Shown here piece after piece: positions 1 through 64,000 of a DNA stretch of 64,000 nt (positions within the stretch are counted from its first letter, which is position 1; the number at the start of each line of letters is the position of its first letter). Origin of the DNA: an uncultured Verrucomicrobiae bacterium (lineage in GTDB: Bacteria > Verrucomicrobiota > Verrucomicrobiia > Palsa-1439); the NCBI GenBank assembly GCA_963817685.1, contig CAWFPN010000003.1, positions 401,772-465,771 of the forward strand, read 5' to 3'. The notes under the pieces were generated by a model. That model did not search any database, was not told the DNA's origin, and saw only the letters and a list, made by a program, of their open reading frames with translations. A program made the position numbers and the translations under genes.

Positions 1-1409
1 GAGGTGATGTTGAGGTTGGTGATGCCGGCATTGCTGATCGTGATGATTTCGGAGCGTGTGCCGCCCTCGGCAACCGCGCCGAAATCGGAGTTCGTCGGCG
101 CGAACGTCACCACGGATTGCGCGAGTGTGGCGCTGCCGCCCAGGTTGATCAGGTTCAGCGGGTTCGATCCCGAGGAGCCGATTTCCAGCGTGGCCTGCGG
201 CGTGTTCGTTGACGACGGTGTGTAGGTGACTGTGACCACCTGCGATGTGCCGGCGGCGATGCCAAACGGCGGGGTCGGCGCCTGCACGGCGTAATCCGGA
301 CTGTTGGTCACCAACGTCACAACGTCCACCGTGCACACCGCGTCGCCGGCGTTGGAAATCGTCACGCTGAGGCTGGCGTTGGTGCCGATCTGCACCGAGC
401 CAAAACCCGACGGCGATGCGCTGACCGTCAGCGAGCACGTGGCTGCCGGCACGGCGCCGGTGCCGGTGACGGAGATAAATTGATTGGGGTTGTCCGGATC
501 GCTGCTGGTCACGCCGATGACGGCGTTCTCCGGCGTGGCGGTCAACGGCGCGAATTGCAAGGAAAGGCTCGACGAGGCGCCGGCGCCCAGCATCAGGGGC
601 AGGGAGGGCGCGGTCAGTGCGTAGTCGGTGCTGCCATTGAGCGTGATGGCGCTGACGGTGCAAACGGCGCTGCCGTTGTTGCGGATCTGCACCGAGAGCG
701 TGCTGTTCGTGCCGACCAGGATGGAGCCAAAGTTCAGGTTTGTCTCGTTCAGCGTGACGTTGCAACTGGGGGCGACGGTGGTCCCGCTGCCGTTCAGCGC
801 CACCACAAAGTTGGTGTTGTCGCCGGAGATCACCAGATCGCCGTTGTCGGGAACGAAGGGCACCACAAACGACGTGATCGTGCCCATGGGTTTGATGTAG
901 CCCAGCGGGGCGATTTGCACAGAGACGGGCTTGGACGGGCCGTTGGTGCTGCAGGGATTGTAGACAAACGTGATCCGCGCCTGCACCTCTGCCGCGATCA
1001 CCCCATCGCCGCCGAAGCCGGTGGCTTGGAGGATCAGCGAGGTGTCCCCGATGTAGAGAGGCACGACGTCATTAAACTGCACGAGTGTGCTGACAATCTT
1101 CCTGGTGGAATGATCGTAAGCGACCAGCCGAAGATCGGGGCGCACCCCTGTCTCCAGGCAATCCATGTCGCCCACGGCAATAGCCAGGCCGATTGACGCG
1201 GCATTGGTGCCCAGCAGCAGGCTCTGCTTGGCATTGAGATTGATGAAATCAACGTGGCTGGGCGTGAATTGGGCGCCTGTGAGAGAGTCCTGCACCGCGA
1301 ACACGTTCGTGTCGCTGGCATACCCGTGCATGGGAAAACAAACCAAACAGGCAGACAAAATCAGACACCACAGCGGTACCCTATCCGCCAACCTCAAACC
1401 GAAAGCCAT
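1..1409 (-). CDS. Large secreted repeat protein, N-terminal part (gene continues beyond the window start). Sec signal peptide followed by repeated Ig-like units of HYDIN/choice-of-anchor-D type.
   Basis: Minus-strand ATG at 1409 gives MAFGLRLADRVPLWCLILSACLVCFPMHGYA (signal-peptide-like). Repeated ~100-aa units follow with the motif LxFGxxxVGTNxSLSVxIxNxGxAxCTVxxxTL. No stop before position 1. Translated by hand; it is not in the ORF track because it is open-ended. Confidence 0.55.
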   Translation of the reverse strand, partial: MAFGLRLADRVPLWCLILSACLVCFPMHGYASDTNVFAVQDSLTGAQFTPSHVDFINLNAKQSLLLGTNAASIGLAIAVGDMDCLETGVRPDLRLVAYDHSTRKIVSTLVQFNDVVPLYIGDTSLILQATGFGGDGVIAAEVQARITFVYNPCSTNGPSKPVSVQIAPLGYIKPMGTITSFVVPFVPDNGDLVISGDNTNFVVALNGSGTTVAPSCNVTLNETNLNFGSILVGTNSTLSVQIRNNGSAVCTVSAITLNGSTDYALTAPSLPLMLGAGASSSLSLQFAPLTATPENAVIGVTSSDPDNPNQFISVTGTGAVPAATCSLTVSASPSGFGSVQIGTNASLSVTISNAGDAVCTVDVVTLVTNSPDYAVQAPTPPFGIAAGTSQVVTVTYTPSSTNTPQATLEIGSSGSNPLNLINLGGSATLAQSVVTFAPTNSDFGAVAEGGTRSEIITISNAGITNLNIT

Positions 1410-1450
1410 AGTGCCGGAAGTGTTGCCCGAAAAAGAAAGTCGGGTCAAGC

Positions 1451-1474
1451 TTTTTAAAAGGGAATTATATACTT
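1451..1474. repeat. Left terminal inverted repeat of the IS1595-family element.
   Basis: 24 bp, the exact reverse complement of 4118-4141. Confidence 0.7.
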
Positions 1475-1509
1475 AAGTCCCCTTTTGTCCGGTAGCGCCT
1501 TAATTTGAA

Positions 1510-2236
1510 TTACTTCTTAGGTTTCGCCGCTTGTCCGTTCTGGACGATAAACGACATTCCAAACGCGCCAATGTTTAGGTACGGCACAAAATCCCATTGC
1601 GGCGTCCGGGCGCGAAACTCAGCGAAGGCGTGCTCTTCTCCGGCTCGTTCTGTTGCTGAAAAGTTAAAGAAGTCGTCGAAGGCAATCATCATCCCATGAC
1701 GTAGCCTTGGCTCCAAGAAACTCAAAACATCCATGGTGCTGGAATACATATCGCAATCCACATATGCGAGGGCGATTTTGCTAGGAGGGTTGGGATAAGG
1801 GAACTTCCCGAGACTTTCGCTGTAGAATCCCTTGATGGCCGTATAGCGACCCGATGTAATGTGATTGCTAGCGCAAATCTTACGGAATTGCTCCAACTGA
1901 GGTAGCCATGGAACCGGCAATCCACTCTGGATGCTCATCTGCCCTGCATTGCTTAGTGGGCATGCCCTCAAAGGAATCAAACGCCCAAAGATGTGATTCG
2001 CGTCCATGGCGGCGAATCTCGCGCCACGCCATGGCAAAAGTCTGGCCGCTGTGGCAACCAAACTCAATGTAATCTCCACTAATCCCATTTGCAGTCAGTA
2101 GGTAGATGGCGCGAGCAAAGAAGGCTTCGCGGTCAATCAAGGCCGTCATCATCGGGGCGTTCGTGAGCGTAGACCATCCGCGTTTCGCCATCCGTACAAC
2201 AGGCTGCGGGACAATTTTCCGAAGAAGTTCGTTCAT
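1510..2236 (-). pseudogene. TylF/MycF-family class I SAM-dependent O-methyltransferase, interrupted by a frameshift.
   Basis: Two overlapping minus ORFs (1880..2236 and 1510..2088) in different frames. Frame A carries ...YIEFGCHSG...WAFDSFEGMP; frame B carries ...LEQFRKI...IALAYVDCDMYSSTMD (the TylF DxDxYEST-like motif). Together they reconstitute one ~240-aa TylF-like protein. The shift lies around 1885-1965. Confidence 0.5.
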
Positions 2237-2340
2237 AATTGTACTCTATATACTCACTTCTGAGCCTTGCTCGCGATTGCCGCCCGCAGTGCAGTTACCG
2301 GGGAATTGCCGTAGTAGAGGGAGTTTTTCATTTCCGAATG

Positions 2341-3159
2341 TCAGGCAAACTCATCGGGTGCGTTAGACTGGCCGAGCAACAACTGTTTTTGTCCGTAAAA
2401 AACAGCGGCGAACAATTCGTAGAAACTTGTTTTCGATGTGGCAGCCTGCAAAAGCGCCGTGACCTTCGTAATGTGTTTTTCGAGATTTTTCTTGGCGTGC
2501 TTTTCAATGAAGGTGTGGAGCTTGAGCAATTCGGCAATGTCGTTTCCGTCACAGTACGCCGTCCGTCGCCGTTTCAGTTCATCGGGAAGTCCGCTGTAAA
2601 GCGGCTCATAGATGAACCGATTTGTCCATCGTCCTACCCAGCTTGGCTTATTTTCGGATTTCTTAAATTCATCCCCATAGAGGCGCAGCAATGCACTGTA
2701 GAATTCGTCAGGGAATGTCTTTTTCCATTCCTCGGGGATTGACAACAGTGCGCGGTCAATCGGTCGCAGCCGGTTTCGGGCGTCACGGAAGGCAAGAATG
2801 AGCCGGAGACGAAATTCCTTATTGTCCTCAGTCGGCCTTGAAAGCGTGAGAAGAAAAGCAATGTGGTCAAAGTTCAAATAGGCAAATTTTTCTGGCCTCC
2901 CAGCCCCGTCCAATAATTTTCCGATTTGAAATCGGAAAACCCCTAATTGTGCAAGCTGGTCGCTGTGTTCTTCAATCAACTTGCGGAGACTTTCGTGTTG
3001 AATGCCGAACAGTTTTGCAACCGCCCGCGAATCGGCCATCAGGTCGGGGCCTTGCTGGTGAATTTTGAGTAGAGATTTCATCCCCTGTTCCTTATTTGCC
3101 GGTCTATATTCCAGCACCTTGTCGGTAATCGCGGCCAGTGCTTCCAGTTCCTTGCTCAA
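2341..3159 (-). CDS. Phage Rha-family regulatory protein with a C-terminal P63C-like domain (passenger gene of the IS element).
   Basis: N-terminal ...LMADSRAVAKLFGIQHESLRKLIEEH resembles the Phage_pRha domain. The C-terminal region is P63C-like. The start overlaps the transposase stop by 4 nt (translational coupling). Confidence 0.45.
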   Translation of the reverse strand: MSKELEALAAITDKVLEYRPANKEQGMKSLLKIHQQGPDLMADSRAVAKLFGIQHESLRKLIEEHSDQLAQLGVFRFQIGKLLDGAGRPEKFAYLNFDHIAFLLTLSRPTEDNKEFRLRLILAFRDARNRLRPIDRALLSIPEEWKKTFPDEFYSALLRLYGDEFKKSENKPSWVGRWTNRFIYEPLYSGLPDELKRRRTAYCDGNDIAELLKLHTFIEKHAKKNLEKHITKVTALLQAATSKTSFYELFAAVFYGQKQLLLGQSNAPDEFA

Positions 3160-4070
3160 GCAATCAATTCCTTGTAGGTGATGCGCCGTCCCGCCGTTGC
3201 CACCGTGAGGCTGTCGAGCCGGTTCATTGTGTGCCGCTTCACATTGCCGTCATTGAGACGGAAGGAAAATTCGTTGATGTAGCGGTTCAGGTGCGGCTTG
3301 CTTGCGTGATGGTAGACCCCGTGCAAACCGCGTTTGAAAACTGCCCAAACACTTTCAATGCCGTTCGTGTGAGCCATGCCCCTCACATATTCTCTCCCGC
3401 TGTGATTGACGGGAAGGTGATTGAATTGCGGCATCCCTCTGTAAGCCCGGTGTTCATCTGTACAAATCGTTGTACCGGGTTCAACCGTCGCGCACACTTC
3501 CGGTTGAATCTCCGCCGCGCTGGTTCCTTCAATCATTTTCGCCCGGACTTTACCGCCTCGTTGGCGCATCCCAAGCACAGTAGCCTTGCCGACCGTCCCG
3601 CGACCGGCCAGAAGCTTTTTGCTCTTGTGCTTGTTGTCCTCTTTGCCGCCCACAAAGGTTTCATCAATTTCGACAATCCCTTGCAGCTTGGTCAAGTCGT
3701 TGCCGCAAGCTTCCCGCAACCGATGGAGTAAAAACCAAGCCGTCTTCTGTGTGATACCGATTTCCTTGGAGAGTTGCAACGAGGAAATCCCTTTGCGTGA
3801 CGTGACCAGCAGATACATTGCATAGAGCCACTTGTGCAGCGGCACATGCGACCGCCCGAAGATGGTGCCGGTGCGTACTGTGAAATCGAATTGGCAGGCA
3901 TTGCAGCGATAGTATCCGCCCTTGCGCGTCGTGATTCGCTCGCCTGTCTTGCAGGTCGGGCACTTGACGCCATTCGGCCAGAGCCGTCCCTCAAGATAGA
4001 CGCGAGCCGATTCTTGGTCGGGAAACTTCTCAAACAACTGGAAAGTGCTTATGGTGACTTTGTCGTTCAT
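3156..4070 (-). CDS. IS1595-family (ISXO2-like) DDE transposase.
   Basis: N-terminal transposase zinc ribbon (CPTCKTGERIT...YRCNACQFDF) and a DDE_Tnp_IS1595-like core (IVEIDETFVGGK...ICTDEHRAYRG...). 304 aa. Confidence 0.85.
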   Translation of the reverse strand: MNDKVTISTFQLFEKFPDQESARVYLEGRLWPNGVKCPTCKTGERITTRKGGYYRCNACQFDFTVRTGTIFGRSHVPLHKWLYAMYLLVTSRKGISSLQLSKEIGITQKTAWFLLHRLREACGNDLTKLQGIVEIDETFVGGKEDNKHKSKKLLAGRGTVGKATVLGMRQRGGKVRAKMIEGTSAAEIQPEVCATVEPGTTICTDEHRAYRGMPQFNHLPVNHSGREYVRGMAHTNGIESVWAVFKRGLHGVYHHASKPHLNRYINEFSFRLNDGNVKRHTMNRLDSLTVATAGRRITYKELIA

Positions 4071-4117
4071 ACTCGATTTCCTTTATGCCCCAACTATAGC
4101 ATTTTCTGCTAGGTAGT

Positions 4118-4141
4118 CAAGTATATAATTCCCTTTTAAAA
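4118..4141. repeat. Right terminal inverted repeat of the IS1595-family element.
   Basis: 24 bp, the exact reverse complement of 1451-1474. Confidence 0.7.
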
Positions 4142-4179
4142 ACCCCCGGGCAAGGCGGGAAAAGGCGCGGGAAGCGACG

Positions 4180-5196
4180 CTATTTCGCGGCACGGGGGGG
4201 CCGGATGGGAACGTCGACCTCTTCCTGTGTCCAGCGGTAGATGATTTCACGGTAATGCAAATTCAACGCCGCGCCCAGCGCGATCATGCACAGGATCGCC
4301 AGGCTGAAAACGATGTAGCTCGAATAATCGTGGTAGATCTTCATCGCGAACTCCTGGCCAAACCCCTGCGCCACCAGCGCCACCGTGGTGATCCGGGCCA
4401 GGTTGCCGATCACGGCCAGCGGGATGCTCGCGAAAAACAGCAGCCACTTCTTCCAGGCCGTGTTCATCGTCACGTAGCCGTACAACGACGTCAACGCCAT
4501 CAACGCCACCAGCGAGCGGATCCCGCTGCACGGGTCCGCCACGTCCAGCGGCTGGAAGCGTTGCGCGTGCGAGTAAATCCCCGTGCCGTCCTGGTACACG
4601 TCCATGCCCAGCCCGTTCAGCAGCGTGGTCGAAAATTTGGCGACGAACATGCGCAGCGGAAAGGAAACGTAGGGCTCAAGGAAATTCAGCGGGATCATGA
4701 ACAACAGGAATGCGCAGGGAAACCAGAGTTCCTTGGCCCATGCCCACCCCGCCAGATAGAGCACCAACCCGAAGATCAACACCACCATCGATCCCGCGAC
4801 GAGCCGCGGATTTTCCGCGCGCACGCCGCCCCAGTACATCGCCATGGCCAGCACCACCACCACCAGGCCGAAATTCGGCGTGCTCATCGGGACCGCGTGC
4901 AGCTTGGTCTTCCACCGCCAGATGAACAACCCCACCGCCGCCACCGGCACCACGTACCCATGCGCGTACTCGCCGCCACGGCTCCAGTAGGACAACAGCC
5001 AGCCCACCAAGGACGTCGGCGTCACGCCCACCACACACGTCTTGGCGATCACGTAGGCGTAAAAAACCAGCCCAATCGCGGCCAGCAACAGCAAGCCGCG
5101 TTTCTTCGCTTCCGGATCGGAAGATGCCGGAGAATCGCCAGGTGCAGACTTCCCGCCCGGTGGGGAAAACAAATCCCACAGATTAGTCGCCTTCAT
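4180..5196 (-). CDS. Exosortase (XrtA/EpsH-like), the transpeptidase of the PEP-CTERM sorting system.
   Basis: Polytopic membrane protein containing the exosortase hallmark DPCSGIRS with a conserved Cys. A PEP-CTERM substrate is present at 31856..32890. Confidence 0.7.
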   Translation of the reverse strand: MKATNLWDLFSPPGGKSAPGDSPASSDPEAKKRGLLLLAAIGLVFYAYVIAKTCVVGVTPTSLVGWLLSYWSRGGEYAHGYVVPVAAVGLFIWRWKTKLHAVPMSTPNFGLVVVVLAMAMYWGGVRAENPRLVAGSMVVLIFGLVLYLAGWAWAKELWFPCAFLLFMIPLNFLEPYVSFPLRMFVAKFSTTLLNGLGMDVYQDGTGIYSHAQRFQPLDVADPCSGIRSLVALMALTSLYGYVTMNTAWKKWLLFFASIPLAVIGNLARITTVALVAQGFGQEFAMKIYHDYSSYIVFSLAILCMIALGAALNLHYREIIYRWTQEEVDVPIRPPRAAK

Positions 5197-5250
5197 ACTT
5201 GAAACCTATTGAGTATCAGCCAGAACCGCTTGAAAGTCAAATCTGGCCTG

Positions 5251-5340
5251 CTTCCGGTCGTGGGCCAATTTGTTGTAGTGGCGTCCCTCCCGGACGCTTC
5301 TGCCAGCCCCGCCGCCGGGACGGCGGCCGCTACAACCCGA
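5251..5340. repeat. REP/MITE-like palindromic repeat, family A copy.
   Basis: TTGTAGTGGCGTCC..CCGGGACGGCGGCCGCTACAAC hairpin plus a CAACAGTTCATATCCCATGGC tail. Homologous copies at 7329-7640, 30181-30260 and 44765-44890 (inverted). Confidence 0.7.
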
Positions 5341-5431
5341 CGGGCACCGCAGCCAACAGTTCATATCCCATGGCGGTTTTGAAACCGACCCACCACCCTG
5401 CTTCCCACCAGCACACGATAGACCGTCATCT

Positions 5432-7264
5432 CTAGCGGGCGCGGTCGGTTATCAGAATCTGCTCGCCGTCCCGTGTCATGGGACGGGAGATGCGCAGGGG
5501 CAAATTCGGATTCGGCCGCTGGAACATCATCAGCCATTCCTGTTGATACCCCGAGAGCATCTCCAGCACGTCCTGCTGTTGCAGCGTCGCCTGGGTCAGG
5601 TAAATCCCCGAAATGACGCGGACGTTGTCGTTGATGGCCAGGTAATTCTTCGTGTCAAACGGCTTCCAAATCGTCGTCCGGTCCGCGTACCACGCCACCG
5701 CCCAGGGAACGTCGCTGACCAACACCTCGTTTTCATTAAAGGCCTTGCCCAGGACGCCGATCACGCCGCTGTGGTACGGCGGATACGGATCGGTGGTGAC
5801 CGGCGGCAGGATCGCCAGCACAAACGGAATCACGTTCAATCCCGCAAACAAGCCGATCATCCCATACCGCGTCACCCGCGTCCGGAACTGCAGCCGCTCG
5901 AACATCACATAAAAGAACGCCGACCCGTAGACGATCACCAGCGGCGCGAACATGGTCAGGAAATTCCAGCGCGGCGGCCCCGCCACGCTCAGCCACACGA
6001 CGCAGCCCATCAGGCTCCACAAGAGAAACCTCCGCAGCCGGAACACTTCGTCGCGGCGAAACCGGTGCAGCAGCGAGACGAAGAAAAATGCGATGAGATA
6101 GTTCGCGCCAATGTCCTTGATCGTCACCTGGTACAACAGCCGGAGGTTCACCAGCCCCTTGCGCATCAGGGCCCGGAACCGCAGGTACGGGGCCGGACCG
6201 AACGTCCGTTCCACCTGCCCCGGCTTGATCTCCGTCGGCGATCCGCGGCCGGTATCGTCCCAGACGCTGTACGGGGCCAGGCCAAACACCGAGCCGCACA
6301 CCTTCTCGTTCCTCATCATCCACGGCGTCATCACCAGCGCAAACACCGCCAGACACAGGCCCACCTTGAGGTACCATTGTTTGGGGAACGACACCGCCAC
6401 GTACACCAGCAACGGCGGCAGCACACTGATAAACGCGTACTGCGTCAACGTCCCCAGCGCCACCGCCAGCACGCTCACCGCCAGCGCCCCGTCCACCCAC
6501 CAGCGCGACCGGCTGCCCGTCTGCTTCCATTGCTCCGCCTTGAACACCCCGTAGGTCGCCAGCAGGAACATCACCGTCATAAATTCCACCGGCAACCCCT
6601 CAATCGAGTACGCCAGCAGCGGTTCGCAAAACAAATACAGAAACGCGCTCATCACCGCCACCCGATGATCGAACAAATCTCGCGCCAGGATGTACGTCAG
6701 CAACAGCCCCACCAGAAACAGCATCCAGCCCATGAGCATCAGCAGCCGGTCGCACGGCAGCTTCTGCGTGCGCGTGATATCATACGCATACTCCAGTTCC
6801 TCCGGCGTGGCGTGCATCATCCAGCCCGACGTATTCAGTTCCGGTGTCAACGTCACCGTGAAATCCGGTTTCACCACCCGCAACATCAACGAGAACAGCC
6901 AGGGATACACCGGCGGCGTCCACAATTCAGGGACCGAGTCCCTGGTCCCTTCGATGGTCGGTTTGCCGACGGAGTTGAGATAGTAAATGTCGAACGGCCG
7001 AACGGCCTTGGTCACGTAGCCGCGGCCCTCCGCGAGATTGTGCGCCAACTGCCCCATGTCCATCGCCATCGGATCACGCAACCCGTAGAACTGCGCGCCC
7101 GTGTACAACAGAATCACCAGCAACGTCAGCAGACAAAACAACCCCAGCCGGAACCAATGCACCCCTATCCCCACGTCCAACTTGAAAATCAAATCCTGGA
7201 CCCGCTCGAACAGCGGCTTGTTCTCCGCCTCCGGATCTCTATTCTTGCTGGCAATCAAAGGCAT
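5432..7264 (-). CDS. Large polytopic membrane protein, putative GT-C-fold glycosyltransferase (ArnT/PMT-like).
   Basis: 610 aa with >10 predicted TM helices and large loops. Sits adjacent to the exosortase. Family assignment is tentative. Confidence 0.4.
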   Translation of the reverse strand: MPLIASKNRDPEAENKPLFERVQDLIFKLDVGIGVHWFRLGLFCLLTLLVILLYTGAQFYGLRDPMAMDMGQLAHNLAEGRGYVTKAVRPFDIYYLNSVGKPTIEGTRDSVPELWTPPVYPWLFSLMLRVVKPDFTVTLTPELNTSGWMMHATPEELEYAYDITRTQKLPCDRLLMLMGWMLFLVGLLLTYILARDLFDHRVAVMSAFLYLFCEPLLAYSIEGLPVEFMTVMFLLATYGVFKAEQWKQTGSRSRWWVDGALAVSVLAVALGTLTQYAFISVLPPLLVYVAVSFPKQWYLKVGLCLAVFALVMTPWMMRNEKVCGSVFGLAPYSVWDDTGRGSPTEIKPGQVERTFGPAPYLRFRALMRKGLVNLRLLYQVTIKDIGANYLIAFFFVSLLHRFRRDEVFRLRRFLLWSLMGCVVWLSVAGPPRWNFLTMFAPLVIVYGSAFFYVMFERLQFRTRVTRYGMIGLFAGLNVIPFVLAILPPVTTDPYPPYHSGVIGVLGKAFNENEVLVSDVPWAVAWYADRTTIWKPFDTKNYLAINDNVRVISGIYLTQATLQQQDVLEMLSGYQQEWLMMFQRPNPNLPLRISRPMTRDGEQILITDRAR

Positions 7265-7328
7265 GATGGTCTGTCCCGCAGCTTATCCCACACCCCCCAC
7301 CCCGCGCAAGACCCATGCCGACCCCGTC

Positions 7329-7640
7329 GTGGGCCAATTTGTTGTAGCGGCGTCCGTCCCGGACGCTTCTGCCCGCCCCGCCGCCAACAGTTCATATCCC
7401 ATGGCACTTTCAAAACCGACCCACTACCTGCGACCTGGTCGTGGGCCAATTTGTTGTAGCGGCGTCCGTCCCGGACGCTTCGGCCGGCCCCGCCGCCAAC
7501 AGTTCATATCCCATGGCACTTTCAAAACCGACCCACTACCTGCGACCTGGTCGTGGGCCAATTTGTTGTAGCGGCGTCCGTCCCGAACGCTTCTGCCGGC
7601 CCCGCCGCCGGGACGGCGGCCGCTACAACCCGGCAAAGCC
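7329..7640. repeat. Three tandem 112-bp copies of REP/MITE family A.
   Basis: Units start at 7329, 7441 and 7553 (GTGGGCCAATTTGTTGTAGCGGCGTCCGTCCCGGACGCTTC...). The third copy carries the full hairpin with the second arm CCGGGACGGCGGCCGCTACAAC. Confidence 0.75.
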
Positions 7641-7695
7641 GCCCCCCCATCATCATCCAATTGTCTCCGCACACCCCATCTGGTACACTCCGTAC

Positions 7696-8227
7696 CATGC
7701 AAACGTCCCTCGTGATGACCATTATCGGCACCGACCGCCCCGGCCTGGTCGGCCGACTCTCCGCCGTCATCGCCGACCACGGCGGCAACTGGGTTGAAAG
7801 CCGCATGGCCCACCTCGGCGGCCGATTCGCCGGCATCCTCCGCGTCGAACTCCCGGCCGAAAACGAACGGCCCCTCCTCGCCGCCCTGCGCGCCCTCGAA
7901 ACCGAAGGCCTCTCCGTCCAAGCCCAAAAAGACGAAACCGCCCCGCCCCTTGCCGCCCAGAGATCCGCCATCGTCGAAACCGTCGGCCACGACCGCCCCG
8001 GCATCGTCCGCCAAATTTCCCAGGTCCTCGCCCAACACGGCGTCAACGTCGAAGAACTGACCACCACCTGCGAAAGCGCCGCCCAAACCGGCGGCCAACT
8101 CTTCCGCGCCACCGCCCGCGTCCAACTCCCCGACTCCTGCCCCCTCCCCCAACTCCAAAAAGCCCTCGAAGAAATCGCCACCGACCTCATGATCGACATC
8201 ACCCTAAAACCCACCCCCTCCCCGTAG
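7696..8227 (+). CDS. ACT-domain protein, glycine cleavage system regulator GcvR-like (two ACT domains).
   Basis: MQTSLVMTIIGTDRPGLVGRLSAVIADHGGNWVESRMAHLGGRFAG... and a second ACT domain IVETVGHDRPGIVRQISQVLAQHGVNVEEL. The ORF-track N-terminal extension lies inside REP repeats and is rejected. Confidence 0.65.
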
Positions 8228-8428
8228 CCACCCGTTAGAAAATCCAGTCCCAACTGTAGCGGCGGTTTGCCGCCCCGACCCCTCGGCCTCTCCTCTCGTC
8301 GAGTATGACCGCCGAAATCCCAAGTCGTAGGTAGGGCGTGTTCGCCGAACGCGCCGCGTCCGTTCTTGGAGAGTTTTCAGTGCACAGAGAAAACGAGAGA
8401 TTCAGCACGAATTCACGAAGGCAGGATT

Positions 8429-8611
8429 CTACTTCAGGCCGAGCTTGGCCTTGACTTCGGCGGTGGAGTAACTGGCTTTGCCTTCGTTCACGGCGCGGGC
8501 TTCGAGTAGATCGAGATAATCATGCAGGTCTTGCATCCGTTCCCGCATTTTGCGAATTTCCCTCAGCACCTGCGTTTGCTGCTTCTTAAATTTGCCGGTT
8601 GGCCTAATCAT
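8429..8611 (-). CDS. Hypothetical small protein (60 aa), flanked by REP family D hairpins.
   Basis: ORF MIRPTGKFKKQQTQVLREIRKMRERMQDLHDYLDLLEARAVNEGKASYSTAEVKAKLGLK. Charged and coiled-coil-like. No homology recognised. Confidence 0.3.
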   Translation of the reverse strand: MIRPTGKFKKQQTQVLREIRKMRERMQDLHDYLDLLEARAVNEGKASYSTAEVKAKLGLK

Positions 8612-8873
8612 AAACGTCTTTCCGATGCCCGATCTTCCGAGCGCGGAATTTTAGGCCGAAAGCCCGTGACAAGACAAGGCCTGTGTACCGGAGCGCGCGG
8701 TGCTTGCGCGCAAGCAGCATGATTCACAGGCTCGTTGTTTCTGTCGCCGTAGGCGGTCTTGCCCGCCTTAGGTAGGGCGCGTTCGCCGAACGCGCCGCTT
8801 TCCGAATATGACTCATCGTCCGTGGACTTTTGGACGTGCTGGGTATGAAATGCGGACCGTGCGGACGCGAACG

Positions 8874-9791
8874 TTACCCTTGGAAGATACTATCCCGATG
8901 GTACCGCAGAAACTCTGGCGATGGTTCCGCCAGTTTTTCCGGCAGCCGGATGTTTGCACCTTCGTACTGAGCGAAGTTCTGTTCCAGCGCTGGCTGGGGA
9001 AAGTAATGCTTGAGTTGCTTGCTCAGCACAAGTCGGAGCTTCTCATCCAATGTAATCAACCCTGAATCGAACGCCGCGTCGTGGAGACACGACAAGCACA
9101 GGCCGTTGCGAGGGTCCACCCGCTCGTTTGGAAAATCGCGCCACGGCTTGATATGACTCGCCACCAGAAGGCGCGGAACAGAGATTCCTGTAATGCAGCA
9201 GCGAACACCGTAAGCGCTAAGGATGGCTTGCCGAAAGAATTGCTGCCCCCGGCGCACGCGCACAGTCGCCTTCGCTTCCGTTGGTCCCGCTGGTGGTCTT
9301 ACAACACGCACCTTATCACGCTGAAGGAAATCTACTTCGCGGCCTTCATCCTTCGTAAACAAATCATGAAGCAACTGCTCACTCTCCGGACCGAGCACGT
9401 TGATGTTTTCATGGAACTCCGACCAAAGCTTTGTGGCTTCCACAGACACACCCCAGAGCCCTTTTATTCCCCGGGCCTTCTGAATAGGGTCAAGCGCCGC
9501 AAAATTGCAGAGCTTCATGGCAAGACTGCTCGGCGTGCGCCCCATTCTCTTGGCCACGTCGATGATGATCGGGTTGCCGCGATGAAGCTGCCCGAATGGC
9601 AGCTTGCAGTAAAGATTCAACGCCATGAGCGAATGCTCTCGCGTCCATCTCACGCTCGGCGCTTTGGTCATGGGGTCATTGTGGGCGAAAGCAACTGATT
9701 TGCGAAGCAGGAAATTACACCTCGTCACTAAGGAGAAATCCAGATGCCTAAGAACATCCGAATCGAGCTTGATTCGAACGATCTTGGCCAA
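8874..9791 (-). CDS. HNH_2-family (PF13391-like) endonuclease, an orphan restriction-endonuclease-like protein.
   Basis: C-terminal ...RRGQQFFRQAILSAYGVRCCITGISVPRLLVASHIKPW...NGLCLSCLHDAAFDSGLITLDE matches the HNH_2 motif. The true start may be the internal M at 9671. No methyltransferase is adjacent. Confidence 0.6.
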   Translation of the reverse strand: MAKIVRIKLDSDVLRHLDFSLVTRCNFLLRKSVAFAHNDPMTKAPSVRWTREHSLMALNLYCKLPFGQLHRGNPIIIDVAKRMGRTPSSLAMKLCNFAALDPIQKARGIKGLWGVSVEATKLWSEFHENINVLGPESEQLLHDLFTKDEGREVDFLQRDKVRVVRPPAGPTEAKATVRVRRGQQFFRQAILSAYGVRCCITGISVPRLLVASHIKPWRDFPNERVDPRNGLCLSCLHDAAFDSGLITLDEKLRLVLSKQLKHYFPQPALEQNFAQYEGANIRLPEKLAEPSPEFLRYHRDSIFQG

Positions 9792-9986
9792 GCCGTCGAT
9801 GGATTAGAAGTGCGTGCTAAACAGTGGGAGGATACCGCTGCTTATCTCCGAACCGGGGAATCCCCCGAAGATGGCTTCATGCCCGAAGAATGCCGGGACG
9901 CCGAGGAAGCCGATGCCATCGCGCGCCATTATCGGTCCATTCTTGAGAAAATTCGCCGGCAAGCAGGGGAGCAAGGCTGTTTGTGA
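9744..9986 (+). CDS. Hypothetical small acidic protein (80 aa).
   Basis: Strong SD AAGGAG 7 nt upstream of the ATG. Net charge about -7. Overlaps the next ORF start by 4 nt. Confidence 0.5.
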   Translation: MPKNIRIELDSNDLGQAVDGLEVRAKQWEDTAAYLRTGESPEDGFMPEECRDAEEADAIARHYRSILEKIRRQAGEQGCL

Positions 9987-10267
9987 TCCGCAGGGCGTTC
10001 TGTATCTACGTTGATACGGTCGTCGAGGGACCTGTGCCGGTGGAATGGAATGAATTTGGCAGACCGGTCGTATACGCTTCTGAAATCGAGGCGCAACGCG
10101 TTATCGCGAAAGATGTGATTGACCGGCTGCAGCAGTTTCTCACCGACGAACGCGACTATGAAGATGCGTTGACCGTGGAGGAATACATCGTAGAAGTCGA
10201 TGTTTGGCCTGACGGCTCAATCGTTGATACTGATGGGAACTATTTCGGCATTCACAGTCGGCAATAA
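9983..10267 (+). CDS. Hypothetical small, highly acidic protein (94 aa).
   Basis: GTG start overlapping the upstream stop (coupled). Sequence ...EDALTVEEYIVEVDVWPDGSIVDTDGNYF... Net charge about -14. Confidence 0.45.
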   Translation: MIRRAFCIYVDTVVEGPVPVEWNEFGRPVVYASEIEAQRVIAKDVIDRLQQFLTDERDYEDALTVEEYIVEVDVWPDGSIVDTDGNYFGIHSRQ

Positions 10268-10326
10268 TGACGTTCCAACCGAGCGCGAATGGCGGAAAAC
10301 AGCCCAAGGCGTATCTGGTAGGCAAT

Positions 10327-10349
10327 GATACATGGTAGTGCCATGTATC
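10327..10349. repeat. Hairpin repeat HP1 (GATACATGG-TAGTG-CCATGTATC) upstream of vsr.
   Basis: One of three copies of a ~45-bp unit AGGCRAYGATACATGGTAGTGCCATGTATCCnnnCnnnACRACAGAS. The others are at 10744-10766 and 10911-10933. Confidence 0.7.
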
Positions 10350-10385
10350 CCAGCCACACGACAGAGATTCTTCGATAAGCTCAGA

Positions 10386-10775
10386 ATGACATCGCTACAG
10401 AGCGGGAACAAGGAGACGGAAGTTGCGCTGGCGGGGTTGATGCGCAGGAATGGGATTACGGGGTGGCGCAGGAATCAGCGGGTGATGGGGAAACCGGATT
10501 TTGTGTTTCGGCGGGAGCGGGTGGCGGTGTTTGTGGATGGGTGTTTCTGGCATGGGTGTCCGAAGCACGCAAACATGCCGGCGAATAATCGGGCATTTTG
10601 GAAAAAGAAGCTGACGGGGAACAAGCGCCGGGACAAGGTGGTGAATCGGGCGTTGCGCAAAGCCGGTTGGAAGGTCATTCGGATTTGGGAGCATGAGCTG
10701 GTGAAGAATCCCGACCGCTGCCTCCGCCGCATCCGCCAGGCGACGATACATGGTAGTGCCATGTATCCGCACTGA
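10386..10775 (+). CDS. vsr: Very-short-patch-repair (Vsr) T/G-mismatch nicking endonuclease, with no adjacent dcm.
   Basis: GKPDFVFRRERVAVFVDGCFWHGCP...FWKKKLTGNKRRDKVVNRALRKAGWKVIRIWEHEL aligns with E. coli Vsr (PDFVV...GCFWH...FW.EKI..N..RD......GW.V..IWE). The last 11 codons are encoded by hairpin repeat HP2. Confidence 0.8.
   Translation: MTSLQSGNKETEVALAGLMRRNGITGWRRNQRVMGKPDFVFRRERVAVFVDGCFWHGCPKHANMPANNRAFWKKKLTGNKRRDKVVNRALRKAGWKVIRIWEHELVKNPDRCLRRIRQATIHGSAMYPH
10744..10766. repeat. Hairpin repeat HP2 at the vsr 3' end.
   Basis: Identical 23-bp hairpin core to HP1 and HP3. Confidence 0.7.
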
Positions 10776-10910
10776 ACAACAGAGACAGCTTCAGGCGGCG
10801 GCTCGGCGGGAGCCTCGCCCTCCCAGCGGAATTGGACACTCGCCACTAGTCACTAACCACTACTCCGCGTTTAGGGTGACAAATCAAGCACAACACCTCC
10901 GGCAGGCGAT

Positions 10911-10933
10911 GATACATGGTAGTGCCATGTATC
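10911..10933. repeat. Hairpin repeat HP3.
   Basis: Identical 23-bp hairpin core to HP1 and HP2. Confidence 0.7.
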
Positions 10934-10989
10934 CACGCTGAACGACAGACGCATGGAGGTTAGCGGGGAAGAGGGAAAACGGCGCGGCG

Positions 10990-12235
<1,246 letters not shown>

Positions 12236-12332
12236 CGCCACTAGTCACCAGCCACTAACCACACCCAGAGGCGGCGAGGCGTGCCTGTGGAATATCTCCA
12301 TCGTAGAAAAAGGATGGCCGACAAATTTCCCT

Positions 12333-12355
12333 GCAAAGGGCAGTTTTTTCACCAC
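12333..12355 (+). terminator. Weak candidate intrinsic terminator.
   Basis: CCCTGCAAAGGG (4-bp stem, GCAA tetraloop) followed by CAGTTTTTTC. Lies downstream of the IS110 tnp. Confidence 0.2.
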
Positions 12356-12400
12356 TAGCCACTAACCACCCTGTCCGCCGAAGCCTTGGCGAAGGCGGAT
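12351..12400. repeat. REP family B copy.
   Basis: CCACTAGCCACTAACCACC followed by the palindrome TGTCCGCCGAAGCCTTGGCGAAGGCGGAT. Related copies at 10838-10862, 12228-12262 and 43083-43150. Confidence 0.6.
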
Positions 12401-12411
12401 TACCCCCACCC

Positions 12412-13831
12412 CTACTCCGTCTTCTTGCGGACGAACGTATGCGTGGGGTGGCCGTAGAAAACTTCGGCGGCTTCCATCATTGTTTCGGAGAGCGTCGGAT
12501 GGGGGTGGATGGATTCGGCGAGGTCTTTGGCGGTGGCGCCCATCTCGATGGCTAACACGCCTTCGGCAATAAGTTCGCCGGCGCCGTGGCCGACGATGCC
12601 GACGCCGAGGATGCGTTCGGTGTCGGGATCGATGATCAGCTTGGTCAGGCCGTCGGTGCGGTCGAAGGTCAGCGCGCGGCCGGAGGCGGTCCAGGGGAAT
12701 TTGGCGACCTGGATCGTGATACCCTTCTCTTTCGCCTCGGCCTCGGTCAGGCCGGCCCAGGCGATTTCGGGGTCGGTGAAAATGACGGCGGGGATGGTGA
12801 TGCTCTGGAATTCGCTCGGCTCGCCGCAGATCACTTCCACGGCCACGCGGGCTTCGCGCGCGGCCTTGTGGGCCAGCATCGCGCCACCGACGACGTCGCC
12901 GATGGCCATGATGGACGGGTCGGACGTTTCCTGCCGGTTATTGGCCTTGATGAACCCGCGGTCGTCGCGGGCGACCTTGGTGTTTTCCAGGCCGAGATCG
13001 TTGCAATTGGGCACGCGGCCGACGGAGACCAGGACGCGGTCGTAAAATTCCTCCTTGGTCTGGCCGCCGGCGTCGAAGATGACCTTGATCTGTTTGCCGT
13101 GCGTGGCCATCTTCGAGACCTTGGTGTTCACGCGCACTTCCTTGAACGCCTTCTCGGCGTACTTCATCACCGGTCGCGCCAGATCGGGATCGGCGCCGGC
13201 CAGGATCGTCGGCAAGGCTTCCACCACCACCACTTTGCTGCCCAGCGTCGCGTAGACCGTCCCCAATTCCATGCCGATGTAGCCGCCGCCGACGATCAAC
13301 AGGTTTTCGGGAATGTCGGGGATCTCCAGCGCTTCGCGCGAGGTCATGATGCGCGGGTTGCCAAGGTCGAATGACTTCGGCATGGCCGATTGCGAGCCGA
13401 CGGCGATGATGGCCTTGTCGTACTTCAAAAATTTCTGGCCATCCGCCGTCTCGACGCGCAACGTCTGCGAATCCTCGAAGTAGCCGCGCCCGTGCATCAC
13501 CTCGACGCCGCGCGTTTTGGCCAACGCGCCCACGCCGCCGGAAAGTTTTTCGAGGATCGAGTTTTTCCAGGAACGCAGTTTGTCCAGGTCGATCTTGCGG
13601 TTCGCCGAAGGTGATGCCGCGATGGGCCGACTCGCGCGCTTCGCCGATCAATTCCGTCGCGTGCAGCAGGGCCTTCGAAGGGATGCAGCCGCGATTCAGG
13701 CAAACGCCGCCGAGCCTTGCGTCCTGCTCGACAAGAATGACTTTCTTCCCGAGGTCCGCCGCATAAAACGCCGCCGCGTACCCGCCGGGCCCCGCGCCCA
13801 ACACCACCACATCGGTCTTGATTGCATCCAT
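12412..13831 (-). CDS. lpd: Dihydrolipoyl dehydrogenase (E3, Lpd), with an apparent +1 frameshift near 13597-13600.
   Basis: N-terminal frame [18 protein letters not shown]...[18 protein letters not shown]...GITFGEP, then the frame is lost. Removing one C from CCGCAAG restores ...[46 protein letters not shown]... continuous with the 373-aa C-terminal ORF (12412..13533). The full length aligns with E. coli Lpd. Confidence 0.8.
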
Positions 13832-13841
13832 GTTCGTCTCG

Positions 13842-15110
13842 CTAAATCTTCACGTCCGCTTCGTTGAAATTCTCAAACTCCTTCACAAGGTCCACGATGA
13901 ACCGCGCGGCGTTGGCGCCGTCGGCCACGCGGTGGTCGTAGGACAATCCCAGCGGCAGCACCAGGCGCGGCTCGATCTTACCGTCGCGCACCACGGCTTT
14001 CGTCGCGCCGCGGGCCATGCCGAGGATGGCCACTTCGGGCTTGTTGACGATGGGGGTGAACGCCCCGCCGCCGATGCCGCCCTGGTTGGAAATGGTGAAC
14101 GAGCCGCCTTTCATTTCCTCGGCAGAAACCTTGCGGTCGCGGGTCTTGGCGGAGAGTTCTTCCAGTTCCTTGGAAAGCTGCAGCACGCTCTTCTTGTCCA
14201 CGTCGCGAATCACCGGCACCATCAATCCGTGCTCGGTATCGACGGCGATGCCGATGTGGTAATACTCCTTGAACACGATTTCCTGCGCCGCTTCGTCGAG
14301 GCTGGCGTTGAACAGCGGATGCTTCTTCAACGCCGCCACCACCGCTTTCAAGGCCAGCGGCGTCAGCGTCAGGCGCGTGCCCTTGGCCTCGTAGGCTTTG
14401 GCGTATTTCTTCCGCAAGTCGTTAAGCGCCGTGATGTCGGCCTCGTCGAACTGCGTCACACGCGGGACCGTGTTCCACGATTCGCCCATGCGCCGGGCGA
14501 TGGTCTGTCGCAACGGCGTGAGCGGTTTCTTGTAAATAGATCCCCACTGCGAGAAATCAATCCGCTCCGCAACGGGTTTCTTCGGTTCCGCCGGAGCGCC
14601 TGCCGGCTGGGCCGATTGTTGCTGGAGTTGCTCGATGTAAGCGCGCACGTCGTCCAGCGTAATGCGTCCGCCGTTCTCCGTGCCCTGCACGCGCGTCAAA
14701 TCGATGCCCAGATCGCGCGCCATTTTGCGCACGGAGGGCGATGCGGGCGGCGGAAAGCCGGGAACCTCTTTGTAACCGGTCGCACCTGCCGGCACACCGG
14801 CTGGAGCGGGCACCGGTTTGGCGGCAGTGGCGCGCGGCGCGGTCCCGGCGCGGGCAGGCGGCGCAGCGGCTTCGACGCCGTCGGAGGCCAGGGACAAAAT
14901 GACCTGGCCGGCGGAAATCTTGTCGCCGACCTTGACGCGGATGGCGGTGACCGTGCCGGCGGCGCTGGACGGAATGCTGCCGACGGCCTTCTCGGTTTCC
15001 AGTTCGAGGACCGTCTGGTCCTTCTGGATCCGATCGCCTTCCTTGACCAAAATATTCACGACTGTACCCGAGTCCGCGCCTTCGCCCAGACTCGGAAGCC
15101 TAATGTCCAT
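13842..15110 (-). CDS. aceF: Dihydrolipoyllysine-residue acetyltransferase, E2 component of the pyruvate/2-oxoacid dehydrogenase complex.
   Basis: [26 protein letters not shown]... lipoyl domain, a Pro/Ala-rich linker, a peripheral subunit-binding domain ([12 protein letters not shown]) and a catalytic domain (...[18 protein letters not shown]). The start is chosen at the internal M (15110), with a lipoyl domain matching E2 N-termini. Confidence 0.85.
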
Positions 15111-15267
15111 TGCCTTCAGCCTTTCAAAAATACGGTGGTCGTCATCAGGGACTTGAGACCGCATTTTTATCCTGCGCAGACAAATAACACAAGCGCCGAG
15201 AAATGCAATGGCGGTGCGTGCGGCGATGATAGGAACGCCTTGGAAATGCGACTTGAGCGTACTTTTT

Positions 15268-16665
15268 CTACTTCTTTGCTTCCCTTTTCGCTAACTCGCT
15301 CAACAACTTCTCTACCCGATTGGATCCATCAGGAATACCGACCTTGTCATATAGCGCCTTCGCCTTCGTCCAATACTCCTTTACGATGTCCAACTGCCCA
15401 CGCGTTCGGTAAATCAGCCCCAAATTGTTGTACTGGTTGGCCATGCCTTCTTGGTTGCCCAGCCGCTCGTCAATTTCGAGCGCCTTGCGATGCATCTGCT
15501 CGGCCTCGTCCAACTTCCCGCGCGACTGGAAAATCAACCCCAGATTGCCATAGTCCTCGGCCATGCCTTGTTGGTTGCCGAGCCGCTCGTAAATCTCCAG
15601 CGCCTTGCGATACATCTGCTCGGCCTCGTCCAACTTCCCGCGCGACTGGAAAACCAACCCCAGATTGCTGTAGTCCTCGGCCACGCCTTCTTGGTCGCCG
15701 AGCCGCTCGTCGATTTCCAGCGCCTTGCGATGCATCTGCTCGGCTTCGGCCAACTGCCCGCGTGACTTGTAAATCAGCCCGAGATTGCCGTAGACCGCAG
15801 CCGCCCATTCTTCCTGATGCATCGATTCCGCAATCTCCAGAACCCGACGAAAATTGACCTCAGCTTGGGCGAGGCGTCCGACTCGGTACAGAAATAGCCC
15901 GTATGCGTTGATTGCAGCGGGGGAGTCGCCACGGACTGTAGCTTGGGCGAATCTTGTCTCCGCTTCCGTCAGTTTACCCGCTTGTGCAAGCTTCTTGGCC
16001 TCGTCCAGCAACTCTGTGATGCGAGGTTCTTCTGTCTTGCCTGGAGGCGGTGAGAGTGGAAACGACACTGGGACGGCAGGTTCTGGCGGGGGCCCTGCAG
16101 GGCTCCCTTTGACAGTTCCACCTCCTTCGTGATCCCGCAACCACTGACCGAGGTAGCGGCGCAGCCAATTTTCAAACTCCTCAGTTTGATCAAAGGTATG
16201 GAACAAGAGACTGTGCTCGGATTCTAACGTCTGTTTGAAAGTCAGCACCTTCTTCAGTTGATCGCCCGGATCGGTCAGTTGACGCGGATCGACGGACTTG
16301 AAGAAGACCACAATCTGACGCATTGGGCGATTCTGATCACGCATGCATTCCAGTGCTATATGGTATTCTTCCTCTGTGCCCGACGTGAATCTTCCCGTTC
16401 CGGAAGCATCGGGGGGAGACCCCCATCGATCCCACAACATCAGGACGAAAAAATCGCATTTTCGAATGTCCTCATTTATGAGCGATTGTGGACGCCCGAT
16501 ACCGCCAAGGGTGATTTCCCATCCCACTGGAATAAAATGCGCGACGCGATGGATTGCCTCGCATTCGTTGTAATCGCTGATGACCTTGCGAAACGCTTTT
16601 CGTTGCTCCTGCAAGCCCCCTGGCGTGGCAATGAAGATGCGATAACCTGTCAGTTTCTCCGACAT
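15268..16665 (-). CDS. DUF4062-like (TIR/nucleoside-2-deoxyribosyltransferase-like) N-terminal domain fused to a TPR repeat array. Candidate sensor-effector protein inserted between aceE and aceF.
   Basis: N-terminal YRIFIATPGGLQEQRKAFRKVISDYNE...HFIPVGWEI...IRKCDFFVLMLWDRWGS resembles DUF4062/TIR-like domains. A Pro-rich linker follows. The C-terminus holds 5-6 near-identical 42-aa TPR units (...YGNLGLIYKSRGQLAEAEQMHRKALEIDERLGDQEGVAED...). Confidence 0.6.
   Translation of the reverse strand: MSEKLTGYRIFIATPGGLQEQRKAFRKVISDYNECEAIHRVAHFIPVGWEITLGGIGRPQSLINEDIRKCDFFVLMLWDRWGSPPDASGTGRFTSGTEEEYHIALECMRDQNRPMRQIVVFFKSVDPRQLTDPGDQLKKVLTFKQTLESEHSLLFHTFDQTEEFENWLRRYLGQWLRDHEGGGTVKGSPAGPPPEPAVPVSFPLSPPPGKTEEPRITELLDEAKKLAQAGKLTEAETRFAQATVRGDSPAAINAYGLFLYRVGRLAQAEVNFRRVLEIAESMHQEEWAAAVYGNLGLIYKSRGQLAEAEQMHRKALEIDERLGDQEGVAEDYSNLGLVFQSRGKLDEAEQMYRKALEIYERLGNQQGMAEDYGNLGLIFQSRGKLDEAEQMHRKALEIDERLGNQEGMANQYNNLGLIYRTRGQLDIVKEYWTKAKALYDKVGIPDGSNRVEKLLSELAKREAKK
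15400..15900. repeat. Tandem 126-bp nucleotide repeats encoding the TPR array (about 4 near-identical copies).
   Basis: The ORF track shows the same reading frames repeating on both strands (15451..15765 and 15470..15808), with motifs recurring at a 126-bp period. Confidence 0.7.
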
Positions 16666-16744
16666 ACCCCCATGCTACGAACTAACCCGTCTTAGGGCAA
16701 GGCAGGATATGTCACCGAAGGGCTCACTAAGCGGGGCTATGTCA

Positions 16745-19327
16745 TCACACGCAGACCGGGAACACCTTCTCCGGGTCGACGCCCAGATCTTTGATGGCTT
16801 GGGCAACCACTTCCTTGCCGAGCTGGCCTTTTTCGGCGAGGGCGTAGAGGGTGGCGATGACGGTGCATTCGGCGTCGACTTCGAAGAAGCGGCGCAGGGC
16901 CGGGCGCGTGTCGCTGCGGCCGAAACCGTCGGTGCCGAGGGTGGTCAGGCCGCCGGGTATCCAGGGGGCGATCTGGTCGGAGACGATCTTCATGTTGTCG
17001 GACACGGCGATGAACGGGCCGGGCTGGCCTTCGACGACGGTTTCCAGATAGCTCTTCTTGGGCGGCTCGGTCGGGTGAAGCATGTTCCAGCGTTTACAGG
17101 CCTGGGCTTCGGTGCGGAGTTGTTTGTAATTGGTGGCGCTCCAGACGTCGGCGGACACGTCGTAGCGTTCCGCGAGGATTTCCTGGGCGCGCAAGGCTTC
17201 GCGGATGATTGTGCCGCTGCCGAAAATCTGGGCCTTGTGCTTCTTGGCGTCCGGGCCGGGCTTGAATTTATAGAGACCCTTGAGGATGCCCTGCTCCGCG
17301 CCTTCGGGCATGGGCGGCATGGCATACATCTCGTTGTGCACGGCCAGGTAATAAAAAATGTCTTCGCCTTCCTGGAACATCCGCCGCATGCCGTCCTGGA
17401 CGATCACGGCGATTTCGTACGTGAAGGCGGGTTCGTAGGCCAGCAGGGTCGGCACCACGCTGGTCAGCAACAGGCTGTGACCGTCCTCGTGCTGGAGGCC
17501 TTCGCCGTTGAGCGTCGTCCGGCCGGCGGTCGCGCCGAGCAGGAAACCTTTGGCCTTGATGTCGCCCGCCAGCCACCACAGATCGCCGATGCGCTGGAAA
17601 CCGAACATGGAATAATAAATGTAGAATGGGATCGTGTAGAACCCGTGCGTGGCGTAGGCTGTGGCCGCCGCCAGCCAGGAACACATCGCGCCCGTCTCGG
17701 TGATCCCCTCTTCGAGGATCTGGCCGTCCTTGGTCTCGTGGTAATACGACAAGGTGCTGCGGTCGACCGGTTCGTAGAGTTGCCCTTTGGGCGCGTAAAT
17801 CCCCACTTCCCTGAACAGCGTGTCCATGCCGAACGTCCGCGCCTCATCGGGGATGATCGGCACAACGCGCCGGCCCAGGTCCTTGTTGCGCAAGATCTGG
17901 GTGACAAACCGCACGAACCCCATCGTGGTGGACATTTCCATCTTGCCCGAGCCCTTGAGCATGTCGGAAAACGTCTCGAGCTTGGGAACCTCGATCGGCT
18001 TGGCCTTGACCGTGCGTTTGGGCAGCGAACCGCCGAGTTTCTTGCGGCGTTCCAGCAGATATTTCGTCTCCTCGCTGTCGGGTGGCGGCCGGTAAAAGGG
18101 CGTCTCGGCGATTTCCTCGTCGCTGATCGGGATGCCGAACCGGGCGCGGAACTCGCGGAGTTCCTTTTCGTTCATCTTCTTCTGCTGGTGCGTGATGTTG
18201 CGGCCTTCACCCGCTTCGCCGAGGCCGTAGCCTTTGATTGTCTTGGCCAGAATCACGGTCGGCTGGCCCTTGTGTTCCACGGCCGCTTTGTAGGCCGCGT
18301 ACACTTTTTGCGGATCGTGGCCGCCGCGTTTGAGCGCGTGGATCTGGTCGTCACTGAGCGAGTTGACCATCTCGAGCAACTCGGGATATTTGCCGAAGAA
18401 ATTCTTGCGGGTGTAACTGCCGGGCTCGACGGAATATTTCTGGTACTCGCCGTCCACCGCTTCGGTCATCCGCTTGACCAGCAGTCCCTGATCGTCATTG
18501 GCCAGCAACGGGTCCCAGTCCGAGCCCCAAATCACCTTGATCGCGTTCCAGCCCGCGCCGAGGAAGGCGGCTTCCAATTCCTGGATGATCTTGCCGTTGC
18601 CGCGCACCGGGCCGTCGAGCCGTTGCAGGTTGCAGTTGACGACCCAGATGAGATTGTCCAATTGCTCGCGCGAGGCCAGCGTCAACGCCCCGAGCGTTTC
18701 CGGTTCGTCGATTTCGCCGTCGCCGACGAAACACCAGAGCTTCGATTCCTCGCCGGTGAGAAACCCGCGCGCGCGCAGGTAACGGTTGAACCGCGCCTGG
18801 TAGATCGACATCACCGGGCCCAGTCCCATCGAGACGGTGGGGAATTGCCAGAAGTTCGGCATCAAATACGGATGCGGATAGGACGACAGCCCGCCGCCTT
18901 CGGCCAGTTCCTGGCGGAAATGCTGGAGATGCTGGTTCTCGAACCGGCCTTCGAGATACGCGCGGGCGTAGATGCCCGGCGAAGCGTGTCCCTGGAAATA
19001 AACGATATCGGCCGGCCGCTCGCCGTCGCCGCCCCGGAAGAAATGGTTGAACCCGACTTCGTAGAGCGTGGCGGCGGAGGCGTAGGTGGAGATGTGGCCG
19101 CCCAGGCCGTTGTGGAGGCGGTTGGCATTGACCACCATGGCCATGGCGTTCCAGCGGATGAGGCTCTTGATCCGCCGTTCCAGCTCGCGGTTGCCGGGGT
19201 ATTCCGGCTCCTCGTCGGCGGGGATGGTATTGACGTAGGGCGTGTTCAGCGGGTTGGCCGGCTGCGCGCCCAGCGGCTGTTTATGTTTCAACTGTTCCTT
19301 TAGATTCAGATTCACATTGACCCTCAA
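16745..19327 (-). CDS. aceE: Pyruvate dehydrogenase E1 component, homodimeric type.
   Basis: 860 aa. ...YVNTIPADEEPEYPGNRELERRIKSLIRWNAMAMV... aligns with E. coli AceE ([31 protein letters not shown]). Confidence 0.9.
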   Translation of the reverse strand: MRVNVNLNLKEQLKHKQPLGAQPANPLNTPYVNTIPADEEPEYPGNRELERRIKSLIRWNAMAMVVNANRLHNGLGGHISTYASAATLYEVGFNHFFRGGDGERPADIVYFQGHASPGIYARAYLEGRFENQHLQHFRQELAEGGGLSSYPHPYLMPNFWQFPTVSMGLGPVMSIYQARFNRYLRARGFLTGEESKLWCFVGDGEIDEPETLGALTLASREQLDNLIWVVNCNLQRLDGPVRGNGKIIQELEAAFLGAGWNAIKVIWGSDWDPLLANDDQGLLVKRMTEAVDGEYQKYSVEPGSYTRKNFFGKYPELLEMVNSLSDDQIHALKRGGHDPQKVYAAYKAAVEHKGQPTVILAKTIKGYGLGEAGEGRNITHQQKKMNEKELREFRARFGIPISDEEIAETPFYRPPPDSEETKYLLERRKKLGGSLPKRTVKAKPIEVPKLETFSDMLKGSGKMEMSTTMGFVRFVTQILRNKDLGRRVVPIIPDEARTFGMDTLFREVGIYAPKGQLYEPVDRSTLSYYHETKDGQILEEGITETGAMCSWLAAATAYATHGFYTIPFYIYYSMFGFQRIGDLWWLAGDIKAKGFLLGATAGRTTLNGEGLQHEDGHSLLLTSVVPTLLAYEPAFTYEIAVIVQDGMRRMFQEGEDIFYYLAVHNEMYAMPPMPEGAEQGILKGLYKFKPGPDAKKHKAQIFGSGTIIREALRAQEILAERYDVSADVWSATNYKQLRTEAQACKRWNMLHPTEPPKKSYLETVVEGQPGPFIAVSDNMKIVSDQIAPWIPGGLTTLGTDGFGRSDTRPALRRFFEVDAECTVIATLYALAEKGQLGKEVVAQAIKDLGVDPEKVFPVCV

Positions 19328-19378
19328 ATTGACGGCTCGCCACTGCCCGGTATCTTACGCTAAAATCCTCCAACAGTC

Positions 19379-20098
19379 ATGAACTTCTTGGACCTGACCC
19401 TGCCGACGCCGCAGGAGAACCTCGCCTGTGACGAAGCGCTGCTCGATGGATGCGAGCAGGGCCGCCACGGTGAAATTCTCCGGTTTTGGGAGTCGGCCAC
19501 GCCTTTTGTCGTGCTGGGATATTCTAACAAAACCCGGACGGAAGTGAACCTCGATTCCGCGCGGCGCGCCGGGGTGCTCGTGTTGCGGCGTTGCACCGGC
19601 GGCGGCGCGGTCTTGCAGGGCGCGGGCAGCCTGAATTATTCGTTGATCCTGAAGATCCCCGAAACCGGCCCGCTGAGCGGCATCACTTCGACGAACGCGG
19701 AGATCATGGACCGCCACAAGGACGCGCTCGCGCCAATCGCGGGCGGCCCGATTGTGGTGCAGGGCCACAGCGACCTGGCGCGGGGTGAATTGAAGTTCTC
19801 CGGCAACGCCCAGCGGCGGCGGCGGCGTTGCCTGTTGTTTCACGGCACGATCCTGCTTGGCTCGGACATTGAATTGATGGAACGCCTGCTGCCGATGCCG
19901 TCGCGCCAGCCCGATTACCGTCACAACCGTCCGCACCGCGATTTTCTAACGAACCTTGACGTCCCCGCGCGCGCGATCAAGCAAGCGCTGCAAGCGGCGT
20001 GGGGAGCGACCGAACCCTGCGGCGACGTCCCCGTCAAAGAAATCGCCTCGCTGGCCCGGTCGTCATACTCCCGCGACGAGTGGAACTTCAAGTTCTAA
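19379..20098 (+). CDS. Lipoate-protein ligase / octanoyltransferase family protein (BPL/LPL catalytic domain).
   Basis: MNFLDLTLPTPQENLACDEALL...RRCTGGGAVLQ...KFSGNAQRR. Typical LplA/LipB-family motifs. Divergent from aceE. Confidence 0.7.
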   Translation: MNFLDLTLPTPQENLACDEALLDGCEQGRHGEILRFWESATPFVVLGYSNKTRTEVNLDSARRAGVLVLRRCTGGGAVLQGAGSLNYSLILKIPETGPLSGITSTNAEIMDRHKDALAPIAGGPIVVQGHSDLARGELKFSGNAQRRRRRCLLFHGTILLGSDIELMERLLPMPSRQPDYRHNRPHRDFLTNLDVPARAIKQALQAAWGATEPCGDVPVKEIASLARSSYSRDEWNFKF

Positions 20099-20146
20099 CC
20101 TGCGCCCCTCAACCCTAGTAATTTCATTGCTTCCAGGGCGGTTCTC

Positions 20147-20157
20147 TGGTACAATAT
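20147..20157 (+). promoter_or_regulatory. Putative extended -10 promoter element (TGGTACAATAT) of beta-propeller paralog 1.
   Basis: TGnTAcAAT-like extended -10 element. The same element and a conserved ~65-nt leader ending ...GGGAGATCAATGG occur upstream of all three paralogs (also at 22264-22274 and 24935-24945). Confidence 0.4.
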
Positions 20158-20213
20158 GCAAATTCGTCGCGAAGCGAAATACACGCGGGTTGGGTGGCGG
20201 CGAAGGGAGATCA

Positions 20214-22238
20214 ATGGGCTTGGCTGGCTGCCGGTATAGTGGAGAAACAGTGCGCACTGTGTCGCGACGATTCGTCACGGCGGCGGCCATCATTTTACCC
20301 CTGATTCTCCTGCTGCTGTTGCCGTCGCGCGTCGCGGCGGTGAATGTATTGACGCAGCACAACAACAATTGCCGCACCGGCGCCAACCTCAACGAGTACG
20401 TCCTGACCACTTCCAACGTGAACACCGGCCAGTTCGGCAAGCTGTTCACACGGGCCGTGGACGGCGCGATCTATGCCCAGCCGTTGTACGTCCACAACCT
20501 GACGATTTCCAACAAGACGCGCAACGTCATCTACGCCTGCACCGAGCACGACAGCGTCTACGCCTTCGATGCGGACGATCCCGCCGCCTCCAACGCGCTC
20601 TGGCAGGTAAGCCTCGGCCCATCGGTTCCCATCTCCAACCTGAACGGCTGCGGCGATCTTCCGCCCGAGGTCGGCATCACCGGCACGCCCGTAATCGATC
20701 CGGCAAGCAACACTCTGTACGTTGAAGCCAAGACCCTGGAATCCGGCAACTTCCTCCACCGGTTGCACGCGCTGGACCTGATCACGGGCCAGGAAAAATT
20801 CGGCGCGCCGGTCGTGATCCAGGGCACGGTATCCGGCACAGGCGACGGCAGCAACACCGTCACGTTCAGCGGCCAGCATCAATTCAACCGCCCGGGCCTG
20901 TTGTTGCTGAGCAACGTCGTCTACATCGCCTTCGGGTCACACTGCGACTGGGCGCCGTATCACGGCTGGCTGTTTGGCTACAACGCCGGCAACGTCCAGC
21001 AGCAGGCCGGTGTTTTCTGCACGACTCCCAATGGCGGAGAAGCCGGGATCTGGTCGTCCGGCATGGGACCGGCGGCCGACAGCAACGGCAACATCTACGT
21101 CATGACCGGCAACGGCACGTTCGACGCGCCCAATGGGAGCGATTATGGGAATTCGTTCATCAAGCTCAGCGCATCCAACGGGACGCTGGCTGTGGCCGAT
21201 TGGTTCGCGCCTCACGACGAGCAGTCGCTGAGCGATGCGGACCAGGACGTCGGCGGCGGCGGGCCGGTGCTGATGCCGGGCACGAATCTCCTTGTGGGTG
21301 TTGACAAGATCGGCAGGATGTACGTGATCAACCGAAGCCATTTTGGCGGCATCGTCCCGACCACCGACACCAACATCGTGCAGGAGTTTCAGGCCGTGGC
21401 CGGCGGCCCTGGTGTCGGACAAAGCCCCGTCTTCTGGAGCGGACCGACGAACCAGCTTGTGTTCACCTGGACCACCAGCGACGTGCTCAAGGCGTACCAG
21501 TTCAATGGATCCACCTTCCAAACCACGCCGGCGGCCCAGGGCACTGTCTACCAGGGCCGCGCCGGCGGGACCTCCCTGTCGGCCAACAGAAACGCCGCCG
21601 GCAGCGCCATTGTTTGGGGCATTGAGGGCCAGAACAACGGCGGGGAACTGCATGCTTACAGCGCCATCAATATTTCCAACGAACTCTGGAACAGCCAGCA
21701 AAACGCCGCCCGCGATTCCCTCGGCAACTACGCCAAATTCTGCGCGCCCACCATCGTCAACGGGAAAGTCTACGCGCCCACGACCGCCAGCCAGTTGGCC
21801 GTCTACGGTCTGCTCGGTACGCCCTATCACCTCTGGCAGCAGCAAAACTTCTCGAGCGCCCAATTGACCAATGCCGCCGTCAGCGGTGACACCGCCAGCC
21901 CAGCCGGCGACGGTATCCCCAACCTTATGAAATACGCCTTCAACCTCAAACCGTTTGTCCCCGGCGCCGCCGGCCTGCCTGTGGCCGGCCTGCAAACGGT
22001 CGGCGGCACCAATTATCTGTCGATCACCTTCAACCGAGTCCTGTTTGCCACGGACGTTTCCTACACCGTGCAGGTTTCCGGCGACTTGATTACCTGGAAC
22101 TCAGGGCCGGTTTACACAGCCCCCGCCGGCACGCCCATTGACAACGGCGACGGCACCGAGACGGTCACCGTCCAGGACATTGTCCCCGTCACCGCCGCCG
22201 GCGCCAGATTTATCCGGGTCCAAATCAACGGCCCCTAA
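20214..22238 (+). CDS. Tat-signal secreted beta-propeller protein (PQQ-like repeat family), paralog 1, with a ~130-aa C-terminal domain.
   Basis: RBS GAAGGGAGA. Twin-arginine-like signal MGLAGCRYSGETVRTVSRRFVTAAAIILPLILLLLLPSRVAA. Propeller blades carry A.DA..G..LW-like motifs (VYAFDADDPAASNALWQV; HALDLITGQEKFG; ELHAYSAINISNELWNS). Confidence 0.65.
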   Translation: MGLAGCRYSGETVRTVSRRFVTAAAIILPLILLLLLPSRVAAVNVLTQHNNNCRTGANLNEYVLTTSNVNTGQFGKLFTRAVDGAIYAQPLYVHNLTISNKTRNVIYACTEHDSVYAFDADDPAASNALWQVSLGPSVPISNLNGCGDLPPEVGITGTPVIDPASNTLYVEAKTLESGNFLHRLHALDLITGQEKFGAPVVIQGTVSGTGDGSNTVTFSGQHQFNRPGLLLLSNVVYIAFGSHCDWAPYHGWLFGYNAGNVQQQAGVFCTTPNGGEAGIWSSGMGPAADSNGNIYVMTGNGTFDAPNGSDYGNSFIKLSASNGTLAVADWFAPHDEQSLSDADQDVGGGGPVLMPGTNLLVGVDKIGRMYVINRSHFGGIVPTTDTNIVQEFQAVAGGPGVGQSPVFWSGPTNQLVFTWTTSDVLKAYQFNGSTFQTTPAAQGTVYQGRAGGTSLSANRNAAGSAIVWGIEGQNNGGELHAYSAINISNELWNSQQNAARDSLGNYAKFCAPTIVNGKVYAPTTASQLAVYGLLGTPYHLWQQQNFSSAQLTNAAVSGDTASPAGDGIPNLMKYAFNLKPFVPGAAGLPVAGLQTVGGTNYLSITFNRVLFATDVSYTVQVSGDLITWNSGPVYTAPAGTPIDNGDGTETVTVQDIVPVTAAGARFIRVQINGP

Positions 22239-22263
22239 ACAGATTGTGGAAACAGTGTTTTTG

Positions 22264-22274
22264 TGGTACAAGAT
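22264..22274 (+). promoter_or_regulatory. Putative extended -10 promoter element of paralog 2 (TGGTACAAGAT).
   Basis: Conserved position relative to the start codon across all three paralogs. Confidence 0.35.
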
Positions 22275-22329
22275 ATGCGCTTCGCCATGAGGCGAATTCA
22301 GCCCTGACGGGTCAGGGTGAGGGAGATCA

Positions 22330-24891
22330 ATGGCCATGACCGGCTGCCATTACACGCGGCAAATAGTGCGTCATCTGTCACGGCGATTCATCGCCTTGGC
22401 GGTCGCGGCTTTTCCGCTGACTGTCCTTCTGTTGTCGCCATCGGGCGCCGCGGCGGTCGATGTGTGGACGCAGCACAACGACAATTTTCGCACGGGCGCC
22501 AATCTCAACGAGTTCACGCTGACCACCTCCAATGTGAACACGGGCCAATTCGGCAAACTGTTCGCGCGCGCGGTGGACGGCCAGATCTATGCCCAACCGC
22601 TGTACGTCCACAGCCTGACGATTTCCAACAGGACGCGCAACGTCATCTACGTCTGCACCGAGCACAACAGCGTGTTCGCCTTCGATGCCGACGATCCCGC
22701 CGCCTCCAACGCTCTCTGGCAGGTGAACGTCGGCCCGTCGGTTTCCTACACCGACGTGGACAGTTGCACGGACCTTGCTCCCGAGATCGGCATCACCTCC
22801 ACGCCGGTCATCGATCTTGTCAACAACACCATCTTCGTCAGCGCCAAGACCAAGGAATCAGGCAACTTCTTCTACCGGCTCCACGCGCTGGACCTGCTTA
22901 GCGGCCAGGAGAAATACGGCGGGCCCGTGCTGATCCAAGCCAGCGCGCCCGGCTCGGGCGACGGCAGCGTCGGCGGGACCAACACCTTCAATGCCTTGCA
23001 CCAGTTGAATCGCCCCGGGTTGCTGTTGTTGAGCAACGTGGTCTACCTGGCCTTCGGCTCGCACTGCGACTGGACGCCGTATCACGGCTGGCTGCTGGGC
23101 TATAACGCGACCAACCTGCAGCAGGTCAGCACGCTGAACACGACTCCCAATGGCAACGACGGCGCGATCTGGTCATGCGGCATGGGACCGGCGGTCGACC
23201 CCGCGGGCAACATTTACGTCATGACCGGCAACGGCACGTTCGATGCGACCAACGGCGTCGATTTCGGGCAATCGTTCCTCAAACTCAGCACGTCGAACGG
23301 GCCGCCGGTCATCGTCGATTCGTTCACGCCCCACGACGCGGCGACGCTGAACCTGACCGACCTGGACATTGGCACGGGCGGGCCGGTGCTGATGCCGGGC
23401 ACAAACATTCTGGTGGGCCTGGCCAAGACCGGCGCGATGTACGTGCTCAACGAGAACCATCTGGGCAACTTCGTCACCTCCTCCGACACCAACACCGTGC
23501 AGGTGTTCCAGCCCGTGCCGCCCGCGGATTGCATCGGACAGTGTCCCGTTTACTGGAACGGGCCGACCAACCAGTTCCTGTTCCTCTGGACCGGCGGCGA
23601 CGTGCTGCGGGCCCTCAAGTTCAACGGAGCCACCTTCCAAACCACGCCGCTGGCCACCAATACCGTGGCGCAGAACGACCCCGGCGGCGGGCTTTCTCTG
23701 TCGGCCAACGGCAATGCGACCGGGACCGCCGTTCTCTGGGGCACCTGGGGCACGCCCGGCGCCGCCGATGGCGCGTTGTACGCCTATGATGCCGGCAACG
23801 TCGCGCATGAACTCTGGGACAGCAGCCTGATCGGGCGCGATGCGCTGGGCAGTCTGGCGAAGTTTTGCGCGCCGACAATCGCCAACGGCAAAGTCTATGT
23901 CGCCACCGCCTCGGGCAATCTCGTCGTGTACGGTCTGTTGCCATCGCCGCCGCAATTCCAGGTCACCGGGATCTCCCTGTCCAACAATGACGTGATGCTG
24001 GCCTGGACCGCGTTTGGCGCGACAACCAATTACGTCCAGGCCACCGCCGGCGACGGCGGCGGTTACTCCACCAATTTCACCACCATCAGCCCGCCCATCG
24101 GCATCCCCGGCACCGGCCCGACCGCCACCAATTACATCGACGCGGGCGGGGCAACCAATCAGCCCGCCCGCTACTATCGCGTGTCGATGGTCGGCCCGCT
24201 GGCCATCGACAATGCGGCCGATCCGGCCTACAGCGGAGGCTGGCCCGGCGGCAGCAACGGCGGCCGGGGGTATGGGCCGTGGACGTTGACGGCCTCCAGT
24301 CCGATTCAAGGCGCGGGCAACGGGTTCTTCATCGGGTTCTCAACGAACAACGGCGGTTTCGCCTCGCCGGGCATCGACGTCAACGGCAAATCATGGGGCA
24401 TCTACGCCAACAACAACAATTACACCGCGGCGTACCGGCCGTTTCTCAGCCCGGTGCCGGTGGGCGGCACGTTGCGCGTCGACATGGACAACGGGTACAT
24501 CAGTTCCAACAGCGCGGTCGGTTTTGTGCTGCGCAACGGCAATGCTGCCGCGAGCTACACCAACTACAACACAGGTTCGCGGCTGGAGTTCCTCTACATC
24601 GGCTATGCCCCCACCAACAGTTACCAGGTGGTCGACGCCGCCGCGCGCCATGCGATCGGCGTTCCGTTCACGACCACGGGCCTGCGGCTGTACTTCACGC
24701 TGGGAACCAACGACACCTACACCCTGACGGTCGTGGACAACGCCACCAGCGCGACCGATGTGGTCTTGCATGGCACGCTGGCGGGGGCGACCAATAGCAC
24801 GCTCGACAGCATCGCTGTCTACAACCGCAATGCCGGCGACGGTCCCCCGTTTGACGCGTTCTTCAATTCCCTCCAAATCAACGGCCCGTAA
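22330..24891 (+). CDS. Tat-signal secreted beta-propeller protein, paralog 2, with a distinct ~300-aa C-terminal extension including an FN3-like module.
   Basis: MAMTGCHYTRQIVRHLSRRFIALAVAAFPLTVLLL... The propeller region is about 75% identical to paralogs 1 and 3. C-terminal ...GATNQPARYYRVSMVGP... and the gene ends ...SLQINGP. Confidence 0.65.
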   Translation: MAMTGCHYTRQIVRHLSRRFIALAVAAFPLTVLLLSPSGAAAVDVWTQHNDNFRTGANLNEFTLTTSNVNTGQFGKLFARAVDGQIYAQPLYVHSLTISNRTRNVIYVCTEHNSVFAFDADDPAASNALWQVNVGPSVSYTDVDSCTDLAPEIGITSTPVIDLVNNTIFVSAKTKESGNFFYRLHALDLLSGQEKYGGPVLIQASAPGSGDGSVGGTNTFNALHQLNRPGLLLLSNVVYLAFGSHCDWTPYHGWLLGYNATNLQQVSTLNTTPNGNDGAIWSCGMGPAVDPAGNIYVMTGNGTFDATNGVDFGQSFLKLSTSNGPPVIVDSFTPHDAATLNLTDLDIGTGGPVLMPGTNILVGLAKTGAMYVLNENHLGNFVTSSDTNTVQVFQPVPPADCIGQCPVYWNGPTNQFLFLWTGGDVLRALKFNGATFQTTPLATNTVAQNDPGGGLSLSANGNATGTAVLWGTWGTPGAADGALYAYDAGNVAHELWDSSLIGRDALGSLAKFCAPTIANGKVYVATASGNLVVYGLLPSPPQFQVTGISLSNNDVMLAWTAFGATTNYVQATAGDGGGYSTNFTTISPPIGIPGTGPTATNYIDAGGATNQPARYYRVSMVGPLAIDNAADPAYSGGWPGGSNGGRGYGPWTLTASSPIQGAGNGFFIGFSTNNGGFASPGIDVNGKSWGIYANNNNYTAAYRPFLSPVPVGGTLRVDMDNGYISSNSAVGFVLRNGNAAASYTNYNTGSRLEFLYIGYAPTNSYQVVDAAARHAIGVPFTTTGLRLYFTLGTNDTYTLTVVDNATSATDVVLHGTLAGATNSTLDSIAVYNRNAGDGPPFDAFFNSLQINGP

Positions 24892-24934
24892 GGCAAACGC
24901 GCGAGGTCGCGTGGTTGTGGCCGCGTGGTTTCTG

Positions 24935-24945
24935 TGGTACAAATG
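24935..24945 (+). promoter_or_regulatory. Putative extended -10 promoter element of paralog 3 (TGGTACAAATG).
   Basis: Conserved leader as for paralogs 1 and 2. Confidence 0.35.
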
Positions 24946-25001
24946 ATTCACCTCGCCGCCAGGCGAATACACGCCCGTGGGTCTCGGAGCAGGGAAGATC
25001 A

Positions 25002-27026
25002 ATGGCCATGGCCGGCAGCCGTAACATGCGGGAAACAGCGCGTTATCCGTCACGGCGGTCCGTCGCCGCCGTGGTTGTTTTGTTGTTGTCGGCCGTTCTC
25101 CTGTTGTGGCCGTCACGCGGGGCGGCGGTGAATGTGTTGACGCAGCACAACGACAATTTCCGCACGGGCGCCAACCTCAACGAGTACGTGCTGACCACCT
25201 CCAACGTGAACACGGGCCAGTTCGGCAAACTGTTCGCGCGCCCCGTGGACGGCCAGATCTTCGCGCAGCCGCTCTATGTCCACAACGTGACCATCTCCAA
25301 CCAGACCCGCAACGTCATCTACGTCTGCACCGAGAGCAACAGCGTCTACGCCTTTGACGCCGATCATCCAGCCGCGTCCAACGCGCTGTGGCGGACCGGC
25401 CTGGGCGCCCCGGTCCCCGCGTCCGCCGTGGGGGGTTGCCCCTTCATCAGCCCCGAGATCGGCATCACGTCCACGCCCGTGATCAATCCGTCCAATAACA
25501 CCCTCTACGTCGAAACCAAGACCGTGCAGGGCACGAACTATGTCCAAAGCCTGCACGCACTGGACATCACCACCGGCCTGGAGAAGTTCGGCGGGCCCGT
25601 CGTCATCCAGGGGTCCGTACCGGGCACGGGCGACGGAGGCACGACGGTCGTCTTCAACGCCTTCACCCAGGTCAATCGCCCGGGACTGCTGCTGTTGAGC
25701 AACGTCGTCTACGTCGCCTTCGGATCGCACTGCGACTTCTACCAGTATCACGGCTGGTTGTTCGGCTACAACGCGACGAACCTCCAACAGGTCGCCATTT
25801 ACAATACCACGCCCAACGGCAGCGAGGGCGCGATCTGGTCCTGCGGCATGGGACCGGCCGCCGACAGCAACGGCAACATTTACGTGATGACCGGCAACGG
25901 CACGTTCGACAAGAACACCGGCGGCCCTGATCTGGGCGATTCCTTCATCAAGTTCAGCACGTCCAACGGCACGCTGGCCGTCGCCGACTGGTTCACCCCG
26001 TACAACCAGGGCACGCTCGACTCGCAGGACCTGGATCTCGGCTCGGGCGGGGCGGTGGTTCTGCCCGGCACGAGTTTCCTCGTCGGCGTCGGCAAGACAG
26101 GCCCGATGTACCTGCTCAACGAGGACCATCTCGGCGGGTTCTCCAGCGCAGGCAGCGACACCAATGTCGCCGAGGAATTCATGGCCGGTGTGTCCACCTG
26201 CTGCATTGGGCAAAACCCGGTTTACTGGAACGGGCCGGCCAATCAATTCATCTTCCAGTGGAGCGGCGATATCCCGCTCAAGGCCTTTTCGTTCAATGGC
26301 TCCTCGATCCAGAGCAATGCGGTGGCCACCGGCGCCACGACGCAAAGTTCCAGCACGGGCGGGACGTCGCTCTCGGCGAAAGGAAACACCGCCGGCAGCG
26401 GCATCGTTTGGGGCACCGAGTCCGGCAACGGCGGCACGCTGCACGCCTACGACGCCACCAACGTGGCCGACGAACTTTGGAACAGCCAGCAAAACGCCGC
26501 CCGGGACGCGCTGTCCTCGTTCGTGAAGTTCTGCGCGCCCACCATTGTGAACGGAAAGGTCTACGTCGCCACCTCGAACCAACTCGTCGTGTACACTTTG
26601 CTCGCTGCCCCCTACCAGCTCTGGCGGCAGCAAAACTTCTCCAGCGCCCAACTGACCAATGCCACTGTCAGCGGCGATACCGCCAGCCCCGCCGGCGACG
26701 GCATCGCCAATCTCACCAAATACGCCTTCAACCTCAAACCGTTTGTCCCTGTCACCGGCGGCCTGCCCGTGGACAGTCTGCAAACGATCGGCGGCACCCA
26801 CTATCTATCGATCACCTTCAACCAAGTCCTCTTCGCCACGGACATTTCCTACATCGTCCAGGTCTCCGGCGACATGGCCACCTGGAACTCAGGGCCCGGT
26901 TACACGGCCCCTGTCGGTACGCCCATCGACAATGGCGACGGCACCGAGACGGTCACCGTCCAGGATGTTGTCCCCGTCAGCGCCGCCAACTCCAGGTTCA
27001 TCCGGGTCCAAATCAACGGCCCCTAA
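25002..27026 (+). CDS. Tat-signal secreted beta-propeller protein, paralog 3. Its C-terminal domain is nearly identical to that of paralog 1.
   Basis: MAMAGSRNMRETARYPSRRSVAAVVVLLLSAVLLLWPSRGAA... C-terminus ...DGIANLTKYAFNLKPFVPVTGGLPVDSLQTIGGTHYLSITFNQVLFATDISYIVQVSGDMATWNSGP...ANSRFIRVQINGP. Confidence 0.65.
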   Translation: MAMAGSRNMRETARYPSRRSVAAVVVLLLSAVLLLWPSRGAAVNVLTQHNDNFRTGANLNEYVLTTSNVNTGQFGKLFARPVDGQIFAQPLYVHNVTISNQTRNVIYVCTESNSVYAFDADHPAASNALWRTGLGAPVPASAVGGCPFISPEIGITSTPVINPSNNTLYVETKTVQGTNYVQSLHALDITTGLEKFGGPVVIQGSVPGTGDGGTTVVFNAFTQVNRPGLLLLSNVVYVAFGSHCDFYQYHGWLFGYNATNLQQVAIYNTTPNGSEGAIWSCGMGPAADSNGNIYVMTGNGTFDKNTGGPDLGDSFIKFSTSNGTLAVADWFTPYNQGTLDSQDLDLGSGGAVVLPGTSFLVGVGKTGPMYLLNEDHLGGFSSAGSDTNVAEEFMAGVSTCCIGQNPVYWNGPANQFIFQWSGDIPLKAFSFNGSSIQSNAVATGATTQSSSTGGTSLSAKGNTAGSGIVWGTESGNGGTLHAYDATNVADELWNSQQNAARDALSSFVKFCAPTIVNGKVYVATSNQLVVYTLLAAPYQLWRQQNFSSAQLTNATVSGDTASPAGDGIANLTKYAFNLKPFVPVTGGLPVDSLQTIGGTHYLSITFNQVLFATDISYIVQVSGDMATWNSGPGYTAPVGTPIDNGDGTETVTVQDVVPVSAANSRFIRVQINGP

Positions 27027-27053
27027 GCCGTTCCGAAGCCGCGGCGGGCGACG

Positions 27054-27815
27054 TCATCGCCAGTGGCCTGCAAACCATACGCCGCCGTAGCCCCGGCGCT
27101 CCCAGCGTCCGGAAACCCAGATCGCTCCCCGGTATGGCGGCCGCGCCCAGCGTCCCGACACCCAGACCCATCGCCCGCCGTACCAGGCCCATGAGCCTTC
27201 AACCCAAAAGTAATCAGGCCCGGGCGACGCGTAGACAACTTCGTTCACCGGCGGCGGAGGCGGCGGCCCGTCGACCTCAACGGCTTCGTTGTAATTGGCG
27301 GGAGGCGGAGGTGGAGGCGATGACGCGTACTGGCCCGGGGTGTTGATCATGAAGTCGATGACCCGCTCGCTGACGCCACCGTCCTTAAGATCGATGATCT
27401 CCGCCGTGCTCAGGCGATAGACCGTGCGCGAATTGCGGATCTGGCTGACGATGACGTCGTCGCTGACCCCGGCCCTGGCGAGCGCTTTGATGTCCGCCAA
27501 GCCGAGCGGCTGGCCCTGGTCAACCCTCTGCAGGGTCTGCGGATACTCCCGTGCCAGCCTCTCACGCTGTTGCTGGTCGATGGAGTTGCCAACGATCGCG
27601 CCCGTCAACGCGCCGATCGCCCCGCCAATCAGCGCGCCCGCGCCGGCATTGTGAGAGGCGCTCCCGATGATCGCGCCCGCGCCCGCGCCGATGGCGCCTC
27701 CGGTCAGCGCGCCGGTGGCGGTGTTGTCAGGCCTGCCCGAAGGTGTCTCGCATCCCATCAGCAGCAGACCCGCGCTCAAAATCGTCAACCCAATGATCCG
27801 ATGATTTGTGCTCAT
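27054..27815 (-). CDS. Lipoprotein with a glycine-zipper region, a poly-Pro linker and a C-terminal Trp/Gly/Arg-rich repeat domain.
   Basis: MSTNHRIIGLTILSAGLLLMGC (lipobox LMGC). GAIGAGAGAIIGSA...GALIGGAIGALTGAIVG glycine zipper. C-terminal WVEGSWAWYGGRWVWVSGRWARPPYRGAIWVSGRWERRGYGGVW. Confidence 0.55.
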   Translation of the reverse strand: MSTNHRIIGLTILSAGLLLMGCETPSGRPDNTATGALTGGAIGAGAGAIIGSASHNAGAGALIGGAIGALTGAIVGNSIDQQQRERLAREYPQTLQRVDQGQPLGLADIKALARAGVSDDVIVSQIRNSRTVYRLSTAEIIDLKDGGVSERVIDFMINTPGQYASSPPPPPPANYNEAVEVDGPPPPPPVNEVVYASPGPDYFWVEGSWAWYGGRWVWVSGRWARPPYRGAIWVSGRWERRGYGGVWFAGHWR

Positions 27816-27937
27816 GTTGTCTCTCCCTACTGGCTTAGACGCATCAACCCCCGTGAGCGTTACAAAGGGCTGCTTCATTACAGATAACATGTTGATGTTT
27901 AATAAGTTGCGCGATAGGGCGCCTCCGGCGGATGAGG

Positions 27938-28855
27938 CTAGCTGAGCAGAATGAATCCGCGGCGCAGAAGCGCGAGCAGGCAGGTGTAGGCTTCCAGGTC
28001 CGTGCCGGGGAAATGGTCCACCACGGCCTCCAATGTATGGTAGTGCATCGCCAACTGGAAAATCTGGATCTCTTCGGTCGCCAGCTCGCGCAGGTTGCTC
28101 TGCGCGGAAGGCGCCGCGGTCAATTGCGACGCCGGCAGCGGGATCTTGCCTTCCAACAGGCGCATCTCGTCGAGATAACGCATGCCCTCAAGCACCAGCG
28201 AGGTGGTCGAGCCGGTGATTTCCTCCGACACCGTGCGCTCCTCCGCCGGGCCGAGTTCGAATGTCCCGGTCGTCCAGGCGAACATGCGGAACAACGCCTT
28301 GTAAGGGCGCACCGCCAGGTTGCCGTCGATGGTCGCGTAATAAATCTGTCCGTTGCGCAGGAAGATTTTGCCGACGGCCTGGCCGGAACGAATGGTCAAC
28401 ACGCCGCTCTTGGTCGGGTCGGCCAGCAGTTGCAACAAGTCGGGCAGTTTCACCTGCTGGATGGAACCGGACATTGACGCGGGCACCTGCGTGGCAGCCT
28501 GCCGGGGTGCTTCGTGCGAGTGCATGTTCTTCGGCGGCGTGATCAGGCGCGTCTCGCTGAAGGACGACAGTTTGAGCGTCGAGGAGCCAATGACGATTTC
28601 GTCCCCCATCCGCAGGTCCACGGGGGCCGTCAGCCGCTGGCCGTTGACGAACGTGCCGTTGCGCGAACCGAGGTCCTGGATGACGATTTTGCCGCCGCGC
28701 GTGGAAATCTTGGCGTGTTTGCGGGACACCTTCTCGTCCATCAACAGCAAGTCCACGTCGCTGACGCGGCCCACCACGATGTCCAGGTTGCCCGGCAGCG
28801 GGAACTCCCTGCCCTGGTCCTTGCCCGCCACAAAAGAGAGAATGTATTCCAGCAT
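27938..28855 (-). CDS. FHA-domain protein with a C-terminal DUF4388-like domain.
   Basis: N-terminal FHA (GR.SDVDLLLMDEKVSRKHAKI...IQDLGSRNGTFVNGQRL). C-terminal region begins LPDLLQLLADPTKSGVLTI... (DUF4388-like). Confidence 0.6.
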   Translation of the reverse strand: MLEYILSFVAGKDQGREFPLPGNLDIVVGRVSDVDLLLMDEKVSRKHAKISTRGGKIVIQDLGSRNGTFVNGQRLTAPVDLRMGDEIVIGSSTLKLSSFSETRLITPPKNMHSHEAPRQAATQVPASMSGSIQQVKLPDLLQLLADPTKSGVLTIRSGQAVGKIFLRNGQIYYATIDGNLAVRPYKALFRMFAWTTGTFELGPAEERTVSEEITGSTTSLVLEGMRYLDEMRLLEGKIPLPASQLTAAPSAQSNLRELATEEIQIFQLAMHYHTLEAVVDHFPGTDLEAYTCLLALLRRGFILLS

Positions 28856-28965
28856 GCTTGTCCGGTTCTAGCCGCGCGCTTCCTTGTCGCGCGCCCGAAT
28901 ACTACAGGGTGCCTCCGTCACGGTCAAGGTGACGCGAGATAAACCGCGCGATTGGCCGGTCCGCT

Positions 28966-30123
28966 TCAATGCAGCACCGGGGCAATCAGCAGGCCGATGG
29001 CGTAGGTGATCATCGCTTCGCCCAGGCCCACTACCGTCATCTCCGTCCCGCTCTTCAGCCACGAACGGCCCGTGACGATCACCTTCGACGCGCCCACCGC
29101 GAAATGCGCCGCCGTGCTGACGACGAACGACGCGATCAACGCCGGCTTGCCGGTCATGACAAAGAACGGAATGATCGGGATGAACGCCCCCAGCCCCGTG
29201 CTGGCCATCGCGCTGAACGCCGAGACCAGCGGATTCGGAAACGCCCGGTCCGACAACCCGAGTTCCTCATGGGCCAGCGTCTTCAACAGCTGTTCGGGTT
29301 GCTCCGCCAGGCGGGCGGCCAGCAGCTTCGCTTCCTCGGGCGAAAACCCCTTCAACTGATAGAACAATTCCATCTCCTCGCACTCTTCCTCGGGCGAGAC
29401 CTCGATCTCGTGGCGTTCGTGCTCGACTTCCGATTCGTAAATCTCGCGCTCGGACTTCGTCGCCAGATACGCCCCGCTGCCCATCGACAGCGCCGAGGCA
29501 ATCGCCGTGGCGATGCCGCCGAGCAACACGAATTTCGCGTCCACGTTCGTCGCGCCGGCCACGCCGCTGACCACGCCGAAGGCCGCGCCCAGGCCGTCGT
29601 TGACGCCGTAAATCGCCTGGCCGATCCAGCCGCCGCCGCGCACGTGCCAGCGTTCCGCGCCGAGGATCTTGTTGAGCTTGCGCTGGGCGGGCGGGGCGGC
29701 GTTTTCGGTCATCTCGCTGAGCACCCGGCTGTGCGCCTTCTCCTCGCGCTGCGCGTCGAGGATTTGCGTGCGGACTTCCTCGCTCGGGGCGACCCGGGCC
29801 AGCTCGTCGTACATCGCGTCGGCGTCATTTTCCGCCGCCTCGAGTTTCGTCACCGCCGTGTCCGTGCCGTTTTGCACCAGCACCCAGCGCCGCATCTTCT
29901 CGAGGGCCGATTCCGCGTACTCCCCCGGTTCCACCCCGAGTTCGCGCAACCGGACCGCCCAATTGGCCGCGTGTTTGTCCTCCGCTTCCGCCAGCCGCAA
30001 CAGAATCGCGCGCCGGTCGGCGTTGCGCTCGCCTTCGGCCAGCGCCCGGTAGGTGCGCGCGCTGCCCATCTCATCGCGCCAGGCCTGCTGCAATCCACTG
30101 ATTAATTTGTCGCGTTCCGTCAT
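28966..30123 (-). CDS. VIT1/CCC1-family Fe/Mn transporter with an N-terminal ferritin-like (rubrerythrin-like) domain.
   Basis: MTERDKLISGLQQAWRDEMGSARTYRALAE... ferritin-like four-helix-bundle signature, followed by a membrane domain ...GQAIYGVNDGLGAAFGVVSGVAGA... typical of VIT1. Confidence 0.65.
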   Translation of the reverse strand: MTERDKLISGLQQAWRDEMGSARTYRALAEGERNADRRAILLRLAEAEDKHAANWAVRLRELGVEPGEYAESALEKMRRWVLVQNGTDTAVTKLEAAENDADAMYDELARVAPSEEVRTQILDAQREEKAHSRVLSEMTENAAPPAQRKLNKILGAERWHVRGGGWIGQAIYGVNDGLGAAFGVVSGVAGATNVDAKFVLLGGIATAIASALSMGSGAYLATKSEREIYESEVEHERHEIEVSPEEECEEMELFYQLKGFSPEEAKLLAARLAEQPEQLLKTLAHEELGLSDRAFPNPLVSAFSAMASTGLGAFIPIIPFFVMTGKPALIASFVVSTAAHFAVGASKVIVTGRSWLKSGTEMTVVGLGEAMITYAIGLLIAPVLH

Positions 30124-30180
30124 GCTGGCTGCAAACGTTAACAAGAAACCGGCCGATGCGCAATGCAACCCGATGATTGG

Positions 30181-30260
30181 TAGTGGGTCGGTTTGTTGTA
30201 GTGGCGTCCGTCCCGGACGCTTTTGTCAGCCCCGCCGCCGGGACGGCGGCCGCTACAACC
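30181..30260. repeat. REP/MITE family A copy.
   Basis: TTGTAGTGGCGTCCGTCCCGGACGCTTTTGTCAGCCCCGCCGCCGGGACGGCGGCCGCTACAAC. Confidence 0.7.
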
Positions 30261-30320
30261 CGCCAGCCGTCATTGGCTGTTTTTGACCACTCGGCGGTCA
30301 TGTTTGGAAAATTTATGGTT

Positions 30321-30370
30321 GGACTAGGTTTGACTAGGTGCGACTAGGTCGGACTAGGTTTGACCAGGCC
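30321..30370. repeat. Five tandem 10-bp direct repeats (NGACTAGGTN), helically phased.
   Basis: GGACTAGGTT TGACTAGGTG CGACTAGGTC GGACTAGGTT TGACCAGGCC, located ~200 bp upstream of the VIT1/ferritin-like gene start. Confidence 0.7.
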
Positions 30371-30686
30371 GGTTTTGTCCGACCTTCCCGCCGCCGTCGC
30401 CTGCCATTTTGTCACTGACATCGCCTTTCCGAGTTGCCGTTGCCTAAAGACAACTCATGCGCCGCTGTCCGGGCCGTCCCTGCCCACACAGCGCTATGCC
30501 ACATTCATAATCTATTTTGAGAACGTTGTCAACGGCGATGTGGTCGGGGCTGAACCCAGCAAGCGCGGCTACAGAGGGAGGCGACGGGTCACGCCGTAAA
30601 GCCCTGCTGCGCCTTTGCGTCCTCCGCGCTTCGAAGCGTCTTTGAAACCGCTTGACAGCGGGTAGCATTATGCTACCTTGATACAC

Positions 30687-31139
30687 ATGAGTCAGCCCGT
30701 GAAATTGTCGGATGAGTTGGTGCTGGATGCCCGGTTGGCGGCAGACGCTCTTGAGCGCTCGCTGGCCAAGCAGGTGGAACTTTGGGCCAAACTTGGCCGG
30801 GCGGTTGAACTGGCGCTGGACATTCCAAACGTGATCGCGCTTCGACGAGCCGGCACGGCCCGGCCGTTGTCCGAGTGTCTTGAATCGGTGGATTCGCCTG
30901 AAGGTCATCAACGTTTCCATGATCTTATGGCGAGTGAGCCCTGGCCCCATTATGAAGCGCATCCGAAAAGGCGGGGTCTTCTCATTCGGATTGACGCAAC
31001 GGGGAAGCGCACCGTTGGACGGTTCGTCAACCGGGAATTTCGACAGGTTGCAGCGCAACCACGCGTCCGGCTTTCTGTGAATGCAGGCAAAGCAACCGAA
31101 CGACCTTCGGTTCGCAAACGGGCTGTTTCAACTTCCTGA
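30687..31139 (+). CDS. ParD-like antitoxin (PF11903-like), partner of the downstream zeta toxin.
   Basis: MSQPVKLSDELVLDARLAADALERSLAKQVELWAKLGRAVE... is typical of the ParD-like antitoxin family found upstream of zeta-toxin/AAA-like toxins. The ATG at 30687 is preferred over the TTG at 30678. Confidence 0.55.
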   Translation: MSQPVKLSDELVLDARLAADALERSLAKQVELWAKLGRAVELALDIPNVIALRRAGTARPLSECLESVDSPEGHQRFHDLMASEPWPHYEAHPKRRGLLIRIDATGKRTVGRFVNREFRQVAAQPRVRLSVNAGKATERPSVRKRAVSTS

Positions 31140-31160
31140 AGAAACGGTTGCGGCGCCAGA

Positions 31161-31739
31161 ATGGATCTCCCCTTGGATCGCCGACCGCTGATCGTGGCCG
31201 TGGCGGGCCCAAACGGCGCCGGGAAGACGACGTTTTGTCGCTTCTATCTCAAGGACGCCGCCCTCCCGTTTATCAACCCCGACCGAGTGGCGCATGATTT
31301 CAAACTCGATCCGTATAAGGCCGCGGACTTGGCAGCCAAAATGAGACGCACCATGGTTGAGGAGCGGGAGAGCTTTGCTTTTGAGACGGTCTTTTCTGAT
31401 CCTGTGGGCGACAAGTTGGGATTCCTGACGGAGGCGGCGGATTCGGGTTACAATGTCGTTCTTTGCTTTATTGGAATTTCGAGCCCGGAAGTCTCCGAGC
31501 AACGCGTCGCGATGCGTGTAACGCAAGGCGGACACGACGTGCCCGCTGACAAGTTGATTTCCCGATTCCCCAGAACCTTGGCGAACCTGAAACAGGCAAT
31601 TCAGACGCTTCCGCGCGTCTGGATTTTTGACAACGACAACACCGGCAAGCCATTCCGTCTGGTTGCCGTTTATGAAAACGGCGCGATGACGGTTCGAAAC
31701 GAGCCGGTTCCGGCTTGGCTCGCCCCTCTATTACCGTAA
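31161..31739 (+). CDS. Zeta-toxin-family P-loop kinase (type II toxin).
   Basis: Walker A AVAGPNGAGKTTF. Zeta_toxin-like core (...FINPDRVAHDF...ERESFAFETVFS...GYNVVLCFIG...). 192 aa. Confidence 0.65.
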   Translation: MDLPLDRRPLIVAVAGPNGAGKTTFCRFYLKDAALPFINPDRVAHDFKLDPYKAADLAAKMRRTMVEERESFAFETVFSDPVGDKLGFLTEAADSGYNVVLCFIGISSPEVSEQRVAMRVTQGGHDVPADKLISRFPRTLANLKQAIQTLPRVWIFDNDNTGKPFRLVAVYENGAMTVRNEPVPAWLAPLLP

Positions 31740-31855
31740 AGACCGTCTTGGCGGATTTACGGAAGCGTATGCGGACGACTTTGTTGCGGTTGGCGGCGCA
31801 GGAGACAATCTCAGCCGGCGGGATTTGATGTCGAGCCGTTCCGCCATGAATCCGG

Positions 31856-32890
31856 TCAGCTCTTGCGGCGGCGGAGGAAGGCGGCGCCCAAGAATGCAAA
31901 GGCGACCAGGGCGATCGCGGATGGCTCGGGAATCAGGGCCAGGCCCGCCGGGGTCAGGTTCCAGCCGATCACATCGAGGGCCTCCAGTTCGTTGGGGCCC
32001 AGGTTTGGTTCGGCCTCGGAGCTGGTGCCGCCGAAGGCGTCCTGGACTTGCGGCGGGGTGTTCCCCTGCCCGTCCGCCGGTGTGACGCCGTCTCCCCAAT
32101 CAGCGAAATCCCCGTCGGGGCTCTGGTTGAAATGCACCAGGGGCGTTTTGCCGCCATCGATGGAGAAATAGGACACCGTGTTCGCGTCGTTGGTGTAACT
32201 CCGGATGCCCAGGCCGCTGTAACGGAAGAGATCCAGCGCGCCAACCGAGGTTGCGAGACCGCCCGCGTTTGTTGAAATCCTCGAACCCGTCCCACCGATG
32301 CCGAGGACTTCGTCGATCTCATGCATGGCCACGGAGACCAGGTCGTACTTGTTGGTATCCTGCAGGCCGCTGCGGGAGAGATTCATGAGCCCCATGTTCA
32401 GCGAGATGGTGCTGTCGAAATTGGTCCCGTTGTCCGCGATGGCTGTTTCCCCGAGAGCCCGGAGGACGGAGTCGGCGAGGTGGACATTCGCGTTGGCGTT
32501 CACCGGGTTATTCGGCCCGGCGGGAAGCGTGGCGAGGGCGGTGGTGTCATACGACGAGAGTGTCTGGTTGTTCTGGAGATCGGAGAGATATTGGGAGTAA
32601 GGCAGATCGTCCTGGATGGTCTGGCTTTGACCGAGACCGGTGTTGATGCTCTCGAAATCGATGGTGACGGTGATGGGATTGGCGATGTAGCTGTCGATAA
32701 TCGAGATGTCCGAGTTGATCGTGGACTCGATGGTCGCGGCGTTCGGATCGCTTGTGATCGAGGTGCCAAAGGTCGGGTCGATCGTCAGGTTGGCATTTGC
32801 CGATACGCAGCAGACGGCAAGAATCGACAGACATGCGAGCAGCCTGAGTGCGGCGGTCATATTCCCCAACGTACCCTGAAATCGTTTCAT
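31856..32890 (-). CDS. PEP-CTERM sorting-domain secreted protein.
   Basis: N-terminal signal peptide. C-terminal ...LALIPEPSAIALVAFAFLGAAFLRRRKS (PEP motif, TM helix, basic tail). Confidence 0.75.
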   Translation of the reverse strand: MKRFQGTLGNMTAALRLLACLSILAVCCVSANANLTIDPTFGTSITSDPNAATIESTINSDISIIDSYIANPITVTIDFESINTGLGQSQTIQDDLPYSQYLSDLQNNQTLSSYDTTALATLPAGPNNPVNANANVHLADSVLRALGETAIADNGTNFDSTISLNMGLMNLSRSGLQDTNKYDLVSVAMHEIDEVLGIGGTGSRISTNAGGLATSVGALDLFRYSGLGIRSYTNDANTVSYFSIDGGKTPLVHFNQSPDGDFADWGDGVTPADGQGNTPPQVQDAFGGTSSEAEPNLGPNELEALDVIGWNLTPAGLALIPEPSAIALVAFAFLGAAFLRRRKS

Positions 32891-33087
32891 ATCCTGCCCT
32901 TTCGCCCGAAACTTATTTTGGCCTGCGTAGCTTGCAGGCCATATTTTTCTTGCCTCACCGAGGAATTCAGAGTGCCAGAGTCCCGGTACGGTAGCAAGCG
33001 GTTTATTGTGACAACTGTCGATGGGGCGGCGTTTGCGAAGGCCGGGTGGGTTTTGCTAGAATCCGGCCAAGGAAGGAGCGACATTCC

Positions 33088-33561
33088 ATGCAAAAAATCA
33101 CCCCGTGCTTGTGGTTCGACGGCAAGGCCGAGGAGGCGATGAAGTTTTATACCTCCATTATCAAGAATTCAAAGGTGGGGACAGTGACCCGGTACGGGGA
33201 CGCGGGACCCGGGGCGAAGGGCACGGTCTTGACCGCGACGTTCGAGTTGGACGGGCAAGAATTCATGGCGTTAAACGGCGGGCCACAGTTTACCTTTTCG
33301 CCGGCCATCTCGTTCATTGTGAATTGCGAGACGCAGGAAGAAATCGATGCGCTGTGGGACAAGCTCTGCGAGGGCGGCGAACCCGTCGAATGCGGCTGGC
33401 TGAAAGACAAATTCGGCGTTTCCTGGCAGATCGTTCCCCGGGTGTTGGCCGAGATGATGCGAGACAAGGATCCCGCGAAAACGGATCGGGTCATGAAGGC
33501 CATTTTTCAAATGGTAAAACTGGATATCAAACGCCTGAAAGAAGCCTACGAGCAACCATAG
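33088..33561 (+). CDS. VOC-family protein (PhnB-like, glyoxalase/bleomycin-resistance fold).
   Basis: MQKITPCLWFDGKAEEAMKFYTSIIKNSKV...GTVLTATFELDGQEFMALNGGP... typical 3-demethylubiquinone-9 3-methyltransferase-like VOC domain. Confidence 0.65.
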   Translation: MQKITPCLWFDGKAEEAMKFYTSIIKNSKVGTVTRYGDAGPGAKGTVLTATFELDGQEFMALNGGPQFTFSPAISFIVNCETQEEIDALWDKLCEGGEPVECGWLKDKFGVSWQIVPRVLAEMMRDKDPAKTDRVMKAIFQMVKLDIKRLKEAYEQP

Positions 33562-33721
33562 GGCGCTGCGGGGTGACAGCGGCGCGCTCAGCGAGCGCGC
33601 CCTACCAACGACTAGAACGCCGGGTCAGGCCTTCGCCCGCCGAAGCGGGCTATGGCCTGCGAAGGCGGGTGACCCGGCCTACAACGGAAATCCTGCCCAT
33701 CTGTGTTCATCTGTGGCTCCA

Positions 33722-34009
33722 TCACAGCCTCGCCTGCGCTTGTTTCGCGGTAATGCCGGTGATGCGGACGACCTTGTTGCGGTTGCTGGCGCCGGAAATG
33801 ATTTCCACCTGCCTGCGTTTGACGCCGAGCCAGTCGGCGAGGACTTCAATGATTGCGTCATTGGCGCGGCCGTCTTCGGGCGGGGCGGTGACGCACACTT
33901 TCAGGGCGTCGCCCGTCACGCCGGCTACCGCGTTGCGTTTGGCGCGGGGAGCGGCGCGGACGGGGAATGTAATCCCGCCGACGCCGGTTGTGATGCGCAA
34001 CTCGCTCAC
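33722..34009 (-). CDS. DUF167 (YggU/UPF0235) family protein.
   Basis: GTG start. VSELRITTGVGGITFPVRAAPRAKRNAVAGVTGDALKVCVTAPPEDGRANDAIIEVLADWLGVKRRQVEIISGASNRNKVVRI matches the DUF167 consensus. The longer ORF-track N-terminal extension is rejected. Confidence 0.6.
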   Translation of the reverse strand: MSELRITTGVGGITFPVRAAPRAKRNAVAGVTGDALKVCVTAPPEDGRANDAIIEVLADWLGVKRRQVEIISGASNRNKVVRITGITAKQAQARL

Positions 34010-35469
34010 TCGTTGTGCGGGATTTTGATGGTCGAGCCGCCGACGAATTCGCGCAGGACGGCATCGCCGGGGATGAGCCCGTGGTCGGCCACCTGTTCGC
34101 GGGTCAACCCTTCGACGGAATCCAGCAGGCATTTGACGCGCTGATAACGGATCTGGGCGTCGAGGAAGCCGCTGTACTGCGCCATTTCGCTGGGCTTGGG
34201 CAGGATGCCGCCGTCGGGGCCGGAGAAGAACGGTTTGAGCGCGGGCAGATCGAACGGCAGGCCGCCGTTGACGATGTGGTCGGCCAGGCCCATCAGCGGG
34301 ATGATGCTGAACAGTTCGCCGGTGCGCACGTAATGCCAGTGCACGATGGTCGACAGCGGGCTGTGGTTGCGGTGCTGCACGTCGCGCAACATGCGCCGCA
34401 TCAGCCGCACGTCGGTGAATTTCGTCAGGCGTTTGGTGCTGCCGTCGCCTTCGTAGAGGACGTTGAGCGTCTCGGTGTAGAGGCGGAATTGCGTCGTCGG
34501 ATCGATGTCCTCGGTGATCGGCGGATAAAACCCGTGCAGGCAATCCAGCAGCAGCACCTGGTCCTTTTCCAGCTTGACCGGTTTGGACCCGGCGCGGCGG
34601 CCTTCCTTGAAATCGTAGAGGGGTTTGTCGATGGTCTTGCCTTCGAGCAAGGCCTTGAGGTGCTGGTTGAGCAATTGGATGTCCAGCGCCTCGGGTGTTT
34701 CGAAATTGCGGTCGTTGATCCAGTCGGACGGATGCTCGACCAGCGACCAGAAGTAGTCGTCGAGATTGAGCATCAGGAACCGCAGGCCCTGTTTTTCCAG
34801 GCGCTGCGTCAGCTTGACGGTCGTGGTGGTTTTGCCGGAGGAACTCGGGCCGCTGATCCAGAGCATGCGGATATTGTCGCCGGCGTTCATGCGCGTGGCG
34901 ATTTTCCGGGCCGCTTCGTCGATCAACGCCTCGTACCCGGCCAGCGCTTCGTCGATCACCGGCTTAATCCGGCCGGAGCGCACCACTTCGTTCAGGCCGG
35001 CCACCGTGTCGCAGCCGTGGCGGCGGTTCCATTCCAGCGTTTTCTCCATGCGTTTGCGGGGGAAACCGTTGCCGACGAATTGGGTCTCGGTGATCGCGCC
35101 TTCACGGAGCCAATGGCGGCCCCAGCGGTAACATTCGTAGACGTCGGCGGTGCTCTGGAACCCGTAACTGCGCAGGATGTGGATCACCCGGTCCTGGATG
35201 GTCTCGATGGTCGGCGGGAAATTGGCGATCAGGTGCTGCGGCTCTGCGTTGAGGCAGATGACCACGGCCTCGGCGACGAATTCGGCGATCTTTTCGTCCG
35301 TGCCGTACGCCGCGAAAATCCTGTCGTTGACGCCTTCGAGGTAATCCAGCCGGAACCCGCCGATGGATTCCGCCGCGCGCAGGACGGCGCCGCGGATGTG
35401 GCCCTCGTCGAAATCGACCAGCGCCCGGTTGCGTTTCTGGATTTTGATGATGCGGTTTTGGACGGTCAT
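34006..35469 (-). CDS. ATP-cone domain fused to a uridine-kinase/phosphoribulokinase-family P-loop kinase.
   Basis: MTVQNRIIKIQKRNRALVDFDEGHIRGAV...YECYRWGR (ATP cone) followed by ...LWISGPSSSGKTTTTVKL... (Walker A) and ...VLLLDCLHGFYP... The start is at the internal M, 35469. Confidence 0.6.
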   Translation of the reverse strand: MTVQNRIIKIQKRNRALVDFDEGHIRGAVLRAAESIGGFRLDYLEGVNDRIFAAYGTDEKIAEFVAEAVVICLNAEPQHLIANFPPTIETIQDRVIHILRSYGFQSTADVYECYRWGRHWLREGAITETQFVGNGFPRKRMEKTLEWNRRHGCDTVAGLNEVVRSGRIKPVIDEALAGYEALIDEAARKIATRMNAGDNIRMLWISGPSSSGKTTTTVKLTQRLEKQGLRFLMLNLDDYFWSLVEHPSDWINDRNFETPEALDIQLLNQHLKALLEGKTIDKPLYDFKEGRRAGSKPVKLEKDQVLLLDCLHGFYPPITEDIDPTTQFRLYTETLNVLYEGDGSTKRLTKFTDVRLMRRMLRDVQHRNHSPLSTIVHWHYVRTGELFSIIPLMGLADHIVNGGLPFDLPALKPFFSGPDGGILPKPSEMAQYSGFLDAQIRYQRVKCLLDSVEGLTREQVADHGLIPGDAVLREFVGGSTIKIPHNE

Positions 35470-35598
35470 GCGTCGCCTTTCGCCTGCGAAAACCATAGCA
35501 TAGGGGTTGCGGCCCCGACAATAGCCTTGACGGGCCGTAACCGATTTGTTACCAGCCTGCGGGTCAGCGGGGGTCGCCCCCAAACACAGGAGGACGGG

Positions 35599-36246
35599 AT
35601 GAATAAAGTACGGAACTGCATCGCGGAAGCCATCGGCACATTTGCGCTCATCTTCATCGGCATCGGCGCCATCAAGGCCGCGCCGGACAATCTGCTGGCC
35701 ATCGCCTTCGCGCACGGCCTGACCATCGCGGTGTTCGTGTCGGCCACGATGAACATCTCCGGCGGCCATCTCAACCCGGCCGTGACCTTCGGCGCGCTGG
35801 TCGGCGGCAAAATCAGTTTGTCCGATGCCCTGCTCTACTGGGCCTCGCAACTGGGCGGCGCGACCATCGCCGCGTTCATCTGCCTCGGATTGTTCGGACG
35901 CGACGTCGTCGTGAACGGCACGCCGCAACTCGGCGGCGGCACCGGCCCGATGGCCGGGATCGTCATCGAAGCCATCGTGACGTTCTTCCTCGTGTTCGTC
36001 GTCTACGGCACGGGCATCGACTCGCGCGGCCCGAAAATCGGCGGCCTGGCCATCGGCTTGACCATCACGCTGGGCATTTTGTTCGCCGGCCCGCTGACCG
36101 GCGGCGCGATCAACCCCGCCCGCGTGTTCGGCCCCGCGCTGGCCGTCAGCTTCTGGGCCAACCACTACGTCTATTGGATCGGCCCGATGGCAGGCGGCGG
36201 CCTGGCGGGATTTGTGTACAACACGTTTTTGCTGAAGAAAGATTAG
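35599..36246 (+). CDS. aqpZ: Aquaporin Z (MIP family).
   Basis: RBS AGGAGG. Two NPA motifs (HLNPAVT and NPARVFGP). ...SGGHLNPAVTFG... 215 aa. Confidence 0.85.
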   Translation: MNKVRNCIAEAIGTFALIFIGIGAIKAAPDNLLAIAFAHGLTIAVFVSATMNISGGHLNPAVTFGALVGGKISLSDALLYWASQLGGATIAAFICLGLFGRDVVVNGTPQLGGGTGPMAGIVIEAIVTFFLVFVVYGTGIDSRGPKIGGLAIGLTITLGILFAGPLTGGAINPARVFGPALAVSFWANHYVYWIGPMAGGGLAGFVYNTFLLKKD

Positions 36247-37412
36247 GGCAACAAGCTCGCCACCGGCGTCGGCGCGGCTTTCATGTGCTCGAGCTGATCG
36301 CTGGCCTGCTGGATCTTTGATGCCAACGCGGCCATCTGGCGGGTGAGCGCCTCGATCTGTTTTTGCTGTTCGCTGATCAGGCGGTCCTGTTCTTGCACCT
36401 GCCGGTGTTGCTTGAGGAATTCATTGAGCAGCATCGCGTTGACGGCCTCATAACGAACACTGAAGACCTGCCCCTGGGCGTCGCGCACAACGAGGTCCGG
36501 GTCCACCTTCGCCACATCTTCGGCCACCAATCCGAATTGCGGGACGCCTTCGGGATCAAGTTCTGGTTTGTAACGGAATTTCACCGGCTGCAGCGCGAGG
36601 ATCACTTCACTATCACTGCCCATGCTCTGGATGGCATCCTTGAACCGCCTGGACGAAGGCGGTGCGCCGAGTTGCCCATTTTTGTTAATCACAACCGTAC
36701 GTCCTATAACCGGTGTCCCAAATATCCCTGCTACGTAGGTGAACTTCTGCAATTCCTCAACCCCGATGTGGATCGTGTAGTCATCACTGGCCTTACCAGG
36801 ATTGCCAATTTCGATGTTGTTGTTGCCCTGCTTTAAGTTGCAACCGGCGGAATAACCAAGCGCGATGTTGTTAGCACCCGTCGTGTTGGAACCAAGCGCC
36901 AACTTCCCGGCGGCGGTGTTGGCGAAACCGGACGTGTTGGCGCTGAGCGCCCACATGCCGTCGCCCGTGTTGTCGTAGCCCGTAATGTTGTTCTGGAGCG
37001 CATAGCAGCCGTTGGCTGTATTGTTTGAACCGCCAGTGTTTGAATTGAGCGCCGATTTGCCGTTGGCTGTGTTGTAGGCACCGCAGGTGTTGTATGCGAG
37101 CGCAAGCTGGCCGTTGGCCGTATTGAAGCCACCGCTGGTGTCGGATTGAAGCGACTCTTGGCCGATGGCCGTGTTGGCACCGCCCGTCATAGTGAAATTC
37201 CCAGCATTCAGTCCAACAAACGTGTTTCCGATATAGCCATGAAGAAAGGGGGATCCCCCGATGGAAATCACTCCATCCCCGCTCGCGTCCGTTAGCGGCA
37301 GGCAAAGGTTGTTCTGCGTAAAGCAGGCGCTGAGGACGGCCACAGGCAGGGACGCCTGCGCCGCCAGCAGCAGGAGCACGACGGGGACAAGGGTGAGGAA
37401 TCTGGTCTTCAT
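36243..37412 (-). CDS. Secreted tail-fibre-like repeat protein with a C-terminal intramolecular chaperone (peptidase S74-like) domain.
   Basis: Signal peptide. Repeated GxxNTAxGxxAL head-like repeats. C-terminal ...SSRRFKDAIQSMGSDSEVILALQPVKFRYK... matches the endosialidase/tail-spike chaperone domain, followed by a coiled coil. Confidence 0.55.
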   Translation of the reverse strand: MKTRFLTLVPVVLLLLAAQASLPVAVLSACFTQNNLCLPLTDASGDGVISIGGSPFLHGYIGNTFVGLNAGNFTMTGGANTAIGQESLQSDTSGGFNTANGQLALAYNTCGAYNTANGKSALNSNTGGSNNTANGCYALQNNITGYDNTGDGMWALSANTSGFANTAAGKLALGSNTTGANNIALGYSAGCNLKQGNNNIEIGNPGKASDDYTIHIGVEELQKFTYVAGIFGTPVIGRTVVINKNGQLGAPPSSRRFKDAIQSMGSDSEVILALQPVKFRYKPELDPEGVPQFGLVAEDVAKVDPDLVVRDAQGQVFSVRYEAVNAMLLNEFLKQHRQVQEQDRLISEQQKQIEALTRQMAALASKIQQASDQLEHMKAAPTPVASLLP

Positions 37413-37656
37413 GATGGTTCTCCCAAGGGATGGTTGATGGTTGGCAACGGCGCAGGGGTGGCGTTGCGTCTGGACAGAACGAGATACAGTGCGCCCCGCG
37501 CGATGACTTGAGCCTTAATTTGCCTGCGACCGGCTGGAGGGACACGAATAAGGTGGAAACGCGACGAGGCGTCCTCTGCTTCGCTTCTCCAACTCGATGG
37601 GAAGTGAAACAAATAACGGCACTAATATCAATCTAATTTGGATTGGTAAGTCAACG

Positions 37657-40433
37657 CTACGCCCCGGGCGGCTTCTCCCCGAACAGATACATCTGCGGCG
37701 GCGGCTCGTTGACGGTGGGCTGGCCTTTGCCGCCGGCCGCTTTGCCTTTGGTCCGGGCCAGCTTGGGTTTGCCTTCGGCGGAAAGTTCGGCTTCTTCGAG
37801 GTTGGCCAATACTTCCTTGGCGCGTGCGAGGACTTCCTTCGGCAGGCCGGCCAGGCGGGCGACCTGGATGCCGTAACTCTTGTCGGTGCCGCCGGGGAGA
37901 ATCTTGTGGAGGAAAATCACCTGGTCGTGCCATTCGCGGACAGCGACGTTATAGTTTTTCACGCGCGGCAACGTCGCGGCCAGTTCGGTCAGTTCGTGGT
38001 AGTGCGTCGCGAACAGTGTCTTCGCGCCGACGCGTTGTGCAGAATGCTCGGCGACTGCCCACGCGATGCTCAACCCGTCGAACGTGCTCGTGCCGCGGCC
38101 GATTTCGTCGAGCACGATCGAGGCTCTTCGGCGTGGCGTTGTTGAGGATGTTCGCGGTCTCGTTCATCTCGACCATGAACGTGCTCTGCCCGCGCGCCAG
38201 ATCGTCGTTCGCGCCGACCCGCGTGAAAATCCGGTCCACCAACCCGACCGTCGCCCGCGCGGCGGGAATGTACGAGCCGATCTGCGCCATCAACACCAGC
38301 AGCGCCACCTGCCGGATGTAGGTGCTCTTGCCCGCCATGTTCGGGCCGGTGATGATGAGGATCTGTGCTCGCCGGTTGTCGAGCAGACGTGTCGTTCGGC
38401 ACAAACCGCTCTTCGACCAGCGTCTGCTCCAGCACCGGATGCCGGCCATCGACGAATCTCGATCCGGTCGCCGTCGTTGACGCAGGCCGGCAATAATTCT
38501 GGTGCCGCGCCAGCTCCGCCAAACCCGCCAACACGTCCAGCGTGGCGATGCGCGGAAGCCGGTTCCTGGATCGAGTGCCGATTGTCTCCACCGCTGCGGC
38601 GCGGATCTGCTGGAAGATTTCGTACTCCGAGCGCGTTGGCCCGTTCCTCCGCGCCGAGAATCTTGTGCTCCATCTCCTTCAACTCCGGCGTGAAGAACCG
38701 CTCGCCGTTGGCGATGGTCTGTTTGCGGATGTAATCGGCGGGCACCTTCTCGAGATTCGTCTTCGTGACCTCGATGTAGTAACCGAACACGGAATTGAAT
38801 CGCACTTTCAGCGACGGCGATGCCCGTGCGTTCGATTTCCTTCTGCTGCAAGCGCGGCGATCCACTGCCTTGCCCTCGCGTCGCGGCGCGGCGCAATTCG
38901 TCCAGCGCCGCGTGATGGCCGGGCTTGATCAGGCCGCCTTCCTTCAACGCCAGCGGCGGCGCGTCCACGATGGCGCGCGCGATCAGCGTCTGCAAGTTCG
39001 GGCAGCTCGGTGATTTGGCGCGGCCAGTTCCTCCAGCAACGCGCAGCCGACGGCAACACCGGCCAGCGGTCTTTTTCAAGTGCGGCAACGCGGCCAGCGA
39101 TTCCTTTAACGCCACCAGGTCGCGCGCGTTGCCGGTGCCGACGCTGAGCCGGCCCAGGGTGCGTTCCATGTCGCGCACGCCGCGCAACTGCTTCGCGAAA
39201 ATCGGCCAGCGACGTGCGGATCGTCGCAGAAGCGCGCGATCACGTCCTGGCGGGCGGCGATGGGCGCGGCGTTTTTCAGCGGATGCGTCAGCCACTCGCG
39301 CAGCAACCGCGCCCCCATCGGCGTGAGTGTGCGGTCGAGGCAGCCGACAAGCGTGTGCGCGCGGTCCGAGCGCGGCGATTCGAGCAACTCGAGGTTGCGC
39401 TGCGTGACGGCGTCGAGCACCATGAAATCGGTGACGGTGTAAACGCCGAGCCGGTGGATGTGGGCGGTGTTGCGGCGCAGGGTTTGTTGCAGGTAATGCA
39501 AGGCCGCGCCAGCCGCGCCGACGCCCGTGGTCAGCCCGCCCGCGCCGAACCCGTCCAGCGATTGCGTCTTGAAATGATCGCGCAACGTGAAGAAGGCGGT
39601 CTCGCGTTCGAACGTCCAGCCGTCGTGCGACGTCAGCGCCGTGAAGTGAAGAAGGGCTTTGGCCTGGTCGAGCCATTCGGCGGGCACGATGATTTCGGAG
39701 GGCTGCACGCGCGTCAGTTCGTTCTGCAATTGCTCGAGCGTGTCGAGTTCGGTCACTTTGAAATCGCCTGTTGTCAGGTCAATTAAGGCCAGGCCAAAAC
39801 CGTCCGATGGAGTAGTTCCATCGCCCGCCGGACAAATGGACGCGAGGAAATTATTTCGCCCGGCATTGAGGATGTGCGCGTCGAAATGCGTGCCGGGACT
39901 GAGGATTTGGGTGACATCGCGCTCGACGAGTTTGCCGGGCACGGCTTCTTCAAGCTGGTCGCAGATGCGCGACTTTGCGGCCGTGCCCGCAGGAGTTTGC
40001 CGATGTAGCTTTCGGCGGCGTGGTGCGGGATGCCGCACATCGGCACGCCGTTGCGGCGCGTCAGGGCAAGGTTGAGCAATTGCGAGGCGGCCTTGGCGTC
40101 GTCGAAGAACATCTCGTAGAAATCGCCGAGCCGGAACAGCAACAGCGCATCGGGCGGAATCTGGTTTTTGACCCGCCGATACTGTTGCATCATGGGCGTC
40201 AGGCCATCGGATTTCTTCTGGGACTTGCCACTCGCCATCGCGGAGGGGATTATAGCGGCCGGGACGGGGCGGTCACGCCCTAAAACACGTTGGCCGAGTT
40301 TCCACACGTTGGGAAACCCGGCCCCGCGTTTACGACTTCGATCACTTCGTCGGTTCGTTGCCGATCGTTCAACAACTACTGGGACATCGCGATCTTCGTA
40401 ATCTCCGTGCGAGAGCCGCAGATCGTTCCGCAA
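37657..40433 (-). pseudogene. mutS: DNA mismatch repair protein MutS, disrupted by at least five frameshifts.
   Basis: MutS motifs are spread over several minus-strand frames. These are [24 protein letters not shown]...FYEMFFDDA (N-terminus, 39783..40433), ...ICDQLE...[11 protein letters not shown]... (39106..40038), ...[23 protein letters not shown]...[21 protein letters not shown] (third frame) and [23 protein letters not shown]...ATHYHELT (37657..38115). One junction was examined by hand (a 1-nt insertion at about 38120-38125: ...KSL-DRARRN versus the expected ...[11 protein letters not shown]). Confidence 0.7.
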
Positions 40434-40996
40434 CTTCTACACGGCGGGGCTTCCTCCTTGGATCATCAGGCATCCCCCATCCTGACGGATATTCTACTTA
40501 GCATCAGCCTTGCCAACGTTGGAAGTGCCTGCAATGCCGTGTAGTTGGATGGGGAGTTACACGAATGGCCGCTGACGCCGCCCGGATTTGGCCGCCTGAG
40601 GACACAAAAGTGTCCACGAATTGCACGAATAAGCCGAGCAAGCGGGAGCGAGCGAGTGCAAACACGAAGAACACGAAGAGCCGGAAATAATTATCCACGG
40701 ATTACACCGATGCCACGGATTTTTTGGAATCACGACAACGATCCGCGTCCTATGGTGTCACCCCGAGCTTGTCGAGGGGTCTCTTCCGTGCCGTACGGAA
40801 CGACAGAGATGCCTCGACAAGCTCGGCATGACAAAATGATGTGAGGTCTCAGTTTGAAGCTCAGACCTTTTACACTGCGGTTCATCGCATTCAATTCTGG
40901 TGTGATCGACTTCCGAAGGAATGATCGTGTCAATACTTGGGACTGCCCCCTTTAGACCCCTTTACTTTTCTCCAAATAACCCACCAGCATTGGCTG

Positions 40997-41281
40997 TCAG
41001 GCGTTGGAACGTCTTGACGCGGAGCGGGCTAATAAATAACTGGCTATGTAAAGCATCCCCGGTATCGCTAATGCCGAAACGAACCAATGCAATCGTTTCA
41101 AGGATATCATTAGCACGAAAAACAAGCACCAACCGACGAGGGAAACACATCCTCCGGCAAGTTCCCAACGCCAGCCGAGAAGAATCCCTATCAAAATCAG
41201 GGCTAAAGCGGCGAAACCCAACTGAATAATCCCTGACTGCGTAAAAAGATTCGGCATCCCTTCGCCAATCCCGATAGCCAC
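40997..41281 (-). CDS. Hypothetical small membrane protein (94 aa, 2-3 TM helices).
   Basis: MAIGIGEGMPNLFTQSGIIQLGFAALALILIGILLGWRWELAGGCVSLVGWCLFFVLMISL... Hydrophobic. Lower-GC region. Confidence 0.35.
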   Translation of the reverse strand: MAIGIGEGMPNLFTQSGIIQLGFAALALILIGILLGWRWELAGGCVSLVGWCLFFVLMISLKRLHWFVSALAIPGMLYIASYLLARSASRRSNA

Positions 41282-41515
41282 AACTACAGCGACAGAGCAA
41301 TGTGCCGATGATTCGTCCCGTCCAACGACAGACGGTTGCGGGCAACAATGCTTTGTCTCTCGTGTTCACATCCCCCGTTCCTCTCCCAGCCGTCGCCTCG
41401 CTGAATCAGAACCCGATCGACTCTCGCCAATTCAACACTCAGGCTACCCTTCCGCTCATGGCAAATCGAGCCAAATCCAACCCCGCCCGCATCCCGCCGC
41501 CGTAGCCCCCGCCCC

Positions 41516-41690
41516 AAAAAGGGGTCAGTCCCAAGTATTGACACAACACATCCGATGAAACCGGGCGCTGGAGTCAGCAATTCCTCGCGGCGGGGATGAT
41601 ATATCGCGGCGCGATATATCGCGTCCAGATCAGGCACGGAACGGAGGCGAAGCGGACGGCTGGGCCGGCCATTCCTACCAACGACCCGCC
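41516..41690. repeat. ~175-bp direct repeat (copy A) upstream of the OMP gene, with an internal perfect 22-bp palindrome.
   Basis: ...GGGGTCAGTCCCAAGTATTGACACAACACATCCGATGAAAC...TTCCTCGCGGCGGGGATGATATATCGCGGCGCGATATATCGCG...CTACCAACGAC, about 90% identical to 42716-42890. A partial inverted copy lies at 40921-40950. Confidence 0.75.
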
Positions 41691-41807
41691 TTCGCCGAGG
41701 CTTCCGCCTACGCCAAGGCTACGGCGGACACGACGGCGGACAGGGCGGCGACGACTGATGAAATTAGGGATTGAAACGGACGGGACGTTTTAAATACATT
41801 CCCAATC

Positions 41808-42665
41808 ATGAAGCCATCCCTTCTTGCAGTGATCGCTTGTCTCACGCTCCCGCTGGCGGCTTTGGCCGCAGAATCCGAAGGGGGTTACAATCATACACTT
41901 TTCAATCCGGTGCCGACGGACCAGATGCGGCCATTGACCTCGGAGACCTACGATGGCGTGATGGATGCCCGCACCTTGGATGCCGGTCATTATCAGGTGG
42001 AAGGCGAATTCATCAATTACTACTATAGTTCCCCGGTCCCTTTCAACTATGATCGAGACGAATACGCTTGGGAACCGCGCATTACAGTGGGATTGCTGAA
42101 CAATCTCGATTTGTATGTTCGTCCGTCGTTCGAGATACGGAGGCATTATAACGAGAGCAGCTCCAGTGAGTTTGGACACATCAACACCGGAGTGAAACTC
42201 AATCTCCTCGGTGACGATAGCGGGATGTTTGCCGTGGCGGTTAAGCCTTATGTCTCCATTCCCACGAGTCGCGGCGATGGGTTTGGGGGCGGCGGCGTGT
42301 TGGGAGGTGGCGACGTGGCGCTGCTGGTGCGTTTGCCCTGGGAACTGTCGGTGAAGGTCGATTCGGAAGTTTACGCGACCGTGAACCAAAACGACGCGCA
42401 TTTCATCGGTTTTTACAATGCCGCGAGCATCAATAAAACACTTTGTTCCAAGGCCGACGCGTACGCGTATGCGGATTCCACCGTCACCACCGACCCAAGC
42501 CAAACATGGTATGGCTTCGCCGGCTTGGGATTGAAATACAATTTCACCAGCAACCTGCAAGCGTTCGCGGGGATGGGATTCGGCTGGACTGCACCGAATT
42601 GGGTGTCGGGAGAAACCCGCGCGTTTGATTACAACCCGCGCGCCGGCTTTATCTGGCGGTTTTAA
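41808..42665 (+). CDS. Outer-membrane beta-barrel protein (MetA-pathway/transporter-like OMP family).
   Basis: Signal peptide MKPSLLAVIACLTLPLAALAAESEGG. Alternating amphipathic beta-strands. The C-terminus ends ...GFIWRF (terminal aromatic residue, an OMP signature). Lower GC than the surroundings. Confidence 0.55.
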   Translation: MKPSLLAVIACLTLPLAALAAESEGGYNHTLFNPVPTDQMRPLTSETYDGVMDARTLDAGHYQVEGEFINYYYSSPVPFNYDRDEYAWEPRITVGLLNNLDLYVRPSFEIRRHYNESSSSEFGHINTGVKLNLLGDDSGMFAVAVKPYVSIPTSRGDGFGGGGVLGGGDVALLVRLPWELSVKVDSEVYATVNQNDAHFIGFYNAASINKTLCSKADAYAYADSTVTTDPSQTWYGFAGLGLKYNFTSNLQAFAGMGFGWTAPNWVSGETRAFDYNPRAGFIWRF

Positions 42666-42715
42666 GGGCTTCCACCTTCGCCAATCCGCCTTCGTTAAAA
42701 CTTCGGCGGACGGGG

Positions 42716-42890
42716 AAAAGGGGTCAGTCCCAAGTATTGACACAACACATCCGATGAAACGTGGCGTTGGTGGTCAGCGATTCCTCGCGGCGGGGATGAT
42801 ATATCGCGGCGCGATATATCGCGTCCGGATCGGGCGCGGACCGGGTACGAAGCGGACGGCTGGGCCAGCCGTCCCTACCAACGACAGGAG
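42716..42890. repeat. ~175-bp direct repeat (copy B) downstream of the OMP gene.
   Basis: See copy A. Confidence 0.75.
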
Positions 42891-43082
42891 CGCCGGGTGA
42901 GGTTTGCCGCAGAGACACCCCTGCGGCGTCTTCGCATCGCTTCGGCTCCCGGCCTACAACGAAAGACGGACGGCACGACAGAGATCCCTCGACACGCTCG
43001 GGATGACGACGTAAAGGCCGGACTTTGCGTTTTCCGGCGGAACGGCGCGGCTCGGCTGGAGCCTCGCCCTCCCCCGTCTGCT

Positions 43083-43150
43083 CTAGCCACTAGCCACCTT
43101 GTCCGCCGAAGGCCCTGCGAAGGTGGACAGCCACTCGCCACTACACCGGT
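43083..43150. repeat. REP family B copy.
   Basis: TAGCCACTAGCCACCTTGTCCGCCGAAGGCCCTGCGAAGGTGGACAGCCACTCGCCACTACACC. Confidence 0.55.
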
Positions 43151-44619
43151 CAGGGGGTGATGGCGAAACGGTAGAATTGCTGGCTGATGGTGCCGCTGAT
43201 GAAATTGGTGAAGGAGAGCGGGCCGCCGATGGCGTTGGAGACGGATGCGCCGGGGACGTTGGACCAGATCGTCGAGGCGGACAGCGCGTTGGCGGATTGC
43301 AGTTGATAGGTTTCGCCCGCGACGCTGGAGAAGCTGAAGACGACGTTGGTCCCGTTGGGGTTGTTGCCGCCGCCGGTCTCGGTGATGTTGGGTTCGTTCG
43401 GGTTCGTCGGGACGGGGAATTTGAATGTGTAGACCGTGCCTCCCGAGTTGGTGCCGCCGGCGGTGGCGGTGCCGTAGAGGTTGCCGTCGAAGCCCTCGAC
43501 CGGGGACCCGTTCGGATAAAGACCGTCGCCGATAAAGGCGTCAAAGTCATGCACATAGACCAGGCCGCCTCCCGGGCCGATCTTGAACAGGGTGCCCACG
43601 CCGTTGGTGCCGCCCTCGAAGGTGACCCCGTACAGATAGCCGTCGCTGTTCTGCATCAGCCCGGCCTCGGGGGTGAGACCGTCCTCGTTGAGGCCGCCAA
43701 ATTGATACAGGGTGGTCAGCGTGCCCGCGGAAGTGATTCTGAACACTGTTCCTTCGCTGTTGGTACCGCCCGCTGTGGTCGTGCCGAAGTAGTCGCCGAC
43801 ATAGCCTTGCACGATCCCTCCCATCGGGTGCTGGCCGTCACTGGGGGTGTAGCCAAATTGATGCAGACTGGTGAACGTGCCCGCCGAGGTGACCTTGTAG
43901 ACGGTGCCGCAGCCGCCGAACGAGCAGTTGGCGCTGCCGCCGCCGTAGTAGGCTGCCCCATAGAACTCGCCGTCGCTGCCTTGATAGACCCCGGCGTAAG
44001 GATCGGACCCGTCCAGGCCGTTGGTGAACGACCAAATGACCGTTAGATCGCCGGTCGTATCGATCTTGAACACGCAGCCGTACCCGTGCGCTCCGCCGGC
44101 GCTGGTGGTGCCGTAGAGGAAGCCGTCGGTGCCCAGGACCAACGGCGCAAACGGTGTGTTCCCGTCAGGGTTGCCGGTAAAGGTGTGGATATTTGTCAGC
44201 ACGCCCGACGGCGTCATTTTGAACACGGTGCCATAATGGTTGGTCCCGCCCGCGTAGGTGGTCCCGTAGAAGTTGCCGTTGCTGCCCTGGACGACCCCCG
44301 CTTCCGGGGTGTAGCCTTCGTTCGGCGCGCTGAATCCGAATTGATACAGGACGGTCTCCGTGCCGGCGGGAGTGATCCTGAACACGGTGCCGACGCCGTT
44401 GGTGCCGCCGAATTCGGTGGTCCCGTAGAAATTGCCGTCGCTGGCCTGGATGAGGTGCACGGTGTACGGCCTGTTGCCGTCGCTGCCGGGCGTGGGGCCG
44501 AATTGATGGATGGAGGTGAATGTCTGCGCGCCTGCCTCGCCAAGCAGTAATGGAATCACCACCGCAAGAATGCGTAATGTTTTCGCCCGTCGCCACCCGA
44601 GACAAATCCCTTTGCCCAT
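43150..44619 (-). CDS. Secreted protein made of choice-of-anchor GloVer-type tandem repeats (Gloeobacter/Verrucomicrobia repeat).
   Basis: About 9 repeats of ~45 aa with the consensus DG..P.AGL.Q.SDGNLYGTT..GG..G.GTVF+I. Signal peptide MGKGICLGWRRAKTLRILAVVIPLLLGEAGAQ (start uncertain; ORF-track start is 44739). C-terminal ~100-aa domain ending ...QQFYRFAITP. Confidence 0.65.
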   Translation of the reverse strand: MGKGICLGWRRAKTLRILAVVIPLLLGEAGAQTFTSIHQFGPTPGSDGNRPYTVHLIQASDGNFYGTTEFGGTNGVGTVFRITPAGTETVLYQFGFSAPNEGYTPEAGVVQGSNGNFYGTTYAGGTNHYGTVFKMTPSGVLTNIHTFTGNPDGNTPFAPLVLGTDGFLYGTTSAGGAHGYGCVFKIDTTGDLTVIWSFTNGLDGSDPYAGVYQGSDGEFYGAAYYGGGSANCSFGGCGTVYKVTSAGTFTSLHQFGYTPSDGQHPMGGIVQGYVGDYFGTTTAGGTNSEGTVFRITSAGTLTTLYQFGGLNEDGLTPEAGLMQNSDGYLYGVTFEGGTNGVGTLFKIGPGGGLVYVHDFDAFIGDGLYPNGSPVEGFDGNLYGTATAGGTNSGGTVYTFKFPVPTNPNEPNITETGGGNNPNGTNVVFSFSSVAGETYQLQSANALSASTIWSNVPGASVSNAIGGPLSFTNFISGTISQQFYRFAITP

Positions 44620-44764
44620 AGCCACCGCTCCTCCGCCAGACGTTGCCAAACTCGCTCTTGAACGCGGGAAGGCTAGCATTTTTGCCCCGGTAAGTCGAAC
44701 GTTTTTGGGGCCGTAGGAGCGCCCTTCCGGGCGCGACATTGATTAGAATCGCGCCCGGAAGGGC

Positions 44765-44890
44765 GCTCCTACGCAAATCGGGTTGTAGCGGCCGCCGTCC
44801 CGGCGGCGGGGCTGGCAGAAGCGTCCGGGCCTTCGCCCGCCGAAGCGGGCTACGGCCCGCGAAGGCGGGACGGACGCCACTACAACAAAT
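44765..44890. repeat. REP/MITE family A copy (inverted orientation), fused with a GCCTTCGCCCGCCGAAGCGGGC hairpin.
   Basis: ...GTTGTAGCGGCCGCCGTCCCGGCGGCGGGGCTGGCAGAAGCGTCCGGGCCTTCGCCCGCCGAAGCGGGCTACGGCCCGCGAAGGCGGGACGGACGCCACTACAACAAATTGACCCAC. Confidence 0.65.
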
Positions 44891-44918
44891 TGACCCACGA
44901 CCTGCCGGGGGGCCTGAT

Positions 44919-45683
44919 CTAATAATCCTCGCACCGGCCCATGTGCGATTGGAGCGCGGCCATGGTGGTCTTGAGGGTTTCTTCGGGGACGGCGCCGACG
45001 GACACAGGTATCAGCAGGCCGAGTTGGCGATAGAATTCCTCCAGGGGCAAAGTGGTCCGCTGGTAAATCTCCAGGCGCACACGCGCGGCTTCAGGGCGGT
45101 CGTCTTCGCGTTGGATGAGCGGACTGCCGCAGGCGTCGCAGATGCCTTCCTTCTTGGGCGGATGCGCGGTGAGATGGAACACCGCGTGGCAATGGCCGCA
45201 GATCCGCCGGCCGCTGGAACGCGCGACGACCTCGTCGAGGGGCAGTTGGTAACAGAGCACGCCGTCCAGGAAAACATGTTGCTGTTCCAGGATCGCCTGC
45301 AACGCTTTTGCCTGGTTGACGGTGCGGGGAAAACCGTCCAGCAGGAAACCGCCGCCGCAACGGATGCACTCGACGCGTTCGCGCACGATCGCCAGGATGA
45401 TGTCGTCGGAGACAAGTTCGCCGCGTTGCATGGCCTCCAGCGCCGCGGCCATGGCGGGTGTCCGCGCGCAATCCGTCTGTTTCTTCGCCGCGCGCAACAC
45501 GTCGCCGGTGGAAAGATGGCAGGCGCCGAGGCGTTGCTGGAGCAGGTTGGCCTGGGTCCCCTTGCCCACGCCCGGCGCACCGAGGAGCACCAGCCGCCAG
45601 GGACGCAACAATCGCGGGGGAGCGGGATCACAGGCAAACACCGGGCCTTGCAGCCAGGCCGCACGATCAGGTTTGGCAGTCAC
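44919..45683 (-). CDS. adk: Adenylate kinase with a zinc-binding LID domain.
   Basis: ...LVLLGAPGVGKGTQANLL...GFLLDGFPRTVNQAKAL... and a Cys4 LID (RRICGHCHAVFH...CDACG). The N-terminal start is uncertain; the extended N-terminus may be a non-ATG start. Confidence 0.8.
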   Translation of the reverse strand: MTAKPDRAAWLQGPVFACDPAPPRLLRPWRLVLLGAPGVGKGTQANLLQQRLGACHLSTGDVLRAAKKQTDCARTPAMAAALEAMQRGELVSDDIILAIVRERVECIRCGGGFLLDGFPRTVNQAKALQAILEQQHVFLDGVLCYQLPLDEVVARSSGRRICGHCHAVFHLTAHPPKKEGICDACGSPLIQREDDRPEAARVRLEIYQRTTLPLEEFYRQLGLLIPVSVGAVPEETLKTTMAALQSHMGRCEDY

Positions 45684-45776
45684 TCGAACCTCCCACGGGG
45701 CGACAACTTCCTTATAGCAGCTTTTCCGGCGGCTACAAGCCGATTCTGGGTGGTGCCCTAATTTTGGATCATTTTC

Positions 45777-45840
45777 TGTAGCCGCAGGCTTTAGCCTGCG
45801 CCGTCGGCCAATCCGCGCACCCTAAAGGGTGCGGCTACAT
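45777..45840. repeat. REP family C (composite palindrome).
   Basis: TGTAGCCGCAGGCTTTAGCCTGCGCCGTCGGCCAATCCGCGCACCCTAAAGGGTGCGGCTACA. A related inverted-arrangement copy lies at 50047-50112. Confidence 0.65.
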
Positions 45841-45897
45841 TGGCACCGGCGGGAAAACGCTCAAATTAGGCCACGAGCCGATTCTGGGACGCGGCCG

Positions 45898-46308
45898 TCA
45901 ATCGCGGGCCAGCAGTTCCTTGAGGCAGGCGCGGAGTTGTTCGATGTCGAAGGGTTTTTCGAGCAGGATGCTGCCGGAACGATGGACGAAATCGGTGAAC
46001 CCGCTGCGGCTCACGGCCTGGCCCGTGACGAACAGGAACCGGCCGGCCAGGTGCGGGTACTCCCTGGCCACTTCATTGTACAGCGCTTCGCCGTCGATGC
46101 GGGGCATCATCAAATCGCAGACCACCGCCTCGTAGTCCGTCTCGCGCAGTTTTTCGAGCGCTTCCATCCCGTTGGCGGCCAGGTCGGGCGTGAGGTTCTC
46201 GCGGATGAGGACTTCCGACAACAAATCGGCGAGTTGATAATCGTCTTCGACGATCAGAATGCGATGCACGATCTGCGCCGGGGACGTGTTTTGCGGCATG
46301 GCGGTCAC
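45898..46308 (-). CDS. Single-domain response regulator (CheY-like receiver).
   Basis: ...RILIVEDDYQLADLLSEVL...AVVCDLMMPRIDGEALY...LFVTG...KPFDIEQL. 136 aa. Confidence 0.75.
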   Translation of the reverse strand: MTAMPQNTSPAQIVHRILIVEDDYQLADLLSEVLIRENLTPDLAANGMEALEKLRETDYEAVVCDLMMPRIDGEALYNEVAREYPHLAGRFLFVTGQAVSRSGFTDFVHRSGSILLEKPFDIEQLRACLKELLARD

Positions 46309-46883
46309 TCGACCAGGACGCGCTCGATGCGTTCGAGCAGCGCGTGCAGCAGCAACGTGTGCGCTTCCTGGATGCGCCCGGTATCGGCGTGGCCGACGAT
46401 CAATTCCAGGTCAGCCCGGCCTTTGGCCTTGCCGCCGTCCTTGCCGAGCAACGCCACGGTGGTGACGCCGAGTTTCTTCGCGGCGTCCAGCGCGCGCAGG
46501 ATATTGGCGGAATTGCCGCTGGTGGTGAAACAGACCAGCAGATCGTTCTTGCCCGCCAGTCCTTCGATCTGCCGCGCGAAGAGTTCGTCGAACCCGAAAT
46601 CGTTGCCGATGCAGGTCAGCAAGGTCGGGTCGGCGTTGAGGCAAATGGCGGGAAGCGAACGGCGGTTGTTTTTGTAGCGGCCGACCAGTTCCTCGGCCAG
46701 ATGCAGCGCGTCGGCGGCGCTGCCGCCGTTGCCGCAGGTGAGCAGTTTACCGCCCGAGCGCAGCGAGTGCACGGCGGCTCCCGCGATCCGCTCAAAGACC
46801 GGTTCCTGCGCAAGCAGCGACTCGAATGCCTGGCAGGCATCGGCAACCATTTGGGGCAGGATGGGCCGCTTCATGTGCCCCAT
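46305..46883 (-). CDS. gmhA: Phosphoheptose isomerase (D-sedoheptulose-7-phosphate isomerase, SIS domain).
   Basis: ...GGKLLTCGNGGSAADALHLAEELVGRY...LPAICL...NDLLVCFTTSGNSANIL... is GmhA-typical. Confidence 0.8.
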   Translation of the reverse strand: MGHMKRPILPQMVADACQAFESLLAQEPVFERIAGAAVHSLRSGGKLLTCGNGGSAADALHLAEELVGRYKNNRRSLPAICLNADPTLLTCIGNDFGFDELFARQIEGLAGKNDLLVCFTTSGNSANILRALDAAKKLGVTTVALLGKDGGKAKGRADLELIVGHADTGRIQEAHTLLLHALLERIERVLVE

Positions 46884-46923
46884 CTATACCCAGTGTCGCG
46901 GCCCGGTTCAACGTCTTTGTTGC

Positions 46924-47172
46924 TCAGGACATCCGGCCGGCGACGACTTCGCACCGCGCGGTTTGCAGGGCGGTGTGAATCTGGCGGAGCAGCCCCTGCG
47001 TCGGCTGCCGGAAGATGATCTCCAGATTCCCGAAGGCCGGATCGGCCTCGACCCGCAAGACGCTCGGCAAATGCCGGATCTGTTCGGCCGCCAGTTCCAG
47101 ATATTCGCCCTCGGCGCTCCGGCGCACTGAAAGCTTCAATGTCCCCATCTCGGATTGTTGGTTTAGTTGCAT
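46924..47172 (-). CDS. Hypothetical small protein (82 aa).
   Basis: RBS AAGGAAAG upstream of MQLNQQSEMGTLKLSVRRSAEGEYLELAAEQIRHLPSVLRVEADPAFGNLEIIF... No homology recognised. Confidence 0.35.
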   Translation of the reverse strand: MQLNQQSEMGTLKLSVRRSAEGEYLELAAEQIRHLPSVLRVEADPAFGNLEIIFRQPTQGLLRQIHTALQTARCEVVAGRMS

Positions 47173-47325
47173 ATACTTTCCTTGATCCCTCGCTTGCGAA
47201 TACATTAAAACCTCTTCGCGTCGAACCTGTTACAGCCAGACTCCAAATGGGTAAATTCAAACGGCCGGTCGGCGCGCCGACAGTGGAACGGCGAACGGGA
47301 CCTGTGCTATAAGAGTCGGGAACCA

Positions 47326-50022
47326 ATGAATCGAGTGATTTTGATGAAAGAAATACGCAGGTCGATGTGGGGAAGGTTATGGGCCGCCGGTTTGTTGCTG
47401 GCGCTGTTCGGAACGGCGAACGCGGGGGCGGCGGACCCGGCGGGCGTCACGCGCGTGACGCTCGGGAACGGGTTGCGCGTGATCATCGTCCGCGCGCCGC
47501 TGGCGCCGGTGACCACCACGGTCGTCAATTATCTGGTCGGCTCCAACGAAGCTCCCGACGGGTTTCCCGGCATGGCGCACGCGACGGAACACATCATGTT
47601 TCGCGGCGCGCCGGGATTGTCGGCGGACCAGTTGGCGGCGATTTCGGCGGCGATGGGCGGGGACTTCGATGCCGACACGCAGCAGACGGTGACGCAATAT
47701 TATTTCAGCACGCCGGCGGAGGACCTGGCGCTGGCGTTGCGCATGGAATCACTGCGGATGCGCGATGTGTTGGCCACGGAGGATCTTTGGGGCCGCGAAC
47801 GCGGCGCGATCGAACAGGAAGTGGCCGCCGACCTGTCCAATCCCGAATACGTGTTTTACGTCAAGCTGCTGGAAGCCATGTTCCACGGCACGCCGTACGC
47901 GCACGACGCGCTCGGCACCCGGCCGTCATTCGACCTGACCACCGGCGCGATGCTGCGGAAGTTTCACGAGACCTGGTACGCGCCCAACAACGCCATCCTG
48001 ATCATCGTGGGCGACGTCCAGCCGGATGCCGCGCTGCGCGAGGTCAAACAGTTCTTTGGCGATATTCCCGCCAAGCAACTGCCGCCGCGGCCGGAGGTCA
48101 AGCCGCAGCCGGCCAAACCCGCCACGTTGACGATGACGAGCGATTTGCCCTACGGCGCCGCGCTGATCTGTTTCCAATTTCCCGGCTCGGACAGTCCCGA
48201 CTACGCCGCGGTCAATGTGCTGGCGGACATCCTGGCCAGCCATCGCGGCCGGCTCTACGGACTGGTGCCGGAAGGCCGGGCACTGGACGCGGATTTCTCG
48301 TTTGAAAGTTTGCCGAAGGCGGGCTTGGCCTACGCGGAAGCGGAATTTCCCCGGGACGGAGACGGCAAGGCGCTGGTCGAGGAGGTCAAGAAGGCCCTGG
48401 CCGCGGAAATGAAGCACGGGTTCTCGGCCGACCTCGTCGAATCCGCCAAGCGCCACGAAGTGGCCGATGCCGAATTCCAGAAAAATTCCGTGTCCGGCCT
48501 GGCGATGGCCTGGTCGGAGGCGGCGGCGGTGGAAGGCCGGCAATCGCCCGACGATGACTTGAACGCCATCGAACAAGTGACCGTGGCGGACGTGACACGG
48601 GTGGCCAAACAGTATCTCGATTTCGATCACGCCGTCGTGGGCATTCTCACGCCGCAGGATTCGGGCAAACCGGTCTCCCATAGTTCGTATGGCGGCCGGG
48701 AATCCTTCGGCTCGTCGGCGGCCCGGACGGTGTCGCTGCCGGACTGGGCGCAGAAGACGCTCGAAACGCTCGCCGTGCCCGAGTCCACCGTCAACCCCGT
48801 CGTCACCACGCTGCCCAATGGACTGCAGCTCATCGTCCAGCCGGAAGCGCTCAACGGTTCCGTCGGCGTGTACGGCCACATCCGCAACAAACCCGAACTG
48901 GAAGCGCCGGCGGGCCAGGAAGGCGTGAACAAGGTGCTCGACCAGCTCTTTCATTTCGGCACCAAGTCGCTGGACCGCGTCGCGTTCCAAAAGGCGCTCG
49001 ACGACATCGGCGCGGAGGAATCCGTGGGGCCGGATTTCTCGCTGCAGGTGTTGACGAATTATTTCGATCGCGGCGTGCAATTGCTCGCCGACAACCTGCT
49101 TCATCCCGCGTTGCCCGAGCGGGCGTTCAAGATCGTGCAGAAACAGGTGGCCGACACCGCCGCGGGTGAATTGCAAAGCCCGGAATTCCTCACCAAACAG
49201 GCGCTGCGCAAAGCGGTGTTTCCCCGGTACGACCCGATGTTGCGCCAGGTCACCCCGGCCACGGTCAATTCGCTGAAGCCGGAGGACGTGGCCGGCTATT
49301 ATCAGCGCGTGTTCCGGCCCGACCTGACCACCATCGTGGTCATCGGCAACGTCACCGCCGACCAGGCCGGGGCGGTGGTCGGGAAATGGTTTTCCGGCTG
49401 GCAGGCGGCGGGAGCAAAACCGGAAACGGACCTTCCGCCCGTGCCCTTCAGCACGTCGTCCGCGACCGTCGTGCCCAACGCCAGCCGCGTCCAGGACAAG
49501 GTCGTAGTGGCGGAAACACTCGGCGTGACCCGGTCCGACCCGGACTACTACGCGCTGGAATTGGGCAACCGCGTCCTGGGCGGCGCATTTTACGCGACCC
49601 GCTTGTACCGCGACCTGCGCAAGGAAGCGGGGCTGGTGTACTTCGTGGAATCGATGTTCAACATCGAAAAGACCCGCTCGGTCTATGAGGTCGAGTTCGG
49701 TTGCGATCCGCCCAACGTCTCGAAAGTCCGCACCGTCCTGGACCGCGACTTGAGGGACATGCAAACCACGCCGGTCGCGGCGGACGAGCTGCTGCAGGCC
49801 AAGGAATTGGCCCTGCGCGAGATCCCCTTGTCGGAATCCAGCACGGAACACATCGCCAAGGCGTTGCTCGACCGCGCCAGCCGCAACCTGCCGCTGGACG
49901 AACCGGTCCGCGCCGCGCGGATTTATCTGCAACTCACGGCCGGCCAGGTACAGGCCGCTTACGCCAAATGGCTGCGTCCCGAAGCCCTCGCGCAAGTCGT
50001 CCAGGGCCCCGATCCGCACTAA
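47326..50022 (+). CDS. Secreted tandem M16-family zinc peptidase (pitrilysin/insulinase-like).
   Basis: Signal peptide. Inverted zinc motif HATEH (GMAHATEHIMFRG). Two M16 plus M16_C halves. 898 aa. Confidence 0.8.
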   Translation: MNRVILMKEIRRSMWGRLWAAGLLLALFGTANAGAADPAGVTRVTLGNGLRVIIVRAPLAPVTTTVVNYLVGSNEAPDGFPGMAHATEHIMFRGAPGLSADQLAAISAAMGGDFDADTQQTVTQYYFSTPAEDLALALRMESLRMRDVLATEDLWGRERGAIEQEVAADLSNPEYVFYVKLLEAMFHGTPYAHDALGTRPSFDLTTGAMLRKFHETWYAPNNAILIIVGDVQPDAALREVKQFFGDIPAKQLPPRPEVKPQPAKPATLTMTSDLPYGAALICFQFPGSDSPDYAAVNVLADILASHRGRLYGLVPEGRALDADFSFESLPKAGLAYAEAEFPRDGDGKALVEEVKKALAAEMKHGFSADLVESAKRHEVADAEFQKNSVSGLAMAWSEAAAVEGRQSPDDDLNAIEQVTVADVTRVAKQYLDFDHAVVGILTPQDSGKPVSHSSYGGRESFGSSAARTVSLPDWAQKTLETLAVPESTVNPVVTTLPNGLQLIVQPEALNGSVGVYGHIRNKPELEAPAGQEGVNKVLDQLFHFGTKSLDRVAFQKALDDIGAEESVGPDFSLQVLTNYFDRGVQLLADNLLHPALPERAFKIVQKQVADTAAGELQSPEFLTKQALRKAVFPRYDPMLRQVTPATVNSLKPEDVAGYYQRVFRPDLTTIVVIGNVTADQAGAVVGKWFSGWQAAGAKPETDLPPVPFSTSSATVVPNASRVQDKVVVAETLGVTRSDPDYYALELGNRVLGGAFYATRLYRDLRKEAGLVYFVESMFNIEKTRSVYEVEFGCDPPNVSKVRTVLDRDLRDMQTTPVAADELLQAKELALREIPLSESSTEHIAKALLDRASRNLPLDEPVRAARIYLQLTAGQVQAAYAKWLRPEALAQVVQGPDPH

Positions 50023-50046
50023 GCGCGCCCGGCACAATTTGACATT

Positions 50047-50112
50047 ATTCTGTAGCCGCACCCTTTAGGGTGCGTTGATAGCGCACCAACGCAGGCTAAA
50101 GCCTGCGGCTAC
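50047..50112. repeat. REP family C copy (inverted arrangement).
   Basis: TGTAGCCGCACCCTTTAGGGTGCGTTGATAGCGCACCAACGCAGGCTAAAGCCTGCGGCTACA. Confidence 0.65.
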
Positions 50113-50155
50113 AGGGTTTCGTTAGCGCTCTAAGCCGCAGGCAACTCCGCACTCG

Positions 50156-50977
50156 CTAGCCGAGCAACCTGACCAGCCCCACAAAATCATCGTCGCCCCA
50201 CCCCCGGCGCAGGCCTTCTTCGTAGAGCTTCACCAACCCCTGCGTCTGTGGCAGCGGCACGGCCTGGCCCGTCTCCAGGGCCAGCCGCAGGTCTTTGGCC
50301 ATGTGTTTCAGCGAGAACTGCGGGGAAAACTCCCGCGCGCGCAGCTTCGGTTCCTTCAAATCGGCCACGCCGGAATGTGACGCGTTGATTTTCAGCGCCG
50401 CGAAAAAAATGTCGTCCGACAGCCCGGCGGCCCGCGCCAGCGTCCGGCTTTCGCAGAGCGCCTGCGCGACGAGGGCGATGTTCAGGTTCATGGCCAGTTT
50501 CAGCGCCGAGGCGCTTCCGATGGGGCCAACGTGCATGATCGTCCGGCCCAGCCGCGCCAGCACCGGACGCGCCCGTTCCAACAAGGCCGGGTCGCCGCCG
50601 ATGTAGAACACCGTTTGTCTCTGTTCCGCCGCCGGTTTGCTTCCCGTGAACGGCGCTTCGAGGAAAAGCGCGCCGGTCGCAGCGACCTGTTGGGCAAACG
50701 CGCGCGTTGCCTGCGGCGACACGGTGCTGGATTGCATCACGATCTGTCCCGGCTGCAGCACAGGCAGGATCATGTCCAGCACGCTCTGGACCGCCGGCGG
50801 ACCGGTCACGACAATAATGATCAGCTCCGCCCCCCGCGCCGCGTCCGTCGCCTGGGCGGTATAAAACGGCAGCGTCTTTGCCGTCCGGTTCCACCCCCGC
50901 ACCTCATCGCCGTCCGCGTGTAAATTCCGCGCCCAGGTCCCGCCGATAATGCCCAATCCAAACACCCCGATTTTCAT
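50156..50977 (-). CDS. NAD(P)-dependent oxidoreductase, 3-hydroxyisobutyrate/6-phosphogluconate dehydrogenase-like.
   Basis: MKIGVFGLGIIGGTWARNL (Rossmann GxGxxG)...SSTVSPQATR...ALKLAMNLNIA... The start is chosen at the internal M, 50977. Confidence 0.7.
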   Translation of the reverse strand: MKIGVFGLGIIGGTWARNLHADGDEVRGWNRTAKTLPFYTAQATDAARGAELIIIVVTGPPAVQSVLDMILPVLQPGQIVMQSSTVSPQATRAFAQQVAATGALFLEAPFTGSKPAAEQRQTVFYIGGDPALLERARPVLARLGRTIMHVGPIGSASALKLAMNLNIALVAQALCESRTLARAAGLSDDIFFAALKINASHSGVADLKEPKLRAREFSPQFSLKHMAKDLRLALETGQAVPLPQTQGLVKLYEEGLRRGWGDDDFVGLVRLLG

Positions 50978-51164
50978 AGCGATCCTCCCGAGTTTGGGAA
51001 CATACGTCCCCTCTGCTCTTGAGGCAAGACCGGGCGGAAGGTCAGCCAATGACAGGAGCCCCTACCCCCTCGCTCCTGCCATTTTCGTCTTGCCGGGACT
51101 GGGAGTTGCCGTCTGTCAAGCGGCTTGTCCCGGCAAGGCCGGGGCTGAATGAGAAACTATTTTC

Positions 51165-51494
51165 CTAACGCGATGAGACGGCGCAGGACCAATGCGGCCA
51201 GTCATCGCCTTTGTGGCGGTTGTTTTTCCAATGCAACGGCTGCAGGTTGTGCAGGTCATCCGAGCCGTCTTTCGAGGCCGGCCGGATGTGATCGATCTCC
51301 CAACCGTAGTCGGTGGCGGTCCCGTACGCGGACCGCAACATGGCGGCCCCGCAAATGTCTTTGCGGATGTAATCAGGATTATATCCCGGGATGACGCCCG
51401 CTTTGCTCCACACCGCGTCCACAATCAACTCGTCGAAGGGTTCGCCGGTGGACATCATGCCGGATTGTCTGTCTGCGACTTGGCCTTGTTGCAT
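51165..51494 (-). CDS. Small stand-alone HNH endonuclease (110 aa).
   Basis: ...YGWEIDHIRPASKDGSDDLHNLQPLHWKNNRHKGDDW... HNH motif (H..H..N..H). RBS GAAAGG upstream of MQQGQ. Confidence 0.6.
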   Translation of the reverse strand: MQQGQVADRQSGMMSTGEPFDELIVDAVWSKAGVIPGYNPDYIRKDICGAAMLRSAYGTATDYGWEIDHIRPASKDGSDDLHNLQPLHWKNNRHKGDDWPHWSCAVSSR

Positions 51495-51894
51495 AAGATC
51501 TCGCCTTTCTTTCCGCGCCCGAGTGCGCGAGGTTCTGCCAATCGCATCGGGTGTGCCAACGAATGCCCGGCGGCGGTCGGCGCCATCAAACAGGCAACCT
51601 CTCACATTCTCCACAGCCATACAGACCTTATAAAACAAGCTTTGCAAGGCGCTTATTGCGTTTGCCGTCCGCCGGAAGCGCTGCGCGCGGCCGGTTTACC
51701 GGGGCGGCAACGGCTGGCAAGAGGCTTGTCACGGCTGGCAAATCCTTTGCCACACACGCGCTGGCAGGCCCATGGATGGGGTCTGGGGGGAGAAAAACCG
51801 GCTTGGAAGGGCGGCGACTTTTCTTTTTTGTCTGCGAAAACCCTTTTGCATACGGCACAGGTTGAAGTATCCTCCCTCCATAAAGGAGCCAATC

Positions 51895-52188
51895 ATGTCC
51901 ATCTATCAAATCGAGGAAAATTCGGAGGTCTACTGGTTTCGAGCACCAGCCGCCGATACGTGTCAATTAGTGGAGTTTCTCCGGCCGCGCATCGAAAGCG
52001 GGTTTGACGTGCACGTCGGCGTGTTCGAGCGGGCCGCTGTGGGAGGCGCGACGGGCGGGGGCGCCCCGGAAGTCGAGGAGGATCTGTTTGAGTTTGAGAA
52101 GCCCGGCGATCCCGAGGACACACGGTTGTCCGCGGAAGTGCTGCAGCAGTTCATCGACGAATTTCGCAAGACAGTTGCCGGCAGTTAA
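51895..52188 (+). CDS. Hypothetical small acidic protein (97 aa), immediately upstream of the S8 peptidase gene.
   Basis: RBS AAAGGAG 5 nt upstream of the ATG. MSIYQIEENSEVYWFRAPAADTCQLVEFLRPRIESGFDVHVGVFE... The ORF-track N-terminal extension is rejected. Confidence 0.5.
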   Translation: MSIYQIEENSEVYWFRAPAADTCQLVEFLRPRIESGFDVHVGVFERAAVGGATGGGAPEVEEDLFEFEKPGDPEDTRLSAEVLQQFIDEFRKTVAGS

Positions 52189-52358
52189 GGCGCGCGGCGG
52201 CTGTCCCGCGGCAACCGGACCCGATAAGGGGGTTGACCGCGAACAGGCGCGGTGTATGTTTTGTTTCTGACAACGGTCATGGGAATTATCTGGATGGTCG
52301 GGTGTATGGCACCACACTCCTGCCGGTGTGAGAGGGGCGCGTGAGTCTCTTTCCCAGG

Positions 52359-55300
52359 ATGTGCTTTACCCTTCCCCGAAGTGGCGCGGCGCTGTTGCTG
52401 GCGATCGCGCTTCTCGCTCCCCGCGCGGTGCTGGCCCACAAAGTGAACGTCCGCTCGGCCGCGACGGAGAAGCTGGTGCTGGACAACGGCGGCCAGCTCG
52501 TGGCCGATTACGGCAGTTACCGGCTCTATGAGGTGGGCACCGTTCCGCCGTCCGTCCTGCAGGATGACACGGCGGAGGTCCGTGATGATTATAATCGGAT
52601 TTTTCTCAATGCCGCCACCGTCGACACGACCGCGCCGGCGGTGAAGGCGCTGCGCAAACCGGCCGGCGTTTTCAGCGGCAAGCACCTGCACTTGATCCAA
52701 TTTGCCGGCCCGATGCAGCCGGCGTGGCATGAGGCTTTGCGGGCAACCGGGGCGCGCATCGTCAGCTACGTCCCGCAAAACACCTACCTGGTCTACGGCG
52801 ATGCCCCGGCCATTGCCAGGCTCCAGGCCCTGGCGGGCACGCTGACAGCCGTGCAGTGGGACAACGTTTTTGCGGACGACTACAAGATCCATCCCCAGGC
52901 CCGGCTGATCGACGAGCACGGCAACCCGCAGACGCCGGCGACGGATGAATTCGCCATCCAGCTTGTGGACGACGCCGACGCGAACCCGGCGACGCTGGCC
53001 CTGATCGAACGGCTCAAGCTGGAACCGGTCCGCCGCCAGTACAGTTTCCTGCAATGCGTGAATGTCTTTGTCCGGGTCCGGCCGCAGGACCTCGTCCAGA
53101 TCGCGGCGCAGCCGGATGTGATCTCGATCCAGCCTTACTTCGAGCCCCGCAAACAGGATGAGCGCCAGGACCAGATCGTGGCGGGCAATCTCACGGGAAG
53201 CGCGCCGAGCGGGCCGGGGTATCTGGCATGGCTGACGGGCAAGGGATTCACGCAAGCGCAGTTCACGACGTCGGGGTTCGCGGTGGACGTGAGCGACAGC
53301 GGCATCGATAACGGCACCACCACGCCCAATCACTATGCCCTCTACGTGCTGGGAGACACCCACAATGCCAGCCGCGTCATCTACAACCGGGTGGAAGGCA
53401 CACCCAACAATCCCGGCAGCACAATCGAGGGCTGCGACGGACACGGCAATCTCAACACGCACATCGTCTGCGCCTACGACGCCCATGCGGCCACCCCGAC
53501 CAATACGGACAATGCCGGTTACTACTACGATCTCGGCACGTGTCCGTTTGTCTTGGTCGGTTCCTCGGTGGTTTTCGATCCCGTCAACTTTACCAATCCG
53601 AACTACGCCAATCTCCAATCCGAGGCCTATCACAATGGCGCGCGTATCAGCAACAACAGTTGGGGCGACACAGCCCCCAACGGCAATGCCATCTACAACC
53701 CGTACAACTCCGATTCGCAAGCCTACGACGCCCTGGTGCGGGACGCACAACCTTCCGGCTCGACGTACCCCACCGGAGGCAACCAGGAGATGGTGATTGT
53801 TTTCTCGGACGGCGACGGCGGGCCGTCCGCCCAAAGCGTCACGCCGCCGGCCACGGGGAAAAACGTCATCGCCGTGGGCGCTTCCCAGAATGTCCGGTCC
53901 ATGACCCCGGCCAATGGCGGGACCGACCCTCAAGGCAGTGATGGCTGCAGCGAACTGGACACCGATGCCAGCAACGCGAACGATATCGCCAGCTTTTCCA
54001 GCCGCGGCCCCTGCGCGGACCATCGTTTCAAACCGGACCTCGTGGCGCCCGGCTCACACATCACCGCCGGCGCGCCCCAGAGCTCCCCGCCCCCATCGCC
54101 CGCCGGCGCGGGATCGGGGTTGGACTGTTTTCTCAATTTTTACTCCGCCTACGGCACGTCGGGAGGTTCACTGGGGGTTTGCGGCGTTCCGGGCAGCGGC
54201 AATTATGACAATGATTTGAACAACTTCTTTCCGATCGGCCAGGAATTTTTCACGGAATCGTCCGGCACCAGCCATTCTGCGCCCTGCGTCTCGGGCGCCT
54301 GCGCCCTGCTGCGGCAGTACTTCATCAACCAGTCCCTCTCGCCGCCCAGCCCCGCGATGACCAAGGCGTACTTGATGAACTCCGCCCGCTATCTGGACGG
54401 CCCCAGCGCCAACGATACTCTTCCGTCAAACAACCAGGGCATGGGCGCGCTGGATCTCGGGATGGCCTTTGACGGTATCGCGCGCGTCCTGCGCGATGAG
54501 CTTTCCGCGGACCTGTTCACGGGCAGCGGTCAAACGCGCACGTTCGCGGGATCGGTCAATGACCCCTCCCAGCCGTTCCGGGTGACCCTCGCCTGGACCG
54601 ACGCGCCAGGCAACACGGTCGGCAACGCCCTGAATAATGATCTCGACCTGACTGTGTTTGTCGGCGGGAAGTTCTACAAGGGCAACGTTTTCAGCGGCGC
54701 CACTTCCGTCACCGGAGGCAGCGCCGACCACCTGAACAACGTGGAAAGCGTCTTCCTGCCGGCCGGCGTCACCGGGGGGTTCAACGTCACCGTCACCGCC
54801 GCCAACATCAACTCGGACGGTGTGCCGGGCAACAGCCATCCGCTGGACCAGGACTTTGCGCTGGTCATTTACAACGGCACGAGCGCCCCGCTTGCCAACT
54901 TCGCCCCGGTGGCCGGCCTGTATGATGGATTGATCCAGTCCAATACGCCTTCGCCGCAGACTTCGGGATTCCTCAGTATCACCGCCGCCACCAACGGCGT
55001 CTTCACCGCCAAGATCACGTTCAACGGGGCGGCCTATTCCTGGAAGAGCCAATTCGACAACAACGGTGATGCGTCTACTTTGATTGCCCGCGGCGGGACC
55101 AGTGCGCTGACTGTGGCGCTTCAAATCGATCTGACCAACGGCACCGACCAGATCACCGGCACGGTTTCGGACGGCACCTTCACTTCCGATGTGACCTCCC
55201 ATCTGTCGACGTTCAATGCCAAGACCAATCCGGCCACGTCCTTCGCTGGTTATTACACCGTCCTGTTGCCGCCCAATCCCGGCGACACAGGCCCGGGCTT

Positions 55301-55922
55301 CCCGCAAGGATACGGGTGCGGGACACTGAAAGTCGCCACCGGCGGCACCGTCACCTTCTCCGGGACACTGGGCGATGGCACGCCGGTCTCGCAGACAGCC
55401 GTTGTCGCCAACGACGGCCTCTGGCCCGTGTACGTCCCCCTCTACGCGAAGCAAGGTCTCCTCACAGGATTTGTGACGTTCACCAACGTTGTCGGCGTCA
55501 GCGATCTCAGCGGCACGCTGACCTGGTCCAAACCGGCGATCCTTTCCTCCAAGTTTTATCCGAACGGGTTTACGAACCAGGTGACGCTCCTCGGTTCGGC
55601 GTACACTGTCCCGGCGCGCGGGGCGCCGGCGCTGGTTGTCTCGAACGCGGCGTGCAACCTGTTGATCGCCGCGGGTGACGGCAATCTGGGTTCATTCCAA
55701 AGCAATACGGTGACGTTGAACGCCAAGATCGTCTCCTGCACCAATGCCGTCAAACTGGCGATCGTTCCCAACACCGGACTGTTCTCCGGCAGCTTCGTTG
55801 ATCCCGCCACCCGCAAGTCGACAACGTTCAAAGGCGCCCTTTTCCAGAGGCAAAACAACGGCGCCGGCTTCTTCTCCGGCACCAATCAAACCGGCTTCGT
55901 CACTCTCGATCCAGTCCCCTAG
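52359..55922 (+). CDS. Secreted S8-family (subtilisin-like) serine peptidase with an N-terminal propeptide-like region and a long C-terminal beta-rich extension.
   Basis: Signal peptide MCFTLPRSGAALLLAIALLAPRAVLA. Catalytic triad motifs: GFAVDVSDSGID (Asp), GHGNLNTHIVCAY (His), SGTSHSAPCVSGACALL (Ser). ~1190 aa. Confidence 0.8.
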   Translation: MCFTLPRSGAALLLAIALLAPRAVLAHKVNVRSAATEKLVLDNGGQLVADYGSYRLYEVGTVPPSVLQDDTAEVRDDYNRIFLNAATVDTTAPAVKALRKPAGVFSGKHLHLIQFAGPMQPAWHEALRATGARIVSYVPQNTYLVYGDAPAIARLQALAGTLTAVQWDNVFADDYKIHPQARLIDEHGNPQTPATDEFAIQLVDDADANPATLALIERLKLEPVRRQYSFLQCVNVFVRVRPQDLVQIAAQPDVISIQPYFEPRKQDERQDQIVAGNLTGSAPSGPGYLAWLTGKGFTQAQFTTSGFAVDVSDSGIDNGTTTPNHYALYVLGDTHNASRVIYNRVEGTPNNPGSTIEGCDGHGNLNTHIVCAYDAHAATPTNTDNAGYYYDLGTCPFVLVGSSVVFDPVNFTNPNYANLQSEAYHNGARISNNSWGDTAPNGNAIYNPYNSDSQAYDALVRDAQPSGSTYPTGGNQEMVIVFSDGDGGPSAQSVTPPATGKNVIAVGASQNVRSMTPANGGTDPQGSDGCSELDTDASNANDIASFSSRGPCADHRFKPDLVAPGSHITAGAPQSSPPPSPAGAGSGLDCFLNFYSAYGTSGGSLGVCGVPGSGNYDNDLNNFFPIGQEFFTESSGTSHSAPCVSGACALLRQYFINQSLSPPSPAMTKAYLMNSARYLDGPSANDTLPSNNQGMGALDLGMAFDGIARVLRDELSADLFTGSGQTRTFAGSVNDPSQPFRVTLAWTDAPGNTVGNALNNDLDLTVFVGGKFYKGNVFSGATSVTGGSADHLNNVESVFLPAGVTGGFNVTVTAANINSDGVPGNSHPLDQDFALVIYNGTSAPLANFAPVAGLYDGLIQSNTPSPQTSGFLSITAATNGVFTAKITFNGAAYSWKSQFDNNGDASTLIARGGTSALTVALQIDLTNGTDQITGTVSDGTFTSDVTSHLSTFNAKTNPATSFAGYYTVLLPPNPGDTGPGFPQGYGCGTLKVATGGTVTFSGTLGDGTPVSQTAVVANDGLWPVYVPLYAKQGLLTGFVTFTNVVGVSDLSGTLTWSKPAILSSKFYPNGFTNQVTLLGSAYTVPARGAPALVVSNAACNLLIAAGDGNLGSFQSNTVTLNAKIVSCTNAVKLAIVPNTGLFSGSFVDPATRKSTTFKGALFQRQNNGAGFFSGTNQTGFVTLDPVP

Positions 55923-56050
55923 GAACAAGCCGGGGCGGTATTTTCAGGGTGAGCTTGACAACGGCGCAAGGGGCGACTAGCATCCTGCATCGCGAGTTGG
56001 TGTGTTAAGCCTCAAGGTATGCGGACCTGATCCGTAGGAAGGTGGAACGT

Positions 56051-56317
56051 ATGCTGCCGAAGGAATTGACCACTTTAAAAAAGGCCCTCAAAGGGAAAAG
56101 GTTCTACACGTTTTCGGGCGACGATTATCTTTGCAAGGAACTCGAGCAAGTCGATGCTCTTCTTGAGCGGATCCGCACGGCCAAAAACACCACGGAAGTC
56201 CAGGAAGCCATCAACGAGACTTTGGCGGTGTGGAAACCCTCAGTGCCGGGCCTGACTGTCGGAACATCAGCCCCCATCCAAAAATGGTCCACGGAGACAG
56301 GAGTAACCTGCAGCTGA
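56051..56317 (+). CDS. Hypothetical small protein (88 aa).
   Basis: RBS-like GGAAGGTGG. MLPKELTTLKKALKGKRFYTFSGDDYLCKELEQVDALLERIRTAKNTTEVQEAINETLAVWK... Lower-GC region. Confidence 0.4.
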   Translation: MLPKELTTLKKALKGKRFYTFSGDDYLCKELEQVDALLERIRTAKNTTEVQEAINETLAVWKPSVPGLTVGTSAPIQKWSTETGVTCS

Positions 56318-56360
56318 ACGGGTGTTCATCGCCGCCGACGCGACAACAACTCGGCCGCAA

Positions 56361-56663
56361 TCAGAATTTGGCCTGTACCAGCGTCAACTGAGGAAACCGT
56401 TCCCGGTACAGCAATCCCTCGAGCACGGTCGCCTTGCGCAGATTGGGATCCTCCGGCCGCAGGTAATGGACTTTGCCTGTGCGCGTCATGACCTCGATGG
56501 TCTCGTCATCAGGCACAGCCGAGATGATCCAGTATTTGTTTACCAGGTAGGTGTAATCCTCGCCGCAACTGGAAGGACGCACGTCACGGGCTCGCGGTCC
56601 GGGACGGGGCGAAACCTTGTGTTTGCGGTACACAACGTGGTCCCCTACCTCATACCGTTTCAA
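56361..56663 (-). CDS. Hypothetical small protein (100 aa).
   Basis: Strong RBS GGAAGGAGGTGG upstream of a TTG start. ...YEVGDHVVYRKHKVSPRPGPRARDVRP...YLVNKYWIISAVPDDETIEVMTRTGKVHYLRPEDPNLRKA... Confidence 0.4.
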   Translation of the reverse strand: MKRYEVGDHVVYRKHKVSPRPGPRARDVRPSSCGEDYTYLVNKYWIISAVPDDETIEVMTRTGKVHYLRPEDPNLRKATVLEGLLYRERFPQLTLVQAKF

Positions 56664-56814
56664 ACCTTTTATCCACCTCCTTCCACGGAAATAATAAACC
56701 GCGAACGCCTCCGCTGCAAGTGCGGACGAGCATTTGTAACAAAAAATCGCGACGGCGACCCTCCGCGCCGGTTCGTGTCTTGAAAAGACGCGCCCGGCAT
56801 GTTACAGGCTTGGC

Positions 56815-57627
56815 GTGGTCAACTTCAGCGAACGCTTTATCGTCAAACCCCGGCAACGGGTCAAACTGCGGCATTTCGACGCTGACGACACCGCCCGATT
56901 GCACAAGACCAGGGCCGTCCTCAAGCTCCTGGACAAGAACGTGGCGCGTCTGGAGGAACTGGAATACCGCCTGGCCGCCGAGAACCGTCGCGCGCTGCTG
57001 ATCGTCCTGCAGGGCATGGACACGGCCGGCAAGGACGGCACCATCCGCCACGTCATGTCGGGGCTGAACCCGCAAACCTGCCGTGTGACCTCGTTCAAGG
57101 AGCCGTCGGCGGAGGAGGCGCGTCACGATTTCCTTTGGCGCATTCACAAGGCGGCGCCGGCCCACGGGGAAATCGGCATCTTCAACCGCTCACAGTACGA
57201 GGACGTGCTGGTCGTGCGCGTGCACGACCTGGTCCCCCCGTCCGTCTGGTCCAAACGCTACGACCAGATCAATGTCTTCGAGAAGCTGCTCACGCAGAAC
57301 AACGTGACGGTGCTCAAGTTTTTCCTCCACATCAGCAAGGACGAACAACTGGCGCGGTTGCAAGAGCGGTTGACCGACCCCGCGAAGAATTGGAAGATCA
57401 GCGAGGCCGATGCTCACGAGCGCAAGCGCTGGCACGATTACGTGAAGGCCTACGAAGCCGTATTGGAGCACTGCAGCACATCCTACGCGCCCTGGTTCAT
57501 CATCCCGGCCAACAAGAAATGGTTCCGCAACCTGGCCGTCTCCCAGATCATCGTCGAGACGCTGGAGAAGATGGACCCCCAATTCCCCAAGCCGTCCATC
57601 GACCTCTCCACCATCAAGCTCCAATAG
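56815..57627 (+). CDS. Polyphosphate kinase 2 (PPK2) family polyphosphate:nucleotide phosphotransferase.
   Basis: ...LIVLQGMDTAGKDGTIRHVM (Walker A)...RSQYEDVLVVRVH...ERKRWHDYVKAYE...YAPWFIIPANKKWFRN (PPK2 lid). GTG start. Confidence 0.8.
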   Translation: MVNFSERFIVKPRQRVKLRHFDADDTARLHKTRAVLKLLDKNVARLEELEYRLAAENRRALLIVLQGMDTAGKDGTIRHVMSGLNPQTCRVTSFKEPSAEEARHDFLWRIHKAAPAHGEIGIFNRSQYEDVLVVRVHDLVPPSVWSKRYDQINVFEKLLTQNNVTVLKFFLHISKDEQLARLQERLTDPAKNWKISEADAHERKRWHDYVKAYEAVLEHCSTSYAPWFIIPANKKWFRNLAVSQIIVETLEKMDPQFPKPSIDLSTIKLQ

Positions 57628-57659
57628 GCGGAAACGGCGGACCACCCGACAAACACGCA

Positions 57660-60020
57660 TCAGGGACCGAGACGGATGCGGTAGTAGCGGGCGGGGGTGT
57701 TGGTGGCGCCGCCGGTGTCGGTGTAGGTGGCGGTCGTGTCACCGGAACCGGGGACGATGACCGAACCGATGTCCTGGAAGTCGTTGGAATAACTTCCATT
57801 GATTTGGCCGTTGGCGGCCTGGACGACGTCGGTCCGGCCGCCGCCGGTTTGCCAGCTCAGGACGACATCATTGCCCGAAGGCGTTTCGGAAATGATCTTG
57901 AAGAGCGAGGCGGTGTTGGTCGGGTTCAACCCCATGAGAAACTGGTTTGTATTACTGATGCCTTTGCCGAACGGATCGGCGGTGCCCACAGCCTGCGGAC
58001 AGGCGGTACAGTGGAAATAGAAGTTCTGCCACTGCGTATACGGATCGGTTGGCGGCGGCCCGTTGGTGACTTCCAATCTCACCAGACCGCTGATCGTGGT
58101 GTCAATCGTGTAGGTCCAACTCCCATTGGGCGTCGAACCGACAGTCGGCCCATTGTTCACGAGTGTGCCGCTGTAGCTGAACAGGATATACGTGCCGGTG
58201 GTGAACCCGCCCGCATCCGTCACGTTGAGCAGGCCGCCGAGCGTCAAGTTGCCGTTCACCGCGGTTTCGGCGCTGCTTGTGCCCAGGGCATAGTGGATCA
58301 CAGAGGAATTGTTCAGGGTCAGATTGTTGTTCACCGTCAACGTGCCCGTTGGATCGCCGGGGGCAAACACGCCGGACGCCCCAACGCTGACAACACCGCC
58401 GATGGCGCCGGTGCCGCCCAATGTCGCGCCGCTGTCCACGGTCACCGTGCCGGACCCCGTGCCGCTGCCGCTGGTGTTATCGACCAGCAACGTTCCGTTG
58501 CTGACGATGGTGCCGCCGCTGTAGGTGCTGCCGCCGCCGAGTCTCTGCGTGCCGCCGCCGAGTTTGACCAGACGCAACAGCGTGCTGTCCGTATTTTCGA
58601 TTGTCCCTGTGAACGTCCCGCCGCCGCCCGCGACACCGACGAACAGATTTTGCACCGCGCCGTTGGCGGCGCTTTCATTCACCGTTCCCGCGCCCGTCAA
58701 CGCATCGACCCAGACACTGTTGTTGTCCATCACCAGGGTCGCGCCGGAGGCGATATTGAGGTTGGCCCGGTTATTCGTCCAATTTCCGAGCCCGGCATAA
58801 TTCTCGATCGTGCCCTGCTCGATATCGAACAGGCCGTTGGTCCCCAGGCTGATATTGGCGCCGCCGTCGCCGGGATTGTTCACGTACCCGAAGTAAATCG
58901 TGTCCGGGCCGGTCTTCACCACCGTGCCCGTGCCGCAAAACGTGGCGGGCGGCGTCGATTGCAGGGAAAAACTGCCGATGGTGTGCAGTTCGAGGGTGGC
59001 ATTGTTGCTGAGCACGCCGGCGATGTTCACGGTGTTGCTGCTGAATACCAGGCGGCCCGCGTTGACCATGGTCAAGCCGTACCATTGGGGGGCGTGCTGG
59101 CCCATGAAGGTTTGCGTGCCGGTGCCGTTCTTGATCACGTTGAACGTGCCGCCGTGGCTGAGATCGTTGTACTCCCGGATCCGGCCGCCGAACGTGTAGC
59201 TGCCGCTGCCGTTCAACGTCAAGGTGGAACTGCCGGTGGTCATGGTGGACGATTCGGCGATTTCCACGTTCCCGGCCCCGTTGTCCTGAAGCCCGGCAAT
59301 CGCCTGGGTGTTGCCCATCAATTCCCAGACCCCCTGCCCCCCCCCGGTGGTGCTGACCGTCACCACGGCGGTGTCGACAAGTTGTTCGTTGTTGGACTCA
59401 ACGACATAACACGCCGCAACGCCCGAGCCGGCGTTGCCGGCAATATTGAGGTCGCCGCCGATGGACTTGCCGGATGACTTGGCCAAGACCAGCATGCCGT
59501 TGTTGATGGTCGTTGGTCCCGTGAGTGTATTGCCTGAGCTTCCGTTGAGCGTCAGGGTGCCCGCGCCAGCCTTGGTGAGGCCGGCGGCGCCGGCCAGGAC
59601 GGCGTTGATGGTTACGTCCTGTTGATTGTCGGCGGTGATGGTGGGCGAGCCCGAGGAAACGCTCAACGTCAACGGACCGCCGCTGCCGGTGTTGACGACC
59701 CACGGGTGACCGGCGTTCTGATCGCCGAAGTGAATACCGCCGATGGTGAAGGTGCCGTCCAACGTGACGATGGAAGGATCGGGGTTGCCGTGCAACGCCA
59801 CCTGGCTGAGATCGGCGATATTGTCGGTGCCGTTGGCCGGACCGTTTGGGTTCCATGTCTGCGGATTGGCCCAACTGCCCGATGCGAGGTAGTAGGTTTC
59901 GTTGGTCCAAACGTACGTGGTCTGCGCCTGTGTGGGTGTGCCCAACAGGATGGCTGTGCCAAAAGACAAAAGGAAAAACATGAACGTGCGGAATCGCATG
60001 GCCAGCCTGACGGTAGTCAC
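57660..60020 (-). CDS. Secreted protein with autotransporter-associated beta-strand (PATR-type) repeats and a C-terminal FN3-like module.
   Basis: Signal peptide MRFRTFMFFLLSFGTAILLGTPTQAQ. Multiple units of LTKAGAGTLTLNGSSGNTLTGPTTINNGML / LVKLGGGTQRLGGGSTYSGGTIVSNGTL. C-terminus ...TDTGGATNTPARYYRIRLGP. Confidence 0.7.
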   Translation of the reverse strand: MTTVRLAMRFRTFMFFLLSFGTAILLGTPTQAQTTYVWTNETYYLASGSWANPQTWNPNGPANGTDNIADLSQVALHGNPDPSIVTLDGTFTIGGIHFGDQNAGHPWVVNTGSGGPLTLSVSSGSPTITADNQQDVTINAVLAGAAGLTKAGAGTLTLNGSSGNTLTGPTTINNGMLVLAKSSGKSIGGDLNIAGNAGSGVAACYVVESNNEQLVDTAVVTVSTTGGGQGVWELMGNTQAIAGLQDNGAGNVEIAESSTMTTGSSTLTLNGSGSYTFGGRIREYNDLSHGGTFNVIKNGTGTQTFMGQHAPQWYGLTMVNAGRLVFSSNTVNIAGVLSNNATLELHTIGSFSLQSTPPATFCGTGTVVKTGPDTIYFGYVNNPGDGGANISLGTNGLFDIEQGTIENYAGLGNWTNNRANLNIASGATLVMDNNSVWVDALTGAGTVNESAANGAVQNLFVGVAGGGGTFTGTIENTDSTLLRLVKLGGGTQRLGGGSTYSGGTIVSNGTLLVDNTSGSGTGSGTVTVDSGATLGGTGAIGGVVSVGASGVFAPGDPTGTLTVNNNLTLNNSSVIHYALGTSSAETAVNGNLTLGGLLNVTDAGGFTTGTYILFSYSGTLVNNGPTVGSTPNGSWTYTIDTTISGLVRLEVTNGPPPTDPYTQWQNFYFHCTACPQAVGTADPFGKGISNTNQFLMGLNPTNTASLFKIISETPSGNDVVLSWQTGGGRTDVVQAANGQINGSYSNDFQDIGSVIVPGSGDTTATYTDTGGATNTPARYYRIRLGP

Positions 60021-60141
60021 TTGCAGTTGTATGATCCCTTGTTTCCCGCACCGCCTCGCCGACGGTGATTGAATGCTTCGTAGTTAGACAAAGACAATGA
60101 CAGGGAGGATGGTAACCAGCGCGCTGGCGCAGACGCAACTA

Positions 60142-60672
60142 CTACAACCCAAGCGCTTTACCGCTGATTGTACCCTTGAAAACTGCTGCTGGCGCGTTGG
60201 TATTGCCAAAAAGCGGGTCGTTCCAGACGCCGCTGAGAGTCGCTTCGAACGACTTGGCGACACCTTTGCTTTCCGCTACGGTACCGGCCGCGAGGAGTTC
60301 TCCGCCAAAAACCAATCCGTCCTGCAATGTGACGGTGGCGGCGCCGTTGGGGATCAGAGTCACGGCGAATGTATTGTGGTTCGTGAGCACCGCCGTGTGG
60401 TTAAATTCAAGCAGTGTCTTCAGAAACATCAGGTTGGTGGACGACCCGCTCGCCTCCACGAACACGACGACTCCGTGATCCAGGTCAATCTGGACGAGCA
60501 ACTGATTGGTGCTTGCGACGAAATCGGCCTGCGTAATGGTCTGCTTCGTTGTGGCCGTTTGGATTTGTCCACTGAGCTTCGCCAGGTAGTTGACCGTTGC
60601 CGCGCCGGCACGACTGGCAGCGACGGCGCAGACAACTGCTGCCGTGATGATCGCGCCTGTCTTTCTCGTCAT
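60142..60672 (-). CDS. Hypothetical secreted protein (176 aa).
   Basis: Signal peptide MTRKTGAIITAAVVCAVAASRAGAA. No homology recognised. Confidence 0.45.
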   Translation of the reverse strand: MTRKTGAIITAAVVCAVAASRAGAATVNYLAKLSGQIQTATTKQTITQADFVASTNQLLVQIDLDHGVVVFVEASGSSTNLMFLKTLLEFNHTAVLTNHNTFAVTLIPNGAATVTLQDGLVFGGELLAAGTVAESKGVAKSFEATLSGVWNDPLFGNTNAPAAVFKGTISGKALGL

Positions 60673-60703
60673 GGAGAAGTGGTCCTGATGGTAAACCCGC
60701 CGG

Positions 60704-63700
60704 CTAGGGGCACGCGTGCCCGGTGAGGCAATTGTTCAGGCCGGTGCAGAAGGCGGACGGGATTGCGACCTGGAGTTTCTTGGCTCCCTTTGGATCCGCC
60801 GTGGACGCTTTCAATCCGTTCGGCAGTTTCGCGGAGTTGCCGCTCAGATTGAAGGCGCTGAGTTCGGCTGTCACGGCCAGGATCGCCTTCGTGTCGCCAC
60901 AGGCAGCCGTCGCCCGCGCCCGGGCGATCAGGCTTTCGCCCTTCGTGGTGCTGAACAGGGCGTTGTTGGCAATGGCGGTGATCATCTGCACGGCAAACTG
61001 TTTGCGCGCGGCGCACAGGGCGTTGCCGGACCGCGGGCCCCAGAGCAACCCGAGCGCTTCGCTCAACGCGTCCTGGCTGTCCACCTTGCCGTCGCCGTTC
61101 ACATCGCCGGTCGGCAGGCAAACGAAGCCGAGGTTGAGTCTCCCGCCGTTGGCCTCGATGGCCTTCAGCAGAGTCAGGCTGCTTGCATCGCTGTTCTTGG
61201 CGTGGGTCTTCCAGTAATCCTGCGTGCGCGTGATCACCTGCGGCGAGACCAACAGTTGCGAGTCAACGCCCAGGCTGGCCTGGCAAATGGTCGTGCAGCC
61301 GTTGCCGTCGACGATGTTGACGGCGTAGATACCGGCATTCACCGCCTGCACGTCTTGCAGGGTGATCGTCAGCGAGTTGGAGGTGAACCCGTTCGGGCCG
61401 GTCCAACTGATCGTGGGCACCCCGGGTCCGACCGTCGGCGCAACGGTGAAGCTGACGGTGTCACCCGGATTGGCGTTGATGCTGGACGGAGTGATCATGC
61501 AGCTCGGGGCGGGCGATACTCCCACCCATTCCTTACACGTGTTCGTGCACCCGTTGATCGCCACGGTGGCGAACACGTCGTATTGGATCGCCGGATTGCC
61601 GCTGGGGGTGACGACAACCGACGTGCCGGTGCTCGACCCGACGATGATGGCGGCATTCTCGATGCTCCACTGAATGCTGGCGCCGGGCAGCGTGGAGGTC
61701 ACCGTATAGATCTGGTTCGAATTGTTGGAGCACACGTAGGATGGCCCCTGGATCGAACAGGTCGGACAGAACAGGCACTGAATGTACGACGGGCACTGGC
61801 TGCTCACCGTGACCTCGCCGTTGGTGGACACTCCGCAGAGGCCTTGCGACGAGCCCGTGTCCATGTCGCCCGTAACCGTGGTGAGATTCGTGAAGATCTC
61901 GCCCTGGTAATCGCAACTGACAATCGCCGAGCACAGGGTGATATTCGTCACCGTGCCGGCCGCCAGGAACGGGATGGCAGCCTTGCACGTGTCCCACTTC
62001 GTGTTGGCGACAACATTCACATTGGTCAGATTGATCCCCCCCGCCGAAACGACCACGCTGAAGGTGACCTGGTGCCAGGTGTAGTTGGACGGCAGCGACA
62101 CGTTGTCATCATTGGTCACCCCATCCAGGTCGTCGGGCGAGTAGACGATCGCCATGCAACTGAGCCCGCCGCTGCCGATGGTGACGCTGGCGCTGGCGCT
62201 GGCTGTGACGGTGGAACTGTCCGAGCCGATGCCCTGCGCGACCACGGTGTTTTGGTAGTTCGTGCACTGCAAAGCGCTGAAGAAATTCGTCGCCGAAGCG
62301 CCCACCGCCAGCGTCGTGGGATACCCGCCCAGCGCGCCGCCAAACAGCGGATCGGTAACGGTGACGCCGTGCAGCGGCAACTGGCCGGTATTTTGCACAA
62401 TGATCCGGTAGCAGAAGACAGGGCACTGCGAACCCATGATGAAGCTGGAAGCCGTCTTCTGGCCGTCGTAGGCGCTGCCCAGGGCGCTGCAGGAGACGGT
62501 GCCCTGCTGGCAGAGCACGTCTTTCACCACATTAATGGCAGGCTTGCCAAGGCAATTGACCACCGCCGAGCAGGAACTGGAGACGCTGCCGCCGGACACG
62601 CAGAACAGTCCGTTTTGCGAGCTTGCCTGGGCAAACACCACCGCCGTATCGGTCAGGGTGCCGCCCGCCATGTTCGCGCAGTTCAATTGATTGGTGCAAA
62701 GGATGGTAAAGGACGCGCTGGACGCCAGGTTGGTCGGCAGGGTCGCGCTGCCCAGGCAGCCGTTCAGGTCGCTGACCAGGAAACTGGTCAACGCCACGCC
62801 GCTGTCGCTGGCGTTCTGGACGGTCAATTTGTAGATCACCTGGTGCGCATTGCCGTCCTGCGGAATCGTCGCGCTGGAGGCGAAGCTCACGCCATCCGTG
62901 CTCACCAACTCCGTGCAACTGACGCCGGCGTTCTTTACCGTCACGCTGGCGTTGTCCGTGGCGGAAACGGTGGCGCTGTCCGTGCCCACGCCCGTCGCGG
63001 TCACGACATTCTGCGTGCTGGTGCACAGCGTTTCCTGGAAGAAATTCGTCTCGGAAGCGCCCACGGCCAGCGTCAACGAACTGGCCACGGTGCCGAACAC
63101 GGAATCGCTGATGTTGACGTTATTCAGCGGCAACTGTCCGTTGTTGGTGACGATCACCCGGTAACAGAAGCTCGGGCACAAGCCGCCGGCGGCCACGCCC
63201 GTGGCGGTTTTCTGCCCGTCGTAGAGACCGCCGGCCACGCTGTTGCATCCCGGCGGGACGCCCTGCGGTTTGGCGATTAACGGAATAACGGTGCCCGGCG
63301 AGCAGATCACGTTCTTGACGACGCTGATGCTGGACGTGCCGATGCAACTGACCACCGCCGAGCAGGAGCTCGAGACGGTGCCGGTGGTGGAGCAAACCGT
63401 GCCGCCCTGCGAACTCACCAGGGCGGAGACCACGGCGGTATTGGTCAGCATGCCGCCCGCCAGACTCGCGCAGTTCAATTGGTTGGTGCAAAGAATGGTG
63501 AAGGACGCGCTCGACGCCAGGTTGGTCGGCAACGCCACGCTGCCCAGGCAGCCGTTCGGATCGCTGACCGAGAGGCCATTGAGCACCACACCGCTGTCGC
63601 TGGTGTTCTGGACCGTCAACTTGTAAATCACCTGATGCGCATTGCCGTCCTTGGGGATCGACGCGCTGGAGGCAAAGTTGACGCCATCGGTGCTGACCTG

Positions 63701-64000
63701 TTTCGAGCAACTGACGCTGGCGTTCTTCACGGTCACGCTGGCGTTGTCCGTGGCCGACACCGTCGCGTCGTTGGGGCTCAGACCGGAGGCGGTGACGGTG
63801 TTCTGCGTGTTGGTGCACAGCGTTTCGCTGAAGAAGTTGGTGATTGACGAGCCTGCGGGAAGCCCAAACGGCCCGCTTACGCTGCCGAACACGGAATCGT
63901 TGACGCTCACGTTATGCAGCGGCAACTGGCCGTTGTTGGTCACGATGATCCGGTAGCAGAAGGTCGGGCATTGACCGCCGGCATCGACGGCGGTGACTGA
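60704..64000 (-). CDS. Giant cell-surface repeat protein (DUF11/conserved-repeat-domain Ig-like units with a ~245-aa periodicity). C-terminal part; the gene continues beyond the window end.
   Basis: Repeating modules ...VTNNGQLPLHNVSVNDSVFG...LCTNTQNTVTASG...DNASVTVKNASVSC...NAHQVIYKLTVQNTSDSGV...ASFTILCTNQLNC..., found at least three times with about 70-80% identity. A distinct C-terminal ~200-aa domain ends ...CLTGHACP. The ORF remains open at position 64000. Confidence 0.65.
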   Translation of the reverse strand, partial: SVTAVDAGGQCPTFCYRIIVTNNGQLPLHNVSVNDSVFGSVSGPFGLPAGSSITNFFSETLCTNTQNTVTASGLSPNDATVSATDNASVTVKNASVSCSKQVSTDGVNFASSASIPKDGNAHQVIYKLTVQNTSDSGVVLNGLSVSDPNGCLGSVALPTNLASSASFTILCTNQLNCASLAGGMLTNTAVVSALVSSQGGTVCSTTGTVSSSCSAVVSCIGTSSISVVKNVICSPGTVIPLIAKPQGVPPGCNSVAGGLYDGQKTATGVAAGGLCPSFCYRVIVTNNGQLPLNNVNISDSVFGTVASSLTLAVGASETNFFQETLCTSTQNVVTATGVGTDSATVSATDNASVTVKNAGVSCTELVSTDGVSFASSATIPQDGNAHQVIYKLTVQNASDSGVALTSFLVSDLNGCLGSATLPTNLASSASFTILCTNQLNCANMAGGTLTDTAVVFAQASSQNGLFCVSGGSVSSSCSAVVNCLGKPAINVVKDVLCQQGTVSCSALGSAYDGQKTASSFIMGSQCPVFCYRIIVQNTGQLPLHGVTVTDPLFGGALGGYPTTLAVGASATNFFSALQCTNYQNTVVAQGIGSDSSTVTASASASVTIGSGGLSCMAIVYSPDDLDGVTNDDNVSLPSNYTWHQVTFSVVVSAGGINLTNVNVVANTKWDTCKAAIPFLAAGTVTNITLCSAIVSCDYQGEIFTNLTTVTGDMDTGSSQGLCGVSTNGEVTVSSQCPSYIQCLFCPTCSIQGPSYVCSNNSNQIYTVTSTLPGASIQWSIENAAIIVGSSTGTSVVVTPSGNPAIQYDVFATVAINGCTNTCKEWVGVSPAPSCMITPSSINANPGDTVSFTVAPTVGPGVPTISWTGPNGFTSNSLTITLQDVQAVNAGIYAVNIVDGNGCTTICQASLGVDSQLLVSPQVITRTQDYWKTHAKNSDASSLTLLKAIEANGGRLNLGFVCLPTGDVNGDGKVDSQDALSEALGLLWGPRSGNALCAARKQFAVQMITAIANNALFSTTKGESLIARARATAACGDTKAILAVTAELSAFNLSGNSAKLPNGLKASTADPKGAKKLQVAIPSAFCTGLNNCLTGHACP

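Follow-up and report, generated by a model that had tools for sequence, protein, structure and literature searches.

The locus described here raises the question of whether a transposase gene and the two genes that follow it, all lying between one pair of inverted repeats, form a single mobile element or whether a simple insertion sequence (IS) happens to stand beside unrelated genes. A preliminary description of this DNA had proposed an IS1595-family element whose repeats enclose the transposase and two more genes, all read in the same direction. Both points held up on closer analysis: the transposase carries the DDE_Tnp_IS1595 and Zn-ribbon domains, and the three genes are all on the minus strand. 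We put the probability at about 0.9 that a single, intact IS1595-family transporter IS, 2674 bp long (1460-4133), was inserted here. The kind of element is already known, and the present one is a new member of the passenger-carrying IS1595 ISs. The features are collected in Table 1; the window is the whole 64-kb stretch of DNA that was analysed.

Table 1. Features of the element and of its insertion site (positions in the window)
Feature	Position	Strand	Basis or detail
Target-site duplication, left copy, TTTTAAAA	1452..1459	.	Same as 4134-4141; directly adjoins the GGG end
Terminal inverted repeat, cargo end, GGGAATTATATACTTAAGTCCC	1460..1481	+	35.6 bits; 2 mismatches to clade consensus
TylF/Methyltransf_24-type O-methyltransferase, frameshifted	1510..2236	-	ORFs 1880-2236 and 1510-2088
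orf2, 272-aa Rha (winged-helix-like) and P63C protein	2341..3159	-	Pfam; TTG start
IS1595-family DDE transposase, 304 aa, intact	3156..4070	-	Pfam, NCBIfam, dN/dS
Promoter-like site into transposase	4093..4120	-	-35 TTGACT, 16-nt spacer, TG-extended -10 TATAGT; 10/12 consensus positions
Terminal inverted repeat, transposase end, GGGAATTATATACTTGACTACC	4112..4133	-	37.3 bits; 1 mismatch to clade consensus
Target-site duplication, right copy, TTTTAAAA	4134..4141	.	Same as 1452-1459
Terminator-like hairpin 3' of exosortase gene	4143..4161	-	Scan: TTCCCGCCTTGCCCGGGGG then TTTTTAAAAG

Ends of the element

The 24-mer TTTTTAAAAGGGAATTATATACTT occurs in exactly two copies in the window, inverted relative to each other, at 1451-1474 (+) and 4119-4142 (-), and had no matches in 100 shuffles of the sequence. 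The preliminary description took this pair for perfect 24-bp terminal repeats, set the right edge at 4141 and saw no target-site duplication. The exact inverted pair is there, with its right copy ending at 4142, but the real repeat is 22 bp long and imperfect: 19 of its 22 positions match, the outer 15 of them without a break. The clade-type end, identified in related elements, is GGGAATTATATACTTGACTCCC, and the element proper runs from GGG to CCC. Directly flanking these termini is a palindromic 8-bp direct repeat, TTTTAAAA, so that a duplication of the size expected for the IS1595 family is present after all. When a target duplication is palindromic, it can thus escape notice by passing for an extension of the perfect inverted repeat. 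The element ends take the form GGGAATTATATACTT.

The whole element was scanned on both strands with a position weight matrix derived from the ends of relatives (104 ends). The two termini gave the sole end-like scores (35.6 and 37.3 bits); the best score within the element, -9 bits, lay at or below chance, the mean shuffle maximum being -6.3. Near the transposase stop there is no internal inverted repeat with 3 or fewer mismatches, nor any with 5 or fewer against the clade consensus. In the 104-bp spacer that separates orf2 from the methyltransferase gene, an 8-mer, AGTATATA at about 2243-2250, looks to the eye like part of an end, with agreement at about 11 of 22 positions, but it fell outside the ten best matrix scores and was set aside.

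These results bear on the alternative that the IS is a simple one, of about 1.1 kb, with unrelated chromosomal genes beside it and a distal repeat that is a solo end or a coincidence. The IS1595 family includes simple members of about 1 kb, and the preliminary description had itself named this scenario, with a second repeat adjacent to the transposase stop (~3100), as the case against its own reading. The matrix found no such internal end, its best internal score contrasting with those of the termini; the 8-bp duplication brackets the 2674-bp unit and no shorter one; and the related element L099 repeats the layout of transposase, orf2 and third gene inside repeats and a duplication of its own. 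Base composition points the same way. At 51.3% G+C against about 62% in the flanks, the element is poorer in G+C than its surroundings, as had been noted before, and the shift spans all three genes (54%, 49% and 52%). A simple IS is thus unsupported, and we consider it extremely improbable.

The region is no composite transposon either, with a single transposase gene, a single pair of ends and no second copy in the window. It has instead the make-up of a transporter IS, in which orf2 and the methyltransferase gene lie between one pair of repeats with no end inside. The sugar O-methyltransferase is a passenger unrelated to transposition; orf2 recurs behind transposases of two families.

The transposase and its promoter

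The transposase matches Pfam DDE_Tnp_IS1595 (PF12762, E=6.1e-45) over profile positions 1-153 of 153, carries an N-terminal zinc ribbon (Zn_ribbon_IS1595, PF12760, E=5.2e-9, residues 17-60) and scores 210 bits against NCBIfam transpos_IS1595 (NF033547, cut-off 75). Its dN/dS against relatives is 0.07-0.08. Matches on plasmids were all below 60% identity and were annotated merely as 'IS1595 family transposase'.

The -35 hexamer of the promoter-like site, TTGACT, is located inside the transposase-proximal inverted repeat and belongs to the conserved clade end. We infer that the transposase gene is transcribed from this site, with the qualification that promoter and terminator calls of this kind are consensus matches at background frequency. 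An outward-facing TATAAT, a -10-like hexamer by consensus match only, lies inside the inverted repeat at the cargo end. In the mechanism that we propose, the zinc-ribbon DDE transposase would recognise both ends and insert the element through an 8-bp staggered cut at A/T-rich sites, and the genes downstream of it would be expressed as an operon.

No second copy of the exact element was found in the 64-kb window by tblastn, blastn or the matrix scan, and the contig index records the exact transposase at the present locus alone. An exact-protein look-up of the neighbouring exosortase gave no record, and no empty site was recovered. The uninserted site would contain …GCTTTTTAAAAACCCC…. Because no second copy of the exact element was seen, we infer the mobility of this copy from that of its relatives.

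Related elements and their cargo

The IS1595 clade is large, with at least 7890 protein clusters at E <= 1e-40, and 80 related loci were found in many phyla. Seventy relatives range in size from 1.4 to 4.9 kb and therefore all carry extra DNA; among the 70 members examined, the clade seems never to be 'naked'. Perfect 8-bp direct repeats stand next to GGG/CCC in 58 of the 70, in the same register as here, and the duplicated targets are 80% A+T. In one Nitrospirales genome, an element of 1692 bp (transposase 65% identical to the present one) is present in seven identical copies, and the duplication differs from copy to copy; members with passengers are thus able to transpose.

The cargo of the clade consists mostly of genes for DNA methylases, Vsr, HNH and Mrr proteins, PAPS-reductase and QueC-like proteins. 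Restriction-modification or DNA-modification genes are frequent companions of these transposases, which makes it plausible that the clade helps such systems to spread. The present element is different in this respect: none of its genes was found to encode a known defence protein, a nuclease or a methyltransferase acting on DNA. Where orf2 follows the transposase in relatives, the third gene varies. It encodes an HNH nuclease in L099, within that element's own repeats and beside the duplication ATAAAAAA; N6_N4 DNA methylases in L100 and L002, one of which PADLOC calls MTase_II (E=1.8e-142); and an unknown 182-aa protein in L108/L109.

The Rha/P63C gene

The product of orf2 combines a Phage_pRha domain (PF09669, E=2.9e-11, residues 43-127) with a P63C domain (PF10546, E=2e-14, residues 143-206). 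Its N-terminal half matches PHROG families 518, 2657 and 2384, which comprise a Rha-like regulator and an anti-repressor. Neither a PADLOC match nor a PDB relative by sequence was found for it. An AlphaFold2 model (pLDDT 69.5) compared with the PDB by Foldseek gave weak matches to winged-helix regulators alone, at E >= 0.2.

The preliminary description had reported a 4-nt overlap between orf2 and the transposase stop. That overlap is borne out by comparison: the junction reads TTGA here, and ATGA in three relatives. An internal ATG at about 3081 is the counterpart of the start in 247-aa homologues. A start solely at this ATG is ruled out for the IS1595 copies by the conserved ATGA overlap and by purifying selection on the 26-aa N-terminal leader, and it is also contradicted by L100, which has GTG/Val at the internal position. 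The dN/dS of the gene is 0.04-0.10, and the leader is likewise under purifying selection. Translation of orf2 would be coupled to that of the transposase through the overlap together with this leader, which would belong to the IS backbone.

Altogether, 116 homologues of orf2 were found. At least nine loci, with two transposase families among them, have the gene immediately downstream of a DDE transposase and in the same orientation. Close IS1595 relatives in which it comes straight after the transposase number at least four (L002, L099, L100 and L108/L109), and four further loci (L102, L103, L105 and L090) have it behind an IS1-like transposase. The 4-nt overlap is conserved in the IS1595 elements, whereas the IS1-like loci have a gap of 6-22 nt (three loci) or of about 265 nt (L105). 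The orf2 proteins of the two kinds of element are 74-83% identical and intermixed in the tree, and nucleotide homology between IS1595- and IS1-linked copies is confined to the orf2 core, the flanks being outside direct comparison. From such comparisons, orf2 appears to behave as an exchangeable module that has come to lie repeatedly behind a transposase, in an IS1595 subclade and in an IS1-like lineage. About 65 other clade members, with transposases 59-72% identical, have no orf2 homologue. In L114/L115 (transposase 87% identical) the orf2 core has been lost and the 8-bp duplication is intact; L114 keeps the leader alone, followed by a methylase-Mrr fusion.

What, then, does orf2 do? Judged from sequence, it is most likely a DNA-binding regulator of the operon of the element or of its cargo, a role to which we give somewhat less than an even chance. 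It could instead be an accessory component of transposition that helps to recognise the ends, choose the target or regulate the transposase, so that the element would have a two-gene core and a cargo slot. The gene is always directly behind the co-oriented DDE transposase in the loci counted above, it is under strong purifying selection, and it remains when the third gene changes. That said, the roughly 65 clade members without an orf2 homologue transpose, the seven-copy Nitrospirales element included; the duplication is intact in L114/L115 without the orf2 core; close homologues of orf2 occur without any transposase; and ordinary restriction-modification cargo, too, can sit tight to the transposase stop (L007 and L030, judged by ORF coordinates). 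An accessory function of this sort is therefore unlikely.

The surroundings of orf2 suggest another possibility, namely that the gene and its neighbour constitute a defence, anti-defence or addiction cassette spread by the IS, the copy in the window being degenerate and its partner slot holding an unrelated decayed gene. In such a cassette, orf2 would serve as sensor or regulator, with a DNA methylase or a nuclease as its partner. Its partners in IS copies include the HNH nuclease and the two N6_N4 DNA methylases, and the cargo of the clade is dominated by the gene classes listed above. Homologues without a transposase are found near restriction-modification, DarTG and DUF1156/DUF499 genes and in phage-like contigs, with a type IIG restriction-modification enzyme together with DarTG, a BsuBI/PstI system, DUF1156-DUF499, MT-A70 and a C5 methylase among their neighbours. 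A cassette is nonetheless doubtful. PADLOC does not match orf2; the partner is a sugar O-methyltransferase here, the 182-aa unknown in L108 and a KilA-N protein in L102; and the association is drawn from about 13 contexts rather than from a statistical census.

On a bolder and, in our estimation, improbable reading, the Rha/P63C protein would be an undescribed companion of two DDE transposon families. By regulating the cargo operon, or by acting at the transposon ends, it would couple transposition to the expression or deployment of cargo for DNA modification or defence. The two families concerned, ISNwi1-like IS1595 and IS1-like, are distinct by sequence, and the variable slot usually holds DNA methylases or nucleases. 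Whatever its role, a Rha/P63C gene common to IS1595- and IS1-type transporter elements offers a lead on the accessory genes of simple transposons.

The methyltransferase gene

The last gene is broken. A +1 frameshift near 1897 splits it into two ORFs, and Pfam TylF matches both halves, so the domain of a class I SAM methyltransferase is present but its ORF is not intact. The extra base, in TCA-G-TTG, is not part of a homopolymer run, and in intact homologues of 235-259 aa the reading frame continues without interruption across the same stretch (...MATSLEQF...). The gene would thus be a pseudogene created by the frameshift; at best, it would count as split. Logan contig L001, an assembly of the same locus, has the identical methyltransferase sequence and the same element structure; should L001 and the window have been assembled from one set of reads, the frameshift could be an assembly or read error common to both.

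The closest intact homologues are 69-72% identical and lie in glycosyltransferase/polysaccharide clusters. Their position among glycosyltransferases led us to reject the idea of a DNA-modification enzyme like the cargo of related elements, and the reconstructed protein had no PADLOC match. The earlier label of a TylF-like O-methyltransferase of sugar or macrolide type is accordingly correct for the domain and for the sugar, given the polysaccharide-cluster relatives, but not for a macrolide type, nor for a single intact gene. In the relatives the last slot is variable; here it may have captured a sugar-type O-methyltransferase from a polysaccharide cluster, to be inactivated later by the frameshift.

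The preliminary description had also called the cargo unusual. This is true of the methyltransferase, since no TylF-type cargo was seen in about 70 relatives, but not of the Rha/P63C gene, which recurs behind transposases of two families. We know of no description of the pair, a transposase-coupled Rha/P63C gene and a sugar O-methyltransferase pseudogene. A literature search on ISNwi1, on the P63C domain and on IS1595 elements with methyltransferase passengers found nothing specific.

Comparison with known elements

MTnSag1 of Streptococcus agalactiae carries lincosamide resistance. The same resistance is carried by tISCpe8 of Clostridium perfringens (PMC5704250), whereas the present element has no resistance gene. 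In these two passenger carriers of the IS1595 family, both of them studied by experiment, the inverted repeats measure 25 bp and the direct repeats 8 bp (PMC5704250). They resemble the present element in their DDE transposase, the approximate length of the repeats, the direct repeats and the internal passengers. They differ in being integrative mobilizable elements mobilised by conjugation (PMC5704250), no transfer-like function having been seen here, and the present host is an environmental, high-G+C bacterium.

The IS1595 family is characterized by 8-bp duplications and by a Zn finger and a DDE domain, the zinc ribbon being found in all groups except IS1016 (PMC8101967), and transporter ISs have been described (PMC3129680). 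For family members of the ISNwi1 type with passengers, the reference is Siguier, Gagnevin & Chandler 2009, as cited in PMC3129680 and PMC8101967. The present element is like them in having one transposase with Zn ribbon and DDE_Tnp_IS1595 domains, repeats that begin with GG, 8-bp duplications and passengers between the transposase and the distal end. Its ends, GGGAATTAT, fit ggnnatTAT, which we take to be the motif of the ISNwi1 group; a tentative assignment to that subgroup is drawn from this motif rather than from ISfinder sequences. Among the transposase homologues, no source named ISNwi1.

The IS1-like elements L102 and L103 have the same order of transposase, Rha/P63C gene and variable gene (in L102, the KilA-N gene), and L102 has an 8-bp duplication, AGATTTGG. 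Their transposases, however, give no significant BLASTP match to the one in the window and score 41-53 bits against NCBIfam transpos_IS1, below the cut-off of 100. The inverted repeats are also different (GGTAGTGGGCTACTTTGAA), and a tRNA gene and other ORFs lie upstream of the transposase.

Proteins with the architecture of orf2, about 30% identical to it, are encoded by isolated phages. One is the 'Rha family transcriptional regulator' of Pseudomonas phage YMC11/02/R656, which has the same two domains and is about 30% identical along 89-90% of the length. Unlike such phage regulators, orf2 sits in an IS and starts with a leader of 26 aa, in overlap with the transposase stop. The phage relatives, along with the Rha and P63C domains and PHROG matches to phage regulators and anti-repressors, raise the possibility that the region is the remnant of a prophage or genomic island with a phage-derived Rha-like regulator, the IS lying inside it by chance. 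Foreign DNA, however, stops exactly at the inverted repeats and the duplication, there are no other phage genes, the flanking genes encode an exosortase and an ASH-domain protein, and the same ends enclose the three-gene layout at other loci. We give a prophage or island remnant hardly any weight.

The insertion site

A transporter IS was, on our preferred reading, inserted between the exosortase gene (4180-5196; TIGR02602 EpsH, E=4e-48) on one side and the gene for a large ASH-domain protein (start at 1410) on the other. Judging from the letters of the site, its target is the A/T-only T-tract of the terminator-like hairpin between these two genes. With a G+C content of 51%, well below the 62% of the host, the element arrived by horizontal transfer. 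By occupying the terminator/promoter gap that leads from the exosortase gene to the downstream ASH-domain gene, the insertion may alter expression. For annotation, the point to keep in mind is that the three genes of the element are foreign.

Boundaries of the element and its target-site duplication

Exactly two copies of the 24-mer TTTTTAAAAGGGAATTATATACTT, in inverted orientation, are present in the 64-kb window, and 100 dinucleotide-preserving shuffles gave no match even when up to 3 mismatches were allowed; the inverted-repeat observation is real and non-random. To this extent the preliminary description of perfect 24-bp repeats stands, with the right arm ending at 4142, one base past the 4141 recorded there. 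All genes between the arms lie on the minus strand, and the transposase scores 210 bits against NCBIfam transpos_IS1595 (cut-off 75). As had been noticed from the sequence, the G+C content of the element (51.3% overall; transposase 54%, orf2 49%, methyltransferase 52%) is below that of both flanks (~62%). Across 4515 nt, whole element included, the window matches a Logan contig (L001) at 100% identity, so the structure is not confined to one assembly, though the two assemblies may share source data.

Features of the element and its surroundings, in window coordinates
Feature	Position	Strand	Remarks
ASH-domain protein gene, start codon	1410		large protein
Inverted copies of TTTTTAAAAGGGAATTATATACTT	1451-1474; 4119-4142	+; -	24-mer
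Target-site duplication	1452-1459; 4134-4141		TTTTAAAA
Element	1460-4133		2674 bp
Terminal repeats	1460-1481; 4112-4133		each partly palindromic (GGGA.TTA...TAA.TCCC)
Methyltransferase	1880-2236; 1510-2088	-	two overlapping ORFs; TylF/Methyltransf_24-type domain matches
orf2	2341-3159	-	272 aa; Phage_pRha + P63C domains
Transposase	3156-4070	-	304 aa; Zn_ribbon_IS1595 + full DDE_Tnp_IS1595 (E=6e-45)
Candidate transposase promoter	4120-4093		consensus match only
G+C-rich hairpin	4143-4161		terminator-like
Exosortase gene	4180-5196		TIGR02602, E=4e-48
112-nt unit	7319-7654; 5250-5361		three tandem copies; one diverged copy (63-96% identity)

The true ends were placed by comparison with relatives. 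A scan with the transposase, using one genome per species, recovered 80 loci (59-88% identical) that span Acidobacteriota, Proteobacteria, Nitrospirota, Planctomycetota, Chloroflexota and others. In related loci the conserved end GGGAATTATATACTTGACTCCC brackets the transposase gene, and identical 8-base direct repeats lie just outside GGG and CCC in 58 of the 70 elements with both ends locatable. These duplications are 80% A+T, in hosts that average 58% G+C. When the register of the relatives' ends is applied to the window, TTTTAAAA flanks the element on both sides; the earlier statement that no target-site duplication is visible is therefore incorrect, and 8 bp is the size expected for the IS1595 family (PMC8101967, PMC5704250). 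As TTTTAAAA is a palindrome, its two copies mimic an extension of the inverted repeat. The apparent 24-bp perfect repeat is composed of a 15-bp perfect repeat, TTTTAAAA and one coincidental T/A pair, and the ends match at 19 of 22 positions overall.

A single inserted unit

Both strands of the window were scanned in full with a position weight matrix built from 104 related-element ends. Scores were 37.3 and 35.6 bits at the two termini, and the sole other positive scores (19.6 and 1.0 bits) came from the same termini on the opposite strand, owing to the partial palindromy of each end. Within the element the highest score was -9 bits, so that no internal end was found there; maximum scores in shuffled sequence averaged -6.3, the largest being 8.3. 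In the absence of a further end, either near the transposase stop or elsewhere, the inserted unit is the whole three-gene segment bounded by the outer repeats, as first proposed. The transposase domains, the ends and this three-gene unit also bear out, in kind, the description of an IS1595 element enclosing passengers. A check for additional copies found no second transposase, orf2 or end in the other 61 kb of the window.

Relation to known insertion sequences

Transporter ISs, which carry passenger genes, were defined on the IS1595 family (Siguier et al. 2009, cited in PMC3129680). Among the passenger carriers studied experimentally are MTnSag1 and tISCpe8, whose inverted and direct repeats are 25 and 8 bp long (PMC5704250). 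The window element has each of the features described for the family (PMC8101967): a Zn finger, a DDE domain and duplications of 8 bp. It is a further member of this known kind. Its end motif presumably fits the ISNwi1 group.

Cargo and mobility across the clade

The transposase family is large (at least 7890 clusters at E <= 1e-40), and no bare IS of ~1.1 kb was found among the 70 clade elements. These range from 1.4 to 4.9 kb, and further ORFs lie before the transposase, behind it or on both sides; 99 of 110 such ORFs are singletons by BLASTP. Pfam matches among the 71 clade ORFs of >=100 aa are mostly to DNA-modification and restriction genes, including methylases of the C5 (3), N6_N4 (2), D12 (2) and N6_Mtase/Eco57I type IIG (2) kinds together with Vsr, HNH, Mrr, HSDR_N and proteins of the PAPS-reductase and QueC-like kinds. 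To our knowledge, neither this strong cargo bias nor the recurrence of a Rha/P63C module in two transposase families (see below) has been described so far; both rest on a survey of ~80 loci and are not proven.

One Nitrospirales chromosome (OZ253473.1; L048-L054) carries a 1692-bp element in seven identical copies, whose 8-bp duplications all differ; this shows that cargo-bearing members of the clade are mobile. Each copy has, upstream of the transposase, a 167-aa ORF lacking Pfam annotation, and small unannotated ORFs (100-180 aa) occupy this position in many other members. At three loci (L041, L050, L063) another, more distantly related IS1595-family transposase (31-50% identity) is encoded no more than a few kb from the clade member, that of L041 inside the element boundaries, which suggests nested or clustered insertions.

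The start of orf2 and its coupling to the transposase

Nearly all of the 116 orf2 homologues have both Rha and P63C domains. Most are ~247 aa long and start where the window ORF has Met27; a form of 272-274 aa, with a 26-aa leader, occurs in IS1595 elements. The start codon of the leader overlaps the transposase stop, as ATGA in three relatives (L002, L099, L100) and TTGA in the window. Transposase and orf2 are both under purifying selection (dN/dS 0.07-0.08 and 0.04-0.10), and for the leader by itself dN is 0.12-0.32 with dS >1. This constraint, together with the GTG/Val that L100 has at the internal start position, indicates that the upstream start is used. Translational coupling of the two genes, proposed earlier from the overlap in the window, is supported by the conserved overlap and by these same two observations. 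In several other elements, L007 and L030 among them, the first cargo ORF starts at the transposase stop or only a few bases away (judging by ORF coordinates), so close packing is general in the clade and not specific to orf2. That orf2 is a true transposition accessory seems unlikely.

orf2 as an exchanged module

In the closest elements the transposase-orf2 core is common and the following gene differs. L099 (transposase 93%, orf2 76% identity; 2567 bp, duplication ATAAAAAA) has an HNH nuclease; L002 (88% and 83%) has an N6_N4 DNA methylase (PADLOC MTase_II, E=1.8e-142) and then another ORF; L100 (orf2 74%) has a different N6_N4 methylase, which ends 6 bp from the inverted repeat; and L108/L109 (orf2 86%) have a 182-aa protein of no known function. 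The L114/L115 element (transposase 87% identical, 3233 bp, duplication AAAGAAAA) keeps the orf2 leader alone, as a 46-aa ORF followed by an N6_N4 methylase-Mrr fusion. The leader is therefore part of the IS backbone, into which the orf2 core has been inserted. The L114 copy (4938-8170) sits in a viral-looking contig with dCMP deaminase, DUF4406/dGTP diphosphohydrolase-like proteins and many small ORFs.

The orf2 core is also found directly behind an IS1-like transposase (L102, L103, L105 and, truncated, L090), which scores 41-53 bits against NCBIfam transpos_IS1, under the cut-off of 100, and has no significant BLASTP match to the window transposase. The L102 element (124-3780) lies between inverted repeats of its own, GGTAGTGGGCTACTTTGAA, with AGATTTGG duplicated (8 bp) at its borders; a tRNA-Ser gene precedes its transposase, and a Rha/P63C gene and a KilA-N protein follow. 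The same kind of transposase is preceded by a tRNA-Ser with a different anticodon in L103 (2069-5086) and by a tRNA-Ile in L105.

L099 and the window have transposases with 93% identity, yet the L099 orf2 is closer to the L102 copy (83% identity) than to the window copy (76%). IS1595-linked and IS1-linked copies are interleaved in the orf2 tree, and the nucleotide matches found between them are confined to the orf2 core. On this evidence orf2 is a module exchanged between elements. A Rha/P63C gene that recurs behind two kinds of transposase does not warrant the label of unusual cargo first given to it. The reading of orf2 as a transposon companion module, doubtful as it is, is a more interesting lead than the element itself.

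Possible functions of orf2

The N-terminal half of orf2 matches PHROG Rha-like regulators and anti-repressors, and its C-terminal half matches families of unknown function. Isolated phages encode the same architecture at ~30% identity. A sequence search found no solved structural relative, and the AlphaFold2 model (pLDDT 69.5) gave only weak winged-helix matches. We favour, at a probability of about 40%, a DNA-binding protein that regulates the operon of the element or of its cargo. Transposase-free homologues adjoin a type IIG restriction-modification enzyme with DarTG, a BsuBI/PstI system, DUF1156-DUF499 and a C5 methylase, and one stands beside MT-A70 in a phage-like contig. That orf2 is a partner in a defence or addiction cassette seems unlikely. 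At L082-L089, L090 and L101, close Rha/P63C homologues (64-78% identity) lie outside any intact IS and adjoin defence genes, namely DarT-DarG plus the type IIG enzyme, the BsuBI/PstI restriction-modification genes or the DUF1156-DUF499 pair.

A frameshifted methyltransferase

The third gene has a TylF-type domain, as first described, but it is not intact. An extra base (TCA-G-TTG, ~1897), outside any homopolymer run, shifts the frame to a stop at 1880-1882, so the gene is a pseudogene or at best split. Restored to a single frame it encodes 241 aa; in its best homologues (P0117-P0120; 69-72% identity, 235-259 aa) a single ORF runs uninterrupted through ...HPEWIAG.MATSLEQF.KIC.... PADLOC and NCBIfam searches with it gave no match. 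All three homologues with readable contigs have GT4 glycosyltransferases, PMT_2-type transferases and further methyltransferases as neighbours. The ancestor was a sugar or polysaccharide O-methyltransferase and neither a DNA methylase nor the macrolide enzyme once suggested.

Insertion site and predicted expression

The target is a T-tract after the hairpin, downstream of the exosortase gene and ~45 bp upstream of the start codon of the ASH-domain gene, towards which all of the element's genes are directed. In the mechanism we propose, the transposase would bind the 22-bp ends and insert with an 8-bp stagger into A/T-rich DNA. Its putative promoter has a -35 TTGACT within the conserved end and a TG-extended -10 TATAGT; orf2 would be co-transcribed, as probably would the methyltransferase remnant, and orf2 would be translated by reinitiation at the TTGA overlap. 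An outward TATAAT lies inside the distal inverted repeat and, more speculatively, could add to expression of the ASH-domain gene, which the insertion may alter.

Elsewhere in the window, copies of a 112-nt unit occupy intergenic positions on either side of a gene for a 610-aa membrane protein. At their core is a 22-nt palindrome, GTTGTAGCGGCGTCCGTCCCGG and its complement, and the unit looks like a REP-like dispersed intergenic repeat.

Follow-up and report, generated by a model that had tools for sequence, protein, structure and literature searches.

We analyzed a window of 64,000 nucleotides of DNA from an uncultured Verrucomicrobiae bacterium and found that the gene lying between aceE and aceF, here called gene X, is a lineage-specific and compositionally foreign insertion in the short aceE-aceF spacer, co-oriented with the PDH operon. 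Its product joins an N-terminal NIR (DUF4062) domain to a C-terminal TPR array, and on balance we favor reading X as a sensor-effector of the NIR/DUF4062 family that works as a single protein and was acquired horizontally. X is a member of a large, widespread NIR branch and not a new kind of system; the NADase activity and defense role that we propose for it, and the function of its branch, are argued by analogy with characterized relatives, and the NIR domains of these share only about 23% identity with that of X.

Domain architecture of gene X

A preliminary description made from the sequence alone had reported that aceE and aceF are separated by a 465-amino-acid ORF of the same orientation, with an N-terminal DUF4062 domain of about 130 residues, a C-terminal TPR array, and no NTPase domain between them. 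The ORF proved to be intact, and its parts are as follows.

15268 to 16665, minus strand: gene X, a complete 465-aa ORF running from ATG to stop, with the architecture NIR(DUF4062)-linker-TPR (ORF list and translation, Pfam, AF2)
16120 to 16665, minus strand: NIR/DUF4062 TIR-like domain, residues 1 to 182
16363 to 16377, minus strand: predicted catalytic motif T97-E98-E99-E100-Y101 at the N terminus of alphaC (homologue conservation)
16030 to 16119, minus strand: Pro-rich linker, residues 183 to 212, predicted to be disordered and without a P-loop or other domain
15271 to 16029, minus strand: TPR array, residues 213 to 465, with 13 helices forming six TPR motifs and a C-terminal capping helix
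15388 to 15802, minus strand: three tandem 120-nt (40-aa) DNA repeats within the TPR array (repeat search)

The proposed match to DUF4062 was borne out by Pfam, in which PF13271 covers residues 9 to 104 and exceeds its gathering score of 24.7 with 32.4 bits when the whole protein is searched and with 36.4 bits for the N terminus alone. No NTPase, TIR, TIR_2, or SEFIR model of Pfam matched X at an E value of 1 or below, and a search of NCBIfam found no model for the N-domain. The AF2 model of full-length X (pLDDT, 88.6) gives the N-domain a TIR-like alpha/beta fold of five parallel strands with flanking helices, made up of betaA (residues 6 to 13), alphaA (19 to 40), betaB (42 to 47), the BB loop (48 to 59), alphaB (60 to 68), betaC (72 to 77), alphaC (96 to 109), betaD (117 to 123), alphaD (135 to 150), betaE (154 to 158), and alphaE (161 to 180). 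The domain itself therefore stands, so that the outcome that would have spoken against the preliminary description, an N-domain without DUF4062 or TIR-like similarity, was not observed. However, the extent of about 130 residues does not hold, as the fold reaches residue ~180, in agreement with the report of Osinski et al. that the Pfam model of DUF4062 leaves out about half of the domain (10.64898/2026.05.01.722283).

Comparison with 40 and with 50 homologues showed that E99 and E100 are invariant and that E98 is at least 90% conserved. W49, R58, D71, and W81-G82 are likewise invariant, and F11 is nearly so. This pattern points to E100 as the putative catalytic glutamate, and the invariance of the motif across the clade argues for catalysis.

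The linker is poorly modeled (pLDDT below 50 at residues 187 to 211), has a median identity of 13% to the linkers of homologues, and gave no Pfam match over residues 183 to 212. The helices of the TPR array span residues 213 to 464, mostly with pLDDT above 90. The array matches TPR_12 with 172 bits (E value, 2e-51) and TPR_MalT with 70 bits and reaches the gathering score of TPR_NPHP3 (101.3 against 100), which places the repeats in the KLC/NPHP3-type TPR_12 class; no HEAT model of Pfam matched. The units at residues 327 to 366 and 367 to 406 are 92% identical at the DNA level, repeat number differs among homologues, and variability clusters at a few positions of the unit. Near-identical tandem repeats, variable in number and differing at a few positions, give the array a sensor-like appearance.

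The insertion site in the PDH operon

The genes of the PDH region were assigned by GC3 and Pfam; longest-ORF calling picks the wrong strand there. The surroundings of X are as follows.

16745 to 19327, minus strand: aceE (PDH E1), upstream of X; Pfam PDH_E1_M (312 bits), Transketolase_N, and Transketolase_C_1; GC3 0.84
16666 to 16744, minus strand: spacer of 79 nt from the aceE stop to the X start, the upstream insertion junction
15114 to 15267, minus strand: spacer of 154 nt (49% GC) from the X stop to the probable aceF start, the downstream insertion junction
13842 to 15164, minus strand: aceF (PDH E2), downstream of X; 2-oxoacid_dh (278 bits), Biotin_lipoyl, and E3_binding; GC3 0.80
12412 to 13831, after aceF: lpd, with a 1-nt frameshift at 13598

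AceE is 77% identical to its homologues in Verrucomicrobiota MAGs. The true start of aceF is probably M18, at position 15113, judging from relatives that align from residue 19 on.

Whether aceE and aceF normally adjoin each other was examined in 56 related loci in which aceF follows aceE, out of 80 aceE loci. In these loci the spacer measures 64 nt at the median and at most 594 nt, compared with 1,631 nt here. None of the 56 carries a DUF4062 or TPR gene between aceE and aceF, and no homologue of X was found at any of the 80 aceE loci. The preliminary description had allowed that a gene fixed in the PDH operons of the clade would suggest a housekeeping regulatory role; the survey shows that X is no such fixture and no conserved component of the operon. 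X also differs in composition, with a GC3 of 0.64 compared with 0.80 to 0.86 for the flanking genes, and among the genes compared it is the most distant in codon usage.

Neither a promoter-like nor a terminator-like site was found in the 79-nt spacer upstream of X, nor a terminator-like site in the 154-nt spacer downstream, and the upstream spacer did not resemble the sequences that flank homologues. We looked for traces of an insertion mechanism in the form of target-site duplications, inverted repeats, conserved noncoding flanks, or a nearby integrase belonging to X and found none. The position in the operon is most readily understood as a landing site that is tolerated and offers read-through transcription, rather than as a sign of a functional tie to PDH.

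Relatives carry different, independent insertions at the aceE-aceF spacer, namely, a PDDEXK_3 gene and an antitoxin-like ORF. Consistent with an insertion, genes of mobile and defense type occur 3 to 7 kb from X. They comprise a transposase of the IS110 type as well as, at 5 to 7 kb, Vsr and an HNH endonuclease (PADLOC HNH, 2e-91). The IS110 and IS1595 transposases of the window are elements separate from X.

Relationship to known NIR proteins and the NIR-TPR clade

The preliminary description had supposed that DUF4062 serves as an NADase effector. For the family this was established by three preprints of 2026, in which DUF4062, there named NIR, is the NAD+-hydrolyzing effector of Swarozyc, Evangelion, NIR-Avs2, Vulcan, and Vesta (10.64898/2026.05.01.722283, 10.64898/2026.09.04.749371, 10.64898/2026.06.25.731849), so the domain itself is no longer uncharacterized; for X, the activity would follow by analogy. 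Defense requires a conserved glutamate (KpSwz E97, PsAvs2 E108, Vulcan E98, and Vesta E103, in the same three preprints). The bacterial NIR proteins tested to date, of five architectures and mostly from enterobacteria, pseudomonads, and staphylococci, all defend via NAD+ depletion, and NIR NADase activity, shown only in 2026, is common to human TEP1 and the immune systems of bacteria. Three other human proteins with DUF4062, NWD1, NWD2, and NPHP3, showed no NADase activity, and therefore a conserved fold and glutamate do not guarantee activity. The characterized NIR domains all yield ADP-ribose and nicotinamide, with bulk depletion of NAD+; TEP1-TIR was explicitly contrasted with SARM1, AbTIR, and HopAM1, which were run in parallel in assays that included a cyclic ADP-ribose standard.

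The strongest library match of the N-domain was the PADLOC candidate PDC-S60, which aligns with residues 8 to 178 (E value, 9e-20) over about the first 169 of its 906 profile positions, whereas the other ~740 do not match X; a literature search for PDC-S60 found nothing. Searched with phmmer against the PDB, the single sequence of X gave no match, and a profile of the X clade gave KpSwz as the sole sequence match, in the N-domain only, with an E value of 0.74. Alignment of X to KpSwz-like domains by hhalign reached a probability of 97.1% (E value, 6e-11) and set the TEEEY of X against the TEKE[FY] of those proteins. We take the invariant E83 of the KpSwz-like proteins to be the E97 of the publication, given the 14-residue offset of the 15-C construct. 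Identity between the NIR domains of X and KpSwz is only ~23% over 122 columns, which places X in a different clade.

Swarozyc (KpSwz, WP_202404386, PDB 10wc) is thus homologous to X in its NIR domain, with the catalytic glutamate aligned in TE[KE]E[FY]. In this single protein, the C-terminal part binds the phage portal, the trigger that activates the NADase (10.64898/2026.05.01.722283). However, its NIR domain is followed by a helical stalk and a dedicated AUX domain where X has a TPR array, and X is therefore not a Swarozyc; looking for TPR in the Swarozyc supplement gave nothing. Among the closest in design is Vulcan (NIR-HEAT, WP_050009967.1; Le Mouellic et al., 10.64898/2026.09.04.749371), a single-gene system in which NIR is joined directly to alpha-helical repeats without a STAND NTPase, as in X, and in which the catalytic glutamate likewise lies near residue 100 (E98 in Vulcan, E100 in X). 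The repeat region of Vulcan is implicated in sensing phage protein and triggering NAD+ depletion (10.64898/2026.09.04.749371). The repeats of Vulcan are HEAT and those of X are TPR_12/KLC-type, so that X shares the direct, NTPase-free fusion but lacks the HEAT repeats that define Vulcan; the two are likened here by description and not by sequence.

The Evangelion systems Eva01 to Eva04 (Ibarra-Chavez et al., 10.64898/2026.06.25.731849) are, like X, single genes with a DUF4062 core and a diversified auxiliary region. By the published motif description, the aromatic F11, E-Y, and W/E-containing motifs of Eva01 resemble F11, E100-Y101, and W49-E50 of X; the E-Y motif of Eva01 is E87-Y88, with the putative catalytic glutamate (10.64898/2026.06.25.731849). 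Unlike the array of X, the co-evolved AUX regions of Evangelion are short and non-TPR, and Evangelion genes show enrichment on plasmids and further mobile elements in clinical bacteria. [quoted passage not shown] In these Avs/NLR-like proteins a central STAND/NACHT NTPase drives oligomerization, whereas X has a disordered linker of 30 residues in that position. In Vesta (VstA, WP_274410426.1), a small NIR protein shares its operon with an alkaline phosphatase, whereas X has aceE and aceF as neighbors, and no phosphatase was found among the commonest neighbor families of X relatives. To the canonical TIR NADases (SARM1, TIR-SAVED, TIR-STING, and ThsB/ThsA) X is similar at the fold level only, and published structure-based trees set NIR apart from TIR as a separate family.

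Of the 80 metagenomic relatives nearest to X, 72 have NIR fused to TPR within one ORF, and nearly all of the best 120 full-length matches carry both Pfam domains. Matches to X at an E value of 1e-30 or below fall into 1,220 clusters at 50% identity. The clade thus comprises more than 1,000 such clusters, and the fused form predominates in it. Genuinely split NIR/TPR forms do exist (L001, L002, and L158). A stand-alone NIR family with separate partner genes had been suggested by an N-domain-only search, which returned mostly proteins of 180 to 320 aa. We dropped this reading as largely a product of listing bias or contig truncation, since full-length, metagenome, and exhaustive representative searches showed that the fused form dominates. 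The claim that the architecture is undescribed needs correction: the fusion is common and its logic is that of Vulcan, with TPR in place of HEAT repeats. In public records NIR-TPR proteins are named merely "tetratricopeptide repeat protein."

NIR-TPR genes stand alone in varied contexts. No conserved neighbor was found among 145 flanking ORFs of 41 X relatives, in which the commonest families account for only 3 to 5 ORFs. PADLOC matches among the 145 were generic Ser/Thr kinases, and a few methyltransferases were seen as well, with no clear defense-island signal in these raw counts; for NIR overall, the reported enrichment near defense systems is 20% versus 3.9%. Homologues of X were found among housekeeping genes, and at the 89 loci examined no homologue had PDH genes next to it. 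A scan of 2.9 million viral contigs for the X clade gave one marginal partial match only.

Proposed function and alternatives

If X works as Vulcan (NIR-HEAT), Swarozyc (NIR-AUX), and Evangelion do, its NIR domain would be autoinhibited at rest, and the TPR array would bind an invader protein or peptide, most likely a phage protein. Binding would then bring the NIR domains together or rearrange them, giving an active oligomer. In its patchy distribution, its foreign composition, and the dynamics of its repeats, X fits the picture of an immune gene, and of the two functional options in the preliminary description, a minimal sensor-effector immunity protein and a regulator of PDH, the former is the one that we favor by this analogy.

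X could instead act outside phage defense: as an NAD(P)+ hydrolase that responds to stress or to a signal, as a protein-interaction scaffold that catalyzes little or nothing, or as a selfish gene of the toxin type that stabilizes its own locus. We regard this as unlikely, though not negligible. It would suit the lack of a defense-island signal among the 145 neighbors, the homologues amid housekeeping genes, the near absence of the clade from viral contigs, and the selfish type of the insertions in the same spacer of relatives, as well as the inactivity of NWD1, NWD2, and NPHP3 and the speculation of Le Mouellic et al. on functional diversification among NIR domains (10.64898/2026.09.04.749371). 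However, the uniform defense by NAD+ depletion of the five bacterial architectures, the invariant catalytic motif, and the immune-like distribution, composition, and repeat dynamics all speak against it. That X makes an NAD+-derived second messenger for a separately encoded effector, as in Thoeris ThsB, appears quite improbable. A TIR-like fold and catalytic glutamate are common to X and the signaling TIRs, and Le Mouellic et al. raised this possibility for some NIR domains, but no conserved partner gene flanks the clade, and the products of the characterized NIR domains are those of bulk depletion.

The E3 of PDH is an NAD+-dependent enzyme, and X lies co-oriented between aceE and aceF with no terminator-like site separating the genes. 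X might therefore be tied to PDH, either by regulation via local NAD+/ADP-ribose or through TPR sensing of PDH or pyruvate status. We found no support for this and rejected X as a PDH regulator on the comparative aceE-aceF evidence: it is missing from all 56 related aceE-aceF loci and all 80 aceE loci, its homologues do not adjoin PDH genes, its composition is foreign, and the unrelated accessory genes in the same spacer of relatives indicate a site that is permissive and not functional. Such a tie is hardly credible. We give very little credence, too, to an insertion that is not neutral, in which co-transcription of X with the operon would couple an NAD+-destroying sensor to the expression, and perhaps the state, of PDH, the main step at which the cell reduces NAD+ on entry to the TCA cycle. 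X would then be a domesticated protein that ties central carbon and NAD+ metabolism to growth arrest or that regulates PDH via local NAD+/ADP-ribose. More modestly, the aceE-aceF spacer of this verrucomicrobial lineage may be an unnoticed hotspot of small conflict genes, in which an NIR-TPR gene, a toxin-antitoxin-like pair, and a PD-(D/E)xK gene may hitch-hike on a housekeeping promoter. The least probable reading is that the aceE-X-aceF arrangement is an assembly artifact or that X is a functionless, decaying remnant. The source is probably a metagenome-assembled contig, and the frameshift in the adjacent lpd shows that the locus has either errors in its sequence or a decaying gene. However, X is full length and confidently modeled with its catalytic motif and C-terminal cap intact, the insertion is exactly intergenic with both flanking genes complete, and an exactly identical protein (P0121, NCBI/ENA) is encoded on a contig of 924,685 bp.

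For a sensor-effector of the kind that we favor, the location of X is a curiosity, a potentially toxic effector tolerated inside a core metabolic operon, and by itself no sign of a new mechanism. The wider interest lies in the NIR-TPR branch of environmental bacteria, in which NIR is wired directly to KLC/NPHP3-type TPR without an NTPase. The behavior of one member would tell whether the TPR array alone gates the NIR NADase and what the TPR senses, and thousands of misdescribed "tetratricopeptide repeat" proteins could then be reannotated.

Insertion of a foreign gene between aceE and aceF

The preliminary description had placed a 465-amino-acid (aa) open reading frame (ORF), here called X, between aceE and aceF, and it is present exactly as described. 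The operon is arranged as follows:

Upstream of aceE, opposite strand to aceE: lipoate-protein ligase gene
16745-19327, minus strand: aceE, upstream of X (Pfam PDH_E1_M, 312 bits)
15268-16665, minus strand: X, 465 aa from ATG to stop (ORF list and translation)
13842-15164, minus strand: aceF, downstream of X (lipoyl, E3-binding and catalytic domains in Pfam)
12412-13831, minus strand: lpd, after aceF

The true start of aceF is probably M18 at 15113, because relatives align from residue 19. AceE was at most 77% identical to Verrucomicrobiota MAG proteins in a reference-set comparison, which marks the host as a verrucomicrobium with no closely related genome in that set. One extra base ('GAACCGcAAGATC') at 13590-13605 splits the reading frame of lpd: the initial 79 codons and the ~395 that follow are read in different frames, whereas G-x-P-K-I-D-L is uninterrupted in lpd of relatives. 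Either the gene for the PDH E3 component is truly a pseudogene here, or the frameshift is an indel introduced during assembly. Just past the lipoate ligase gene, three consecutive large plus-strand ORFs (760, 853 and 703 aa; 19956-27026) have a host-like GC3 of 0.79 to 0.85; none of them matched Pfam at E≤1e-3.

As the preliminary description had assumed, aceE and aceF are normally contiguous. In 56 related loci with aceF after aceE, spacer lengths had a median of 64 nt and reached 594 nt at most; in the closest relatives they were 15 to 134 nt. The spacer here measures 1,631 nt, made up of 79 nt before X, X itself and 154 nt after it. A survey of the related loci found no DUF4062 or TPR gene in any aceE-aceF spacer, indicating that X is not a fixture of PDH operons. 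Its GC content was 0.55 and its GC3 0.64 (0.58 in the N-domain), versus a GC3 of 0.80 to 0.86 for aceE, aceF and lpd, and its codon-usage distance of 0.188 was the largest of the genes compared (0.05 to 0.14 for the others). We demonstrate here that X is of foreign origin. Searches around X for a target-site duplication, inverted repeats or conserved flanks gave nothing. Since no terminator-like or promoter-like site was found between X and the neighboring operon genes, read-through transcription from the PDH operon is plausible.

The three largest aceE-aceF spacers among the relatives (loci L014, L010 and L055) also carry inserted ORFs:

L014, 10557-10949: PDDEXK_3 nuclease-family gene (146 bits)
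L010, 5549-5972: Unstab_antitox-like ORF (22 bits, just below threshold), then a 68-aa ORF
L055, 10546-10848: 100-aa ORF without a match

These independent insertions in three related genomes suggest that the spacer tolerates accessory genes and has repeatedly served as a landing site for them. The position of X in a core metabolic operon is unusual, yet is best explained as a tolerated insertion. The aceE-aceF-lpd order itself, though common, is not found throughout this group, since 24 of the 80 related aceE loci (L008, L009, L013, L015-L018, L020-L022 and others) showed no aceF within the stretch covered; for several of these, the contig continues for kilobases downstream of aceE.

The PDH operon borders mobile and defense-type DNA in the window:

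11262-12203, plus strand: IS110-family transposase, directly downstream of lpd
10332-10775, plus strand: Vsr mismatch endonuclease
8874-9791, minus strand: HNH endonuclease (PADLOC model 'HNH' PDLC04132, E 2e-91)
3156-4070, minus strand: IS1595-family transposase, beside the Rha/P63C gene
2341-3159, minus strand: phage Rha/P63C regulatory protein
1510-2088: TylF-like methyltransferase

No cognate methyltransferase was identified near the Vsr and HNH genes, and this stretch, 3 to 7 kb from X, resembles a restriction-type island or the remnant of one. The IS1595, Rha/P63C and TylF-like genes share a low-GC stretch, so that the left end of the window also carries mobile DNA.

Domains, fold and predicted catalytic site

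Pfam matched DUF4062 (PF13271), recently renamed NIR, to residues 9-104 of X with 32.4 bits (gathering score, 24.7), rising to 36.4 bits with the N terminus alone. A strong signal for TPR_12, TPR_NPHP3 and TPR_MalT covered residues ~215-445, and no NTPase, TIR, TIR_2 or SEFIR model matched X at E≤1. These results bear out the DUF4062-like N-domain, the C-terminal TPR array and the lack of an intervening NTPase that had been read from the sequence. The PADLOC candidate PDC-S60 matched residues 8-178 (E 9e-20) over just the first 169 of its 906 profile positions. NCBIfam has no model for the N-domain, and for this reason public records use the name "tetratricopeptide repeat protein" for proteins of this kind. 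In the full-length AlphaFold2 model (pLDDT 88.6), residues 1-180 form an alpha/beta domain, followed by a Pro-rich, disordered linker (pLDDT <50 at 187-211) and, at 213-464, by 13 helices that make up six TPR motifs and a cap.

In X, three tandem 120-nt units at 15388-15802 are 82 to 86% identical to the reference copy, two of them being 92% identical to each other. At 465 aa, X is short for its family; strictly 40-aa-spaced units numbered 0 to 7 per protein among 50 homologues and 3 in X by the same measure. Across 208 units of 50 proteins (alignment A4, of homologues), scaffold positions were nearly invariant and variability was concentrated at positions 4, 5, 11, 14, 15, 21, 24 and 33. Although suggestive only, such a pattern would be expected where a binding surface lies on a consensus-like repeat scaffold whose units are duplicated and lost during evolution.

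Residues E99 and E100 were invariant in alignments of both 40 N-domains and 50 full-length homologues, and F11 and E98 were nearly so; W49, R58, D71 and W81-G82 were invariant in the former and at least 90% conserved in the latter. The sole match of the X clade profile among 177,635 PDB sequences was the Swarozyc protein KpSwz (10wc; E 0.74). In a profile-profile comparison with a KpSwz-type alignment built from the 10wc fragment, the two matched with 97.1% probability (E 6e-11, 122 columns), and "SGTEEEY" of X aligned with "SYTEKE[FY]." With an offset of 14 residues for the 15-C construct, the invariant E83 of the KpSwz-type alignment would correspond to the published catalytic E97. Because E83 aligns there, E100, at the N terminus of alphaC, is the predicted catalytic residue of X. 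The E100 motif also matches the E-Y motif (E87-Y88) of the Evangelion protein Eva01.

Distribution and neighborhoods of the NIR-TPR architecture

NCBI/ENA holds a protein identical to X (P0121, on a 924,685-bp contig), and the next best full-length match was just 51% identical. Both PF13271 and TPR_12 were present in nearly all of the best 120 full-length matches (420 to 800 aa, many phyla). Of the 80 closest metagenome-contig relatives, 72 had the N-domain fused to TPRs in the same ORF (61 complete, 386 to 821 aa), one was split and four were short. An exhaustive search of 1.84 billion cluster representatives with the X clade profile gave 10,674 matches at E≤1e-3, 5,739 at E≤1e-10 and 1,220 at E≤1e-30; the best 150 were mostly 400 to 636 aa, with the domain N-terminal. 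The N-domain-only search over-represented short proteins, many of which were contig-truncated fusions. The module is split at three homologue loci, in which a NIR-only gene of 185 to 241 aa stands immediately before a separate TPR-containing gene. The two genes encode 241 aa (NIR) and 374 aa (TPR_12) in L002 (8001-9977); in L001 (8001-11228), the NIR gene encodes 185 aa and its neighbor an 870-aa protein with TPRs at its start; the third locus is L158 (7989-8609). In L003 the NIR-TPR gene is seemingly truncated by an IS insertion. Judged from sequence, NIR-TPR is a widespread, unnamed architecture with a putative defense role.

Homologues of X stand alone in unrelated neighborhoods, including histidine and tRNA-synthetase genes beside a PemK toxin, GerE regulators, radical-SAM genes and transposases. 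The 41 non-redundant metagenomic loci supplied 145 flanking ORFs, in which the most frequent Pfam families (Ser/Thr kinases, other TPR proteins, ProRS and D12 methyltransferase) recurred just 3 to 5 times each, and hence no conserved partner gene was found. The PADLOC matches among these ORFs were generic kinase matches, and a defense-island signal was not demonstrated. A scan of IMG/VR for the X clade gave one marginal match only.

Proposed mode of action and place in the family

The belief in the preliminary description that DUF4062 belongs to a clan of NADase or nucleotide-processing effectors in conflict systems was correct, and the NADase role is now established by three 2026 preprints. 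DUF4062 is a TIR-like NADase yielding ADP-ribose and nicotinamide; in Swarozyc, binding of the phage portal by the C-terminal AUX domain activates the enzyme, and NADase activity was also shown for human TEP1 (Osinski et al., 10.64898/2026.05.01.722283). Evangelion systems are encoded by one gene each, in which a DUF4062 core is joined to an auxiliary region that has diversified (Ibarra-Chavez et al., 10.64898/2026.06.25.731849). The domain, renamed NIR, is the effector of an Avs2 protein; Vulcan is NIR fused directly to HEAT repeats and activated by a phage protein, and Vesta is a small NIR protein with an alkaline phosphatase (Le Mouellic et al., 10.64898/2026.09.04.749371). In the text examined from these preprints, no NTPase-less NIR-TPR fusion is mentioned.

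In X, a NIR domain whose invariant catalytic motif is intact is linked directly and flexibly to a TPR array, with no NTPase. By analogy with Vulcan, Swarozyc and Evangelion, we favor a mechanism in which the TPR array would bind an invader-derived protein, binding would relieve autoinhibition or cluster the NIR domains, and E100-dependent NAD+ hydrolysis would then arrest the infected cell; on balance, this is the probable reading. The main rival, a non-defense role of the X clade, is consistent with the missing defense-island signal and with the inactive domains of human NWD1, NWD2 and NPHP3, and we regard it as unlikely but deserving of weight. That X is a signal-generating enzyme is improbable, as it has no partner effector. 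A functional tie to PDH, which the position in the operon had raised, is contradicted by the comparative data and is still more improbable. The neighboring lpd frameshift indicates that the sequence or locus is not flawless and would fit an assembly artifact or dead gene; however, the X ORF is intact and its junctions are clean, making this the least credible explanation.

X is a member of the NIR/DUF4062 family, carrying three of its defining features, with putative enzymatic activity. It is not a Swarozyc, Vulcan, Vesta or Avs/STAND protein, because one defining feature of each is absent from X; in its proposed way of working, it would be closest to Vulcan. The preliminary description read a real finding correctly; in the light of the 2026 work, its conceptual advance is incremental. 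X is a good candidate for a defense-system screen.

Follow-up and report, generated by a model that had tools for sequence, protein, structure and literature searches.

An old tandem array of three genes for PQQ-like beta-propeller proteins in the genome of a soil Verrucomicrobiota bacterium, with a probable role on extracellular glycans

The window (the whole stretch of DNA analysed, 64,000 nucleotides) contains three adjoining open reading frames of the same orientation, designated here P1, P2 and P3 (Table 1), and the tandem triplication proposed in an earlier sequence-only reading is upheld. The public gene call for P1 (P0003) is shorter, 662 aa, with a GTG start 12 codons further downstream. 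The genes around the array encode pyruvate dehydrogenase E1 and E2, LplA, a glycine-zipper lipoprotein, an FHA protein and VIT1. This neighbourhood is uninformative as to function.

Table 1. Features of the array (window positions)
Feature	Position	Strand	Details
P1 promoter-like element	20127..20155	+	-35 TTGCTT 20127-20132; -10 TACAAT 20150-20155; spacer 17 nt, includes TG at 20147-20148; from sequence
P1 leader imperfect palindrome / small hairpin	20163..20178	+	TTCGTCGCGAAGCGAA
P1 gene	20214..22238	+	674 aa; conserved ATG start
P1 signal peptide	20214-20339	+	cleavage predicted after VAA
P1 eight-bladed PQQ-like beta-propeller	20340..21818	+	assigned from its homology with the P3 model
P1 C-terminal module	21819..22235	+	139 aa
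P2 promoter-like element	22244..22272	+	-35 TTGTGG 22244-22249; TG 22264-22265; -10 TACAAG 22267-22272
P2 leader perfect palindrome / hairpin	22281..22296	+	TTCGCC-ATGA-GGCGAA
P2 gene	22330..24891	+	853 aa; conserved ATG start
P2 signal peptide	22330-22455	+	
P2 propeller	22456-23940	+	
P2 Fn3-like beta-sandwich	23941..24198	+	C-terminal sequence ARYYRVSMVGP
P2 ConA-like lectin/glucanase jelly-roll module	24199..24888	+	230 aa; AF2 model and Foldseek
P3 promoter-like element	24915..24943	+	-35 TTGTGG 24915-24920; TG 24935-24936; -10 TACAAA 24938-24943
P3 leader palindrome / hairpin	24952..24967	+	CTCGCC-GCCA-GGCGAA
P3 gene	25002..27026	+	674 aa; conserved ATG start
P3 signal peptide	25002-25127	+	
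P3 propeller	25128-26606	+	
P3 C-terminal module	26607-27023	+	

The propeller domains share 65-66% of their amino acids in all three pairs (about 70-75% at the nucleotide level), and not 75-80% as first estimated. Each paralog has its own ortholog elsewhere, with 75-80% identity; orthologs specific to each paralog also adjoin one another in other organisms, as P1-P2 and P1-P3 pairs (the arrays in loci L085 and L086), and the three paralogs are not monophyletic in the NJ tree. Together with the divergence between the paralogs (dS 0.57-0.77, dN/dS 0.32-0.43), these observations refute the suggestion of a recent, diversifying expansion; judging from sequence comparison, the array is old and under purifying selection.

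Upstream of each paralog there is a conserved block of about 85-95 nt with TGGTACAA and GGGAGATCAATGG. With at most one mismatch, TGTGGTACAA is found in the window at the three paralog sites and at one unrelated site, and nowhere else. The claim of a duplicated upstream region of about 70 bp is valid for such specific blocks but not for the whole 70 bp, since the overall upstream identity of 61-69% is no higher than that at four-fold synonymous sites (62-67%; the random expectation is 43%). Similarly, the motif TGGTACAAnAT is present before P1 and P2 but not before P3, which reads TGGTACAAATG. When the three upstream regions are aligned with four more, taken from three different organisms (a 7-way alignment), nothing is invariant except the -35 TTG, the extended -10 TGnTA (with TA..A in the -10 hexamer) spaced by 17 nt, and the SD/start. 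In L085, TGGTATAAT precedes the P1 ortholog at the position matching the P1 promoter-like element, and the element upstream of the P2 ortholog in the same locus is nearly identical to that of P2. A generic promoter scan did not report the three sites. The leaders contain palindromes, and RNAalifold gave no covariation support for the P1 hairpin. We believe that the proposal of an own promoter for each gene is supported by the element found before each of them and by its invariant core; most likely, transcription of each gene would start at a separate sigma-70-type extended -10 promoter (TTGnnn, 17 nt, TGnTACAAn).

The N-terminal strings of the three proteins (SRRFV, SRRFI and SRRSV) do contain the SRRF/SRRF/SRRS twin arginines pointed out initially. 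It is tempting to propose that folded or cofactor-loaded propellers are exported through Tat and serve as secreted lectins or adhesins of a family in recent expansion and diversification. All three paralogs have long signals (42 aa) with a long n-region, Pro and Arg occur in the c-region of P1 and P3, the P1 signal matches the TatP-type expression RR.[FGAVML][LITMVF], and P2 carries a lectin-fold module. However, 4/5 orthologs lack RR: it is missing in the P1 orthologs P0004 (SQRF), P0010 and P0002 and in the P2 ortholog of L085 (SRWS), while only the P3 ortholog keeps it (the other ortholog signals read SQRF, SLRF, SRWS or otherwise lack RR). Among the homologs, RR precedes the h-region in 22/108 signals (about 80% are without it) and the above expression is matched by 5/108. 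The h-regions are Leu-rich and very hydrophobic, with maximum 12-residue Kyte-Doolittle means of 3.36, 2.46 and 3.38 for the three paralogs, which read as Sec-like by general knowledge of signal-peptide hydrophobicity rather than by a Sec/Tat reference set. The poor conservation of RR and the hydrophobic h-regions argue for Sec rather than Tat: on the sequence evidence, Tat export is unlikely, and the ordinary Sec route is probably used. There is no lipobox, as no Cys follows the h-region and the cleavage site is of the AxA type; after Sec export, the signal would be cleaved behind this site, close to residue 42. The age of the array, the single conserved face of the propeller and the modules appended to it in relatives (see below) also disagree with the proposal of Tat-exported lectins, and we consider it very improbable.

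The AF2 model of P3 (pLDDT 85.4, pTM 0.80) is an eight-bladed PQQ-like propeller, and the DSSP output allowed us to assign eight four-stranded blades. Its top Foldseek matches are eight-bladed PQQ alcohol/methanol dehydrogenases, tetrathionate hydrolase and BamB (probability 1.00, E from 1e-14 to 1e-9, 12-14% identity). The PQQ-like beta-propeller suggested earlier is thus borne out at the level of the predicted structure. Sequence searches with the window proteins in Pfam, NCBIfam and PDB gave no match.

Considering that PQQ alcohol/methanol dehydrogenases are the best structural matches, a genuine quinoprotein dehydrogenase for the extracellular oxidation of sugars or alcohols deserves discussion. 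Some relatives have sub-threshold PF01011 and PF13360 scores (12-24 bits for PF01011, with a cut-off of 26.7), and one carries the NCBI name "pyrrolo-quinoline quinone". On the other hand, no window protein matches a Pfam PQQ family at thresholds up to E = 10, PDB searches with a single sequence and with the family profile yield no quinoprotein, and the TM-scores are just about 0.45-0.6. A vicinal Cys-Cys is present in P3 alone among the paralogs and does not seem to be conserved. The annotated flanking genes (window coordinates of about 13.8-32.9 kb) include no pqq or cytochrome gene, none was seen in the related loci, and no cytochrome domain or partner is found in the listed architectures or neighbourhoods. 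We hardly expect a quinoprotein here.

Polar residues conserved at 90% or more are concentrated in the loops of one face of the propeller: 18/173 in the top-face loops against 2/96 on the bottom face (Fisher p = 0.014), the faces being assigned from secondary structure and canonical propeller topology and not from coordinates. By this assignment, the D-A and B-C loops around the central axis would hold them. This is where catalytic propellers, PQQ dehydrogenases among them, have their active site, so the conserved residues suggest an enzyme with one site, whose substrate would be an extracellular glycan, more than they suggest a binder of a single ligand. The blades do not contain a repeated binding motif: blade-against-blade local alignments give a median z of 0.45, and one pair alone exceeds z = 4. 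Relatives append carbohydrate-binding modules to the propeller, and this pattern is typical of catalytic domains. With the absence of a blade-to-blade repeat and the one conserved polar face, it contradicts the suggested lectin or adhesin role, which we regard as unlikely for the propeller.

Alternatively, the protein might be a scaffold or a structural component of the cell surface with no catalytic role, either BamB-like or S-layer/glycoprotein-like, and possibly glycosylated via the adjacent polysaccharide genes of Acidobacteria. BamB has the highest target-normalised TM-scores (0.69-0.72), and the Acidobacterial members are 1500-2200 aa long, with long TIG-repeat tails, and adjoin glycan-biosynthesis operons. 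The homolog directly follows a polysaccharide-biosynthesis operon (Wzx flippase, GT2, pyruvyl transferase, RmlC) in at least seven loci of Acidobacteria; such adjacency fits a glycosylated surface protein and a glycan-directed enzyme equally well. However, the identity of 45-52% across phyla and the invariant Arg, Asp, Lys and Asn on one face exceed the conservation usual for scaffolds, and the CBM fusions and the lack of a lipobox also speak against this role. The score against the BamB model TIGR03300 is 14 bits with a cut-off of 285. We find a scaffold unlikely, though less so than a quinoprotein.

The C-terminal modules agree with the initial description: a domain estimated at about 130 aa is common to P1 and P3 (139 aa, 82% amino acid identity), and P2 has a different extension, estimated at 300 aa and 316 aa long. 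The P1 module consists of a helical linker with the GDTASPAGDGIPNL motif followed by a beta-sandwich, and it ends with RFIRVQINGP. Modules of this type, for which there is no Pfam model, number over 12,000 representative clusters and form the C-terminus of thousands of secreted Verrucomicrobia enzymes; they occur on GH92, GH30+CBM6, DUF5060, phosphatase-like and sedolisin proteins. The Fn3-like domain type of P2 likewise occupies the extreme C-terminus of many other proteins. Residues 624-853 of P2 are modelled as a ConA-like jelly roll (AF2 pLDDT 90.5); Foldseek relates it to calreticulin, VIP36, legume lectins and GH16 (E from 5e-6 to 1e-4, TM 0.45-0.63) as well as to Akkermansia GH181 structures. 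By its modelled fold, this module is a member of the ConA-like lectin/glucanase superfamily; sugar binding is predicted at most. Its homologs are standalone or accompanied by PKD domains or PEP-CTERM.

The propeller family has more than 8000 homologs, which come from Verrucomicrobiota, Acidobacteriota, Armatimonadota, Chloroflexota and Cyanobacteria, and 482 loci were found in GTDB species representatives of at least six phyla. Our literature search found no paper on this family. In relatives the propeller is fused to CBM6/CBM35, ricin-B, PA14, CHB_HEX_C, Fn3, PKD and TIG domains, and in one locus (L003) two propeller copies adjoin apiosidase and pectate-lyase-fold genes. The fusions to CBM6/35, ricin and PA14, the lectin fold in P2, the presence of the P1/P3 module on enzymes, and the polysaccharide and pectate-lyase-fold neighbours all point to glycans.

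We presume that the three propeller proteins are most likely Sec-secreted, glycan-directed enzymes. The propeller would be the working head, an enzyme with one site for an extracellular glycan, and the C-terminal modules would direct where this head acts. On the whole, we lean, with modest confidence, towards old, separately retained tandem paralogs encoding secreted or surface eight-bladed PQQ-like propellers that are likely Sec-exported glycan enzymes. More tentatively, and with somewhat more doubt than belief, we propose that an undescribed family of extracellular carbohydrate-active enzymes has this propeller as its catalytic domain and that the P1/P3 module is a phylum-wide surface-sorting or attachment domain. 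If so, a PQQ-like eight-bladed propeller would work as a lyase or hydrolase without a cofactor, or else as an unusual oxidoreductase, in a family whose thousands of members come from soil Verrucomicrobiota, Acidobacteriota, Armatimonadota, Chloroflexota and Cyanobacteria.

As regards known systems, the P1/P3 module resembles T9SS CTD, PEP-CTERM and MYXO-CTERM in that it forms the very C-terminal end of thousands of secreted enzymes that have nothing else in common; however, it has no sequence relation to these sorting domains and no transmembrane or Cys signature, and it may be simply a binding or attachment domain. The multivalent beta-propeller lectins implied by the initial analogy (tachylectin-2, AAL, RSL, PLL) are also secreted, sugar-binding propellers, but they have 5-7 near-identical blades with a binding site in each, whereas our propellers have eight sequence-unrelated blades with conservation on a single face. 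BamB (PF13360, PQQ_2) has the same eight-bladed PQQ-like fold; it is, however, a non-catalytic lipoprotein of about 390 aa, while the propeller considered here is much larger (about 490 aa) and has strongly conserved polar loops but no lipobox. PQQ-dependent dehydrogenases (PF01011; PDB 8gy2, 1yiq, 6zcw, 1w6s) share with it the superfamily, the eight blades, export, AxDxxTG...W-type docking motifs in several blades (e.g., LHALDITTGLEKF and LHAYDATNVADELW) and, probably, a central top-face site; they differ by the low identity and the lack of a sequence-level match noted above, and the proteins of the present family have CBM/Fn3/lectin-type C-terminal modules, no cytochrome partner in the listed neighbourhoods and apparently no conserved vicinal Cys-Cys. 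Tetrathionate hydrolase of Acidithiobacillus (PDB 6l8a, 7cqy) has about 13% identity, belongs to unrelated organisms with an unrelated ecology and, unlike the window proteins, lacks C-terminal modules, and no link to sulfur metabolism is seen here; nonetheless, being a cofactor-less enzyme with a PQQ-like eight-bladed propeller and a location outside the cytoplasm, it offers the best precedent for a PQQ-like fold that is not a quinoprotein.

We believe that the three tandem, co-oriented genes at 20.1-27.0 kb of the window (P1, P2 and P3) are best read as old paralogs coding for a Sec-secreted, glycan-directed, probably catalytic PQQ-like beta-propeller with alternative targeting modules. Of the sequence-only reading of the locus, the fold, one promoter per gene and the modular nature of the tails stand; Tat export, a recent expansion and a role as lectin or adhesin do not.

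The three-way alignment of the proteins presents a common signal of 42 residues, then a common domain of ~490 residues, and then divergence. The tails of P1 and P3 (139 aa) are 82% identical and the 316-aa tail of P2 is unrelated to them, in agreement with the proposed divergent C-terminal modules. The tandem paralogs are real; however, their propellers are less similar than the suggested 75-80%, each pair sharing 65-66% amino-acid and ~70-75% nucleotide identity. The public gene call of P1 (P0003, 662 aa) begins at a GTG 12 codons further downstream than the start adopted here. Around the array lie genes with housekeeping or unrelated functions: pyruvate dehydrogenase E1 (recognised from its translation) and E2, LplA, a glycine-zipper lipoprotein, an FHA/DUF4388 protein and VIT1-rubrerythrin. 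All three propeller genes contain long antisense ORFs comparable to the stop-free one opposite the E1 gene; these were rejected as genes, being typical high-GC artefacts. A protein with a PEP-CTERM motif is encoded 5 kb downstream of the array, and therefore an exosortase system is probably present in the source organism.

Features of the propeller array and its surroundings (window coordinates)
Feature	Coordinates	Strand	Size	Remark
P1	20214-22238		674 aa	starts at the conserved ATG behind the common GGGAGATCAATGG block
P2	22330-24891		853 aa	start as in P1
P3	25002-27026		674 aa	start as in P1
P1/P3 module in P1	21819-22235		139 aa	helices, then beta-sandwich (from the model)
P1/P3 module in P3	26607-27023		139 aa	helices, then beta-sandwich (from the model)
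ConA-like module of P2	24199-24888		230 aa	model pLDDT 90.5
Similar 3' end, P1	22100-22238			
Similar 3' end, P3	26890-27026			
Antisense ORF	16709-19303	+	864 aa	rejected as a gene
Pyruvate dehydrogenase E1 gene	16745-19327	-		
PEP-CTERM protein	31856-32890	-	343 aa	

The Pfam and NCBIfam searches of P1, P2 and P3 gave no meaningful match, and those of the PDB, with the sequence and with the family profile, returned noise only. An AlphaFold2 model of P3 was considered (built on 73 homologs; pLDDT 85.4, pTM 0.80). Its Foldseek matches in the PDB are eight-bladed PQQ-like propellers (probability 1.00, identity 12-14%, TM 0.45-0.7), namely PQQ alcohol and methanol dehydrogenases, tetrathionate hydrolase and BamB. 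The DSSP string can be divided into eight four-stranded blades, and some relatives present sub-threshold PQQ_2 and PQQ matches. The PQQ-like propeller reading thus holds at the fold level. Several blades carry AxDxxTG...W, which we take to be the docking motif of quinoprotein propellers. Membership in the quinoprotein dehydrogenases is unsupported: there is no model match, no vicinal Cys-Cys is conserved in the three-way alignment, and none of the architectures and neighbourhoods examined contains a cytochrome partner.

The upstream regions of the three genes are 61-69% identical overall, which is not above the identity at synonymous sites. The argument for separate promoters comes from the alignment of seven such regions, the three of the window plus four that belong to three other organisms. 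Invariant in all of them are a -35 TTG followed at exactly 17 nt by an extended -10 (T.TG.TA..A), TCG.C, the Shine-Dalgarno sequence and the start; the P1 ortholog on the related contig L085 has a perfect TGGTATAAT, and the syntenic locus L004 has TGTTATCAT. These features support a sigma-70-type promoter for each gene. The upstream boxes were not picked up by a generic scan for promoters and terminators, which detected no terminator between the genes either; read-through from one gene to the next is possible for the latter reason. A small palindrome or hairpin follows the -10 in the leaders; it may act as an operator or as a stem that stabilises the 5' end, or may simply be inherited sequence. 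The idea of a regulon-wide palindrome was dropped, considering that TTCGCC-N4-GGCGAA occurs in the window only in the P2 and P3 leaders. We do not claim a structured riboregulator: the leader folding z-scores lie between -0.6 and +1.0, and RNAalifold predicted 4 pairs for the seven leaders with no compensatory change and no covariation support. The Rfam search of 19-28 kb (E <= 1) gave no match in the leaders and two chance-level matches inside coding sequence.

The twin-arginine strings that led to the proposal of Tat export are genuine (SRRF in P1 and P2, SRRS in P3), and the signals are long, with a basic c-region in P1 and P3. The pair is mostly lost in orthologs, being SQRF in the P1 ortholog P0004, absent in the P1 orthologs P0010 and P0002, replaced by SRWS in the P2 ortholog and retained only in the P3 ortholog; the more distant P0013 has SLRF. 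RR precedes the h-region in 22 of the 108 homologs with an N-terminal extension, and RR.[FGAVML][LITMVF], presumably the TatP pattern, fits 5 of the 108. The h-regions are rich in Leu and reach 12-residue Kyte-Doolittle maxima of 3.36 (P1), 2.46 (P2) and 3.38 (P3). For these reasons we presume that P1-P3 are more likely exported by Sec, and consider Tat export improbable. A lipoprotein reading of LAGC (P1 residues 3-6) was rejected, as the motif lies before the h-region and is absent in P3 and in the L085 ortholog. In the latter (L085, ~930-945) the conserved post-Shine-Dalgarno ATG (window 20214) is ATA and the start must be 8 codons downstream; therefore, the window signals can probably dispense with their first 8 residues (MGLAGCRY / MAMTGCHY).

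A recent expansion is difficult to reconcile with the relationships of the genes. P1, P2 and P3 do not group together in the NJ tree. P1 shares 79-80% identity with P0004 and P0010 in pairwise alignments and 76% with P0002 in the multiple alignment (75% by tblastn), compared with merely 65% with P2 and P3. Directly after the P1 ortholog, L085 carries a gene with 79% identity to P2, and L086, another related contig, one with 75% identity to P3; L004 (lplA ... VIT1) contains one copy only. The propeller dS among the paralogs is 0.57-0.77, with dN/dS of 0.32-0.43. It follows from the tree, the orthologous pairs and dS that the duplications predate the split of several lineages; on these measures we regard the array as old and retained, its copies as being under purifying selection, and no recent diversifying burst as having occurred. 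Family members are clustered locally in twos or threes in ~9 of 80 related loci.

A later gene conversion between P1 and P3, confined to the tail and 3' end, is probable, because the tail dS (0.37) is about half the propeller value (0.77) and every four-fold site is identical in the last 35 codons. The 3' ends share 85-90% nucleotide identity, far above the rest of the genes, and the similarity ends abruptly past the stop codon (18% over the next 60 nt). The ...QINGP C-terminus common to P2 and P1/P3 was rejected as a sign of conversion: homologs of the P2 module (P0146, P0147, P0150, P0151) natively end in FFNSLQI(I/V)GP.

The P2 tail begins with an Fn3-like domain ending in ARYYRVSMVGP, of a type that forms the extreme C-terminus of many other proteins. 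The model of the 230-aa module behind it matches ConA-like lectin/glucanase jelly rolls (calreticulin, VIP36, legume lectins, GH16 and Akkermansia GH181 sialidase structures). Elsewhere this module is found standalone, with PKD domains or with PEP-CTERM after it; in several standalone homologs the PEP-CTERM anchor follows directly. This suggests a putative cell-surface module usable with or without exosortase sorting.

The P1/P3 module, which has no Pfam or NCBIfam model, is marked by GDTASPAGDGIPNLxKYAF in its helical part and RFIRVxIxxP at the end of the beta-sandwich. A word-index search gave one match and was uninformative; the exhaustive profile search used instead found 12,154 representative clusters, 3730 of them at E <= 1e-10. 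The module nearly always forms the C-terminal end of its carriers, which range from 130 to 3800 aa. The domains on ten carriers included GH92, GH30+CBM6, DUF5060, PhoD/purple-acid-phosphatase-like and pro-kumamolisin; sedolisin, phosphatase-like and He_PIG/BACON domains were also observed on carriers. Its distribution resembles that of a general-purpose module for attaching or sorting secreted enzymes, and it is a candidate for a phylum-wide domain of this kind.

The propeller family itself is large, the homolog count of at least 8000 candidates being a lower bound. With each species represented by one genome, a scan gave 482 loci with members 44-71% identical to P1, in Verrucomicrobiota, Acidobacteriota, Armatimonadota, Chloroflexota and Cyanobacteria, with single matches elsewhere (e.g., Geomonas, Polyangia). 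The propeller is invariably N-terminal and the tail is variable (PKD, Fn3, TIG, Big, CBM6/CBM35, ricin-B, PA14, CHB_HEX_C). In at least seven Acidobacterial loci (L025, L040, L056, L063, L068, L074, L083) a member of 1100-2200 aa (most 1500-2200) with TIG repeats lies directly downstream of a same-strand polysaccharide-biosynthesis operon (upstream of position 7001; epimerase, RmlC, nucleotidyl transferase, PIG-L deacetylase, Wzx flippase, pyruvyl transferase, GT2); in Terriglobia the members are such giant proteins and the operon is of the EPS/O-antigen type. Two family copies in the locus L003 adjoin apiosidase-like and pectate-lyase-fold genes. These contexts point to a link with glycans and do not define the activity. 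A gene for a large protein of ~1115 aa, whose end lies ~200-900 bp ahead of the propeller gene, is conserved in ten loci, mostly of Armatimonadota (L017-L021, L023, L028, L035, L047, L076), and is probably lineage synteny.

The locus is unexceptional in itself; its interest arises chiefly from the size of two annotation blind spots that it highlights. One is a PQQ-like propeller family of thousands of members without a Pfam or NCBIfam model or a solved structure, abundant in soil and peat bacteria and repeatedly coupled to carbohydrate-binding modules and polysaccharide gene clusters. The other is the C-terminal module that caps thousands of secreted enzymes, also without a model. No literature on either was found. 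Verrucomicrobia and Acidobacteria have a major part in the turnover of soil carbon, and solving either problem would sharpen the functional reading of their genomes. P1-P3 with their defined orthologs are a natural set for testing C-terminal module swaps against targeting.

The lectin or adhesin role was weighed against an enzymatic one. Carbohydrate-binding modules are usually attached to catalytic domains; since the relatives append such modules to the propeller, the propeller itself is unlikely to be the lectin. Loop faces were inferred from secondary structure, using the blade assignment and the canonical topology (D-A and B-C loops on one face, A-B and C-D on the other). Polar residues conserved at 90% or more favour one face: they are found at 18 of 173 positions in the top loops and at 2 of 96 in the bottom loops (Fisher p = 0.014), and include D83, Q89, R226, N299, D343, D345, K365, R501, D502 and K509. 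A second dense cluster (H49, N50, R54, N58, E61) lies in a low-confidence N-terminal segment. The blades of multivalent propeller lectins are near-identical, whereas those of the propeller in question are mutually dissimilar (median z 0.45). We consider the propeller to be probably catalytic and glycan-directed. It belongs to a kind already known but uncharacterised, of which P1-P3 are new members.
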